In this document: positions 1 to 64,000 of the stretch, piece after piece
How positions within the stretch are numbered: position 1 is the stretch's first letter
Layout: the number at the start of each line of letters is the position of its first letter
Source: Macrostomum lignano
Lineage: Eukaryota
Assembly (NCBI GenBank): GCA_002269645.1
Contig: NIVC01002061.1
Span: forward strand, 62,001 to 126,000
Direction of reading: 5' to 3'
Length of the DNA stretch: 64,000 bases
Notes under the pieces: generated by a model
What the model was told of the DNA's origin: nothing
The model's database searches: none
The model's input: only the letters and a program-made list of their open reading frames with translations
Program-made: the position numbers and the translations under genes

Positions 1-3000
1 AGCGCTGCGGGCACCCTTTTAGCGCCGAAGGCACCATTTTAGCGCCGCAGGCACCATTTTAGCGCCGCAGGAACCATTTTAGCGCCGCGGGCACCATTTT
101 AGCGCGGCAGGCACCATTTTAGCGCCGCAGGAACCATTTTAGCGCCGCAGGCACCATTTTAGCGCCGCGAGAACCATTTTAGCGCCGCGGGCACTATTTT
201 AGCGCTGCGGGCATCATTTTAGTTCGCGGGCACCATTTTAGCGCCGCGGGCACCATTTTAGCGCCGCAGGCACCCTTTTAGCGCCGCGAGAACCATTTTA
301 GCGCCGCGGGCACTATTTTAGCGCTGCGGGCATCATTTTAGTTCGCGGGCACCATTTTAGCGCCGCGGGCACCATTTTAGCGCCGCAGGCACCCTTTTAG
401 CGCCGCGAGCACCATTTTAGCGCAGCGGGCACTATTTAAGCGCCGCGAGCACATTTTAGCGCCGCAGGCACCATTTTAGCGCCACGGGCACTATTTTAGC
501 GCTGCGGGCATCATTTTAGTTCGCGGGCACCATTTTAGCGCCGCGGGCACCATTTTAGCGCCGCAGGCACCATTTTAGCGCCGCGAGAACCATTTTAGCG
601 CCGCAGGCACCATTTTAGCGCCGCGAGAACCATTTTAGCGCCGGAGGCACCATTTTAGCGCCGGAGGCACCATTTTAGCGCCGGAGGCACCATTTTAGCG
701 CCGCGGGCACCATTTTAGCGCCGCAGGCACCATTTTAGCGCCGCGAGAACCATTTTAGCGCCGGAGGCACCATTTTAGCGCCGGAGGCACCATTTTAGCG
801 CCGGAGGCACCATTTTAGCGCCGCGGGCACCCTTTTAGCGCCGCAGGCACCCTTTTAGCGCTGCGGGCACCCTTTTAGCGCCGCAGGCACCATTTTAGCG
901 CCGCAGGCACCATTTTAGCGCCGCAGGAACCATTTTAGCGCCGCAGGCACCATTTTAGCGCCGCAGGCACCATTTTAGCGCCGCAGGAACCATTTTAGCG
1001 CCGCAGGCACCATTTTATCGCCGCAGGAACCATTTTAGCGCTGCAGGCACCATTTTAGCGCCGCGAGAACCATTTTAGCGCCGCGGGCACTATTTTAGCG
1101 CTGCGGGCATCATTTTAGTTCGCGGGCACCATTTTAGCGCCGCGGGCACCATTTTAGCGCCGCAGGCACCATTTTAGCGCCGCGAGAACCATTTTAGCGC
1201 CGCGGGCAGTATTTTAGCGCTGCGGGCATCATTTTAGTTCGCGGGCACTATTTTAGCGCCGCGGGCACCATTTTAGCGCCGCAGGCACCCTTTTAGCGCC
1301 GCGAGCACCATTTTAGCGCAGCGGGCACTATTTAAGCGCCGCGGGCACCATTTTAGCGCCGCGAGCACATTTTAGCGCCGCAGGCACCATTTTAGCGCCA
1401 CGGGCACAATTTTAGCGCCGCAGGCACCATTTTAGCGCCGCAGGCACCAGTTTAGCGCCGCAAGCACCATTTTAGCGCCGCAGGCACCATTTTAGCGCCG
1501 CAGGCACCATTTTAGCGCCGCGGGCACCAGTTTAGCGCCGCAGGCACCATTTTAGCGCTGAAGGCACCATTTTAGCGCTGCGGGCACCATTTTAGTTCGC
1601 GGGCACTATTTTAGCGCCGCAGAAACCCTTTTAGCGCCGCGGGCACCATTTTAGCGCCACAGGCACTCATTTTAGCGCCGCGGGCATCATTCGCGCGCAC
1701 CATTTTAGCGCCGCGGGCATCATTCGCGCGCACCATTTTAGCGCTGCGGGCACCATTTTAGCGCTGCGGGCACTATTTTAGCGCTGCGGGCACCATTTTA
1801 GCGCTGCGGGCACCATTTTAGCGCTGCGGGCACCATTTTAGCGCTGCGGGCACCATTTAAGCGCCGCGGGCACCATTTTAGCGCCGCGGGCACTATTTTA
1901 GCGCCGAAGGCTTCATTTTAGCGCCACGGGCATCATTTAAGTTCGCGGGCACCATTTTAGCGCCGCGGGCACCATTTTAGCGCCACAGGCACTCATTTTA
2001 GCGCCGCATGCATCATTCGCGGGCACCATTTTAGCGCCGTGGGCACCATTTAAGCGCTGCGGGCACCATTTAAGCGCTGCGGGCACCATTTAAGCGCTGC
2101 GGGCACCATTTTAGCGCCGCGGGCACTATTTTAGCGCCGAAGGCATCATTTTAGCGCCGCGAGCACCATTTTAGCGCTGCAGGCACCAGTTTAGCACCGC
2201 GGTCACCATTTTAGCGCCGAAGGCACCATTTTAGCGCCGCAGGCACCATGTTAGCGCCGCGGGCACCATTTTAGCGCCGCGGGCACTCATTTTAGAGCCA
2301 CAGGCACTCATTTTAGCGCCGTGGGCACCATTTTAGCGCCACAGGCACCATTTTAGCGCCGCAGGCACCATTTTAGCGCCGCGAGAACCATTTTAGCGCC
2401 GCAGGCACCATTTTAGCGCCGCGAGAACCATTTTAGCGCCGGAGGCACCATTTTAGCGCCGGAGGCACCATTTTAGCGCCGGAGGCACCATTTTAGCGCC
2501 GCGGGCACCATTTTAGCGCCGCAGGCACCATTTTAGCGCCGCGAGAACCATTTTAGCGCCGGAGGCACCATTTTAGCGCCGGAGGCACCATTTTAGCGCC
2601 GGAGGCACCATTTTAGCGCCGCGGGCACCCTTTTAGCGCCGCAGGCACCCTTTTAGCGCTGCGGGCACCCTTTTAGCGCCGCAGGCACCATTTTAGCGCC
2701 GCAGGCACCATTTTAGCGCCGCAGGAACCATTTTAGCGCCGCAGGCACCATTTTAGCGCCGCAGGCACCATTTTAGCGCCGCAGGAACCATTTTAGCGCC
2801 GCAGGCACCATTTTATCGCCGCAGGAACCATTTTAGCGCTGCAGGCACCATTTTAGCGCCGCGAGAACCATTTTAGCGCCGCGGGCACTATTTTAGCGCT
2901 GCGGGCATCATTTTAGTTCGCGGGCACCATTTTAGCGCCGCGGGCACCATTTTAGCGCCGCAGGCACCATTTTAGCGCCGCGAGAACCATTTTAGCGCCG

Positions 3001-4488
3001 CGGGCAGTATTTTAGCGCTGCGGGCATCATTTTAGTTCGCGGGCACTATTTTAGCGCCGCGGGCACCATTTTAGCGCCGCAGGCACCCTTTTAGCGCCGC
3101 GAGCACCATTTTAGCGCAGCGGGCACTATTTAAGCGCCGCGGGCACCATTTTAGCGCCGCGAGCACATTTTAGCGCCGCAGGCACCATTTTAGCGCCACG
3201 GGCACAATTTTAGCGCCGCAGGCACCATTTTAGCGCCGCAGGCACCAGTTTAGCGCCGCAAGCACCATTTTAGCGCCGCAGGCACCATTTTAGCGCCGCA
3301 GGCACCATTTTAGCGCCGCGGGCACCAGTTTAGCGCCGCAGGCACCATTTTAGCGCTGAAGGCACCATTTTAGCGCTGCGGGCACCATTTTAGTTCGCGG
3401 GCACTATTTTAGCGCCGCAGAAACCCTTTTAGCGCCGCGGGCACCATTTTAGCGCCACAGGCACTCATTTTAGCGCCGCGGGCATCATTCGCGCGCACCA
3501 TTTTAGCGCCGCGGGCATCATTCGCGCGCACCATTTTAGCGCTGCGGGCACCATTTTAGCGCTGCGGGCACTATTTTAGCGCTGCGGGCACCATTTTAGC
3601 GCTGCGGGCACCATTTTAGCGCTGCGGGCACCATTTTAGCGCTGCGGGCACCATTTAAGCGCCGCGGGCACCATTTTAGCGCCGCGGGCACTATTTTAGC
3701 GCCGAAGGCTTCATTTTAGCGCCACGGGCATCATTTAAGTTCGCGGGCACCATTTTAGCGCCGCGGGCACCATTTTAGCGCCACAGGCACTCATTTTAGC
3801 GCCGCATGCATCATTCGCGGGCACCATTTTAGCGCCGTGGGCACCATTTAAGCGCTGCGGGCACCATTTAAGCGCTGCGGGCACCATTTAAGCGCTGCGG
3901 GCACCATTTTAGCGCCGCGGGCACTATTTTAGCGCCGAAGGCATCATTTTAGCGCCGCGAGCACCATTTTAGCGCTGCAGGCACCAGTTTAGCACCGCGG
4001 TCACCATTTTAGCGCCGAAGGCACCATTTTAGCGCCGCAGGCACCATGTTAGCGCCGCGGGCACCATTTTAGCGCCGCGGGCACTCATTTTAGAGCCACA
4101 GGCACTCATTTTAGCGCCGTGGGCACCATTTTAGAGCCACAGGCACCATTTTAGCGCCGGAAGCACCATTTTAGCGCCGCAGGCACCATTTTAGCGCAGC
4201 AGGCACCATTTTAGCGCAGCAGGCACCATTTTAGCGCCGCGGGCACCCTTTTAGCGCCGCGAGCACATTTTAGCGCCGCAGGCACCATGTTAGCGCCGCG
4301 GGCACCATTTTAGCGCCGCAGGCACCATGTTAGCCCCGCGGGCACCATTTTAGCGCCGTGGGCACCATTTTAGAGCCAGAGGCACCATTTTAGCGCCGCA
4401 AGCACCATTTTAGCGCCGCAGGCACCATTTTAGCGCAGCAGGCACGATTTTAGCGCCGCAGGCACCATTTTAGCGCAGCAGGCACCCT
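1..4488. repeat. CpG-rich satellite, ~20-bp unit (GCACCATTTTAGCGCCGCRG), with a 1798-bp higher-order duplication; runs off the window start
   Basis: Continuous tandem units. Rare variants recur at a fixed +1798 offset (e.g. GAAGGCTTCATT at 1906/3704, GGCATCATTCGCGCGCAC at 1683/3481, GCACTCATTTTAGAGCC at 2283/4081). Confidence 0.97.
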
Positions 4489-4984
4489 TATGTTTTGTCG
4501 CCCTAAAGCAAAAAATTGATTTCCATTAGAGGTCGACAAAGGTGGGGGTGGGGGACAAAATATTGGCATGTCCTCCTCATTGTAACTTTTACTAGGGGGA
4601 CATGACTCGATCGATCCACGCTCTCTTTCGGGGCACCTGTTGCGGCTCGACGGAGCGACTGTCATCCTCAGGAGCGGCGCCACCCTACCGAGTTGACCCA
4701 GTTCGGTGACTGGCGCAGCGGTCCATCCTGTTGATGTCCGGCTGCCGGTTGCATTCAGTGCTCCAGTTGTAGCGCATAAGCCAGAATTTTAGTTCTGCTT
4801 AACGTTTTTTCCGCAACCTTTGTACAATTCCCTTTTCTCCCCCCTTTTGCTTCTTTTGCTCTTTAGGCTTTCTGCTTTCTTATGCACTTCGCTCTCCCAT
4901 TTCAGTGTTCGCGTCTGCCTTCTTTCGTGCTCCGATGGTTCGTTTGATTCTTGTAAATGCGAAATGCGATTCTAATTCATAAAG

Positions 4985-5120
4985 TGACACAGGTGTGCTT
5001 TAGACGCAACATCGTGATTCTACAGCGGCTCTATACGGACTCTGCGTTGCCCTACAGAATCGTTTCATAGTCGCAGTTAATAAAACGCTCTAAATTGACT
5101 CTTAGGCGACAGCTTTTTTA
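4985..5120 (+). repeat. Copy of a dispersed repeat also present at ~51070-51230
   Basis: CAGAATCGTTTCATAGTCGCAGTTAATAAAACGCTCTAAATTGACTCTTAGGCGAC aligns with CAGAGTCGTTTCAGAGTTGCAGACAATAAAATGCCTTAAACAGACTATTAGGCGAC. Confidence 0.6.
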
Positions 5121-6162
5121 TATTTACTCGTAGTGAAATCTCTTTTTCAGAAGCGAAAAAGAAAATACGCAAATATTAGTTCTCATCTGCATGCTTGAGA
5201 GCCGGCTCATTCTATTTTAAACTGCTTTTGTGTGTATTATTCTGAGTAAAAAAATTAAATTAAAACAGAATTTCGAGAGCAACTGAAGCGTTTGATAAAA
5301 ATTCTTGAATAAACAAAACAGGTTAAGGATAAATAATCGTACTTTAGAAATAAATGAATAGCTGGAGTAACCCCATAGCGTAGTGTTTGAAAATCAATAA
5401 AAAATCTTTCGAATTTCAAATCAGCAAGCAGACGAGTCAGCCGCTGAGAGCCCCGGACAGGATATTCAAAGGCACAAACAGTAAGCATCGAAGTTCTGAT
5501 GGAGTCCATGCAATCTAGCTTTTATAATTAATTTAATGAAAAAACTATTGAAGTACGCTCGTAAATACGACTCGTACGACAACAAAATAAAAAGCAATGT
5601 GGTTGAACCCCGGGTATGCGCGGCACAATGTTCTTCAAATTTACTGCAGATCAAGTCTTATAGGGATTGGATGTATTCTAGTTGATTGTGTCTTTCAATG
5701 GGTTGCATCAAGAGTATCGACAGTTGATAAATATTCGCTAAGCGCTAGCTACTGCAGGATGGCAGTTACTCCTCACAGCTGCTTGTGAAAGCTGTACAGA
5801 GGGATTAAAGAGATACAGAGAGATAGTCAGCTTTAAAATTAACAAAAATTACTGTAATTTCCTGACAAAAATATCTACTAAATACAAGTAGGCTAAAATA
5901 CGACTTTATGTAAGACAAAGCCATCTAAAATAATGGACGATCATGTGTAAAAATTACTCTTCGAATATATAGTTCCTTTAAATCCATAGCTATAGCGCTT
6001 GGGTTTACGATTCGAAAAAATTGTCTTAGACACAAAAAATAATTCTGGTTAATATGTTAGCTAGGAAAAAAGCTGATCCTGGGAAACCTGAATAATAGTT
6101 TTAACAATCTTTAAAAAAATATATAAACAAATATTTCTTTCTATAAGGCGCACGGTTTGATG

Positions 6163-9100
6163 TTAGCCGATCAGGAAACCCAGCACGAGCAGACTGATGC
6201 AAATAAATGGAAGCTTGGTTGTTTCTGTCTTTACTGTAGTAGCTTTTGTAGTTGGAGTTGCATCCGGATCCGGAGCAGGATTTGTAGCAGGTTTGACGGG
6301 GCCGATCTCACACGTGGCTCCGGAGTAGCCGCGATTGCACAAACACGCTCCAAAGACGCAGTCGCCGTTGCCGCTGCACTTATTCGGACACGCCTCGGTC
6401 AGCATCCTGTCAATGGTGCTGGCCTTTGTCTTTACAGCTGACACGTTGTAGCTGAGGCTTGTAATGCACTGACCAGCGAACGAGTTGAACAGGGTTTCAG
6501 TAAAATCGAATGTGTCCAATTGGGTGGCGTACTGGACGCAAACAGTTTTGAACTGCGTCATAAAGTCCAAACCGCCGAGAATGCCTTTTGCAGTGGAGCA
6601 CTCTGTCACGATGGTACCTTTTGTTGCTAGTACAGACTGTAAGTACTTGGCGCACTGCTCAGCTGCCATCTCGGCAGTGACATTTTCTGTGGAGCGTTTG
6701 CTGCGTTTAGCTAGCAGTGTTTCCAGCCTATTAGTAGCTCGTCGTGGTTGCAGATTGTTGTCGAGAGATCGCCTTGTTCGTGATACCTCTATCTGTCTGA
6801 CGACACATTGATTTGACAGATTTTCGGGCAAGTCGTCATCTTCTTTGCCTTTTTCGCAAGAGCAAAAGTCCAATGACTCAATGGTCTCAAGAGTGTCCTC
6901 TGGAACAAAATTGTCAGAGAACAAATCTCTGGGACTGTCCGAGACAATGGTGTCGGTCGGTATCCACGATGCCGAAGATTTTCTATACATAAGACCATCG
7001 ACTCGACTCTCAGTATCGTAGAAACCTGGAACTATCATTAAATCCAAGGCATTCTTGCCGTTCGTTTCGAGGTTTCCGACGTTCCCTGAACAACTATTTT
7101 CTAGCATTGATTTGCGGCTCATAATAAAGTCGTGACGGCAACCATCGTCATTAAAACCATGAATCAAAAAATTCCATACGTATATGATAGTACCATACAA
7201 CTCAAATTTGATCCTCACTCCATTTTTCCCTTCCTCGAAAGAAACACCCCAAGGAAAGCCATTTGTGAGCGGCAGAGCGCTGAATTCTTTAATTTTTGTT
7301 GTCTTAACTTGAAATGCTTCCTTCTCGCTGTATATCAGGATTCGGTAGGACTCGTATCTGATGGCAACCTCAGTAACAACGGAATGGAATTTTCTCTTTG
7401 TTGAATCGCACTCTTTAGCCTGCACCTCGTAAGGCAAAATTTTGTGCCTCATTAGCGACAAAATCCGGCAAGAGTCCCCATAAAAAATGTCGGCGTATCT
7501 AGGACTGTCTGAATTTGCGGGCTTCAAAACCGGGTCGCTGTAAACATGAAAAAAGTCTTTTACCTCTGTGGAGTAGAGAGAGGAAATGTCTACCTTTAGG
7601 TTTCGTGACTGCATTTTTACCCACTTATTGTTGGTAAACACACCTTTCGAATCCATAGAGCGGTAGCTGACGTTCACCTGAATCATAGGCGCCAGCTGCG
7701 ATCCATCGAGGCCTCTTACAATCAGACCTTCCTCATCATCGTTCAGCAGTTTCAAGTCTAAGCAGATATTTGAATAGTGAACACTTCGGCCTAACATTCC
7801 TTCTTCACAAGGATTACTAGTCGACTCGGAAATGTTTAATTGTAATTTTTTGACCTTTACCTTCATTCTATCGTTAGAAATCAGCGCCTGGCGTCGGACA
7901 GAAACTCCAAAATTAACAAATCCAATAATGGGTACTTTGGTAATATTGATGCAGAGTTTAATCGGACTGGATGGAGTGATTACTGAAGTGATTGCACTTT
8001 TTGATGAATCAAACAATTCATACTGAAACTCAAACTGATGCGGCATAGAAACTAGCTCTTCAGATATGTATTCAGACAGCTCTGAGTTGCATTTGGCCTG
8101 CAGCACGCATTCCAGTGTACCGCCGTAGATGTTTGAATAATCGAAAAGAATATTCTCGTGATGGCAAGTTTCTGCGATTTTGCCTCCTGAGGATACTGTA
8201 AGATTTGGAAATGTGCACTTTGGGATTTCCAGTTGCGTAGAGTTGTGGAATCTGAGTCTGTAGAAGACCTTATATAGGAGCCCTTGGGTGAAGTTTGTCT
8301 CAAAACTTTCTCCGAAAGAGCAGTTAAAAAATACGTCGTAATAACCTTGATTGGCAGGAACTTGAATTTGCTGTAAAACTGGCAAGTTTGTTGCTCCGGA
8401 CTTCACCCTTGGCAAGCACGCGGATGCGTTGACGCAGGGCTCGTAGCCCGAGCCGTCAGCTGATACGAGACCGCCGCTACACAGCTTCTTGTTTCCGATG
8501 CAGAAGTGGTGACTACTTGAGCTGGTACCTTCCAAATAGTAAAGATTAAATGATCCGCACATAAGGATTCGGACAGGATATGGTGTCTCTGCCGAGTTGT
8601 AGCAGACGGGTCCTGGCTGACTGACTCTGAAGAGTTTGGCGGAAAAAAGCTGTCTGTTCGCATTGGCTTCCTGGACGATGTCGGTGAGGATATAAGGGTC
8701 GGCGCTGCCGCAGCTGACGGTTGTGTTGGGACACATGCTGGTTAGGAAGCCTCCAGCTGGAGACCTCAGTCGGTACCATCCAGTCGCCATGTTGTAAAAG
8801 TTGATGCAACCACCAGTTGATGAACACGACTGGGTGTTGCCAGGTGCATGAGAGGCCGTGGAGTCAGTAATTTCGGGTATGCTGGCATTGCTGCACGGAT
8901 CAGAGCTTGAAAAAGCGGTCTCGCAGGTCCGTCCATAGAACTCTGGTGTACAAATGCACCGGTAGCTGACGTAGTCAAAGGTTCCACCATTTGAGCAGTG
9001 CGTCTGTGACTCGACTTCACAGCAGCTCCACAGCAGAGACAATACCACCGCCCACCTGCGATATAAGATTTAAAGTAGTGTTAGATTCATTTGAAAAGGA

Positions 9101-9389
9101 GCTCTGCTCTTTGAATCGAAAAATTAATTTATGTCTGCATTATAGGCGAGGTGATGTATTGCAATACATATATTGAACTTAATCCTAATTCGGTTAGTCA
9201 TAAATATCCTGCGTGTGCTGCAGCTCATTTTGCAGTAGTGTTCTTCGGTAGTGTTTGACGATAACCAGAGATGCGAGTACGAGTATGTTGCGCTGTAGGT
9301 ATGTTCTTATTTCAGATCTTAACCTCCGAAAGTGTGTTACATTACGTTAAAAAATCTCACCTGAGCATAGCTAAAACATGACGGCTCAT
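6163..9389 (-). CDS. VWDE: VWDE-like secreted/GPI-anchored protein (signal peptide, EGF, UMOD/D8C-like Cys domain, VWD-like region, C-terminal EGF, Ser/Thr/Pro stalk); exons 9389-9361 and 9055-6163; 973 aa
   Basis: Exon 1 ATGAGCCGTCATGTTTTAGCTATGCTCAG|GTGAG joins CGCAG|GTGG in frame to give the signal peptide MSRHVLAMLRWAVVLSLLWSC. EGF motifs CSNGG..CICTPEFYGRTCE and CPNKCSGNGDCVFGACLCNRGYSGATCE; D8C-like DPC..GWYR..CG..PY; furin-type site RSKR; hydrophobic C-terminus. The ORF-track start at 9048 is a GTG. Confidence 0.88.
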
Positions 9390-10493
9390 TTTGTTCAATA
9401 GTTTAAGTGTCACTAGCCTATTTAATAATCTTTATTCTAATCATTGGCTGTTTAAAATAATAATTTTAACCTGTATCCTGACGGTAAACTATCGGGAATC
9501 GAAACTCATAGCTGGACCTCACTCCGGCTTGTAACCGAGTCTTAGATCACTGCCGTATCAGATTCGGACTATTTTCGGACGTTGGTAAATTTAATAGCTA
9601 TCCTAAAATTATGTCTGCCCCTGCCATCTCAGCACATATCCTATCGAAAGCCTCAAAATCCTTCAAATTTTGCAGTATAACCGAAAATAAGAATAAAAAT
9701 AAATAAGAGTAGCTTTTCTTAGGGCTAATTTAGATTCCCTTAATAACAGATAAATGTAGAATTTTTCGAAAGTGATCGCCATGCCACATTCGTAGCGTCA
9801 GGCAAACTATGTGGCAGAAGTTGTTCCAGCGCTACTGGAAGAATCAGAATCAGAGAAGACCATGTTGTACATGTTTTTGGTGATTGTAACAAAAAAGACA
9901 TGAAAGAAGATACATTCAGCACAGCTGAAAAAACAACTCTTTCCACAGCTATCCAAACAGACAGGCTCTAGACTAACCGAGCTGAATGCCTAAAGGACAA
10001 TAATGAAGCTGGGTTATGAGGGCCAAGCCAGCAGCCTGCGAACGCGTGACACAGAAGACTGGCAGCAAATGCTTCGGGTGGTTGATGGTTGCCCTAACAC
10101 AATGGCACAGAGAGAACCTTCGTGAGCGCTAACTCATCCCGCTCAAACCATTCATTGCTTTGCATTGCGCCTATGCGTCCTGGGTGACTGAAGTACGTCA
10201 CTGCCTGTATAAATTACACCAACATTTGTGTCCCTGACCTGTTATTAAAACCTGTTAATTGCTCTAAATCACTAGGATTATATGTACCCTTTTAAATCAC
10301 ACAAGCCTTCGTTTGTACTTACCTTAGCAAGGTGCACAGACTGCTTGGCCGAGCCATCTTCATGTCTGCAGAAAAGAAAATAAAAGAATTAATAATAATT
10401 AATAATATTAATTAATAATTAATAAATAATTTGCAGTTTCAAAGACAGGGCCTAAGAAAAAAATATTTGCTAATAATTGACGGACGGACACGC

Positions 10494-11425
<932 letters not shown>

Positions 11426-12248
11426 GGCAGAAAAAAAGCAACAAATATAGCCATTGAATTCTTACTGTGGTGTCGCTTATTGCTTGACGACTTGGAGTTT
11501 GAATGGATTCCAATAGAATTTGAACAGTCTTTTGGGCCGCTACTTGGCTGCCAGCGTCGCTTGAAACGGGCTTGGACGGACTCGCTTTTATGCTCTCGCA
11601 AAGTGTCTCAGCATGCAGGATGAGAAGATTATTAATCTTCTCAAGGATTTAGTTTCTTATTATATTAGTAACTAATTACGTATATTACTCGTATATTTGT
11701 TGGCACTATTGTGGTCTGCGATGGCATCCCTGATGCTGCCGTATCCGCCAGGTTGATATCTTAAAAACAGTTCTCAGACTGAGAGCGGCGCTTTCGCTTC
11801 AGACAGATGAAAGCCCCTTTAACCCTATTGAGCACAGACTCATTGATGTTGAGTAAAAATAGTGATAATGATAATAAAAAACAATAACAGAGAAACAGGA
11901 TGCAATAATTTTTTGCATTCGTCTCGTTCTGTGCCGGCATTAATTGTCTGAAAGCAACGTAAACTAGTAGGGTATTGTGCCAATTATTTTTGTTTTCTTT
12001 GCTCTACTTGGTAGCAAAAGCAACGCATAGGAGACGAGTTTTTACTGTCTGGATTCACGGATCTCTGCTATACTGTAAATCCTTATTGCAAAATTGAATC
12101 CTTATTGCATCTCCTTGTTAGCAGTCCATCTTTAGACTTTAATTGAAAAAGATTCCAACCTGTTTCGGCATCGAGAATCCAAACTCTTTAGCTATTTAAT
12201 TGCACTTAATTCAGATGAGTGACTTCAAGAGTGAAAATATTTGGCCGA

Positions 12249-12338
12249 TTGCAGTACATGAGGGACACTTGCAGTACATGAGGGACACTTGCAGTACATG
12301 AGGGACACTTGCAGTACATGAGGGACACTTGCAGTACA
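12249..12338. repeat. 20-bp tandem repeat TTGCAGTACATGAGGGACAC, 4 copies plus a partial
   Basis: Identical units with no spacers, abutting the 25-bp minisatellite. Confidence 0.95.
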
Positions 12339-13395
12339 GCTCCCTCTATCCCACAATCCCTACAGCCCATCTATCCTACAGTCCCTACAGCCCCCTCTAT
12401 CCCACAGTCCCTACAGCCCCCTCTATCCCACAGTCCCTACAGCTCCCTCTATCCCACAGTCCCTACAGCTCCCTCTATCCCACAGTCCCTACAGCCCCCT
12501 CTATCCCACAGTCCCTACAGCTCCCTCTATCCCACAGTCCCTACAGCCCCCTCTATCCCACAGTCCCTACAGCTCCCTCTATCCCACAGTCCCTACAGCC
12601 CTTCTATCCCACGGTCCCTAACCCCCTCTATCCCACAGTCCCTACAGCCCCCCTTTATCCCACAGTCCCTACAGCCCCTCTATCCCACGGTCCATACAGC
12701 CCATCTATCCCACAGTCCCTACAGCCCATCTATCCCATAGTCCCTACAGCCCATCTATCCCACAGTCCCTACAGCCTCTCTATCCCACAGTCCCTACAGC
12801 CTCTCTATCCCACAGTCCCTACAGCCCATCTATCCCACAGTCCCTACAGCCTCTCTATCCCATAGTCCCTACAGCCCATCTATCCCACAGTCCCTACAGC
12901 CTCTCTATCCCACAGTCCCTACAGCCCATCTATCCCACAGTCCCTACAGCCCTTCTATCCCACGGTCCCTAACCCCCTCTATCCCACAGTCCCTACAGCC
13001 CCCCTTTATCCCACAGTCCCTACAGCCCCTCTATCCCACGGTCCATACAGGCATCTATCCCACAGTCCCTACAGCCCATCTATCCCACAGTCCCTACAGC
13101 CCATCTATCCCACAGTCCCTACAGCCTCTCTATCCCATAGTCCCTACAGCCCATCTATCCCACAGTCCCTACAGCCTCTCTATCCCATAGTCCCTACAGC
13201 CCCTCTATCCCACAGTCCCTACAGCCCCTCTATCCCATAGTCCCTACAGCTCATCTATCCCACAGTCCCTACAGCCCATCTATCCCACAGTCCCTACAGC
13301 TCCCTCTATCCCACAGTCCCTACAGCCCATCTATCCCACAGTCCCTACAGCTCCCTCTATCCCACAGTCCCTACAGCCCCTCTATCCCACAGTCT
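12336..13395. repeat. ~25-bp minisatellite (CTCTATCCCACAGTCCCTACAGCCC)n
   Basis: About 40 slightly variable tandem units; explains the PTVPTAPSIPQSLQ ORFs. Confidence 0.97.
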
Positions 13396-14899
13396 CAGTG
13401 TAAACTTGATTTCTATCACATATTATGATGGCGGCGTTGGAGACACAATTCAATGATACTTGAGTGCGAATTAAAATCAGAGATCAAGTCCAAGAGCCGG
13501 ATTGGTTATAACTTAGAGCTAAAGCATTTAAATTTACAGATTTAAGTAAGCAAGAAAAAGCAACGCTTATTTTTCTGAAATTAAGAGTTTTTTGTGACAG
13601 TAACGTTTCTGCAAGTCTTTGTGTGCGTCAAGGTTTAAGTTTTTGTTCTCAGATGCTTCTGGTTCTGAAATCGCTCCTAAAAATCATAAGACGAGACAAG
13701 CAAAACAACTTTCTCATTAGAATGCCCACCAAACTAAACAGGTAAACTAGCTTTTGATTAAATACTCGTAAATCATTACGGATGTTATGTTTAATGCCAG
13801 ACATAAAAAACTAAAACCATCCGTTAGGCTATTTACAGACAGCAGTACGTCACGACAACCTTGCATCCCGTTAGTACGAGCCATAGTTGCCTCTGCTCAC
13901 GCACTATACTAAATACCGTTGCTAAATTTAGCAACATGAATAAATAAAAGACATCCTCTATACAGACTCCGACACTATAGTAGACTATACTCTCTATATA
14001 AAGAACCAAGCAAGGCCCCGCAATGCTCTGCTTTCTTTAACTTGCATGAACTCGGTGCTTCTTAGATTTCTTAGAATTTTGTTTAAATTTGTTTTATTTC
14101 AATCAACCCAGTTAAACAATGGTGGTTTTTGGTGGACTAATGCTCCGGTAAGTATCTCAAAGAATAATGCGTGAATTATTTCCCCAAATATACTTTTTAT
14201 AGATTTCGAACTTCTTAAAATTTTCGCAAAGTATATACAACCTGTCTAAGAGAATATCGTGTGGCACTCAATCTTCTTTTCCGATGAACTAGCGAACTGC
14301 TGCTTATCCAATCGGAATTTCTGGATAACCTAAGATCTTTGCCATAAATGTTTGTCTACAAAAAAATAAGCTTCCTGTTTAAAATGTGAGAAGACTCTCT
14401 CCACCTCTGCTCATTCTTTCTTCTGCTCACATAGTTAATCGGCCCCTCATAAGGTCCACAGCCTATTGTTAGTCACAACCCTCTGCCATATTGAGGCTCA
14501 ATCTGTTATAAGGGAACCTACTACGAGTAAATTAGCATAGAAAACGCAATATATCATCGGTTAGACTGCAAAATTGAATGGAGTTTTTTGAGGCAGCCGA
14601 TAGAATATGAGCAGAGGCGGAGAAAGACAGACGGCAGAGGCACACTGATACTCATATAGAGCAGACAGAATAATTACAATGGCTGCTAAATTTAGTAACG
14701 GTTCAGAACGGTAAAGGATGAATATATGAATTTGATACGGTAGTGCAATAATCTCTTACATGTATAAAGTGGATTGAGCTCCAGCAATGAGTTCATATTC
14801 CCGATAGTTTACCGTCAGGACGGAGGCAAAAATTCTAAGCTTCAACGCGCAGAATAAAGTTTTATTAAATAGACTAGTGACACTTCACTATTAAACAAA

Positions 14900-16768
14900 A
14901 TGAGCCGTCATGTTTCAGCTATGCTCAGGTGAGATTTTTTAACGTAATGTAACGCTTTCGGAGGTTAGGATCTGAAATTAGAACACACCAATAGCGCAAC
15001 ATATCTTTGGTTATCGTCAAGCACTACCGAATAACACTACTGCAAAATGAGCTGCAGCACACACAGGTACATTTATTACTAACCTCGCCTATAATGCATG
15101 CATTCATACATTCTTACTTCGATTCAAAGAGCAGAGCTCCTTTTCAATCAACAAACACTACTTTAAATCTTATATCGCAGGTGGGCGGTGGTATTGTCTC
15201 TGCTGCTGAGCTGCTGGGAAGTCGAGTCACAGACGCACTGCTCAAATGGTGGAACCTTTGACTACGTCAGCTACCGGTGCATTTGTACACCAGAGTTCTA
15301 TGGACGGACCTGCGAGACCGCTTTTTCAAGCTCTGATCCGTGCAGCAATGCCAGCATACCCGAAATTACTGACTCCACGGCCTCTCATGCACCTGGCAAC
15401 ACCCAGTCGTGTTCATCAACTGGTGGTTGCATCAACTTTTACAACATGGCGACTGGATGGTACCGACTGAGGTCTCCTGCTGGGGGCTTCCTAACCAGCA
15501 TGTGTCCCAACACAACGGTCAGCTGCGGCAGCGCCGACCCTTATATCCTCACCGACATCGTCCAGGAAGCCAATGCGAACAGACAGCTTTTTTCCGCCAA
15601 ACTCTTCAGAGTCAGTCAGCCAGGACCCGTCTGCTACAACTCGGCAGAGACTTCATATCCTGTCCGAATCCTCTACTGCGGATTGTTTAATCTTTACTAT
15701 TTGGAACCCACCATGTCGAGCAGTCACCACTTCTGCATCGGAAACAGGAAGGCGTGCAGCGGCGGTCTTGTGTCAGCTGACGGCTCGGGCTACGAGCCCT
15801 GCGTCAACGCATCCGCGTGCTTGCCAAGGGTGAAGTCCGGAGCCGACGTGTTGCCAGTGCTTAGCCAAGCAAAGAGTGCTTCATCCGAGCCGCATTTTGA
15901 TCGATTTAACTGTGCCATTCGTGACGCGTTTAGTACAAACTCTACGCTAGGACTCCTTTATAGGGTGAAATACCGAATCACATTTCACAACTCAACGCAG
16001 GTCGTCATTCTAGGCTGCACAGTTGATGATTTATCTGTGGCTCCAGGAAATCGAGTCATCGCGTCCTGCCCGTACGAAAAGATGCTAATGCCGCATTCGA
16101 ACATCTACGGTGCAACACTGGAGTGCACCCTTCAGGCAAAGTGCAACTCATCGGCGGAAGACTACATTTCCCAGGAGCTGGTTTCTGCTTCTCACCGACT
16201 TCTCTTTCAGTTAGTAGAGCCCTCCTCGTTGGTGCTCACAACGTCTAATCCGATCCAACTTTGCATCAACATTTCCAAGGTTCCAATCATTGGCGAGGTC
16301 ACTCTGAGAGTTTCAGCACGACAGACAGCGGCTGTGCCAAACGAAGTTCTGAAAGTAGAGATTAAAGCAGCTCAGTTTGGCCAATCGAAGTCGGGCATTG
16401 ATGCTCTATCCGTCACTTTGAATGCAACGAATCGACACCCGGTCATCTGTTTAGAGTTGAGGTTGTTAATTTCGAATCAAGCAGCGGCGTTGACAGTGAA
16501 TGGAACTCAAATTGAGGTGAGCGCCGGTTTCAACTCAACCGCTTCGAGCAGCGGTGTCTACACCGCTGGAAGATTGGTGACATTTATGTCCCTAAAGTTG
16601 ATGGCCGACGGCTCTGCGTTGAATATGAGGTCGACTACGACTACTATGTCGTCACGTTTCTTGACGATCACTTTGTCAAGCACGCCAGGGTTGGTTTTGA
16701 AGCCCTACGAGAATTTGTCCATTGTTCTCGGCAGTGCTATTTTGCTTCGCCTTTGTCTGCGTACATGA
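14900..16768 (+). CDS. Short paralogue of the VWDE-like gene (signal peptide, EGF, D8C-like, spacer; no VWD or C-terminal EGF); exons 14900-14928 and 15181-16768; 538 aa
   Basis: ATGAGCCGTCATGTTTCAGCTATGCTCAG|GTGAG ... TATCGCAG|GTGG, same intron position and phase as the minus-strand copy. N-terminal ~230 aa near-identical, remainder homologous but diverged (e.g. SNIYGATLECTLQAKCNS vs SNIYGGTLECVLQAKCNS). Ends in hydrophobic LSIVLGSAILLRLCL. Confidence 0.88.
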
Positions 16769-17574
16769 CTAGCATTAGAAACTGGAGTTTCACGGGTTTT
16801 TAAGGAGCTTTTCTTAAAGATTTGATTATTTTTACGGAACTGTGACGCTTGTTAACAATTATTTTGTAGACTTTCAGCACGTGGACTAAATTGTAAAGCT
16901 GAAAGAAATGCTAACCAGGAGTGAATGAGTGTGATTATATGACGTAACGATTTCATGTATGAATTGTATTTATAAAGGCTAGATTTTTTGTTGTGGAAAT
17001 TTCTATGCATCAGATAGTAGGTACATATTACTAAAGTACAAAATTCTTGGTTTTTTGTACCCAACTGCTGATCCTATTACTTTGAGCTAATAGTAATTCA
17101 GTTTTATAATTTGCTCATGCCTAGAACGCAAAAGGATAGTTGTTTTTTATTTATCCAGGCACTGAGTGTAAACAAGAAAATCATTTGTAGGTAATAGGTA
17201 CAGTTTTAGTTTTTAGAGCTGAGCTAGAGTACCTTGTTTCCGTGATGTTGTTTGAAATTTAATATTAGCTTATTTTATTATGCTTACCTATCAAAGTTTT
17301 GTCCCCAAATATCTTCTTTACAGCAGAAACACCAATTCCGTTTACTTTTACAATCCTAAGCAGTTGTGCACAAGCAACAAAAATGTTTCAAATTCTGCAA
17401 TGTAAGCAGCTGTGCTTAGAGAAATTTTTGCTTTACAGTAGTTTGCTTTTACTAAAATTTCTGTGGAAAACTCTGTCTTAAATAGAAAAAACGTTTCTCC
17501 TTTAATCGGTAAATTGTGGCTAAAATATATTTGATTTGAAACCTGTCTTTTTAAGCGATTAAAGCAGATAATCT

Positions 17575-18016
17575 CCAGTCCTAACTGACTGATTCTGGAA
17601 AATTTCGGAATATACAGCTGTCTGTTCGGGTTGACTTCCTAAACGATGTTCGTGAGGATATTAGGGTAGGCTCTGCCGCAGGTTAGGAAGTCTCCAACTG
17701 GAGACCTCAGTGAGTACCATCCGGTCAAAATCTTGTAGAATTTGAAGCAACCACCAGTTGATGAAAACATCAGATGCGTTGAGAGGTGCGGAAGAGGCCT
17801 TGGAGTCTGTGATTTCCGGCATGCTGTGATTGCTGCAAGGATCAGCGTTTGCAAAGGCGGTCTCGCGAGTACCGTCCATAAAACTCTGGTGTACATTTCA
17901 AAGTCAAAGTCAAAGTCAAAGGTTCCACCAGTTGAGCACTGCGTCTGTTAATAATCGCGCCTACAGAATAAAATAACGAGCGCAACAGCAAGATTAGCCA
18001 TAAACCAGTCACGCAT
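17575..18016 (-). pseudogene. Third, truncated and disabled copy of the EGF-D8C gene family
   Basis: MRDWFMANLAVALVILFCRRDY*QTQCSTGGTFD..., in-frame TAA at 17950-17948, (TTTGAC)n expansion, frameshifts, then ETAFANADPCSNHSMPEITDS and STGGCFKFYKILTGWYSLRSP homologous to the intact copies. Confidence 0.85.
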
Positions 18017-18189
18017 TCTGCTGTCTTGCACAGCCATCAAACAGACAGATATCGATCTGGAACTCATTCATTGCTACCACTTCTTTCCCGGATGTGGAAT
18101 CGAGTCTTCACCGCTACAGCAGCGGCGTTAATCACTCTTTACCTTTGATTGATAAATCCTCAGACTGCATCGGAAGGGGTTTATAGTCT

Positions 18190-18460
18190 AGTGGCCGTGG
18201 TTCAGGCTCGATTCCAGGCGAGTGGCACATCAATTTGGGGCTAAATTGGAATCTCGGCTTGGGTCTGAGTGGGCAATAAACGCTTTTGAGGGCCAACCCA
18301 ACGATAAATAAGGATAGGGCCGCTGTACACTCCTATGTGAGCGCGTGCCTGCGCGTATGAATGCGTACGTACATGTATGCGTGTGTGGGGGGGGGGTTGG
18401 TGGAATGGACAGTAATGCCGTTTTAAGTACACCAGGGTACACAGTTCCATTCCTCTAATA
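18190..18460 (+). mobile_element. tRNA-derived SINE, 5'-truncated copy
   Basis: B-box-like GGCTCGATTCC; shared core TAGGGCCGCTGTACACTCCTATGTGAG; 3' CCAGGGTACACA..CCTCTAATA shared with the 33111-33470 copy. Confidence 0.75.
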
Positions 18461-21119
18461 CCAAAATAGACTACAATACTACATGTACATCAGACAGAAA
18501 GATAAGAACTCCTCTCAGATTCTGTTTTCGCAATTAGTAGGTTTTATACTACGAGTTTTGGATTGGTGCACTCGCTCTATTGTTGTGAAAGTGTCTTTTT
18601 GCAAAAAAATACCGCACTATCACAGGATGCTGCTACACAGTTTTAAGTAACAAAACACGCGTTTATAAATTTAATTAATTACAGTAAGCCAGTCTGCCTC
18701 ATTTAGTGCAAGTTTATATCCTGTTTCTGTTTGTTGTTTTCAGTTGCAAACCTTACGGATTTTGAAACCTAACGAAAGATATTTTATTCTGCTATTACAG
18801 GTTTATGCTGTGTGAAGCTGGGTAAAATGAGATTTAAGCTCTGCTGTTGAATCGTTACATGGTGGATGTGGATTGGTTATCTCGCTGGACAATGGACAAT
18901 AAGCAGACAAATGTAAATATACAAGAATGAAGGTTAGATCTATATATAGTTCGCATGTGTTGTGTCGGGTTGAATCTGCACTGCTTAGCATACACTCAGA
19001 AACATAGTTAAAGTTTCCACCCCGAAACCAGAGGTAAACTGTCCTCAGATCTCGGCTCCAGGTGGCGCAACTCACACCACGCCCGCGGTTCTCATCTTAA
19101 CTGTGGATGATGTAATTGACTCTTAGAAGCTCTCACTGCCAGAATTCGAGGGAACCCGCCCCTGCCGCCGCCATCGCAGTTGTGTGAAGACAAGAGTGAG
19201 TTGCGTTTCTTTCTCACTTGCGGGACTGGCTGGGTCTGATTTGTGCTATAGGGACGGGCTTATCAAGTCTCCTGACGCGATCCCACGCCCAGAGTCCGAA
19301 GTCAGTCCGGCCAGTTGACTGACGCCATCTCCGGGCTCGTCCACTGAGATAGCTAGAGTTGCGATACGGCCTTTTCACAGCGCATCGGCATCAGATCAGG
19401 CCAATTTCTTGTGGTAACACACGGCTTGGGCATACCTGTTCTCTTGTCGCTCTGTACTTTAATATTATTTGACGGTTAATTATCAGATAGAAGAGCAGAA
19501 ATGGAAAAGTTCATGCCCAAAAGCTTAAGTTAATCGCCCACCAGCCACCCGTTTGAGCCATAGACTATAGAAAGCAGGTGCCATTGGGTGCTCATTTCTG
19601 CCAATGTGGATCTCAATTCAATTCCCAATACCTCAACGAGACGCAAAACGACACGAGGGCTCGAACATCTATTGTAGAGTGTTCTACTTCCCACAAAAAT
19701 CATAAAAACTGTTAATTTACAGGTACAGGTTTATTCATAGAAATGCTACTGTAAGTAGAGCAACGCACGCATGCGCTGTAGCGGGTGCTACAACTAAGAA
19801 CAAAAGGCAGATAATTGCAGTGGAACGAAGTGTAAAAACTAGCGGTGGGGAATGCCGCTCTGGCTTCTTAGCTTAGCGCTGTAGAACTGTATTTCACCGT
19901 TAACATCTGCCATAGATAATAGAATCGTACTTACACGAGCGTATGATCAACGGCTGTGTAGTGTTGTAGTGTTATATCTACAACACATAGTGCTATAGCG
20001 CACCAAAATTTTAACTATGAATCATATTACTATTTATAACTAAAATGAGTCATGCTACTATTTATATCTTGCGAAAATTGTGTATAAATACAAGAGGTCC
20101 GAAGCGGACCGGAGCCTTATATCCTTTAAGAGAGAAGAAGAGCTTCGAATAAGGAAGCCAGCAAGATCCTTCAGACCAAGTCAACCGGGACTCGGCTGAG
20201 TTCTTTGCGGTAAGCCTTACTCATTTGCGCTACACTTGTTGAGTTGACTCGAGAGTGTTGTTGTGACTGAGTCTATCTGAGACTCCATTGGTAGTAGTCT
20301 TGACTTGTGTAAAGTCAAAGTCATTACTGGAGCTATACCTAGAGTGGATTACTTCACTGCTAGAAGGAGTAGGCTTGTTTAAACCGCAGCGCGGCGCAGG
20401 GATCCCCATTGTTGATTCGAAGCTTCTTATTGGTTCGGACTACAGATACCGGACAGCGACATGCCCAAGGCAGTAAACTAGTATAGAAACTACCAGCATC
20501 AAGGCGTCTATACGAACTGACGACGAGGAATTCCAGATCGACAAAGGGGTACTCATTACTGGTTACTGATTGCCTAGCAGTAGCTAGAAGTGATTTTCCT
20601 TGATTACTAAGAAAGTCTTAGTAAGGAACACATTAATATTTAAGGCTGACTAAGGCTATAAATTCGATTAAAAACGACTTCTGATCAGTGGATACCCATA
20701 TTATTTAGTGAATTGATAGCAGCTTTAAGAAAAAAATAAATCAAAGCAACATCGACATTTTCTTGTGAAGTTATACACTACAGCAAAACATTATATTTTA
20801 TATACTCATTTGAAATATTATTTCATACAATTTAGAAATATGCAAACGCCTATACACAAATTTTAAATCCTCTCAATAGGGACACCAAACATGATGAACG
20901 GCAAACTATACTACTGTATCCCAGTAGCAACTACATGTAGCTCACCTTGTGATTGAAGTTTCTTGATTAGCACGGCTTGTATTGTAATGGTTTTGTATCT
21001 TCTCGACTTTTTAATAATATTGATGACCTAAAGAAACAGCTGTCTAGAATATTATTTGCACCAGCTTGCTTTGTTGAAAATATTTGGTTTTGTTATACTT
21101 TCTGACTTCCAGAAAAAAA

Positions 21120-21345
21120 AATAATATTAATAATAATAATAATTGATTACGCCTGCCCTAATGGGCAGATGTGCAACCGACAGCTCAGCCGCAGCTATTG
21201 CGCGGCGCATCTGAAGGCTGTGTACGGCTGTTCAGTCCAAGGACTGGGGGGGGAGGGTCACCACACACCCTCAATTACCCCAGCTAATGCTGGCACCCAT
21301 TTTACAACTGGGTGAACTGAAGCAAAGCAGAGTTAAGCGTCTTGT
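21120..21345 (-). mobile_element. CORE-SINE-like element fragment
   Basis: CCCATTTTACAACTGGGTGAACTGAAGCAAAGCAGAGTTAAGCGTCTTG resembles the reverse complement of the MIR/CORE domain (CCCATTTTACAGATGAGGAAACTGAGGC..GAGGTTAAGTGACTTG, from memory); (ATT)n tail at ~21125-21143. Confidence 0.6.
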
Positions 21346-21364
21346 GATTGTTGATAAGCTCGGT

Positions 21365-21840
21365 TAGAGTGATACTGAGGGGGAGTGATGCTAAGGGGAG
21401 TGACGCTGAGGGGGAGTGATGCTAAGGGGAGTGACGCTGAGGGGGAGTGATGCTAAGGGGAGTGACGCTGAGGGGGAGTGATGCTAAGGGGAGTGACGCT
21501 GAGGGGGAGTGATGCTGAGGTGAGTGACGCTGAGGGGGAGTGATGCTGAGGTGATCGTGACGCTGAGGGGAGTGATGCTGAGGGGAGTGACGCTGAGGTG
21601 AGTGACGCTGAGGGGGAGTGATGCTGAGGTGAGTAATGCTGAGGGGAGTGATGCTGAGGGGAGTGACGCTGAGGGGGAGTGATGCTGAGGTGAGTGACGC
21701 TGAGGGGAGTGATGCTGAGGGGAGTGACGCTGAGGGGGAGTGATGCTGAGGTGAGTGATGCTGAGGGGGAGTGATGCTGAGGAGAGTGACGCTGAGGGGA
21801 ATGATGCTGAGGGTGCTGATACTGATTGGGATGCTGATAG
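21365..21840. repeat. G-rich 15-16-bp minisatellite (GATGCTGAGGGGGAGT)n
   Basis: About 30 tandem units; same family as 56365-56735. Confidence 0.95.
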
Positions 21841-22988
21841 GGAATGAGGAAGTGACTTTGAGGGCAAATGAATTTGAATTGTAACGATAGTGAAAAGGGA
21901 CAGATCCATGCACGTAATTTTTTCGTCACACTGCATTTAAATGAATGTTCGCACATCCTTGCAGAAACTTTTTGGGGAATTAAAAAACTGTCGCTAAATA
22001 GCTATAAAGTCATTTCGCTCACTTGAGTGGAGTGAGTGGAGGTTAAAAGGCTGTTCTGAGTCGCAACAAAAAAACAAAAAATTACGAGTACCTCCCTCCA
22101 CACCCTGATATAAGTACTCTAAGCATTCTGCTTTCAGATTAGAAATGCCCCCTATAGAAATCCATTTGGGGTTGGAGGGACTCTCATTACTAAGGCTCTA
22201 AAATAACTTCGATTGTCGATGTGCAGAGAGCCAAATGCGAACTGAGGCTGCAGATTCAACTCGATTTGCTTGAGTTGAGTTTTGCTGTTAGGTTCTATTG
22301 TTCGGGCGATCTGATAGTTTAATCTGTTGTGGGTGGATCGATTATTCTTAATTAAGGTTCAATGAATCAACCTGTCGAATCTAAATAGTTTGGCTAGATT
22401 TGTGTACTACGCTCGGATCTGTTCAAGTTAAGGATTAGCTAGGAGAAGAAACAAAAACTTCTTGCTTGGTTTTAATCTTGGCTTACATAGCAATTTCAGT
22501 CTTTAGCATTGGGGACTAATTTAGACTTTTAGATAGTACCAAAGACCTTTGATAAAACTCAAAGATCGTGTAAATTTTAGGAGGTCGATTTCCTGAAATA
22601 AATACACTGCGGAGATAGGAAAAATATTTTTTTATCACAAAATAAATGATTGCATCCTTAGAATGAGTGATCCTTGGATGGTACATGCCTACTTTTCATT
22701 GGTTGAGGCTGGGGTCGTGTCCTAAGCTTTTGCTTGTTGGAGCACATTGATTGGCTGGTAATACTGTAGCGGTTTATTCGTTCGTGTTCAGACGGCTAAT
22801 TATATATTTAGTATAATGGATTTTATAGTATATTTATATAACAATTTGTTACTTTGACCAATCAGGAGGCGGGGCGAGACGGTCCGGGCGACGACGAGTA
22901 CAAAATTGAATTCTACCCGCGGTTGAAATACTATACAGATTCTCGGAATCATACAGTAAAACAAAAGTAATAATCAATTGTACATATA

Positions 22989-23181
22989 CATGGGAGCACG
23001 AGAATTTCCCGCAGAAACTTCGACGGGAAAAACTCTCGCGGGAAAGCCTCGCCGCGGAAAAATCTCGTCGGGAAAAGCTCGGCGCGAAAACACCCAGCGG
23101 GGAAACCTCGCTGCGGGCAAAACTCGCGCGGGTAAACCTTGGCGGGAAAAATTCCTGCGGGAAATTCTCATAGACCCCATA
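22989..23181. mobile_element. ~190-bp MITE with internal tandem GCGGGAAAA..CTC motifs
   Basis: Perfect inverted repeat GAGAATTTCCCGCAG (23000-23014) / CTGCGGGAAATTCTC (23155-23169); imperfect outer ends CATGGG / CCCATA in a TA-rich context. Confidence 0.65.
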
Positions 23182-23419
23182 TACATACCGAAATAGCAAA
23201 ATTTAATACAACTAAAAATACATAAAAATAAATACACAATACACTGCTTCATAAAATAATTAAATCCACGTTACAGCACGTTCAAACTACTTCAGTAGAT
23301 GGGAATTTTCAGAACCAAACACTTCGAAGCAAATTAGCATAATAGCACAGACAGAAGTACAGATTAAGAGAGAAAGTGAGAAAGAGACTATTTCTTTTTT
23401 CTTTTCTTTTCTTGATGGC

Positions 23420-24130
23420 AAACTATCCGTGGATAAAGTTGTGCACTGCTGATGCTGAAGCATTGATGATGCTGCAGACATTATATACATACATGTAACA
23501 GATCCCCAGCTGGACAGGACGCAAATGGTCGGAAGAGATCAGACGCTAATTTACGCCGGTCTAAAACTGGACCAAAATCTGTAGACGGCCGGCACCAATA
23601 GCGATCGCAGAGTAGACAATGAGGGTATTGCAGCAGGGAAGATACATGTTGAGTGTAGCTACCACACCATATATATACGTATATATGATCGAGTAGTGTC
23701 CCAGGGTCCTCTGGTTCTGGTCCTTCTCCAAGAAGCTACGAGTGAATCGTCACAGTATATCTATCCCCTAGAATTTAACTGTTACTTTAAGATTGAGTGG
23801 ACTTTCACGTAAAGCACGGAATGTCCCAGTAGCGTACAGCGTTGCGGCAAGACACATGATGTTACTACTCTGATGGTCCTGAGTCCTGTAGCGGTGTTTC
23901 CGCTGAATCGCGGTTGTCCGGTTTTTGTTACCCCAACTCTCCTTTATATACTAGGATTGGCTATAAATGTCCATCTACGACTCGACACTGGCAAGTCTGA
24001 TCAATTTTTTAACAAGAATGTAAAAATATTTTCTCCCTGCAATTGGCGAATAAATAATCTTTCCTTCTCTGCTCTCCGACAATTGGCTCCTTAGATTATT
24101 CGTCTGCACAAGCTGGTTCCTTCGTCCAGC
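23420..24130. repeat. Dispersed repeat (possibly LTR-derived) homologous to 57218-57560
   Basis: Shared blocks AACTATCCGT, GATGCTGCAGACATTATATACA, CCCCAGCTG..GATCAGACGC..TTACGCCGGTC..AAAATCTGTAG, TATTTTCTCCC..ACAATTGGCTCCTT. Confidence 0.65.
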
Positions 24131-26902
24131 CAATAAGCATTCGCTTCACAATTATATGGTCCGACCGGGCGTAGCTTGGTTGGGTGTTAAACCAGTGGGG
24201 CGTGGCTCTTGTGCGTTGGTGCGGGGGTGGTGGGCCGGGCCTTGGTCACGTGCCCGCGGCCTGGGTGGCGTTTATTTAATACGGTGCGGGCTGTCGCTGA
24301 CCCGCCAAGCGCTTATTGATTTTTTTCTCGCTTTTAAGTCTCCAAGGTTTTTATTTGGCTTTTAAGTCCGGTAAATTAAAGTTCATAAATACGCTCGAAT
24401 ACTCGTACAATAGGGCCAAGCTCGAACCTGCGCCTCTCGTGCCAACTGCCTTGACTTCGTCTCACGACCCTTTCTATTCGACCCTTTTCTGAGAGAGTGC
24501 AGGGGCAGTTCACAAAGCGTTGTGGGCGCCAAACTTTTGGGCTATATTTAGCTACACTAGTCAAAAATAAGGGTGAGGAGCAGAGTGTTAAAACAAATTG
24601 GCTTCTTATAAGGTACTCGTATTTTGACGGGAAATTTAACTGAATGAACCTCATCAGTTGCAAATAAAGGAAACGAACATTGAGAATAATGCAGGAGCAA
24701 GAGGAAAAGAGAGTAGAGAGTTATTTATCATGATGGGTTTCGACCTTCGGGCTCCTTGTTAGGGAAGCCTTCGGGCCTCAGGCTCAGAAATAAATCAATT
24801 AGAGACCTGGCCCCCCACTCCTGTCAGATGGTCAGCCCCATGGTAGCTACCATGGTACCATGGTAGCAGTCTAGGTCCTATAGCTAAGAGAGGGACAGCG
24901 AGAGACGAGCAGGGAGAATTTTGAAAGTAGAAATTAGCTAATCCGCAGATCAACTAACTTGCTGCCACCAGCCCGTGCGCCCTGGCTCACCACACCGGGA
25001 CTCTCGAAATCGGGCTTCCGACTAGAAGGGGCTTTGCACTTACCTGCCAACTAGTGTCTTTTTGCTGTCAATCTCGAAGTCATAGCCGATGATAAGGGAC
25101 ACTGCTGGGACTAGATCGCGTTGGCCATGCAGGTACAGAGGGGACTTGTGCAGGGGATTCTTGCGGTGGCGAGTCTATGGGGTAGCTACATGTACTATTA
25201 CATTGCTAAATACGAAGATATGTACTTTTAGCCTTCAACGCGCCAACTAGCCTCTCATAGCGCTGATGATAGGCTAACTCGAACTTCAGAGACCGCATGA
25301 TTCATTTACCCGAGCCGCTTGGCTACCCTAGAGTGCACAAAGTACATCTCTGGCGCCGATTCTGCACTTCTGGCAGTTTTGCTCACTGATTTGTTAGATT
25401 GGTCGACTGAGAACTGCCTTGCCATTGGTCCACTGTGACCGGCGCCTACTAGCTTAGCTACTCATCTGAGCCATCGGCGAACAAAGAAATAAAGCCGACA
25501 AAGATAACTGTTAGATTTAACCTTCTCCTTAGTTCACTTCACACTTTAGATTGAATTGGAGTCTTAGACTACTAGCAGTATTATTGAATGATTCCTGCCT
25601 CAGCAACAGCACTACTGAACAAAATGAGCAAAAGTGTGCGCCTAATTCAGCTACTGCAACAGGGGACAGAAAAGGGATCACCCAATCAAGCAAGTCTAGG
25701 TGGCCTCTCACCCAACCAATCAGAAACTCAACAGCCGGAGACCAGGTATTCCACAGTGACCGAATCGGCTCGATGCTCTGCAGCTGTAGACTCGGGATGA
25801 TGCTGTCACAATCTTCGCTGTTAGCTAGCAGGTGATGCTCTTAACTGGATGTTCGCTGCTGTCGACCGGGGGACTCGTCCTTGATGATGATGGGGGAAGT
25901 TGCAATCCGGGGATCAAGAAACGACGGTCGTGCTCCGGGAACCAGAAGTTGCGCGCTGGGCCCGAGCCAAAGTAAGAAGAAGTTGCGTCCGAGCGGGCCA
26001 AAAACACCGGTTTAAATAGCCGCCAACTGGACCGCAGTTTGTTATAACGGAACACGACGATTCTGATTGGCTGAGCCGTTTTGTTAAAATGAGCGCCGAA
26101 TTTTATGATTGGCTAAGCTCGTTGCTACCCAGAATCACGTGACCGAGAGATCCTATCAGTTCCCACAGGGTCGTAAAAAGATGACAGGTGCGGCCATAAA
26201 TCACTCAAAATCGCAACAAAATGATTTATGACTTTTCGCGTAGGATTGACAGAAATTAATGAAAAAATATACATTAGAAAGCTCTTATTAAATAGAAAGT
26301 GAAGATAATGAAGAGAAATCGCTAATCGCTAATCCCAAGGTACTTTTAGGGGTAAAACGCATAGCTGTCAAAGCTGTCACACGCTTGAGTGAATCCGAAC
26401 AATAGGCTCTGACCTCATAAATCTTGATGGCCTGTCAAAATGATGAGAAAAAAGCTACCGCCCGCATCCTCTCAGACCATCTGGCGCCCGTCTCAACACT
26501 GAGTGAGGCGCAGGTGGCTGTCAGACCAACTTCGGAAGCGATGATTTACGACCCAAAAAGCTACGCCTATGTTATTATGACTACTAGTATGGCCAGACAT
26601 TATATCTAGTATAGATTCTATGACAATTCGCAGAAAAAGGATAAAAATGCCCACTGCCCACTGTTAGTAGGCAAGTAAGTTTAGAGCCCATGTGCTAGCG
26701 CGGGATTTGGGAAAAAAGTGCGTCCTCATCAATCATACTAGAAAAAGGGGAAATCTTAAAGGCAGAGAATGACTTTCTACCAAATCTGCTATAATTAGTA
26801 GCAATAAATGAAAATGAAAACCCGCCAATAAAAGAGAAGATATTTAAAATTAAGCTGTACATGTAGTTGGAAGGTGATGTACACAAATTTGCATAGCAGA
26901 TA

Positions 26903-29900
26903 CCCGGTGTAAAATTCGACGTCGATTCTCTGTCGAATCTAGGGAGAACATCGAATTTTCAGAGAGGGAACAAACGTTGGTCGAAACATGGTCGAAAAAT
27001 GGCCGAACATTCTGTCAACTAATTTTTGCTTAGATATTCGTCATTCTCTACTATTCTATATACCTAAGTAGTCAGCAAAGAATTTTTTAAAGTCATGGGG
27101 TAAAACCGAAAATTTGCAAGTAAATACTAACTGTTTTGAAATTCTAAAGCTCATACAGTTACAACCGTCACATTTTTGCGCAGCAAGCGCAGTAATAAAC
27201 GAATAGGCCGGTACAGTTCTCTATTGGTCTGTTCTGATCTTTATCGATGCTGACTGCTGCATGCAAAGTACAATCTTGCAGGAAATTCAATGCAACTGCA
27301 TTACCCTATTCTGCTAGATATTCTGCTAGAAGTGTGTTAATTAAAGCCAATAAATATTTCTGGCACAATTAACCTTGTCTTATAGCCGCTTTACCTCGCC
27401 GTCCAACAAGCTATCCTAGAGTAATTATTATATAAGGCTGCTCGTTTAAGCACAGACCAAAAAAGTAACCCTAGGACCAGAACCTATCTTTCAGAATTAC
27501 TCTCCATGAGCACACGTGACGGATTTTCTGGCGCCCCATCCCATAGTCTATGTGGTGGGCGGCGTGGGCCGCACCTCCTCATATCAGCGCGAATTCGAAT
27601 GCTGTGTGTGCGTCAGAATGGCAGAAATAAAGTAAACAAAGGGAATTTTTCTGAATGGATCAGAGTTGGGTGAATAGAAATGGTAGCTAGGTGGCGGCCG
27701 GGCACAGCTATCGCAAACAATATTTATCCCAGACCAAAAAGTATCTATAGTATAGCTGCAGGCGGAGAGACTTTCCATTGTCATTTTGACAGATTCCAAG
27801 CCCTGGGTACGCAGTCCAGTTCAGTTTTTATTCAAGATTTAGTTATATAGAAGATTTATGGCCGGAAAAATTCACGCCTGGAGCTGTGCGGGCAGTGGGT
27901 GGGCTCTTCTATCCAAGGTTTTTCTCAGTTAAATAGAAGGGGTGGCTAAAACAAAGTTTAATCAGAATCACACAAAGAGAGAATGAAAACAAAACAGGCA
28001 AAAGGCAAGGCAAGAAGGCAAAAGCAGTCCCCCCTACGCAAATGCTAGCTTCATGGGAGTCTAAGATTCTTTAGCATTTAAAGTCTGAACGATCGATAAG
28101 CTCAAATTTATTCTCCATGAAAATGGTTTACTTGCTCTGTGTGCGGTTTTGTGCTCTACTAATCTAATTTTTTTCGTTTTCACTATCACTTGCTGACTGT
28201 TACTCGTAGTCGTATAAGTAATTGAGCAAATCTTTCAAACTTTGCCCTTTAATGTTGGTCAGAGGGTGAGAAATTGAGTATGAGCATTGAGGATTCCATA
28301 TAAACTGTAGAAATATAAACCAATCTGGGGATATTTTATTGCTAAACTCCGTCTTTCGAGTTTAATAGCTCTTTCGAGCTCTTTCGAGCTCTTTCGAGCT
28401 TACACTCTTTCGAGCTCGCTGGGACGGTTCACTGTTGCAAACTCGCTGTTTGAAAGCAGATAGGGTCTGGGGTCTGGGCAGTCATGTAGTCCACGATTAA
28501 CTAGCTACACTTTACTGGGAGCACGGGAGCATGCTCCAACCTCCAACCCCTTGCGGACTACCCAAGTTAGAGCGTGCTCCAAGCTAGCTAGCTATCTGAG
28601 CCTAGGTGGGTCTGGGACCAAGATCATTATCTACATTTCAATGGAGCTGGCCAATTTTAGCAGAGGTTTTTTCCAATGCAGATCCAGAGGCGGAAGTTTT
28701 TAGCCTAGACATCCAAGTGGAGCGCCAAAATACACAGAATAACGAGGTCAAGACACTGAGACAGGGACTGTTTACTGTGATAAGAATATCTCTCTCTCAT
28801 AGATCATATCGAAGTCAGAGCCTGGACGAAAAGCTTTGAATATGGGCGCCCGCAAGCGTTTTTTTCTCCACGAGGGGCTCCTCTTCATCCAATCAAATGA
28901 GTGACTGACATGCAACTGGCGATTTCGAGGGGAGGGGAACAGAGGAACAGGGGGAACAGCTGCTGGAGGGGGAGGGGATAACCCGAGTGGAGTTCTGTGA
29001 GTGAGAGCACAAAGCACGGAAGGCTTCCTCACAGCCAACCGGTGCGCTGCATATTCTATTGCGCTCCCCGATCCCAAATAATTTTACCTAAAAGCGTCTT
29101 TGAAATATATATTTTTTACATCACGAACCCACATTGCTGCCGAGTTGTGCTTCCAATTCCTTTTAGCGAGTTTTGCAAGCTTGTAATCTTTAGAATTAGC
29201 TAGCTTGGACATGAACCCCGTAGTTTTAAGCGTCAACTACCGTGTGGTCGATGGCGAGGCCAGACCGTATGACCGTGGTCATACAAGTAGGGAATACAAA
29301 GGAGGACTTAAAGCCGGCTAAGCTTTATGCCTGCAGAGAGCTGGCGTGCGCAGGTCTGCTGAAAGAAACGACAGAGTGAAGCAGCGCCGGAACTCATATC
29401 GCCCAGATGAAGTAAGTGTTTCATTTAATCGGCTTTGTCTTTGTGCAAGCTATGTTTTAGACATGCTAAAATTTATCGAAACTATATTTGAAATTTCAGC
29501 AAATATCGGCTGACTATCAGATTCAGACTGATGGATGGCGACATCAATTGTGATGCTGATTGTGTCTTCACAGGATGTTCTCAAAGAACGAACTGTTCCC
29601 TGAGGTATTCAAACAGCAGAAATGCTGAGTCTACATCAGCATAAAGCACAGAGACTGCATTCAAACCGAACCTTTTGTCAGCAGTATACGATGCCACTGT
29701 TAATCTGCAAAAGTCAGGAGCTCAGCAAGAACTCATCAGTAAGTTTCTAAATCCTGCTCTAGTCGGTCAGCACCACTTGTAGCACCACCTTACAATTTTT
29801 AAGGTGGCAAATATATCTTATATAGATTAATATTACGAGTACTTTATCTGATACGTTATAGTTTAGCCCACTTTCGACCATTGTGCGTGCTAAGAAAATC

Positions 29901-31190
29901 GCTTTAAGTATAATAAAGTGCTGAAATTAACGTATATTGTACATTGTAGTTAGGCAACAGTCAAGCAAATTCATTGCGTGCATTCATAAATTCATCCCAC
30001 TTGCCACAGGAGCGCTGAACGTGCAGGCCAGGATGCTGGCGTCAGTAATTTCCAGAAGCAATGAGTGGTGAGTTGATTTCGCTTGATGCCCTGCAGTTTT
30101 TTCTTGCAAAAACTTCTTGATCAGTTTAATGCTCTAAATAAGATCATCGTTAACCACACATACTTCTACTTCCCACAGATACGAGAGCTCTGCATGCTGG
30201 AAGGGAAAGACTCCATCTCCAGTTTGACTTCAACCGCACTGGAAATAACGGCAAGATAAGCTTCAGTGGCTTCGAGGCCGTAGTGAAAGGTGCGTTGCTG
30301 ATATGAAATGACAATGAGTATAGATTACTTAGGTCTGAGATCATAACTTTATCTAGTTTAACGACTTAACGAACGCTACTATTGGTAGTAGGCTATAGAG
30401 ACCTCGTGTTGCTAAATGAATTTCAATTTCATTTCAGAGGCAATCTCGAAAGGCCAAGTACAATTCTGCACGCCACGAAGGTGGAGGAGCGCATTTTTAA
30501 CTTCCTCTCGGATGCCCCCCGTACGATCTGGCCTGCGCACTCCCCAGCAAAAGAGCTCCAGTGGTGGTCCTGCCGCCAGCGCAGAGTGACTGAGCGCTGC
30601 GAGGCGTGGCTTCTGTCTGTCTGCCTGCCTTTGCTAAAAGTAACCCGATCGCTGACTATTAAATTTTAGCAAATAATTGTAATGTAGTCTAATTAGCATA
30701 GTTTAATAGGAGCGTCTATAAGGAATATATTGTCATTCTCATCTCGAGTATAGTGCTTCATAAATTTGTGTTTTTCTGCTCAAAAATATCTTTCGTAACA
30801 TGCAAACTTTCAGCACTGTCCGAAACCTTATTAGTCTTGTTATTATGCAATTTTTATGAAATTTAGAAGCTCTGATTTTTTAATACTGAAATTTCGCAAC
30901 ATAACAAGTTCTATGTAACTTTAAACTGTTTGATGATCTAAATAGACAGAAATATACGTATCACAGCGATGGATACAATACAATTAAGTAATAATTAACT
31001 CATAAAAAAGCAGACGATTTTCTTTTTCTTTAGAACGACTTTTATATATACTTGTAACACTACTAAAAGTAGCTGTGATAGCAGTAGTCGAATATTCGTC
31101 GAAATTTCGATGATCGAATTTCCAAAATTTCTGAGTGCACATTCGACATCGAATCGACACAGAATGTTCTGGGTCGAATTTTTCACCGGG
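26903..31190. mobile_element. CMC/EnSpm-like non-autonomous DNA transposon, 4288 bp
   Basis: TIR CCCGGTGTAAAATTCGAC vs CCCGGTGAAAAATTCGAC (17/18); TA flanks both ends (2-bp TSD); multiple subterminal TTCGAC/GTCGAA motifs at both ends; 5'-CCC fits the CMC terminal consensus. Confidence 0.7.
29210..30525 (+). pseudogene. Decayed multi-exon DUF4806/BEN-like gene inside the CMC-like element
   Basis: Canonical exons: ..29411|GTAAGT, 29574-29738, 30010-30067, 30179-30289, 30438-.. Peptides LQKSGAQQELI, FDFNRTGNNGKISFSGFEAVVKEAI and ATKVEERIFNFLSDAPR resemble the DUF4806 C-terminal pattern; frameshifts and phase mismatches present. Confidence 0.6.
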
Positions 31191-33110
31191 TATATGCACA
31201 TTATAGGCTCGTTTTTATGATAAAATTTATGTATTTTACTTTTCTACTAATCCAGAATGACAGATACTGGTAGGCAGCAGTAAACTTAAAAAATATACGG
31301 TGAAAAGGCTAAGGGGGTTCCGGTGTGACCTAGGGTTGACTTATTTGTGAATGTCATAGTTTTTACTGTCAGTAGACTAATACGTAAATATATTCTATAT
31401 TGTATAACTTCTGTGTATATTTTAGCATCGGCTTTTATATATCGGCAAGTGATAAATTTCTAGTAGTCAATCAATAATATTGCTTAGCGCCCACGTAACC
31501 TTCAACAAATCATAATTCGTTGCTAACATCCATAACGTTTTGATCCATTATTTATAACTTGTTTTTTCGTCCCTAGAATACTAAAAAATTTGGCCAACTC
31601 AGCATTAGCAAATTGTGCTTAAAGCTAAATATTGTATATCGCTTTCTTGGACTACATACATGCTGTTCTGTTCGTTCTTGAGTGTCGCCCGTCTGCTACT
31701 CTGCGCTAGATTTAACTCGTCACACTGAAAACAATAAACAAAAAAATTTTCAAGTGTCCTACTTTAATTGTACCTTACTACCTAAAAATTCCAAAGTACA
31801 GAGACAAACACACATTTAATTACATGTAGTACTTTTGCGCTACATTCTCGAATAAATTAGAGAATAAGCTAATAGGTTTTTTTATTTTTGAAACAAAAAA
31901 CTGTCGTACCAAATTAAATTACTTTGATTGGAAAATGATAGCAAAAGTTTCAGTTGGCTCTATAATATTTGTAGAAACAAAGTCACACTAAAAATTGTAA
32001 CAGAAAAGACTGATTAAAAACTTTGGTACACATCAAACCTCCAAAACTCTAGAATATTTTTTATTTCAAAGTTAATTTTAAAATATTTAGTTATAACGTT
32101 AACTATAACGTAAGACAAGTTTTGTCGGTTCGATAAACGTGGTTATAGGAAAAAGTGATATAATAAAGCTAATATAGCTAGCTCAGATTTTCCATACAGA
32201 AAAGCGGAATTAAACGTCAATATATCGCAATGGAAATCTAGATAATTTGCCAACATCATATTACATAATTCATAATTGAACTTAATTCAGATGAAAAGAT
32301 CAGCTGAGAATTAGAAAAAATGATGACATTATCCCCTCTCTAAACATTACGTATAGATCCCGAAATTGATTTCATTTAGTCTATTATTAACAATTCTCTT
32401 TAAACCAGCAATTCTCGAATCATTCAAATAGAATCAAAAGGCACCATCGTAGGAAACAAATTTGATTATTTTTCGCTTAGTCAAATGATTTTTTCGGACT
32501 GAACTAATCTAACACTGAACGAACCAGGAAAAAACGAGACTGGAATAAAAATATCGGAAACAGAGCTTCAAAGTTAGGGTAAAATTTTGAGTTAAAAATC
32601 GAAACGAGGCCGTCTGATACTGTATGTGAGCACCATTAATATGTACGTTATAATGGTCAGGAAGACATTATTAAGTTTAAAATTGTCGGAATCAAATAGA
32701 ATTTAGTCGGTTAAGCTTGGCAAACACAGTTTTATAAAAATCATTTATGTTTAATGGAAACATAAAAAGTAGCTAAATATTAATAGACTACACATGTTTA
32801 AAACCAGTCAATTATCACTCAAGGGCAGTTTTTTCCAAAGTTTGGTTTAGTGATTGCGAAATGTAGATTTTGTAAAAACTGCACCCCACGTATACACTCT
32901 CAAACCTCAATTTATAGAATCTGCCATGATGCATGCTCTACTTTTGTTTTGCTGTTTAAAAATGTAACTTTTTGAATCTCAGAATAGCTAGTCTTAGCAA
33001 CATCAGTTTGAGCATTCCTTCACAGCTTACATGTGGAGTCTGGCAGAAAATTATGAATACGTGGTTTGTTTTCCTTCATTCACATAGCTTAAATGATCTT
33101 TTAAAAAACT

Positions 33111-33470
33111 TTTATTTATTTTTTATTAGAGGCAGGGGGTTGTGTGCACCCTGGCGCACTTTAAGCGACAGGCACACAACCGGCGAGAGGCATTACTGCC
33201 GATCCGCCGACTCCCCTGAGCAGGCATACAAGCGCGCGGATACGTACGCAGGCACACACTCACACAGGAGTGTACAGCGGCCCTAACTTTATTTTATCGT
33301 CAGGCATGTACACTTCACTGCGCCTTGGAGGGTTGGTTCTCAAGGCCGTTAATTGCACGAGCAGAGCAAACCGAGATTCCATCAGCCAAAAATTAATGTG
33401 ACTGCACTTGGAATCGAGCCTGGGTCGCTGGCACACCAGAGCAGCTGCGCTACCGCTGGCTACGGCCCCC
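33111..33470 (-). mobile_element. Full-length tRNA-derived SINE with TSD
   Basis: 5' GGGGCCGTAGCCAGCGG (A-box), GGCTCGATTCC (B-box, 33420-33410), shared core, A-rich tail; flanks TTTTAAAAAACT (33099-33110) and TTTTGAAAAACT (33471-33482) match 11/12. Confidence 0.85.
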
Positions 33471-33637
33471 TTTTGAAAAACTTTAGATTCATGTAAAAGT
33501 TTTACTGTTCAGCATGCACAAAAAATCAAACACACAAACACACATGCACACAGATAATTAACCAGCTTTAACTCCAATCGATAAGTGTGCATTTAAAAGA
33601 GTGCATGTTTTCAGGTTCAACTCAAGTAACGAGCGAC

Positions 33638-36600
33638 TCAATCCAGCAAAAAGCGCAGACTGTCGATTGCCTCCTTCCTGGAAACCAGTTCCCAGGTCGG
33701 AGGCAACTTTTTGATTCCTTTTCGATACTTAGCCTGCAGCTTGTCCTTAAATGTCCATGAGAACCAGTGCCAGAACTTTGCCGAATCGTTTCCTGCGTCG
33801 GGATCAATCTCCCACTCTGGAAAGTACTTTTTGTACTCTTTGTAAGGGTGATAGACTTCTTGTTTGCTGTCGGCACGACAGTTTGACGTCTGCTTACCCC
33901 TTCGCTTGCAAAAACCACATGAAAATCTGCCATCACTACTAATTTCAAATTCACAATTATTGAATGCTAGCTGATCAATTCTAATATAATAAACACCATC
34001 CACTCCAGGTGGTCTGTGCTGAATGCAGCAATGCGGGCTGCCGTCTTTTTCGTGGTGATTTTCCTGAGACTTGCAGCACGGCTCGCTACAGAAAGGGCAG
34101 CGTTCTTTGCAGCCCCAAAGGCTCTGAAGCACATCGGAGTAGAGAGTGGAGTCTCCGTGCCATCTGACTGTTGACTCGTTCATACTAGCGAAGTGCTTTA
34201 TTAGTGTGGATTTGAGGTCGCCCAGGCCGCCTAAAAGATGTTTCAGCATGTCTTCCACTTTTACATTAGATTCGTAAGTGCAAACATGATATAAGTTTTT
34301 AGGAAGCACGGCGAGCTCTTTTTCGGCTTCTTTACAGAATTCATCGATCCAAACTTTCAGTGAGGTGCACCGAGTTGCCGCCACTCTTGCCGCTTCTTCA
34401 GTCACCGCAATTGTCGGCGCAATGAGCGATGACTCGAGATGGCCTGAAAATACACTGTTGCCATCCGATGTTCTCTGAAACAGCTGACGGTTAATGAACT
34501 GCGTCAGCCATTTCAGAGCAGTAGTATGGGAATCTCTCACGTATTCAAGGATCGATTCTGCGTCACGTCTCTGTGCCATGTCCGTTAGCATGCGAACAAT
34601 GAGCTGGTACTTTGTCCTGCCGATCTCGTTCCGCATTACTCCTCTCAATTTACCTGCCATTCTTTCCTGGAAAGCCTGTTTCATCACCGAGTACAGATGG
34701 TCACGAATAAAATCAGCCACCATCTTGGCTTCGGCCTGTCGGCGGACAATGTTTTCAAATAAGTTCAACATCTTTGTCTTCGTATCGGCCAGCTTTGTTT
34801 TGATGCTGTTGGCTTCGTAAAAATTCCGCGTAATCTGCTCAAATGTTGGGTATGCAGTGCGTAGGGCGAGGACCACTACCTTGATTTCGAATGCACGCGT
34901 TGTGCGGATATGATTGCTCGATAGTCTGAGAGAGGAGTTTACTGCATCACACACGTATTTTTGTATTCGATTAACGTGAACCTTAGAAACTCCTGTCAAG
35001 CCCCCCCTCATATCCTCGCAAAGACTTTGGACGGCCTTGAGAATGTCAGATACAAAGTCTACCACTAGCTTGCGTTCTTCTTTTTCTGGCTTACTGGAAA
35101 CATAACTTTTTAATTGTTTGATTTTCAAACGTTCTGGTATGATGAGCTGAACAGTGTCTCCTTTAGGAAACAGTATTTCAGGTAAGCTATCACTTCGACC
35201 CGCTGATTGTCTCTTTAATGGCGTTTGCTCCAAAAATATGCCCACATATTTTTTTTCATTATAATAGATCTCTCGCAGTTGATCTACCACTTGACTTTCG
35301 ATACTTCCGAAGTCGACTGTTCTCTCAGGTGGCAGCTGCTGCGCGAACTCCTGCCACAGAGCTTCGAATTCCTGCAGAATTTTTTCTGTTGAGCTGCTCT
35401 TTAGCGTGGGTGCAAGTTCGGTGGCCCGTCTTATGATCTTAGACTCCCACTCCTCCGTCCGTGAACCTTGTTGAAGCTCAACTTTTTGCCCATCGCACAA
35501 GATTTGGAGTTTCTGCCGAAGTGACTGCTCAAGACTTTTGATGCAATCCCTTAAGGACACTAACTTTCGCTCCTTCCATTGTATTGTGTACTCACCGTAC
35601 TGGTTTTCATAAAAAAATACGTTTAAGGACTTCAGACCTTGCTGCTGCCAAGTTTCAAGCATAGCACGAAGCTCACTTATAGCCCTTTGCTGCACATCCG
35701 CGACAGCACTGACCGTTTCGCATTTCCTAACGGGAATCGCTGCCGATTTATAAAGCCAGTCTTCGCTCAACTCTTCAATGTAATTTGTCACTTCGAGAAA
35801 TTTGTTCTCCAGCATGTTGTAAGCCTTGAGTTCGACACTGCTTTTAAAGCTGAACACAAAGTCCTCAGAAAGTATTGCCTTCCACAAATCATTTACTCGC
35901 TGAGAAAAGTCGCTGAATCCTAGATAGCTTTTCTGTTCTTTATCAAGAATATGCAAAAGGTGCTGCTTAATCTCCTGAACACCCATCGAGTAACCCGGAT
36001 TCACTGGAGCCATGGGAGGGTCGCCTTGTAACAGATCTGACATAAAGAAAATATCCGTGTCTCTGTTGAACTGCAGAATGTCTCCGAAACGCTTCACGTC
36101 ATGGAGACCTTCTCCTTCTGCAGCTTCCTTCGTCATGTGGTCGAGTTTCTGTTGTATCTTGAATGTCGCTTCCTGCATCATCTCTTTTGCTCCAGCCGCT
36201 GCTACATTCTGGTGTATGAAGATGCAGTGTCTGTGCAGATCTCGATCTTTGTTTGCCATCTTCATCCTGATGAAGGCGTGAATCGCGATCTGCAGAATCT
36301 CATTCATCTCCGCAGCGTTCTCTCCTTTGATGTTGATGATGGTCACGTCGCCCAGTCCGATGACCAGTGTAGCCAGCTCGTTGTCATGATGATGCTTGTC
36401 CAGACCCAGCTCCGGAGCTCTCAGACCCTCGGTGTCGAGCACAGCGACATAGTCGAAAGGCATTCCCGACTCCACAGGAACTAGCTGCAGAAATGCGCCT
36501 CGAGTGCAGCGACCTGCGCTCACTGCGAACTTCAGTCCGAACATGGTGTTGAGCAGAGTGGACTTGCCTGAGCTCTGCAGACCGAGCACAGAGATCACGT

Positions 36601-38845
36601 AGATCTTCTTGTCACCGACCAGCTCCTGGCAGGTCTTGAGGATAGCAGAGATCCAGGCAGACGGGATGTTTCCAGCGTCGCCATCGAGAATCTCTAGAGG
36701 AACTCCGCACAGCAAGAGTTTGGCCATCACGCGTGGGATCAGATTGATGTCAAGCGCTCGGAAAGTCTTTGTACTTTCTGAAGAGGCAGCTAAAATGGCC
36801 TCGTAGAATTGGCCCGCCTCTCTGAATATGTTTTCGAGGCCAATTGAAGCAAGCAGTATTTGATGGCCAAGTTCGGTGAGCTGATCATCAATTGCGGTCT
36901 GTGATGATTCATCCGCAATTTCTTTACGCTGCCGCAATTCCTTCTGCATTTTTCTAAGCCTTGGCAAATGCTCTCTAGAAGAAGTGTCGAAGAAAGATCG
37001 AATGCACTGAAGCCAAAGCTTAACCAGAAGCTCATTGTCAGCAATCTTTGTCAGTGTGGTAAGAAACTCCTCCATAATGGGACTGAGTTGATTGCAGAGA
37101 CCCATTTGCTGACGTCTGGCATTGAGACGCTGATGCTGAGCTTCCAACTTGTCTTCATCTGTTGCCTTAGAAGAGTTTTCTTTTTTGTAGTGGCGACTGT
37201 AGTCCATCCATTTTTCTTGCAAAGGAAGATGTTCTTTCCTTAAGTTCATCATTCCGCTCTTCGATACTTCCCCAAAGATGGAGCTGCAAAGCTGGCTTGC
37301 CTGAGAAACGAGAGAGCCGTCATCAAAGTCAACTTTGATTTCTCCGATAGGTTTCTGCTCGGCGCCAACCTTTGCCAATGTCTCTGAAAGTCTTTGTTGA
37401 ATTTCGCCAACTATTTCACGCTCTGGTTTTTTTTTCTTTGTGTCAACGCAGGAAAATGATTTAAGGGTACTCAACAACTCGCTGCTCAGCGGATTTGCGA
37501 GTGTCTGAGATCTGTAGAGAACCACTATCACTTCTAATTCCTTCATTTTTGACATGCTTTGAAGCTGACTAAAGCACTCGGGCTGTGAAAGGGTGCTGAC
37601 GTCCACAAAGACAACCACAACTTCGGAAGCTGAAGTTAAAACATGAGATTTATCTGCAAAATCCAGCAAGTCACCTCTGAGGTTTGTTGCCAAGAAGGCT
37701 CGAGTCAGTTTAATGTTTCTGGACGGCAGAAACACGGTGGCCTCAACGAGTCCGTTGCTGCAGACTCTGCGCGCGTGGCCGTTGGTGCAGTCTCTGTGGA
37801 AGAACGTCTCATGACTGCTGCCATTGAGTAGGGAGTTCAGCAACTTGGACTTCGACACAGGCAAATCTCCGATCCTCACAAATGATACCACCGGGAAATG
37901 ATAGTCTGACATCAGGCTGGTCTCTATGTACTGGCCATTTTCGTTTATGAACTGAACTACAATGTCTTTCAGGCTCCAGCTGCTCATGACCAGAGGCTTG
38001 TCAACAGTTGAATAGATGAATGGGAAAGCCAGCTTGCAAGCAAACAGAGCTTTGCAGAGCATTTGTTGCACCTCTTTGTCACAGCAGAGGTAGCTCGCAA
38101 GCAAAATATCTATCGGGTTCAGCTCATTCTCAGAGCTGCCTTCTTCATCGTCCTCGAGGTTTAAAAGTGACATTTCATCTGATGCCGTCGTCTCTGGAAC
38201 CAAATTTCTTCCCTGTGCGTCGCAGCTGAGGAGTGCGCGGATGACTTGCCAGGCAACGGAGTTTTCCTTCAAATTTTTGCGCTCGTCCTGGCTTCTTTTG
38301 ACGAAAAGAACGTCCTTGCGCGGGATTCTCTCTGGATAATAAGACTCCAGCTCGAGACGTTCAACAGTTTCTTGAACTGATCCAAATTTTATTGGCTTTC
38401 TCGGTTCTGCAACTCCTGAGGTCGTTGGCTGTGGGTTGACAGTTGGTTCATCTGGCATCGAGCCTTGTCTTTTTGAATGTGTAGGAAATGGTGCTGGTGT
38501 TTCAAGTCTTGGCATTGGTCTTGGGGATAGCGATGGTTGAGTAGTCGACGATGGACCCGAGTCTTTCTGTACAATTTTATGCAGCTTATTAAAGAGGTCC
38601 GTCAAGGCTTGGTTGCTTTCTTCATCTCCCGCAAGCCTCCTCACCAGCGCATAGTCGATAGCTTCTAATGAGTCCAAGGTAGCAATATTTTTCTCTCTTA
38701 AGTACAGCTCTATAATGTTCAGAAACTCAGTGGATGCAAATTCGGGATGCTTTTCCGAAAGCATTTCCTTGGCGTTCAATGCAGCACTTGATAGACCGAC
38801 TTCTTCTACATCTAAAATTGTCAAATGGAAATTTCTGATTGGCAT
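33638..38845 (-). CDS. GVIN1: Interferon-induced very large GTPase 1 (GVIN1/VLIG, URGCP-related) homologue A; single coding exon, 1735 aa
   Basis: G1 SVLGLQSSGKSTLLNTMFG, G2 AGRCTRG, G3 DTEGL, HDNELATLVIGLGDVTIINIKGEN; URGCP-like NPIDILLASYLCCD..Q..CKLAFP and FFHRDC; C-terminal GCKERCPFC..C..H..HRP; splice acceptor TACAG immediately before C-ATG. Confidence 0.93.
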   Translation of the reverse strand: MPIRNFHLTILDVEEVGLSSAALNAKEMLSEKHPEFASTEFLNIIELYLREKNIATLDSLEAIDYALVRRLAGDEESNQALTDLFNKLHKIVQKDSGPSSTTQPSLSPRPMPRLETPAPFPTHSKRQGSMPDEPTVNPQPTTSGVAEPRKPIKFGSVQETVERLELESYYPERIPRKDVLFVKRSQDERKNLKENSVAWQVIRALLSCDAQGRNLVPETTASDEMSLLNLEDDEEGSSENELNPIDILLASYLCCDKEVQQMLCKALFACKLAFPFIYSTVDKPLVMSSWSLKDIVVQFINENGQYIETSLMSDYHFPVVSFVRIGDLPVSKSKLLNSLLNGSSHETFFHRDCTNGHARRVCSNGLVEATVFLPSRNIKLTRAFLATNLRGDLLDFADKSHVLTSASEVVVVFVDVSTLSQPECFSQLQSMSKMKELEVIVVLYRSQTLANPLSSELLSTLKSFSCVDTKKKKPEREIVGEIQQRLSETLAKVGAEQKPIGEIKVDFDDGSLVSQASQLCSSIFGEVSKSGMMNLRKEHLPLQEKWMDYSRHYKKENSSKATDEDKLEAQHQRLNARRQQMGLCNQLSPIMEEFLTTLTKIADNELLVKLWLQCIRSFFDTSSREHLPRLRKMQKELRQRKEIADESSQTAIDDQLTELGHQILLASIGLENIFREAGQFYEAILAASSESTKTFRALDINLIPRVMAKLLLCGVPLEILDGDAGNIPSAWISAILKTCQELVGDKKIYVISVLGLQSSGKSTLLNTMFGLKFAVSAGRCTRGAFLQLVPVESGMPFDYVAVLDTEGLRAPELGLDKHHHDNELATLVIGLGDVTIINIKGENAAEMNEILQIAIHAFIRMKMANKDRDLHRHCIFIHQNVAAAGAKEMMQEATFKIQQKLDHMTKEAAEGEGLHDVKRFGDILQFNRDTDIFFMSDLLQGDPPMAPVNPGYSMGVQEIKQHLLHILDKEQKSYLGFSDFSQRVNDLWKAILSEDFVFSFKSSVELKAYNMLENKFLEVTNYIEELSEDWLYKSAAIPVRKCETVSAVADVQQRAISELRAMLETWQQQGLKSLNVFFYENQYGEYTIQWKERKLVSLRDCIKSLEQSLRQKLQILCDGQKVELQQGSRTEEWESKIIRRATELAPTLKSSSTEKILQEFEALWQEFAQQLPPERTVDFGSIESQVVDQLREIYYNEKKYVGIFLEQTPLKRQSAGRSDSLPEILFPKGDTVQLIIPERLKIKQLKSYVSSKPEKEERKLVVDFVSDILKAVQSLCEDMRGGLTGVSKVHVNRIQKYVCDAVNSSLRLSSNHIRTTRAFEIKVVVLALRTAYPTFEQITRNFYEANSIKTKLADTKTKMLNLFENIVRRQAEAKMVADFIRDHLYSVMKQAFQERMAGKLRGVMRNEIGRTKYQLIVRMLTDMAQRRDAESILEYVRDSHTTALKWLTQFINRQLFQRTSDGNSVFSGHLESSLIAPTIAVTEEAARVAATRCTSLKVWIDEFCKEAEKELAVLPKNLYHVCTYESNVKVEDMLKHLLGGLGDLKSTLIKHFASMNESTVRWHGDSTLYSDVLQSLWGCKERCPFCSEPCCKSQENHHEKDGSPHCCIQHRPPGVDGVYYIRIDQLAFNNCEFEISSDGRFSCGFCKRRGKQTSNCRADSKQEVYHPYKEYKKYFPEWEIDPDAGNDSAKFWHWFSWTFKDKLQAKYRKGIKKLPPTWELVSRKEAIDSLRFLLD

Positions 38846-39149
38846 GCTGTATAAAAGTTAATTACGTAACTGTGAGTAATTTATTTTTATGAATTATACA
38901 ATCCCAGACTTGGATTTGGCATGCAGAAAGGTCCAGCAGTCCACTCTACCATAGACGAAACTCGGGTAGCTCAGTCTTGGCTAGTCGCGTCTTACTTTGG
39001 TATGCTTAAAAATTTTGACTATCTAGACTGGTCTAGGCAAAAACCTAGCCTACTACTGAGCTGACTTGGTCAATGCTTTTTGATAGTTTTCTAGTGACTG
39101 CTACTGCCACTGAAAGATCGCTCGTTGCATTAGCTTGGATTTAGTCGAG

Positions 39150-39417
39150 ACCGACCTTGAGAGAGTGACTCCTATGCTTTAACTATGCTTGACACTCTCG
39201 TATCTTGGTACGGGTAGCTTTCAGCAGAACCTGGCTGCCCTTGGAGGGATCAACCAGAGCACTCTGTCTCGATGCTACTGGGAAGTGGCATTGAATCACA
39301 TGATTGAGTTTACGACTGGATAATATCAGCTTTCCAGGCTCAGGCGTCGAGCTGGAACGCATCTCAATGGGGTTTTACCAAATTTGTCCACTGCCCCATG
39401 TAATCGGTAATATTTCT
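39150..39417 (+). mobile_element. PIF/Harbinger (HARBI1-like) transposase relic
   Basis: Translates to YLGTGSFQQNLAALGGINQSTLSRCYWEV and GFYQICPLPHVIGNI, matching the Harbinger HTH (ATGSFQ..G.SQ.T.SR) and the FP.VIG.ID region; frameshifts and stops. Confidence 0.7.
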
Positions 39418-39770
39418 ATTCAATTTCTGGACGAATTTGTCAACTAAAAAATCTACGATTCGATTAATTCCCGATCTTGAGGTCAAGTGCGCGGTGGATT
39501 GGGTCAGTTCATGACTCGAAGGATTTTCTGCAACAGTGATCTATCTCTACAGTTTTCTTCTAGATACGCAATGGAGCGGCTGGCTGTCTTCTTGATTCTT
39601 GCTATCTACTTATCTGCATGTCTCTACAAGAAATGAATCCCTTAAAAATGGCGCCTAAGTGGGGCGGACTAGCCTAGACTATTCTAGCCTAGATTAATAT
39701 CGATAGCTAGTCTCGACTAGGTTTGTGCACTTTAAGACCTGAACTATCCAGTCCGGACTAGCTAGTCTGG

Positions 39771-39856
39771 ACCACAGATTCTAATATACACTAGGTGGGC
39801 CACTCTCTTAAAAAGCTGTCTCTTTTGCTTACTGTCTATGATATAGAATCTGTGGT
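39771..39856. repeat. 86-bp mini inverted-repeat element
   Basis: ACCACAGATTCTA ... TAGAATCTGTGGT, flanked by CTGG on both sides. Confidence 0.5.
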
Positions 39857-39872
39857 CTGGGCTACGCTTTCT

Positions 39873-40295
39873 CATGGATGAAGGAATAGAAAGGATCGCT
39901 CATCTGAAAGCGAGTCTATGGCCAAAACCTCCTAAAAATTGGGATATTCCCCCCATGAATTTAATGGAATTGATGGAATTTAATAATAGTCCCCCCTAAG
40001 CTCCTACTGACTGAAGCTTCTACGCGAGGGAAATTCCAAAGTCACGATTAACGTTAGACATTTTTTGCTTCCTCTGGGCCACGACCATTCTATTCTTACC
40101 TCCATGGCCATGACGGCATAAGGAAAAGAAATTAGCATTCCACCGCGTACAAGCCTCTGCCATTAAGAATTTAGTTGGGACTATTATTAAATTACATCAG
40201 CCAATGAAATTCATGGGGGGACATCCCCATTTTTAGGAGGTTTTAGCCATAGACTCGCTTTCAGATGAGCGATCCTTTCGATTCCTTCATCCATG
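39873..40295. mobile_element. P-element-superfamily-type MITE, 423 bp
   Basis: ~100-bp imperfect TIRs beginning CATGGATGAAGGAAT; perfect 8-bp TSD CGCTTTCT (39865-39872, 40296-40303). Confidence 0.85.
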
Positions 40296-40514
40296 CGCTT
40301 TCTGCGTACGTCCTCACGAGTGCGCGTTGCTATGCACTCGTGAGTACACGAGTGTCTATGGAATTATTGCAAAATCAAGCCGTGCATCTATCAAATTGCC
40401 GACGGGTATAGCCCATCGTGGAGAAGACCATAGACAAAGTTCAATTAGCGTGAATTATTTCGCAATCGTCTACCTCCAAAACCATATACAAAATCTGCCG
40501 TTGTCCCATGAATC

Positions 40515-41086
40515 TTATATTTTTAGTAGCCTTAATAATGATTTTGAAGCGTTGAATAATGAGCGTACAGCATGACACAATGACAATACAGAACAACATA
40601 ATCTACCGGCTTGAAAGTTGACCCTCTTAACGTCGGCCGCCGTCGTCCTCTTGAGTCCAATTTTGTTTCCAAACTTAGCGCTGTAGCACCTCTCGCAGAA
40701 GATGTCGCCCTGCGCTACGAACAATTTTGTCACTTGAAGCTGTGCGTTGCATTCTCCTGTGAAAGGAAACACGATAATAGCGGTTTTACCCACAGATAAA
40801 ATAAAAACAATCATATTTTAAAGATTGAGACTTTTTAAAACAGTGCTGCATATCGACTATACCGGTTTAAGTAAAGTGTGCGGTATGATTCGTTCCGATG
40901 CCAAATATATTTCTGCCAATTGAAAGCTCGCCAGTCAGACTGCCAAGAGCTGGTTCACTTACCGTTACCGCACCGCAGGCAGCGTTTGTGCCAGCTCTTG
41001 CCGGCTGCGCACTGAGCCTCAGCAGGGAACACCTGTTCGCTGCACCGAGGGCACCCGAGGCACCGGGGTGGATGCCCTTCTTCCAT
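40515..41086 (-). CDS. Small single-LIM protein, CRP/CSRP/MLP-like; exons 41086-40963 and 40756-40515 (3' end uncertain); ~121 aa
   Basis: Exon 1 MEEGHPPRCLGCPRCSEQVFPAEAQCAAGKSWHKRCLRCGN|GTAAGT; acceptor TTTCACAG| then ECNAQLQVTKLFVAQGDIFCERCYSAKFG. This is a complete LIM (C-x2-C..H-x2-C..C..C-x2-C) resembling CSRP LIM2, with compatible phases. Confidence 0.85.
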
Positions 41087-42120
41087 GTGCCTGTTTTGAC
41101 TTTTTAATGCGATTAAAAAGCATGCATTTCATGGTTTTGAGGTACTTTCGGTTCGGTTAAATTTAACAAAAATGAACCTCGTTTTCTAATTGTTAATAAA
41201 TCTATATGCATAACGAATAAAATGTAAACTTTGCCTTACTAAATTAAAGGTATACAATAAAATAAATAAACAAAATGAACACATTGAAACACTTGACTAA
41301 GGACTTCTTTTGAAATTAGATCATAATTTAGACACTAAAAATTGTAGCAGCAATTAAGAAAGCGGTATATAGTGCATATACGAGCGTACAGAAGGCTATC
41401 ATTGTCATTGGATTAAAAGTTTGTAGTGCAATTACTGTACTCGTATAATCATGTCCTAATTGTCCGTAAAACAAGTATAATTAACAAATTAATAAATATT
41501 TGTTAAAGTAGATGATCAAGATTATGAAAATACTTCAGAGCTTTTATCAATGCTAAATTTAGTTTAAATTGCAGCTATATGACTGTGAACGGAAGTTCGC
41601 TGGATTTTTAATAGAAAAATAAAAGACGATATAGCTACTAGAAGGAATACTTCTGATAACTACGCAGCTACGTACAGTATAAGAATCAACAAGCTACTAA
41701 ACATGAGTAAGTAGAAAAATTTCTCTTTAGTTTACCTGTGTCTTATTAGTACATGCTTTAAGTTTGAAAGATAGTTCGTAAACTGACATGAGAATATAAA
41801 AGCTTGCTCAGTAGTTGGCATTTGAACTAAAAATGATATTGTAGCTCCGCCATACTATATAGAGTGCAGGGCGGGCATATTCAGTAAAAAGCAGAGCGTT
41901 AAGAAGATGCTGAATACATAACTCGATATCGTTCAGGTCCGCTTTTATAGTCTAAAATTTAATTACTTCAATTGGAAAACAGCGAATAGAAAAAAGTCAG
42001 CATGGCCTCTAGGGCCTATCTAGGGTCCATTTTACAAGTTTCAAATAACAAGTGAAAATTGCCAATATTCCGAGAACTTTTACACAGCTCTTCGCTTTTT
42101 CCATGAACAGGCACGCACCC

Positions 42121-42430
42121 GGGGGTGTTTTATAAAGCTAAGCTTGATCTTAAGTGCCAACTTACACATTAACTTAGGGGTAAGGGGGTCATACTATAAA
42201 GCTGTCGTAGCGTAAGTTCGATCGTACGTCGGAACTTTTACACTGCGGAGAATCTAAGAACCATCTTATCTTACGATGGCTTTATAGAACGGGCCCGACA
42301 TGTTTTATAAAGATAAATGTAAGTCTTAGCTGGGAACCAACTTAGGTACGACCTAAGATAAGATTGAACTTATGGTCATTGGGCCCGTTTTATAAAGCCA
42401 TCGTAAGATAAGATCGTTCTTCATCGTAAG
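42121..42430. mobile_element. Cluster of Harbinger-like MITE termini
   Basis: 33-bp inverted repeat with 1 mismatch (42264-42296 / 42381-42413, GGGCCCGTTTTATAAAGCCATCGTAAGATAAGA); further GTTTTATAAAG termini at ~42127 and ~42302. Confidence 0.55.
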
Positions 42431-42645
42431 ATAAGATAAAATCTTCATGAAAATACTATTAATTTGTCAAGGCACTTTCGGATTTCTCATGAAATGGACC
42501 CCAAAATTTATTAAAAGTCCCTTACTCGGCGCAAAAATTAGCTATTGATATGAAAAACAGCCTAATCATTAAAAGATTAAACTTGAAATAAAAAATAAAA
42601 GTGCGTGTTAGCTACTGTAGGGCTTTTTAATGACCAATGTAAATT

Positions 42646-45600
42646 TTAAATAAGACCTTGAAGACTTTCAATGGCAGCACACTTTGAAACCAATCGCCAT
42701 TCTGGCGGAATCCGATCCATCCTGATTCCTTTGGTTCGTTCCAGCTCCTCCTTGAAGCGCCACACGAACCATTTCCAAAACACTGCGTCCGAATTTCTCT
42801 CGTCTGGGGGGATATCCCAGTCTGGGAAGTACCTTCGGTAAGCAGAATAGCGGTGTTGGTAGTTTGGATCGAAATTGCGCTGGACGCAGTTCTCCGATGG
42901 CTTAGTGCTATATTGGCACGCTGAGCAGGAAAACGTGATTCTTCGAGGTCCAGTGTCAAGATGCAGCCAGGATCCGCAAGTTTGAGCCATAAACTCCCTT
43001 GTTGCCACCCAGTGCCAGCCGGAGACTCCCTGTGGTCTGTGCTGCACGCAGTGATGCGGACTGCCATCAATGTCAAAATGGTGCAACAAAGACTTGCAGC
43101 ACGGCTCTCTGCAGAATGGGCATTGCTCCTTGCAGCCCCAAATTTTGCTGAGCACAGATGAGCACAAATCTGTTTCACCGCAAACAACTTCTTTAACATT
43201 CCGGACATTTGAATAGTGTTGCATCAGACGACTTTTCAGATTGCTTATTTCAGAGACTACAGTGCGAACAACTTCCTCCAAATTTGCTGATTTATAACTT
43301 TTCAGCTGAACCAGATCATTTGAACCAAACTGAATGTCAGCTGGCATGAGGGAAGGAAGCTTTTCAATCCACTCTTGAAAACTTTTCGATTGAGCTGCAG
43401 AATCTTGTATCGATCTTTTTGCACTTTCCAGCTGCGGGTCAATCAGTGACTTAACTATTGTTATAAGTTCAATGCCAGCCTGGCTACTGTGCCCTAGAAA
43501 TGTAGCATTAATGTACTGATCAAGCCAGTAGAAAGCACTTTCATATGGTACAGCGATGTATTTAGCCAGTGAGTCGAAGTCCTCTCTATCTGCCATGTCT
43601 TTCAGCATGCACACAATCAGATGGTATTTTGTCCTCCCCAAATCATTCAAGATCCTGCTTCGTAGGTCAGCTCCGACTTTCCAATCAGTCAACCGAATCA
43701 CCAAAGCGCGCAGATGGCCCATGAAATACTCAGCCACGATTTCACTGTCGCATTTTCCTTGGACTGTGCTCTCAAACAGTCTCCACATTCGTTCTTTTGA
43801 GTCTGCGAGTTTTGCTTTCTGACCGCTTTTATCAACAAACCTTCTGTCCATTGCGACAAGGTGTGGAAAGGCGAATCTGAATGCAATGACTGTCAGTCTT
43901 ATTTCCAACTCGTTAGTGAGTCCAATCCACTGCTCTCTAAACTTCTCTGACGCTAGTTTTTGCAAACCAACACGAATCATTTGATGAATTGTTGGGATGT
44001 CTGAGCCCTTCTTTGCAAGTTCAACAACTGCTTTAACTAGTTCTTTGCTTTCGGTCAGTACTGTGACAGACCTGTTCTTTTTTGCATCTGCTGCGTTTGA
44101 TAACGGTTTAGTTCCGCATTTCGAGTCGCCTTCTATCGATGCGTAAAGGGTAGATCGATTTGGCACAAGACTATGTTCCACTACATTTTCGATTGACTCA
44201 TCAGGTTTCAATGAAATTGGGGATTCCCGAAGAACATCGTCGAGGGTGCGACCCTCGCTTGAGTAAAATTGCTTTAGGTGGTCTACTATCATTTTTTCTA
44301 TCACAAGTCGTTTATTTTTTGGCTGAGATGCAAACTGACTTTCTAATTGCTTCCAAAGTTTGTCAAACTCTTCGCGAATTTGTTTAGCTGAAACGTTCTT
44401 TTGTCTTTTAGTCAATTCATTCCCTCTTGCCACCACCATCTGTTCCCATTTCTGCTGCTGAAAACCCTGCTCTAACTCCTCTCTCTGCTCGCTGCACATC
44501 GCTTCCATTTTTCTGTGTGTCTCAAGTTCAAGGTTGCGAAAGCTGTGTTTGAGATTCTCCAACGTTTTTTCTTGGAAATGCAGCACGTACTCTCGGTATG
44601 GGCTTTCGTTGAAAAACCTTTTTAAAATGTCCGACGTGTCCTTAAATTCTTTCATGAGAAATTCTGTCAGATTCGCTTTGGATCTTGCTAAAGTCTCAGC
44701 AATCAACTCGCATGTTGAACACACTCGAATGGCATTGGCTACGGTACTCTGCAGCCATTCCTCTAAGCGGTCTTCAACATCGCCCATTGTTTTTAGGAGT
44801 CTTTTTTCAAGTCTGATATATGCTTTCCGCTCAATGCTATTCCTAAAACTGAACACAAAGTCCTCAGACAGTATTGCCTTCCACAAATCATTTACTCGAT
44901 GAGAAAAGTCGCTGAATCCCAGATAGCTCTTCTGTTCTCGATCAAAAATGTGCAAAAGGTGCTGCTTAACCTCCTGAACACCCATCGAGTAGCCTGGATT
45001 CACTGGAGCCATGGGAGGGTCGCCCTTTAACAGATCTGATATGAAGAAAATATCCGTGTCTCTGTTGAACTGCAGAATGTCTCCGAAACGCTTCACGTCA
45101 TTGAGACCTTCTCCCAATGCAGTTTCTTTCGTCATGTCGTCAAGGGTTTGATGCATTTTGAATGTCGCTTCCTGCATCATCTCTTTTGCTCCAGCCGCTG
45201 CTACATTTTGATGAGCAAAAATGCAACGCCGTTTTATGTTAATCATTCTGTTTGCCATCTTCATCCTGATGAAAGCGTGAATCGCAATCTGTAGGATATC
45301 CTTCATCTCTGCAGCGTTCTCTCCTTTGATGTTGATGATGGTCACGTCTCCAAGTCCGATGACCAGTGTAGCCAGCTCGTTGTCATGGTGATGCTTGTCT
45401 AGACCCAGCTCGGGAGCTCTAAGACCCTCGGTGTCGAGCACAGCGACATAGTCGAACGGCATTCCCGACTCCACCGGAACCAGCTGCAGAAATGCGCCTC
45501 GAGTGCAGCGACCCGCACTCACTGCGAACTTCAGTCCGAACATGGTGTTGAGCAGAGTGGACTTGCCTGAGCTCTGCAGACCGAGCACGGAGATCACGTA

Positions 45601-48149
45601 GATCTTCTTGTCACCGACCAGCTCATGGCAGCTCTTGAGGATGGCAGAGATCCAGGCAGACGGGATGTTTCCAGCGTCGCCATCGAGAATCTCTAGAGGA
45701 ACTCCTAGCATCAGAAGATTTGCAAAGCACTTTGGTAAGTTGTTTACTAAAGGCCTTTTATCGGTTAAAATGTCGATTTCGGCTTCTTGAAGGGCTTCAA
45801 AAAGTTGACCCTCTTCTCTAAAAAGATGTTCCAGTCCTACGGAGCAGCTCCGCAGTTTTTTTTCGAGCTTTTTTAGCTGCTGTTCAGTTCTTAGTCTCTC
45901 TTGCATTTGCTTTGTTCCCAGTTTGTCTACCAGCTCTCTTTTGCGTTCTAACAAAGCCGGGAAGGTTTTCCTTGACTTCTCATCAAGCTTCAGCTTTATG
46001 CATTGTACATACAGCTTTGCTAGTAAGAAATTGTCGTTGCAATCACTGGCTGCGTTCAATACTTTTGCAAACGTTAGGGCAAGTGTCTTTGATGCCTTCA
46101 GTATTTCGATTTGCTTATTTCGAATGCCAGCTCTTCTTAACGAGCTGACCTCAATTTCTTCAGGAGATTTAATATTGTACTCCTTTCTCAGTAGTTGACT
46201 GTATTCTAGCCACAGAGCCGTCAGGGGCAAGCATTCTTGTGCCAAGTTCGTCTGGTCTCCCGCGTCAATTTTAATCAGCAGTGCGACGGCACTTTTCATA
46301 GTTCCACCTGGGAAACTATCGAAATCGGACTGCTGGAGTTGCTGCGCGAACGGAATTTCTCTATTTAAATTTTCATTAACCAGCTTTTGAGCGAGCTCGC
46401 GACTTAGGTCACTGAGAAGCTCCCGTTCCGCTTTTGGTCTCCTTCCACTAAAAGCTGTTACTGTTGGCAACGATGCAACAATTTCTTTTTCCTCTTCGGT
46501 GTATTCTTGAGACTTGCTTTTAGTAGATCTGACCATTTCTTTGAACACAACGAGAATGATTTCAGCTTTTTCTCTCAGATTCCGAAGACTTTGCAAGCAC
46601 TCTTGCCCTCTAAGTATTTCCAACTCGACAAAAACTACAATGACATGGGAGACTTCGGCCAATAGGCGAGCTTGCTCATCGAACTCTAAAACGTTTCCTC
46701 GAAGATTTGCTGTCAAGAATGGCCGGGCCATGCCGGCCGAAGTGCTTGTCTTCGACGGCAGAAACACTGTGGCCTCAACCAGACCGTTGCTGCAAAGCCT
46801 TCGAGTTTGTCCGCCGAAGCAGTCTCTGTGAAAGAATGTCTCATGACTGCTGCCATTGATAAGAGAGTTCAGCAGCTTGGACTTGGACACAGGCAGCTCT
46901 CCGATCCTCACAAAGGACACCACTGGAAGCGGGTAATCTGAAACTAGACTGGTCTCGACGTACTGACCGTTCGGATCTCGAAATTGGAGAATGATGTCTC
47001 TCAGGCTCCAGTTGCTCATCACTAATGAGTCCTTCTCATCTCGGTAGATAAGTGGAAAAGCCAACTTGCAGGCAAACAGAGTCTTGCACAGGATTTGCTG
47101 CACCTCCTGGTCGCAGCAGAGGTAGCAGCAGAGAAGAGCATCGATTGGGTTGACTCCTTCCTCCGAATTATCCTCTTCTTCCTCTTGCAAACTAATTTTT
47201 GATTGCAAAAGGATGCTGGAATCCGGCCTAACAGCTCGTCCGTCATAATTAAAAAGCTGTCTTAGTAGATACCAGGACGTTTGAGTTGGCTCCAGGCTCT
47301 CTGGTGCCTCAATGTTAGATGCTACGACTTTAATTATTTGCGTGAAAGGTATGGACATTGGAAACCAGTCACTCATTCCTATTTTAGTCACCATTTCTCT
47401 CAAACCAGAGTTTTCCGTGTAAGTTTCTTGAGTCTGCCTATCTTTTTGTGCTTCAATTTCGTGCGAGTCAACTTCAAGAGATTTCTTATGAGTTGTCTCG
47501 ACATCTTCAGCCTCACTTTCCGATTCGGACCTCTCAGAGCGCTGCGCTTCGTCATCATTGCCTGGCTCAGTAGCTGGAGAGTCAGTAGCCGTGTTGGAGT
47601 GTCCAGCTTGGTTTTCTTGGCTGTCGAGTTCATCGCACTGCATGGCAGCTCCCTTTTCGTCATCAGTCTCTTGATCCGAACAGTTGTTAGGAACTCTCAC
47701 ACAGGCTTCGGGTTGAATCTGGATGTCTCCTGACTGTAGAGTCAACAGGTACTCCAAGAGAGCATTAATATCCACTGAGCAGCATTTTCCGGGTTCCTGG
47801 TTATGCATCTTCTTTCCTGGCAAATTTCCTTCTATATCTTTTCTGGTGCTTTCCTTTTTTGTCTGATATTTCTGAACTTTCGCTATAGCATCTCTGTTTT
47901 CAACAAAAAGAGATTTTATTTCATCCAGTTGTCTTAAAACACGGTCTGCCATTTCTTTGTCCTCTTGGCTGTCTTGTTGCTGAGCGAGACTCTCGTGGTC
48001 GTTTTTAAAGGTCAGATGAAAAACGCTGGGTACGGTTTTCACGGACATGCAGTACTTTTGAAGTTTGTTTTTCCACTTTTCTGCGTCTGCCTCAACCAGA
48101 AACTGACGAAGAGCGACTTCAATGGCCCTGTTCATTGATGGCGGCTCAT
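42646..48149 (-). CDS. GVIN1: GVIN1/VLIG homologue B, main coding exon (1841 aa with the upstream exon at 52088-52067)
   Basis: Same G1-G3 motifs, URGCP-like domain and C-terminal GCKEQCPFC..HRP as copy A. The ORF-track start (48168) is a TTG within the acceptor TTTTTCATTCCAG| (exon starts 48149); first in-exon in-frame ATG at 48135. Confidence 0.93.
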
Positions 48150-48618
48150 CTGGAATGAAAAATGGCAAAGCCAGTGGGCCAGCTGCTAGTTGCTACTAAT
48201 ATCAGATTAACAATTGGTCAGTTCACGTGCCTATATTTTCCATAAAAACCTGGTGCAAAAGGTATTGAACATTGATTTTGATTTCTACGACAAAAGGCGG
48301 TGCTAAAATTGTTTTAGCAATTTCAGCGCCAATTACACAATTTTATACATCAGAGGGCTATGCGCTGGAAACAGAATCTTTCAATTATCCCATCTTCTGA
48401 TCAAATGAATTGATGAAATTAATTCGAAACTTTGAAGCTTCCAAACTGGTACAACTGCGCTTGTGCCAGTGTGTGCCTGTCAAACTGCGCGTGTCCATGT
48501 GTAAAAATTAAAATTTGCGCTTGTGGATGTGTCTTTCTGTGTCTATTTCCAGGAAATATGTCTATATTTTTATAGAGAAGTCTTTACTATTGCTTTCGAC
48601 CTTAAGTCTACATCTAAC

Positions 48619-50601
48619 TACATCTGAAGTCATACTCTAAGAAAAAACTTGCTATTACTAGTTTGGAGTAATAGAAATTGGAGTAAAATTGTAGTAAATA
48701 AAGATTTGAGGCAAGCATTGATCTTGTTGGTTGGGGTGCCGCACGGAATGACAGACGTCTGTCTAAAAGCATGCGTTGAAAACTCTGGCTTCTGGCCTCT
48801 CTCCGGCATTCAGGTGGTTCGAAACAACTCTGCCCTCCTCTCTCTCCTCTCTGTCTCTCTCTTCTCTCTCCTCTCTTTTTTCTACTCTTCTCTCTCCTCT
48901 TCTCTTCTCTTCTTTCCTGTCTCCCCCTTTCTCTCTGCTCTCTCCTCTATTCTCTCTTCTCACTCTTCTCTTCTTGCTACTAGCTATCTCATATCTCCTA
49001 TTTTCTCTCTACTCTCTACTCTCTCTCTTCTTTACTCTCTCGCCTCTCCTCTTCTCTTCTATCTTGTCTCTCATCCCATATCTCTCACCTCTCCTCTCTT
49101 CTCTAATTTTCTATTCCTTCTATTTTCCACTCTCATCTGGCCCTTAATTTAAAAAGATTTCCGACCCCAGCCTTAATAAGTGCTTCTAAAGCCAGTTTTA
49201 AGGAAATGGTGCTCTCAATCTCTAGCTCCACTGCAGAAGTCAAATAACTTGATAAGTTTTTCCTTGGGGGCATTTTAAATTTTAAGAGCCTTTGACTTAA
49301 GCAAAACTTTAATTGCTAATATTTCCATATGTGAATAGGGTTTGGTAGGATTGTACGAGCTATTGCATCTCTCCAACCGATCAATTTCGCTTTTACAAAC
49401 CATGCCGCATTGCCAGTCTAATTCGCAGAGTTCCTCATCCACTGTAAACTGCAAGCTGTACAGATAGATTAGAATTTCTCAATAAACTGTCATAGCTGCC
49501 ATTCTGAGGCGCAGAGAACGCCATAAGTGAAGTTATTCCAAAACACTGTGTATTGCTATGCGCGATGAGGCTCTTACTCCCTCCCTGTTCTGGCACCTAT
49601 TAAAAGCAGTAACTTAGTGAGTGGCCCAACACCAAGAAAAAAAGAAAAAGTTTATTGTCAATCGCTTCATGTGGAGCAAGCTCATGGCAGCCGAAAGTTA
49701 ACCAATTTTAAAATCCATTTACGCTCTACACTACACATTTGGCCAGATAAGGAAAGGAAAGAGAGGCAAGCGGAGATTGGGGCGGCTGTCTCGCTGACAA
49801 AAAGCAGATCAACTTTGAAAGCGCACAGCGCCGTTCAGGATTATCTCAAAGACTCAAGCTTTTACAGGATTGCGACAAAGTAGTTGAAAAAGATTGAATG
49901 AAAAATGACACTTTTAGCCGTTTTTTTATTTTAGATAAGAAAACTTGAATTCAGGATACTTTAAGATAGCCTAAAATCTTCTCCGTAGTGAGTTTAAAGT
50001 AGTGCAAAATTTAATGCAATTTGGTTGAGCGGTTTGGGAGTCCATAGCGACCAAATTTGTACACACACAGAGGGCAGACAGACATAGTTTCAATTTTATG
50101 CCCTTATAAAAAAGAAAAGAGAAAAATAAGAGAAATAAGAGAGTAAGTATGAGAGACGAGAGATAAAAAACAAAGAGAAGTAAGAATAGATATGAGATAT
50201 GAGAGAGTAGAGAAGAGAGGAGAGAGGAGAGGAGACATAAAAAAGAGGAAACAGGAGAGAGTAGAGGGGGATCGAGAAGACACGAGAGGAGAGAAAAATA
50301 TATAGAGATAAGAGAAAAGAGAGTAGAGAGTAGAAAGAAGAGAAGAGTTGAGGAGAGAGGAGAGAGAGAAGAGTGCAGAGAGGTTTCAAACGACCCGAAT
50401 GACGGAGAGAGAGAGAGAGGCAGAGGCCAGAGGCCAGAATTTGCAACGCATGGTTTAGACAGACATTGCTTGTCATTCCGTGTTGCATTGACGAGATCAA
50501 TGCTTGCTCTGAATTTATTTTTAAACGAATTTAATCCTATTTTTGTCTACCTCTATCCTAAGCATTAACAAGGTTTTTGTTAGAGTATGACTTCAGATGT
50601 A
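48619..50601. repeat. Pair of inverted homologous arms with CT-rich (48835-49140) and GA-rich (50105-50420) low-complexity tracts
   Basis: TACATCTGAAGTCATACTCTAA at 48619 and its reverse complement ending 50601; homologous GCAAGCATTGATCT, CACGGAATGACA, TGTCTGTCTAAA, TCTGGC(T/C)TCTGGCCTCT blocks. Confidence 0.7.
49985..50095 (-). mobile_element. Possible Helentron/HINE-like fragment
   Basis: TGTCTGTCTG...AAACCGCTCAACCAAATTGCATTAAATTTTG resembles the DINE/HINE conserved block (from memory). Confidence 0.3.
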
Positions 50602-50959
50602 CGAATGTTTGCAAAATAGTTCCAGGGATTGGAATTCAGCGGGTTCAAAGTCCGCGGGTATCCACAGCTTGAGTTCATATGAAAGGCATTAAATTTGTAA
50701 AACAAATCCTAGCCGTCTGTAAATTTTCACCTCATAAAATAGATTACTGCAAAACCGAAAATTCACGAATTGTATCCACATTTCGCAGCAAGTGGGTAGG
50801 AGAAAGAGAGAATTATTTTTACGTGTAATCTTAGGTAATGACAGTGTAATACGTTGCAACTTTGTGAGTTAGTTATTGTCCCTTTTCAAACGTTACCGTG
50901 ACAAGAATAGCTAAAAAAGTCACGAGCGCATTAGGTGAGTTTCAAAATCGTAAAGTCGC

Positions 50960-51355
50960 AAAAAGTCGTCCCAGAGTTGTTGTCTTAACGCTTAGCTTTC
51001 TACGAGCTACGAACGCACGTAGACTACATAATAGAGTTAGTACAAATGCAAAATGCGATTATAATTCATAAGTGACGCAGATGCGCTATAGACACAACTC
51101 AGTGATATTCTACAGCGACTCTGGCACGCCTAAAATGCGACTATACGTCCCCAGAGTCACTTGCGTCGCCCCAGAGTCGTTTCAGAGTTGCAGACAATAA
51201 AATGCCTTAAACAGACTATTAGGCGACTCTTTCTTGAATTTTCGGGCGACTTTTACCGCCACGTCTCGTCGTTTTAGAGTTGTCTACAGTTAAACCAATC
51301 TTACCTATTCTACCGTGTTACCTGAAACTAAGCGGGGACGACGCAAGTGACGATT
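50960..51355. mobile_element. Non-autonomous DNA-transposon-like repeat with GCGACT/AGTCGC motifs
   Basis: Inverted GTCACTTGCGTCGCCCC (~51157) / GGGGACGACGCAAGTGAC (~51334); homologous to 4985-5120. Confidence 0.5.
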
Positions 51356-51583
51356 ATTAGTCTGGGTACCTTTTTCATCAAAACTTGATTGGTGCAGCTT
51401 CCCTTGAGGCAAATTGTACATCTTTTTGATTATCGTGCATCTTTGACTCTTTTCCTTGATATGCAAAAAATTTGCAGCGTTCTTTTTAGCAAGAACGTAA
51501 GAACGAATAAGAACGTTCTCACAGCAAAAACTTTAGGCAATAGCCCGTCATTTCTTGGTTTTCTAGCGCGCTTTTGCCTAGAA

Positions 51584-51936
51584 CATGGTTGGCAAACTCC
51601 TCTTCCTCTCTCCAGCGCTCGGTCCTTTGAAACTTCAAAATAGCAATCCCGCCCGCTCAAGGTTCGCGACGCTTCTCAACTCCCCTTCTCCCTGCTCTCC
51701 TCTCCTCTTCCTTCTTTCCTCTTCTCTCCCTTCCACTTTCCCTTCCTTTCTCTCCCCTCCTATTTTATCCCTCTTCTCTTCTCGTATCTTTTCTTTTCCC
51801 GTTCCCTCAACTTTCCTTTCTCACATCTCTTTTCTCTCTTTTCTATTCCCTTTCCTCTCTTCCCCTCCTCTGGCCCGCATTCATGCGCTAGGTTCTCTGT
51901 CTGGCCCTTAAAAGGTAAAACTTTTGTCGACCCTTT
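51584..51936. mobile_element. hAT-Charlie-like MITE with CT-rich interior
   Basis: Left CATGGTTGGCAAACT; right (reverse complement) AAGGGTCGACAAAAG..TTAAGGGCCAGA..GCGGGCCAGA; similar right end at 49135-49170; flanks GCCTAGAA / CCTTAGAA. Confidence 0.5.
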
Positions 51937-52066
51937 CCTTAGAAAATATGGCTATGAAAAAACATACAGCTGGACGGAATAAGAACGTAACATTATAACA
52001 CATATGAATTATAAGACATTTATTATATGAAGATTGACCCTCTTAATTGCCAAAGTTTCAACTCAC

Positions 52067-52088
52067 CTTCGTCACGCCCTTCGGCCAT
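52067..52088 (-). CDS. Predicted initiator coding exon of GVIN1 homologue B (exon 52126-52067; MAEGRDE+G)
   Basis: Strong sites TTTTTTGCACAG| and AAG|GTGAGT; 22 coding nt (phase 1) join AT-GAG of the main exon to read MAEGRDEDEPPSMNRAI. Confidence 0.75.
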
Positions 52089-52244
52089 TTCGCTGCTCGC
52101 TCAGCCACCTGCAGCGCTTTCCAGGCCTGTGCAAAAAAGTAAAACGGTTTCCGCGTGTAGTTAAATGATCTTTGTAGAAGTAAACTAGCTATTTATATGT
52201 CTATCTCCGCTTGAACAGTTGCACCGACTACAGGCAGACCCACT

Positions 52245-52935
52245 CTGCGATGCCAAACCTAAACAGGAAAGTCTTTGAATATCTGATCTCACTCTTAACA
52301 GAACCGACCTCAGGGAGATGAGTGTGGTCCTAACCGGCCATGGATTGTTTAAGAGACATATCTTGCTTTAAACCGGCTGCCATACCACTTGTCTCATCAT
52401 AGAAGAGAAGAGAAGACCACGAAGCATCACGCTACCTTCTGCCCTTACTTCAATAAGGCGCGACACAAACAACTCGACTAAAGATTTTATCTATCAAAAT
52501 CCGCATGAATGAGCCACACAAAAAGCCAAAGTAAAAAGAAGTCCAAGCGAGATAAGACTAGTTTACAGAGGCAAAAAGTAAAGATAAGAGATAAGACGCT
52601 TAAAGGAGACGATTAGAGGTTGGTAGTGGAAACATAAGGTGATAAGAGTTTAACAGCCACACTTCATTCGAGATAGCAGTCAACATCAAGGTCAGCAGAG
52701 GTACCAGGCAAAGCCAGTCGGTGCGGTGCGGCCACCAAGACGGCGAGATAGCACGACTGGTGGGCGAGATAAAGCAATGGTCTGAGCGCAAAAATTCGGC
52801 CGACTGAAGAGGGAGAAGCAGCGGCCCCGCCCAACACCCATGACCGATGGCCTGGATGGGGTGGTCTGATGGGCGCAAAGATCAGAAAATGGACTCCAGA
52901 CTTCTTCTAATCACCCTGACTCAACCTAAACTAAA
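52245..52935 (+). mobile_element. 3' relic of an I/LOA/R1-like non-LTR retrotransposon
   Basis: [36 protein letters not shown] matches the LTGH..C..EET..H..CP zinc-knuckle tail; AACCTAAACTAA-like end near 52925. Confidence 0.6.
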
Positions 52936-53574
52936 ATAACATATTCCAGACACGAAATAATTTATCTCACCCCGTAGCAACCCGCTAGTTTAGTGTAAAA
53001 AATGTTGCTGCGTCTGTTTATTTGAACCCTGCGTTGCTAAGAGGGAATTCACCCCCTCCAGCGGCAGGGACGTGTCTTGACATAAAAAATACTTCAGTAG
53101 ACACGGCCTCGGCCCTTGAGCGGGACCTCTCGCTTTGTGCTGGAACTCTGTTCAGTAGGTCTCCCAAACACTTGATTTTTATTGTTTATCCTATATACTA
53201 AAAATTTATGCTAAAGCCACGGAAAGAATTTAACTAAAGAGATCTCTATCGTAAGCCATCTATCTAAAAATTCAATCAATATATCTCAACCACAAACTTC
53301 ACGATTCCCGCTTTACGGGACTGTGGACATAAAGCAGAAGCTCATCACCTTGCTGAGCACTTTGGCACCTGCAGGCTTAATTAATGTTAACAGTAACAGG
53401 AGTGCTTGCATACCAATTGTGCTTTCATTCACGGACCACTCTGCCAATATTGTGTACAAAATACGCGCAACTACAAGTATCTTCGATCAAACTGCCTTTC
53501 CTATATCCAAAGGTACAAATGAACCACCTTTCAGGCGATAAAGTGTACATATTAGTCGAACTGTGTACGACGTT

Positions 53575-53767
53575 GATTTTCCCGATTTACCAAAGGGATT
53601 CCAGCACAAGCAGCGAGTCAAGTCAGCGGTGCATCCGACAGCTCATCGGTTGCGCAGCCTAAGAGATTCGATGCAAAAAGACATCGACCAACTGCAGCAG
53701 CAAGGCATCATCGAGGAATTCAAGGCCCTGGATTGAGTGTGAAACCTAGTTGTGGTGCCAAAGTCTA
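53575..53767 (+). mobile_element. Ty3/gypsy reverse-transcriptase N-terminal relic
   Basis: KDIDQLQQQGIIEEFKALD*V*NLVVVPK matches the GIIE..S.WVSP.VVV.K motif, with stops at the W and S codons. Confidence 0.7.
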
Positions 53768-54189
53768 GACTCTAGACCAACAAAAAGGAACAACTCATTC
53801 TTTTACATTAACCTATACTTCTTATTCACTACTTTCAATAGTATCTAAATTAAAACTAATTCTTAGAAGTGAAAAAATTTACTGTAACCAGATTTGGAAA
53901 CGTTCCGTTGCATAACTCAATTTTGAACGAAAAGAAATGATAGTCACTTACCGATATTTGCCGATTCGTCTTTTGATTATTCTTTGTGGATTCTCAGTAA
54001 CCTGTAAAAGTAGAAATAAAAAGTACTGTAGATAACTTTTAGCTCTTGTACTCTCATATTCGGTGATGATAACTCCTGAGCTTTAGAATACCCAGCCATT
54101 GAAATTAAAGTACCTACATGTATCCTTTCTATTCTCGAGAAAGCATGCAAATTTATAATAATTTTGCCAATCTACGAGCGTAGCATGCA

Positions 54190-54440
54190 TGCACGAAGCG
54201 GAGCAGTTCAAGATCAGACGCGCCTGACTCGATCGCACCGCGCGACGTGGTTCAATTCCGTGCGCGGTCATATTTATTTGGGGCTTGTGCACGACATTTG
54301 GACTTGAGGACCAACCCCTCCCCCCAAAGCACATGAGAGTGTACATGCCTGACGGTTAGAAAGTAAGGGCTGCTATACACCCTGTGTGAGCGTGTGCATG
54401 AGTGCGTGTCTGTGTACAGTATTGGCGCGCTTGCGTGTGC
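54190..54440 (+). mobile_element. Diverged copy of the tRNA-derived SINE family
   Basis: GGTTCAATTCC B-box; GTACATGCCTGACG..TAAGGGCTGCTATACACCCTGTGTGAG core shared with the 33111-33470 copy. Confidence 0.65.
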
Positions 54441-54976
54441 TCAGAAATCAGCTAAGAATTGCCTCACCGCTTGCTATGCGACGATGCCCTCCTGTTATTA
54501 TTGTTGTTATTATTATTAATTATTATTATTACCATTTTAATATTGTTGGTACACATGTGTACACGTATTGGGCCTCTCTGATAACCAATACACACTGACT
54601 TTTCCACTTTTCCACGTGGTACATGGCATGCTGTAGTAAGGGACAGAGTTGCAGATCACAGCTTAAGCAATTATGTTTATCTGCAACATACTCTGATTCG
54701 TTGCTGATACCTGACAACTGCTGTGCAACGCAACAACAACTACGGCTCGTACAGTAACATGACTATATGTCAAAAATGTCTGCACTTACACAGCAAAATT
54801 AAACTAACTTCCCATTTTGAATTAACTTCGAACTCCTTTTTGTCCTACATGAATTATACATGTACTGAAGTACTATTCAACACGTCTGAATTTGTTAAAT
54901 ATAAACTGACATAAAGTGATCAAAGCCATTCCGAAATTAAATATCCAAACAAAATAGTCAGACTACCTTCACTTAC

Positions 54977-55030
54977 CTTCTCTGTCGGTAGTGTGCAGTT
55001 CGCTAGACTAACCAGTATTGAAACCGGTTT
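54977..55030 (-). other. Candidate first (5' UTR) exon of GVIN1 homologue B
   Basis: Perfect donor GAGAAG|GTAAGT (54976-54971) upstream of the 52126 acceptor; the link to the gene is inferred only. Confidence 0.4.
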
Positions 55031-55049
55031 TGAAGCAGCGCATTTTTAT

Positions 55050-55520
55050 TCTCAATTGGTATATCCTATTTATACACAGATTGTAGTATGGGTTGGTTCA
55101 ACATGGACGCACTTGCACTGGGGAGATAGGCGGCAATGATAAAGGATGTGGCGCAGCACCACAGCAATCTATAGGCCCAGGGGAGAGATAAGGGTTGTAA
55201 TTTGCGGAGAGATAGGGTGAGAGCGAGCACTTGCGCGAGGGTTTTCACAAACTCAAAATTTCACAACGCCGAAAACTACTGCATGGTTCTTGTTACAGTA
55301 AGTTTTCTGCGTTGTAAAAAGGTCCGCGGCAAGCTGGCGTAAGGCTCAGCCATGGATGTTGCTAAGCAGCGCTCGAACTTGTTGAGCCGGGTAAATAATA
55401 GCGTCATTCGCACGAAAAGTGCAGGTGCAGGCTTTTAGTTCGCTTTGCGCTCAGAGGGCGGTAGGCTATATCAGCTCTAGCCCCCACCCTTAGCCAACTT
55501 TGTCTGACGGCTTCTTACTC
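55050..55520 (-). mobile_element. Highly decayed LINE reverse-transcriptase relic
   Basis: AVRQ..(~35 aa)..FRANDAIIY..ALLSNIHG*A..QKT follows the GVRQG / YADD / LL..W..KT order, though poorly. Confidence 0.35.
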
Positions 55521-56364
55521 TCCGCTCTTCATGTACCTGTGTGCAACGTTAGTTGTCTAATCGCCAAACTGCTGCCACAAAATGCCTCTGCGTTAACTGC
55601 CTTTACTTCTCCCCCCCCCTGCGTGGTCTTTAGGTGCGTCCCTGTTAGACTTAGGCAAGCGAGGGCTTAGGGTGTTACCTGGGTTTTTTAATTAAAACAA
55701 AAAAGTGCAAAAATGAACTAGTTTCTTCATCAACATTAATATAGGCTTTCAATTGCTCGCAAGTGTATACAAAATGGGGTAGCTGAATTTTACCGTCCCA
55801 CTCTGCCATTTGATACGGTGTGCGATCCATTCAAGTTTCTGCAAAAAAACATTTGATAGAGCCAATTTTAAAGCAAAAGCTCGGTAAAGAAGAAAAGTAG
55901 CCAATTTCGCATCAGGATGCCAGGAAGACAAATATATCAGCACATTATTTCAATAAATTCATACAGTCTCAGACATGTTGACTGGTGGCTTTAGCAGTTG
56001 AATGGTTATTAGATCATGGTTGAAAACTAAATACCAACGGAAGCGGTTGGGTCGTAGCGAAAATCTGTTAGATTGATCTGTGCCTTTTACTCCCAGTAGG
56101 TGAGCGACTCAGATACTATAATGCCTGCCGCATTGCCAAATTTGAGCTGCCTCTGCCCTGAAAGCCAAAAAGGCTGTCATCAACTCTCCAACCTTGTTTC
56201 TTGTATGCCTGCCTTACAGTGCAGTACGGCAGCCATGCTCAGAGTCAGTTCCCGCAGCTGGGCTCCCCTGCCACCACCCAGTTTCAGTTTCAGATTGAGA
56301 TTTCAAAGAAAAAACAAAGTAACAAAAAGAAAATGGGTAACTTAAAAACACATGAATTGTTAGT

Positions 56365-56735
56365 ATGGGAGTGATGCTAAGGGAATGATGCTGAGGGGAG
56401 TGATGCTGAGTGGATAATGCAGAGGGGATGATGCTGAGTGGATAATGCTGAGCGGATAATGCTGAGCGGATGATGCTGGGGGAGTGATGCTGAGGGGATG
56501 ATGCTGAGTGGATAATGCTGAGGGAATGATGCTGAGGGGATGATCCTGAGGGGAGTGATGCTGAGGGAAGTGATGCTGAGGATATGATGCTGAGGGGATG
56601 ATGCTGGGGGAGTGATGCTGAGGGAAGTGATGCTGAGGATATGATGCTGAGGGGATGATGCTGGGGGAGTGATGCTGAGGGAAGTGATGCTGAGGATATG
56701 ATGCTGAGGGGATGATGCTGAGCGGGAATGATGTT
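56365..56735. repeat. G-rich (GATGCTGAGGGGAT/GAGT)n minisatellite
   Basis: Same motif family as 21365-21840. Confidence 0.93.
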
Positions 56736-57217
56736 GAGTTGGAACGATGGTGCGGAGGGAGCGATTTCAGCCCGGTAGCCATTTTATAGCTTGCTAGCTC
56801 CAGTTAGCTCATGTTCGTCTCAGTATGCACTGCGATTACGGTACGCAATTCCCTTCCACATTCAATTTAAACTATATGTGCAAAAGAGAACCATCGAGAC
56901 AAACCAGATGTTTTCAGCAGGACTGCAACACTTCCGGTCTCAGATCTCAGCTGACAGATCTCTACCACTCTCACACAGTCGCACGCACGGTTCCGCCAGC
57001 TCACAGCCTGCTCACTGCCTGCTTACAGCTATATTTATCCACAGCTTCCCATGCATCGCCGTTCAAGAAGCACCTCGGGGAGCCATTGGAGTTCTAAGAG
57101 AGCGAAGAAAATTAGCACATACAGGAGTACAGACTTATTGGAGGCGGCGACACAGAGAGACAGAAAGAGACAGGCGCAGGCGGGCGGGGGGAAGCAGGCG
57201 GGGAGGTTTCTGATTGA

Positions 57218-57714
57218 GAACTATCCGTAAATGAAGTTGATGAAGCCTTGATGAAGCTGCTGACATGATATACATGCAACAGTTCCCCAGCTGAAGGGAC
57301 GCGAGAAGTCGGGAGCGATCAGACGCTTTACGCCGGTCAAAAAGCAGATAAAATCTGTAGGCCTGTAAATCTGTACGAATTTTCATTGATGGGTCTCAAT
57401 TTTTAGAAAAATTGTTACGATATTTTCTCCCCTGCATTTAACAAATAATGCGTCTTTGCGTCTTCTCAGCTTTTCCACAATTGGCTCCTTAAAACCTCTT
57501 CAGGCTGGGCCCAAAAGTTTTCATCTCCGTTCCAGTCGGATGGTGAGCAATGCAAACCATAGACTATTGGCTCAGAACTTGACCACAGATATTTTCTATC
57601 TCCGTTCCGGTCGGCATGGTAAGCAATGCAAACCATAGACTATTGGCTCAGAACTTGACCACAGATATTTTCTATCTCCGTTCCGGTCGGCATGGTAAGC
57701 AATGCAAACCATAG
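57218..57714. repeat. Second copy of the 23420-24130 repeat, internally deleted, ending in a 76-bp tandem repeat
   Basis: GCAATGCAAACC at 57547, 57623 and 57699 (period 76). Confidence 0.7.
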
Positions 57715-59845
57715 AGAGTTCTGAAAGATCTAGCGCTCACAAAAACGCTGGCAGAATAGAAGGCTGATTCCACAGCTATAGATGGGCTATGGCCTCTAAT
57801 AGACAAAATTTGCCACTGTTTGTCTATCAATCTGTCAATCAAGAGCAACATCGCATGAGTAGCCAACTGTTAAATTGAGTTCATCTTATGATTTGCCACA
57901 ACTTTAGGTAATCCGTTTAAAATATTTTCCAAAACAATCTGGTATTTCGTTTCTTAGATCTCCCAGATCGAGCTTTCACTGTTGTCCATTTGAGTTTTCC
58001 CTTTTTTCATTGAAATTGCAACTTGTCCCCGAATAATTTTATAAGAAACTCCAAGAGAGCGCTTGCGACTGCTGCTCTCTAATTCTTGAAGAGGCTGTTG
58101 TCCTTCTTTTGTGAATGCTAGCGACTACTGGTTGTCAGGTCTGAGACTGACATTAGCGGCAAATCCTGTGATTCTGAGAAGACACCTGGCGCATCCCTTC
58201 TTTTGTTGCAATTCAAAATATCCCGTTCTTTGGACTACTCTTGTACCCAGGCAAAGCGTTTAACAACTAGCAGAGATCACCTTAGGTAGCAACTCGGTAT
58301 TCGCTAATACTAATTGTCGCAGGTGAAAAATAAAAGTGTAAAGATGAGTGTCTTCTGGCTGGACTCCTGACCCGGTTGTTCGGTGGCTTAGGCCTGGGTG
58401 AAATCAATAATATACGATATTTGTGCCAAGCTATCAGTACAGCTCCAAAGCTACTTTGCAATGCAATCAGGCGAACGGGATGGTTAAACATGGTTCTCCT
58501 GCATCCAAGCAATTAAGTTGCAGTCAAGGCTGTTGAGATATTCTGCGACTTCTTTTAGAAATATTGTATTTCCACGTTTCCACTGATTCCAAGGAAATTC
58601 TTGCAAGCACAACTAACACAGGCCTTCGATTTGCAGAGCCTTGCAGCCTTGCAGCTGAAGTCAAATACGTATTTGAGCTTCAATTCAGCTAAAAACTTGT
58701 CACCCAAGCTGATATTCAGGACCTTCGACACGTTGTAGAAAACTTGAGAATCTGCGTAGGAAGTTGGCTCATTTTGCCACAAACTTAAAAAACCCCACTA
58801 ACCTCAAATGCTAGTGACATTACATGCTGGTGGTGACCTAATTAAAGCTCTTCTGCTGTTCATTGTGGTCATGATTGAAGGTTAAAGAAGGCCATGTTAA
58901 AGAATTTCGGTCACACGAGACATGGCATCAAGGCAGCTGGAAGGTAAGCGGGCTCCTGCTGGCTGACCGAGTTTCTGCTGACCCAGGTGATCCTCTGAAA
59001 TTCACGATCTCAGTTAACCAATTCATTAGGAATAGAGGGTGGCCCGGCGTTCTGAAAATACCTCGAGGGGGTTGCTTTCATAAACGCAAAACTTCACAAC
59101 CGCTAAATCACTACTTCCATAAGCGCTGAATTTCATAAACACGAAACAGTTTCTGCTGCGTGGTAAAACTTCATGTTAATGAAACTTAGTTTTCTGCAAG
59201 AGGCTGAAAATCAATTATTCGGATTTATAAAACTACGGTCTATAAAAGCTATGAAGTGTTGGTGGTTTGAACGATTGAAGATCCAAGTCGAAGTTCCCGT
59301 CTCTCAAATGAACGCACTGTTGCACTGTACTTGTACGGAACTAAATAAACAGAATACGACAAAACAGGCGGCCAATTAAGTCTCTTTGAAATATTTACCA
59401 ATTTTATAACCCATAGAATTTGATCCCTGTAGCACTGTTTATTCGGCAACAAACTATACTTTTTGAACATTCCCCGTTTCTTCACACCCACCCTTTTATC
59501 GTTACTGTTGGAAATGACAAGCTAAGGCGAGCAATTGCTATGAGACGAGAATACGATAGCTCTGAGCCAATGCTCCGTGCGAAACTATTTATTATCAACG
59601 ATAAAGCACGAACCCGCGACAACCCCCCAACCCAGGACTAAAACTCACCGCACTGCACATTAGAGCACGATGACAATAATAACTTGATACGTACACTCAG
59701 ACTGAACAAAAGTACAAGCACCAGTGAAATAAGCAATCAAATAATAAACAGTGCGAAGCCCCGCCCAAGCCTAACACTGCTCCCCACAAAAAGCAGACAA
59801 AATTCAAAGACAGTCACTTGAAATCCCCACAGTCAATTTCACTCA

Positions 59846-61320
59846 TCAGTCCTTGTAGCAAACAGGCTGCCGAGGGCGAAACTCGTACGGCTCCCGGTGG
59901 CAAATGTTTCCGGGCTCCTGGCGCTCCAGGTCGAGCCGCGGGTCGTCTTCCATGGCAACCACCGGGTCAGTCAGCGCACCATCGGGTTCAGGTGTCTCAA
60001 GCCGCTTAGGAGAGTCCGGCCGGCCGGTCCACTGATTTGAGAGCGCCAGCCGCAGGCCACCGCCAGGCTGATTGGCCGGAGTGACAAGCGCCGTGTTCAG
60101 GCCGTGCTGCACCACGAACTTGGCTGGCACCGGAGGAGTTCCAGGTCGCATCCTCAGCCAGATTGGATCGCCAGCTTGCTCCGTCATTGTCAGCGGGTGT
60201 CGAAGCCGACGGCCCCACATGAGGATGTCTGGAGAGGCTGCGCGATTGCCGCTTGGCCGGCTGGTCCTTATCGTCAGCAACAGCTTTTGCAGAAAATGGT
60301 CGAACGGCACCACCTTAGTCCACGCTCTGAGACCATCCTTAATGATTCGCACCAGTCTCTCAGCTTGACCATTCGAGGCGGGATGATACGGCGGGGTGTG
60401 CAGTTCACGACAACCAATGCTGCGCAGCCACTGCGAGACCTTCTCCGACTTAAACTCCGGCGCATTGTCCGACACCAGCGTCTGAGGCACTCCATTCCTC
60501 GCAAAAACCGCTCTTAGAACACGCAGTACACTTTCTGCAGATCGATCAGGCACCTGAATCGCCTCAGGCCACCCTGAATAGGAGTCGGACAACAGCAGGA
60601 GCAGCCCAGCACCAGAGATCTCACAGTGGTCCATGTGAACTCGCGCCCATGGCTCACTCTCGGCTGGCCAGATGTCGATTTTCCGCTGAAGCACCGGTCG
60701 AGTTTCTGAGCACTGCCGACAGCGCTCTACAAAAGTCCGCACCTCGCGATCCAGGCCAGGCCACCAGAATTCCTTGGAGATGTGCGCCTTGGTGTTGTCA
60801 GCACTCGGGTGTACTTCGTCATGGGCCGCCTCCAGGATGCGCCTGCGGAGAATGGGTGGCGGCACAATTCTGGTTCCATGGATCACCAGGCCATCTTCGA
60901 CTGACAGAGCCTCACGACACGCCTTGTACGGTCTCTCCACCTGCGACACCTGGCCCCACCTGCCGGTTCTGATTCTCTGCCGGAGCCGTGTCAACAGCGA
61001 ACACCTCCGAGTTCCTTCACGTAACTCTTGCAAGGTCACCAGAGCCCCTTCAGTGACGACCTCAGACTCCAGCTGGTGAATTAAATCATTCTGTGCATCT
61101 TGCTCGGCAAAGCTCAAGCGTGACAAAGCATCAGCATCCGTCATCAGCCTCCCAGGCACGTACTCGACCACGTAATCGAAAGCCGACAGTCTCAAAGCCC
61201 AGCGCATTAGTCTTGCTGACACCGTTTTGGGGAGGTTTTTGCTCGGATTGAAAATATACTTTAGCGGCTCATGGTCGGTCTGGAGAGTAAACCTCTTGCC
61301 TAGCAGCATCTTGCAGAACT
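59846..61320 (-). CDS. Retroelement pol, C-terminal remnant of RNase H plus integrase
   Basis: FTLQTDHEPL..RLMRWALRL; HHCC finger H..H..C..C; DDE residues (HMDH, SDN, GQAER). Confidence 0.9.
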
Positions 61321-63426
61321 CCACTCGAACACCCCGTCCGCCCGGCGAAGTTCCTGCAAAGGCCGGCACTTCTCAGCAAAATTGGGGACCAACCGACCGT
61401 AAAACTGGGCCAGTCCCAGAAACCGCTCGAGGTCCTTCTTGTTCTTTGGAGCTTCCACATCCTGAATCCGCTGAACCATGCCAGGATCTGGCTTGATCCC
61501 TTCCTCATCTATTATGTGGCCAAGAAACTTCAAACTGGGTGCTTCCATGATGCACTTTGCTTCATTGACTTTAACATTTGCCGCTCTCAGCTTGTCGAGT
61601 ATTCCTGTGCGAATGTTCTCCAGCTCTGCCTTCGTCACCGCGCCCATGAGGACGTCATCTTGGTACACAATGACACCTGGATGTTCGCCTAGCAGCTTCT
61701 CTATCTCACGCTGGAACACAGACGGAGAGACTTTGATGCCGTACGGCAGCCTATTGAAGCGATAACAGCCAAATGGAGTGTTGATGGTGGTGATGTCTTT
61801 AGACTCACTGTCCAGCGGTATTTGATAATAGGCATCAGAAAGGTCAAGACGGCAAAACAGCTTGTTGTTGGCCATCTTGGAAAACGCTGTCTCTATTGAT
61901 GGAGTCAGGTATGTCTGATCCTGCACCCACTGATTGATTGCTGTGTAGTCTCCGCAAATCCTCACTGACGTCTTGTCTGACTTAACCGTCACCACAATCG
62001 GGCTGCCCCACTCCGACGATGTCACTCTCTCGACTATTCCCGCCTTCTCCATCAAGTCCAGCTCCTTTTTTACTAACGGACGCAGCGCCGATGGCAGCTC
62101 TCTGGCTGGCTGGAAGATCGGCCCGGCTCCTGTCTTCAACCGAATCTCTCCGACTGCTCCCTTAATACCCAGTAAGCTCTCATACCTGTTGCTGCTGGGT
62201 GCCTTGGCCTCATCAGAATGGTGAGCTGGCGGCGAGTTGAGCAAATCCCGGCCTAGCAGTCCAAACTTTTGCTGGCAGTCGATGACAGGCAACTCAGCGG
62301 CAATGAAGTGACCGTCCGTGCCGTCAGTCTCCACCAGGCACTCCAGGATGCCGAGCTGCTTCATCACATGACCGTCGTAGGCCAGCATCCGGGACTTCGC
62401 CGATTTCAGTGGCGGTCTGCCAAGATCTTCCCAGATCTTTCTTGATATCAGCGAGCACGCCGCACCGCTATCCTTCTCCATCTTCACCTGCTTGTCGTTG
62501 ATCTTGACCATGCAGAAAGCAGCCGGGGTGCCCTCACCGCAGTGGAAGACGGGCTCATAACTGGTAGAATCTGCAGACATTGCTTTTTCTGCGGCGAAGT
62601 GAGTTTTGGCGCTCCTGCAGACTCGGGCGAAGTGTCCGAGTTTTCCGCACTGACGACAGGTGGCTTTCAGCGCCCAGCAGTCAGTTGGCTTGCGATGAGA
62701 CTTCTGGCCGCAGCGCTGGCAGATCTGGCTTCCACTCAAATTCGGTCTCGACTTCTCCACCGCATTGACACCGGCCGCGTCTTCGAGGTCCCGGCGTGGC
62801 GCATCGTGGCTAGGCGCCGTCTGGTGCACCACTGAACCAACTTGAGCCTGGCCTAACGCAGTCAGCGGCCCAGTCAAGAAGGTGCTCACCATCTGTAGCT
62901 GCTGCACATAGTCTGAAATCTGGTCCACCGAAAGCTCCGACGAAACCTCACGTTCGAGCACTTTGCTTCTGATGTCCTGATTGCTGAGGCCAGCAATCAG
63001 TCGCATTTTGATCAGCTGCTCTGCTGGGTTCGCACCCTCGTCCTTTAGCTTCTCGAACTCACACACCACTGCCTGTTCTCGAAGACGGGCAGCGAAGCCG
63101 GTGATGCTCTCACCCTCGCCCTGGCGCATGGACATGAAGGCCGCCCGCACCGAAATTAGCAGCCTTTTCTGGGGTTCCAGAAATCGAACCAGGCACGCTT
63201 TGATGTCGGCCCACTTCATCTTAGAAAGCTGGCTCGGTGCCACCAGCTGCTTCACTTTGATTAGCTGAGCCACGCCCAGACAGCCCAGAAAAGCGTCTGT
63301 CAGTGCCAGGTTTCCGTCGGTGTCCTGCACTCCTTTTGACCTCGCTTGAGCATCGAAGACTTCGACCCGTGCCCACAGCTCTTCAATACTTTCCAGTGGC
63401 AGTGGGTCTCGTAGCTTGATAGACAT
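61300..63426 (-). CDS. Retroelement gag-protease-RT polyprotein
   Basis: ATG at 63426 (MSIKLRDP); two CCHC knuckles (CQRCGQKSH..C, CRQCGKLGHFARVC); protease DSGA; RT LDLSDAYYQ, LPYG, YQDD; terminates at the deletion junction. Confidence 0.92.
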   Translation of the reverse strand: MSIKLRDPLPLESIEELWARVEVFDAQARSKGVQDTDGNLALTDAFLGCLGVAQLIKVKQLVAPSQLSKMKWADIKACLVRFLEPQKRLLISVRAAFMSMRQGEGESITGFAARLREQAVVCEFEKLKDEGANPAEQLIKMRLIAGLSNQDIRSKVLEREVSSELSVDQISDYVQQLQMVSTFLTGPLTALGQAQVGSVVHQTAPSHDAPRRDLEDAAGVNAVEKSRPNLSGSQICQRCGQKSHRKPTDCWALKATCRQCGKLGHFARVCRSAKTHFAAEKAMSADSTSYEPVFHCGEGTPAAFCMVKINDKQVKMEKDSGAACSLISRKIWEDLGRPPLKSAKSRMLAYDGHVMKQLGILECLVETDGTDGHFIAAELPVIDCQQKFGLLGRDLLNSPPAHHSDEAKAPSSNRYESLLGIKGAVGEIRLKTGAGPIFQPARELPSALRPLVKKELDLMEKAGIVERVTSSEWGSPIVVTVKSDKTSVRICGDYTAINQWVQDQTYLTPSIETAFSKMANNKLFCRLDLSDAYYQIPLDSESKDITTINTPFGCYRFNRLPYGIKVSPSVFQREIEKLLGEHPGVIVYQDDVLMGAVTKAELENIRTGILDKLRAANVKVNEAKCIMEAPSLKFLGHIIDEEGIKPDPGMVQRIQDVEAPKNKKDLERFLGLAQFYGRLVPNFAEKCRPLQELRRADGVFEWSSARCC

Positions 63427-64000
63427 GCATGCAATCCTGCTTGCGACGCCAAAATGTTGGAAATGACAAGCTAAGGCGAGCAATTGCTATGAGACGAGAA
63501 TACGATAGCTCTGAGCCAATGCTCCGTGCGAAACTATTTATTATTAACGATAAAGCACGAACCCGCGACAACCCCCCAACCCAGGACTAAAACTCACCGC
63601 ACTGCACATCAGAGCACGATGACAATAATAACTTGATACGTACACTCAGACTGAACAAAAGTACAAGCACCAGTGAAATAAGCAATCAAATAATAAACAG
63701 TGCGAAGCCCCGCCCAAGCCTAACAGTTACCTTCACCCTAGCCTGAACGGCATCCGTTTCCTGTGCCACCACTTTCTGAACTTGCTGTAACTTCCCTTGG
63801 CTTCAATCTCCTGATGCGTCTTGTCTGGACTGATCCTCCGTGACTGCAGCGCCGCCACAACTATCCGACGACCACAGTGTCAAACAGCCCTGCCAGTCGG
63901 CCGCCTCTGTAAGATATTTCTTTCTCTGTTGCGTCGCCCTTGAGTTTTGTCAGCCCGGTCTCAATCTCTACCCCAATTGCTTATCATTTCCTAACTTTTC

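What the first reader, a model, noticed from the sequence alone, without database searches (positions are those of the whole stretch)
35850..45705. GTPase core of two giant VLIG paralogues is homogenised while the rest has diverged beyond DNA alignment
Seen: 35850-36706 and 44849-45705 align at a constant 8999-bp offset at both ends, roughly 90% identical by eye with runs of more than 60 bp perfect including synonymous sites. Identity stops abruptly after GAACTCC. Flanking helical regions share only scattered residues, and the URGCP-like segment (37720-37900 vs 46760-46940) is intermediate. Known: GVIN/VLIG are dynamin-superfamily immune GTPases, interferon-induced in vertebrates. Inference: concerted evolution keeps the G-domains compatible (for example for hetero-oligomerisation) while N-terminal, middle and C-terminal regions diversify. 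This would be a modular invertebrate immune GTPase system, mirrored by the VWDE pair in the same window.
Basis: partly seen in the sequence, partly recalled or inferred. Interest (0 to 1): 0.8.

Follow-up and report, generated by a model that had tools for sequence, protein, structure and literature searches.

The report
Old gene-conversion tract in flatworm GTPase pair
Two neighbouring giant GTPase genes of the flatworm Macrostomum lignano really do share an 862-bp near-identical stretch encoding the GTPase domain. It is a patchy copy-paste (gene conversion) event about as old as the duplication of the whole locus, an ordinary process already described for mammalian Mx GTPases, not an actively maintained system.

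Summary
Window 35845-36706 and 44844-45705 are 91% identical at a constant offset of 8999 bp. They lie inside two tandem minus-strand giant ORFs: A (33638-38845) and B (42646-48168). These are VLIG/URGCP-family GTPases of Macrostomum lignano, otherwise 20-40% identical in protein.

Synonymous divergence shows gene conversion, not purifying selection:
- A-B fourfold sites differ at 16% in the core, against 53-63% elsewhere (Fisher 6e-6 and 4e-15).
- The same core against a third paralogue, C, differs at about 58-60%.
- Segment trees are incongruent.

The "concerted evolution for G-domain compatibility" reading is not supported:
- Core divergence A-B (dS about 0.2) equals the divergence between A and its copies A'/A'' at two other loci.
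- B remnants beside A'/A'' carry the identical 5' breakpoint.
- The genealogy of the core is a star.

So the exchange predates the split of the loci, and the cores have since drifted apart at the synonymous rate under purifying selection. B keeps unconverted patches inside the tract, and B has been destroyed at the sister loci.

The closest precedent is the GTPase-domain-restricted conversion between mammalian MxA and MxB. This is a new member of a known kind, of modest interest.

The parts
33638..38845 (-). Gene A giant coding exon (1735 codons). VLIG/URGCP-family GTPase, = M. lignano Mlig019641.g2 (PAA61198.1).
   Evidence: ORF; translation; Pfam URGCP 165 bits and URGCP_GTPase 377 bits; 100% match to P0001.
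40608..41119 (-). Two small upstream exons of gene A (40940-41119 and 40608-40760) encoding a LIM zinc-finger domain that the deposited gene model joins to the VLIG body.
   Evidence: tblastn of the P0001 N-terminus; Pfam LIM 34 bits against a cut-off of 22.9. A half-LIM is also present in the A'' model P0006.
42646..48168 (-). Gene B giant coding exon (ORF of 1840 codons; the real exon starts near 48150). VLIG/URGCP-family GTPase, = Mlig019641.g1 (PAA61199.1).
35845..36706 (-). Converted tract in A (A residues 714-1000), encoding the GBP/atlastin-like G domain from just before the P-loop to well past the G4 strand.
   Evidence: dS 0.18-0.26 against saturated flanks. Fold and PDB sequence hits to GBP1, atlastin and Sey1p.
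44844..45705 (-). Converted tract in B, at a constant +8999 offset from the tract in A.
45208..45248 (-). Unconverted island in B (= A 36209-36249), 24 of 41 mismatches. Encodes NRMINIKRR against A's NKDRDLHRH, the loop just before the strand that aligns with the Sey1p RD (G4) motif.
   Evidence: Sey1p alignment; secondary structure of the model. The B' remnants carry the A-type sequence here (0 of 41 differences from A).
45102..45157 (-). Second partly unconverted patch in B (= A 36103-36158). 14 of 56 mismatches, 13 of them private to B; lies in the helix after the G4 strand.
37722..38094 (-). Conserved N-terminal URGCP domain segment of A (counterpart in B 46754-47126). 77.7% nucleotide identity, explained mainly by protein-level constraint.
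   Evidence: dS 1.8 and dN 0.22; fourfold sites 24 of 45 different. One sub-window (A residues 317-376) has pS 0.48 against 0.65-0.75 versus C, so an older exchange cannot be excluded.
36516..36580 (-). 65-bp stretch at the P-loop that is identical not only in A, B and A' but also in the distant paralogue C on another contig.
   Evidence: Synonymous sites of the same stretch are almost all different in the homologue from another species (L004).

Best explanation
A and B are ancient tandem, same-strand paralogues of the VLIG/URGCP large-GTPase family in Macrostomum lignano. An 862-bp segment encoding the GBP/atlastin-type G domain was overwritten by non-reciprocal homologous recombination (interlocus gene conversion) between them. 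The tract is patchy in B, which retains a 41-bp island and a 56-bp patch. That pattern fits patchy mismatch repair of one heteroduplex, or two to three separate short events. The exchange took place before, or at about the time, the locus itself was duplicated (dS about 0.2). This is many times older than the 1-2% divergence typical of the recent M. lignano subgenomes. Since then each core has diverged at the normal synonymous rate, while purifying selection (dN/dS 0.07-0.2) keeps the protein almost unchanged. I infer that the tract sits on the G domain because this is the only long block where the paralogues keep enough nucleotide identity to pair (A vs the unconverted paralogue C: 77% and 66% in the two halves of the core, about 50% outside). 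A second reason is that swapping a conserved catalytic module is harmless (the 'tolerated conversion' model). Shown: the exchange, its boundaries, its mosaic structure and its relative age. Inferred: the mechanism of patchiness, the reason for its location, and the direction. At least one A-to-B' transfer is indicated by the A-type island in the B' remnants.
For: Identity and breakpoints. Synonymous divergence: core A-B dS 0.18 (5' half) and 0.26 (3' half), against pS 0.73-0.86 (saturated) in all other segments. The equally constrained URGCP domain has dS 1.8. Fourfold sites: A-B differ at 19 of 116 in the core, 24 of 45 in the URGCP domain and 104 of 166 outside the core (Fisher 6e-6 and 4e-15). 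A-C and B-C differ at 52 of 89 and 52 of 87 in the core, so there is no general nucleotide-level constraint or codon-bias effect. Tree incongruence: the split (A,A')|(B,C) has 100% bootstrap in every non-core segment, 7% in the 5' core and 20% in the 3' core. Age: A-A' non-core dS is 0.20 and A-A' core fourfold difference is 16%. All pairwise differences among A, A', A'', B and the B' remnants in the 5' core are 16-29 of 457, except within the two recent pairs (A'-A'' 13, B'f-B''f 1). The NJ tree of the core is a four-lineage star, with every inter-lineage grouping at or below 40% bootstrap. The 59 bp immediately upstream give (A,A',A'') 99% and (B,B'f,B''f) 99%, so both loci share one breakpoint. 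Typical subgenome divergence is 1.1% in CDS (PMC10733133). Conservation of the core among unconverted paralogues. A second, much younger tract in an unrelated paralogue pair of the same window (pS 0.01-0.05 over 150 codons) shows that such exchange is a general property of this genome region.
Against: A few sites conflict with a clean single-event history. {A,B} share a state against all sister-locus copies at 36695 and 36683. {A,B'f} group against {B,A'} at 36401, 36232 and 36227. {A,A''} group against {B,A'} at 36044, 36026 and 35996. So small later exchanges probably occurred. The direction of the main event could not be determined. GC3 is raised in the 5' core (0.68) but equally in the unconverted paralogue C (0.64), so there is no specific signature of GC-biased conversion. 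Only one genome assembly and one full B copy were available.
Confidence: 0.7

Rival explanations
1. Neutral but genuinely ongoing concerted evolution. All copies of the core (A, B, A', A'' and the B' remnants) keep exchanging short tracts at a low rate. The roughly 4-6% divergence is then an equilibrium rather than the age of one event.
For: Conflicting site patterns in the core. Recent tracts between loci elsewhere in the gene: A'' is A-like (1-5% different) but 10-19% from A' over A ~34700-35500, and the URGCP domain is nearly identical among A, A' and A'' (1 of 67 fourfold sites). The B' remnants carry the A-type island and are closest to A. A'-A'' differ more in the core (13 of 457) than in neighbouring gene segments (0-2 per 200). 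The EGF pair has a recent tract.
Against: A-B is no closer than A-A' or A'-B in the core. No long recent A-B tract exists beyond 50-62 bp perfect stretches. The island and patch 2 in B were never overwritten.
Confidence: 0.2
2. One reading: selection actively maintains identical G domains so that A and B can hetero-oligomerise, while the other regions diversify as specificity modules of an immune system.
For: The tract coincides with the G domain, which in GBP/atlastin-type GTPases is the nucleotide-dependent dimer interface (established knowledge; fold match). Core dN/dS is low (0.07-0.2). The flanks are very divergent.
Against: Protein identity of the core is explained by purifying selection alone: the domain is 65% identical to C and 51% to a homologue from another species. 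No homogenisation has occurred since the loci split. B was deleted down to a roughly 600-bp remnant beside both A' and A'', which remain intact. B retains private residues inside the G domain (island and patch 2). No segment shows dN/dS above 1 between A and A'. Immune role, expression and interaction are all untested.
Confidence: 0.08
3. No exchange at all: strong purifying selection, codon bias or an embedded nucleotide-level element (RNA structure, antisense transcript) keeps the core similar.
For: The G domain is the most conserved part of the family. GC3 is raised there. A 65-bp run is identical even in paralogue C.
Against: Fourfold sites of the same core are 58-60% different against C, and nearly all differ at the P-loop in the other-species homologue. 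The boundaries are abrupt to the nucleotide and do not follow protein conservation at the 3' end, where B's FRNSIERKAY resembles C rather than A. The B' pseudogene remnants share the same tract.
Confidence: 0.02
4. Assembly or polishing artefact that pasted one paralogue's reads into the other.
For: M. lignano assemblies are known to be error-prone in paralogous regions (PMC10733133).
Against: The copies differ at 76 positions spread over the tract. Both ORFs stay open. The same tract with the same breakpoint is present on two other independent contigs.
Confidence: 0.02

Closest known systems
Localised gene conversion between the tandem dynamin-like antiviral GTPases MxA and MxB of mammals (Mitchell, Young, Emerman & Malik 2015, PMC4687636)
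   Same: Adjacent paralogous large GTPases of the dynamin superfamily. Exchange is restricted to the segment encoding the GTPase (plus BSE) domain including the P-loop, while target-specifying regions stay diverged. Segment trees are incongruent. The authors propose the same competing explanations: tolerated conversion, a hotspot, or adaptive exchange.
   Different: In Mx, conversion is recurrent in many lineages and spans exons and introns. Here only one old, patchy episode inside a single giant exon can be demonstrated. The family (VLIG/URGCP) and the host (a flatworm) also differ, and no antiviral role is known.
VLIG-1/GVINP1 and URGCP, the very large inducible GTPases of vertebrates (Klamp et al. 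2003; Li et al. 2009; from my own knowledge)
   Same: Same Pfam architecture: URGCP N-domain, URGCP_GTPase, GVIN1_C. Size is about 1700-1850 aa and the coding sequence lies in one giant exon. UniRef names them 'VLIG-type G domain-containing protein'.
   Different: Interferon does not exist in flatworms, so inducibility and function are unknown. Gene A carries an N-terminal LIM domain in its gene model, which I do not know from vertebrate VLIGs.
Classical partial gene conversion between tandem duplicates (globins, opsins, RHD/RHCE, GBP clusters; reviewed by Chen et al. 2007, from my own knowledge)
   Same: Tract length of 0.05-2 kb, sharp boundaries, mosaic tracts, dependence on proximity and pre-existing identity, and low dS inside against outside the tract.
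   Different: Nothing essential. This is a further instance.

Membership tests
VLIG/GVIN/URGCP large GTPase family | VLIG-type G domain (Pfam URGCP_GTPase PF25683) with P-loop GxxxxGKS and DxxG | tested here: met
   A 376.6 bits and B 364.9 bits against a cut-off of 55. GLQSSGKST and DTEG are present in both.
VLIG/GVIN/URGCP large GTPase family | N-terminal URGCP domain (PF25496) and C-terminal GVIN1_C (PF26772) | tested here: met
   URGCP 165 and 177 bits against a cut-off of 27. GVIN1_C is listed only in the precomputed Pfam hits for P0001-P0004; I did not re-scan it.
VLIG/GVIN/URGCP large GTPase family | Very large protein encoded essentially by one giant exon | tested here: met
   Uninterrupted ORFs of 5208 and 5523 bp. 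Only small 5' exons lie outside them.
VLIG/GVIN/URGCP large GTPase family | Induction by interferon or infection; role in cell-autonomous immunity | not testable with these tools
   No expression data were available. No paper in the held library links flatworm VLIGs to immunity.
Dynamin superfamily, GBP/atlastin/Sey1 branch | Large G domain with the GBP/atlastin fold | tested here: met
   phmmer against PDB: Sey1p 1.1e-6, GBP2 and GBP1 about 5e-4. The AF2 model (pLDDT 62.7, pTM 0.65) gives Foldseek top hits to the hGBP1 LG domain (1.5e-7), GBP2/5, atlastin-3 and RNF112, with TM 0.4-0.5. Model confidence is moderate.
Interlocus (ectopic) gene conversion tract | Synonymous divergence inside the tract far below that of the flanks and of equally constrained domains | tested here: met
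   (Fisher 6e-6 and 4e-15).
Interlocus (ectopic) gene conversion tract | Abrupt boundaries and phylogenetic incongruence between the tract and the flanks | tested here: met
Interlocus (ectopic) gene conversion tract | GC-biased signature in the tract | tested here: inconclusive
   GC3 is 0.67-0.70 in the 5' core but 0.64 in the unconverted paralogue C, and 0.50-0.54 in the 3' core.
Ongoing concerted evolution | Paralogues within a locus closer to each other in the tract than to the corresponding copy at the duplicated locus | tested here: not met
   Core differences in the 5' and 3' converted segments: A-B 22/457 and 16/258; A-A' 19/457 and 19/258; A'-B 23/457 and 16/258. The tree is a star.

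The most novel reading that the evidence does not exclude
The three M. lignano VLIG loci (the window, NIVC01001902 and NIVC01000990) are the three subgenome copies of one locus, and that locus is hyper-divergent. Divergence is about 10% in CDS against a genome-typical 1.1%. B is present in one copy and destroyed in the others, and patches are continually exchanged among the copies. This would resemble an invertebrate counterpart of vertebrate immune-GTPase clusters under balancing or diversifying selection. The shared G domain would be retained because A and B co-assemble through it.
Probability: 0.1. Interest if true: 0.6.

Novelty: new member of a known kind. Interest (0 to 1): 0.3.

Why it matters
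This is a clean, well-dated example of domain-restricted gene conversion in an unstudied invertebrate branch of the VLIG/URGCP GTPases. It parallels what was described for mammalian Mx genes.

Practically, VLIG phylogenies built on the G domain will mis-date paralogues in this genome. Tests for selection on these genes must be partitioned at the breakpoints. The locus also shows how mosaic the paralogous copies of the neopolyploid M. lignano genome can be. It does not, on present evidence, reveal a new mechanism or a modular immune system.

Tried and rejected
1. Purifying selection or codon bias as the cause was rejected by fourfold-site comparisons with paralogue C and with a homologue from another species.
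2. GC-biased conversion signature: uninformative, because GC3 is high in the conserved blocks of all paralogues.
3. Direction of the main conversion could not be inferred, since A, B and C are about equidistant outside the tract. Only the A-type island in the B' remnants points to one A-to-B' transfer.
4. Search for further copies. One whole-database protein search and one cluster look-up found only A, B, A', A'', the C family and one distant homologue. No orthologues from other Macrostomum species turned up, so the recurrent-versus-single question could not be settled phylogenetically.
5. Subgenome (S/L1/L2) assignment of the three loci was not possible. The 10-kb flanks share only repeats with the window, and the window flanks hold no conserved gene usable as a synteny marker.
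6. Possible older conversion in the URGCP domain. There is a weak signal only (pS 0.48 in one 60-codon window against 0.65-0.75 versus C), so I do not claim it.
7. The structure model is of moderate confidence only. I used it just to place the island and patch 2 in secondary-structure elements, not for any interface argument.
8. Literature searches for invertebrate or flatworm VLIG biology found nothing relevant.
Full report
**1. What is in the window**

The segment holds two very long open reading frames on the minus strand: A at 33638-38845 (1735 codons) and B at 42646-48168 (1840 codons). Both carry the Pfam URGCP N-domain and the URGCP-like GTPase domain, with scores far above the curated cut-offs.

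[quoted passage not shown] These are Mlig019641.g2 (= A, PAA61198.1) and Mlig019641.g1 (= B, PAA61199.1), on a 141.8-kb contig of assembly GCA_002269645.1. UniRef names the family 'VLIG-type G domain-containing protein'.

Sequence comparison with solved structures finds Sey1p, GBP2 and GBP1. A moderate-confidence AlphaFold model of A residues about 681-1010 (pLDDT 62.7, pTM 0.65) matches the large GTPase domains of GBP1, GBP2, GBP5, atlastin-3 and RNF112. So the G domain belongs to the GBP/atlastin/Sey1 branch of the dynamin superfamily.

**2. The observation**

- At the constant offset of 8999 bp the quoted coordinates are 91.2% identical.
- BLASTN extends this to 35845-36706 vs 44844-45705, 91.4%.
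- Perfect runs reach 71, 62, 58 and 50 bp.
- Both copies read ...GAGGAACTCC up to 36706/45705 and are unrelated from the next base on.
- Outside the tract the two genes are 43-48% identical in DNA and 12-40% in protein.
- The exception is the N-terminal URGCP domain (37722-38094 vs 46754-47126, 77.7%).

It needs one refinement: the tract is a mosaic.

| Segment (A coordinates) | A-B mismatches |
|---|---|
| 36250-36706 | 22 of 457 |
| 36209-36249 (island) | 24 of 41 |
| 36159-36208 | 0 of 50 |
| 36103-36158 (patch 2) | 14 of 56 (13 private to B) |
| 35845-36102 | 16 of 258 |

**3. Exchange or constraint?**

Nei-Gojobori estimates by segment give A-B dS of 0.18 in the 5' core and 0.26 in the 3' core. 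Every other segment is saturated (pS 0.73-0.86). The URGCP domain is itself strongly constrained (dN 0.22) but has dS 1.8.

| Pair | Fourfold sites differing, core | URGCP domain | All non-core |
|---|---|---|---|
| A-B | 19 of 116 (16%) | 24 of 45 (53%) | 104 of 166 (63%) |
| A-C | 52 of 89 (58%) | n/a | n/a |
| B-C | 52 of 87 (60%) | n/a | n/a |

Fisher's exact test for A-B gives 6e-6 (core vs URGCP domain) and 4e-15 (core vs non-core). The control is a third paralogue, C (Mlig002402.g2, locus L002). At the P-loop of a homologue from another species nearly every synonymous site differs. Hence neither codon bias nor a nucleotide-level element explains the similarity.

In a quartet analysis the split (A,A')|(B,C) has 100% bootstrap in all four non-core segments, but only 7% and 20% in the two halves of the core.

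**4. How old is it?**

Two further loci of the same genome carry A-type genes. A' is P0002 on NIVC01001902 (locus L001). A'' is P0006 on NIVC01000990 (locus L003). A' and A'' are a recent pair: their flanks are 98.4-99.6% identical. A differs from them by about 10% in DNA (non-core dS 0.20, dN 0.073).

Upstream of both A' and A'' lies a roughly 600-bp remnant of a B gene (L001 6500-7103, L003 9052-9702). It consists of 59 bp of unmistakably B-type sequence followed by the 5' half of the core. It is then cut off by a deletion that joins it to the A-B intergenic sequence.

The remnants switch from B-type to the shared core sequence at exactly the same nucleotide as B in the window:
- In the 59 bp upstream, (A,A',A'') and (B,B'f,B''f) each have 99% bootstrap.
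- In the 457 bp downstream the four lineages (A; B; A'+A''; the remnants) form an unresolved star, with every grouping at or below 40%.
- Pairwise differences between lineages are 16-29 of 457.
- At fourfold sites A-B in the core (16%) equals A-A' in the core (16%) and is close to A-A' elsewhere (12%).

So the core was homogenised before, or about when, the locus was duplicated, and has not been re-homogenised since. For scale, the three subgenome copies of M. lignano typically differ by 2.2% overall and 1.1% in coding sequence (PMC10733133). The event is therefore much older than the recent polyploidisation. Since the event the cores have accumulated mainly synonymous changes (5' core: 18 synonymous and 4 non-synonymous differences, dN/dS about 0.07). 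Purifying selection, not repeated conversion, now keeps the proteins alike.

**5. Fine structure**

The island in B (NRMINIKRR against A's NKDRDLHRH) lies in the loop between a long helix and the strand CIF(I/A)HQNV. That strand aligns with the RD (G4) strand of Sey1p. Patch 2 lies in the following helix.

In both places B resembles paralogue C at the protein level (NRM...RRRC, KM..), so these are retained B sequence rather than new mutations. The B' remnants carry the A-type island (0 of 41 differences from A). At least one further A-to-B' transfer, or a differently repaired heteroduplex, must therefore be assumed.

A handful of sites conflict with a strict star, which suggests minor later exchanges. 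Larger recent exchanges between loci are evident elsewhere in the gene:
- A'' is A-like over A ~34700-35500, where A' is 10-19% different.
- The URGCP domain of A, A' and A'' is almost identical at fourfold sites (1 of 67).

**6. Why the G domain?**

This part is inference. The tract starts exactly where nucleotide conservation among all paralogues starts (A vs C about 50% upstream, 77% downstream). It ends within about 30 bp of where that conservation ends. Homologous pairing needs stretches of near-identity (established knowledge on minimal efficient processing segments), and the G domain is the only block that offers them. Replacing one conserved catalytic module by another is also unlikely to be harmful. 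This is the 'tolerated conversion' model discussed for Mx genes (PMC4687636).

An unrelated head-to-head pair of EGF-type ORFs in the same window shows a younger tract of about 500 bp (8567-9066 vs its inverted copy near 15170-15669; 97-100% identity; pS 0.01-0.05 against 0.66-0.79 further on). That supports a general mechanistic propensity rather than a VLIG-specific selected system.

**7.

Its core inference, exchange of the G-domain segment, is right. The functional superstructure is not supported:
- There is no continuing homogenisation.
- B keeps private residues within the G domain.
- B has been destroyed at both sister loci while A' and A'' remain intact.
- Protein conservation of the G domain extends to C (65%) and to another species (51%) without any conversion.
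- No gene segment shows dN/dS above 1 between A and A' (0.07-0.57).

Hetero-oligomerisation and immune function remain untested possibilities.

**8. Comparison with what is known**

The closest described case is localised conversion of the BSE-GTPase segment between the tandem MxA and MxB genes of mammals. Partial conversion between tandem duplicates in general is textbook. Membership in the VLIG/URGCP family is met on domain architecture and gene structure. Inducibility and immune function could not be tested, and I found no literature on flatworm VLIGs.

**9. Verdict**

This is a real and nicely resolvable feature, but an ordinary evolutionary process: a new member of a known kind. Interest is modest (0.3). 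Its practical value lies in partitioning phylogenetic and selection analyses of these genes. It is also one of several signs that this M. lignano region is highly mosaic.

Noticed in passing
window 40608-40760 and 40940-41119 (minus strand): Upstream exons of gene A encode a LIM zinc-finger domain that the deposited model joins to the VLIG body (Pfam LIM 34 bits). The A'' model (P0006) starts with half a LIM domain. A LIM-VLIG fusion is an architecture I do not know from vertebrate VLIGs; it could also be a gene-model artefact.
   Followed up: partly
window 8567-9066 vs about 15170-15669 (inverted); ORFs 6163-9048 (-) and 15188-16768 (+): A head-to-head pair of paralogous ORFs, one with a teneurin-type EGF hit and no VWD hit found. 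The first 150 codons or so are 97-100% identical (pS 0.01-0.05), while the rest is at pS 0.66-0.79. This is a second and much younger conversion tract in the same window.
   Followed up: partly
window 36516-36580 (A), 45515-45579 (B); L002 (paralogue C): A 65-bp perfect match at the P-loop between A/B/A' and the otherwise 77%-identical paralogue C on another contig. Synonymous sites of this stretch are not conserved in a homologue from another species. It may be a micro-conversion between distant paralogues, or chance.
   Followed up: partly
L001 6500-7103 and L003 9052-9702: Remnants of a B gene beside A' and A''. Only 59 bp of B-type flank plus the 5' half of the G-domain core survive; the rest was removed by a deletion equivalent to window ~41901-45160 and by upstream rearrangement. 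B is therefore present at one locus and destroyed at the other two.
   Followed up: yes
window 34700-35500 and 37650-38150 vs L001/L003: The three A-type genes are mosaics. A'' matches A (1-5% different) where A' is 10-19% different. In the URGCP domain all three are nearly identical, although the genes differ by about 10% overall. This indicates recent exchange between loci.
   Followed up: partly
window vs L001/L003 as whole loci: A differs from A'/A'' by about 10% in coding DNA and 26-31% in alignable intergenic DNA, against the 1-2% reported as typical between M. lignano subgenome copies. No near-identical second copy of A or B is annotated. Whether this is an anomalously divergent homeologous locus or an older duplication is unresolved.
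   Followed up: partly
window 59506-63725: Ty3/gypsy-type LTR retrotransposon with 271-bp LTRs that are 99.3% identical (59506-59776 and 63455-63725). ORFs encode zinc knuckle, protease and RT (61300-63483) and RNase H and integrase (59846-61369). It is probably a recent insertion.
   Followed up: partly
window 1-4486; 10494-11399; 12335-13394; 21367-21813; 56367-56738: Tandem repeat arrays. A 20-bp satellite (AGCGCCGCGGGCACCATTTT, about 227 copies) runs off the window start. Others are a (GACA)n array, a 25-bp repeat and two related 14-15-bp minisatellites. A copy of the minisatellite family also lies downstream of A' (L001 ~16750-17030).
   Followed up: no
L001 17058-18542: A THAP / P-element-transposase-like gene lies just downstream of A'. 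It has no counterpart downstream of A in the window.
   Followed up: no
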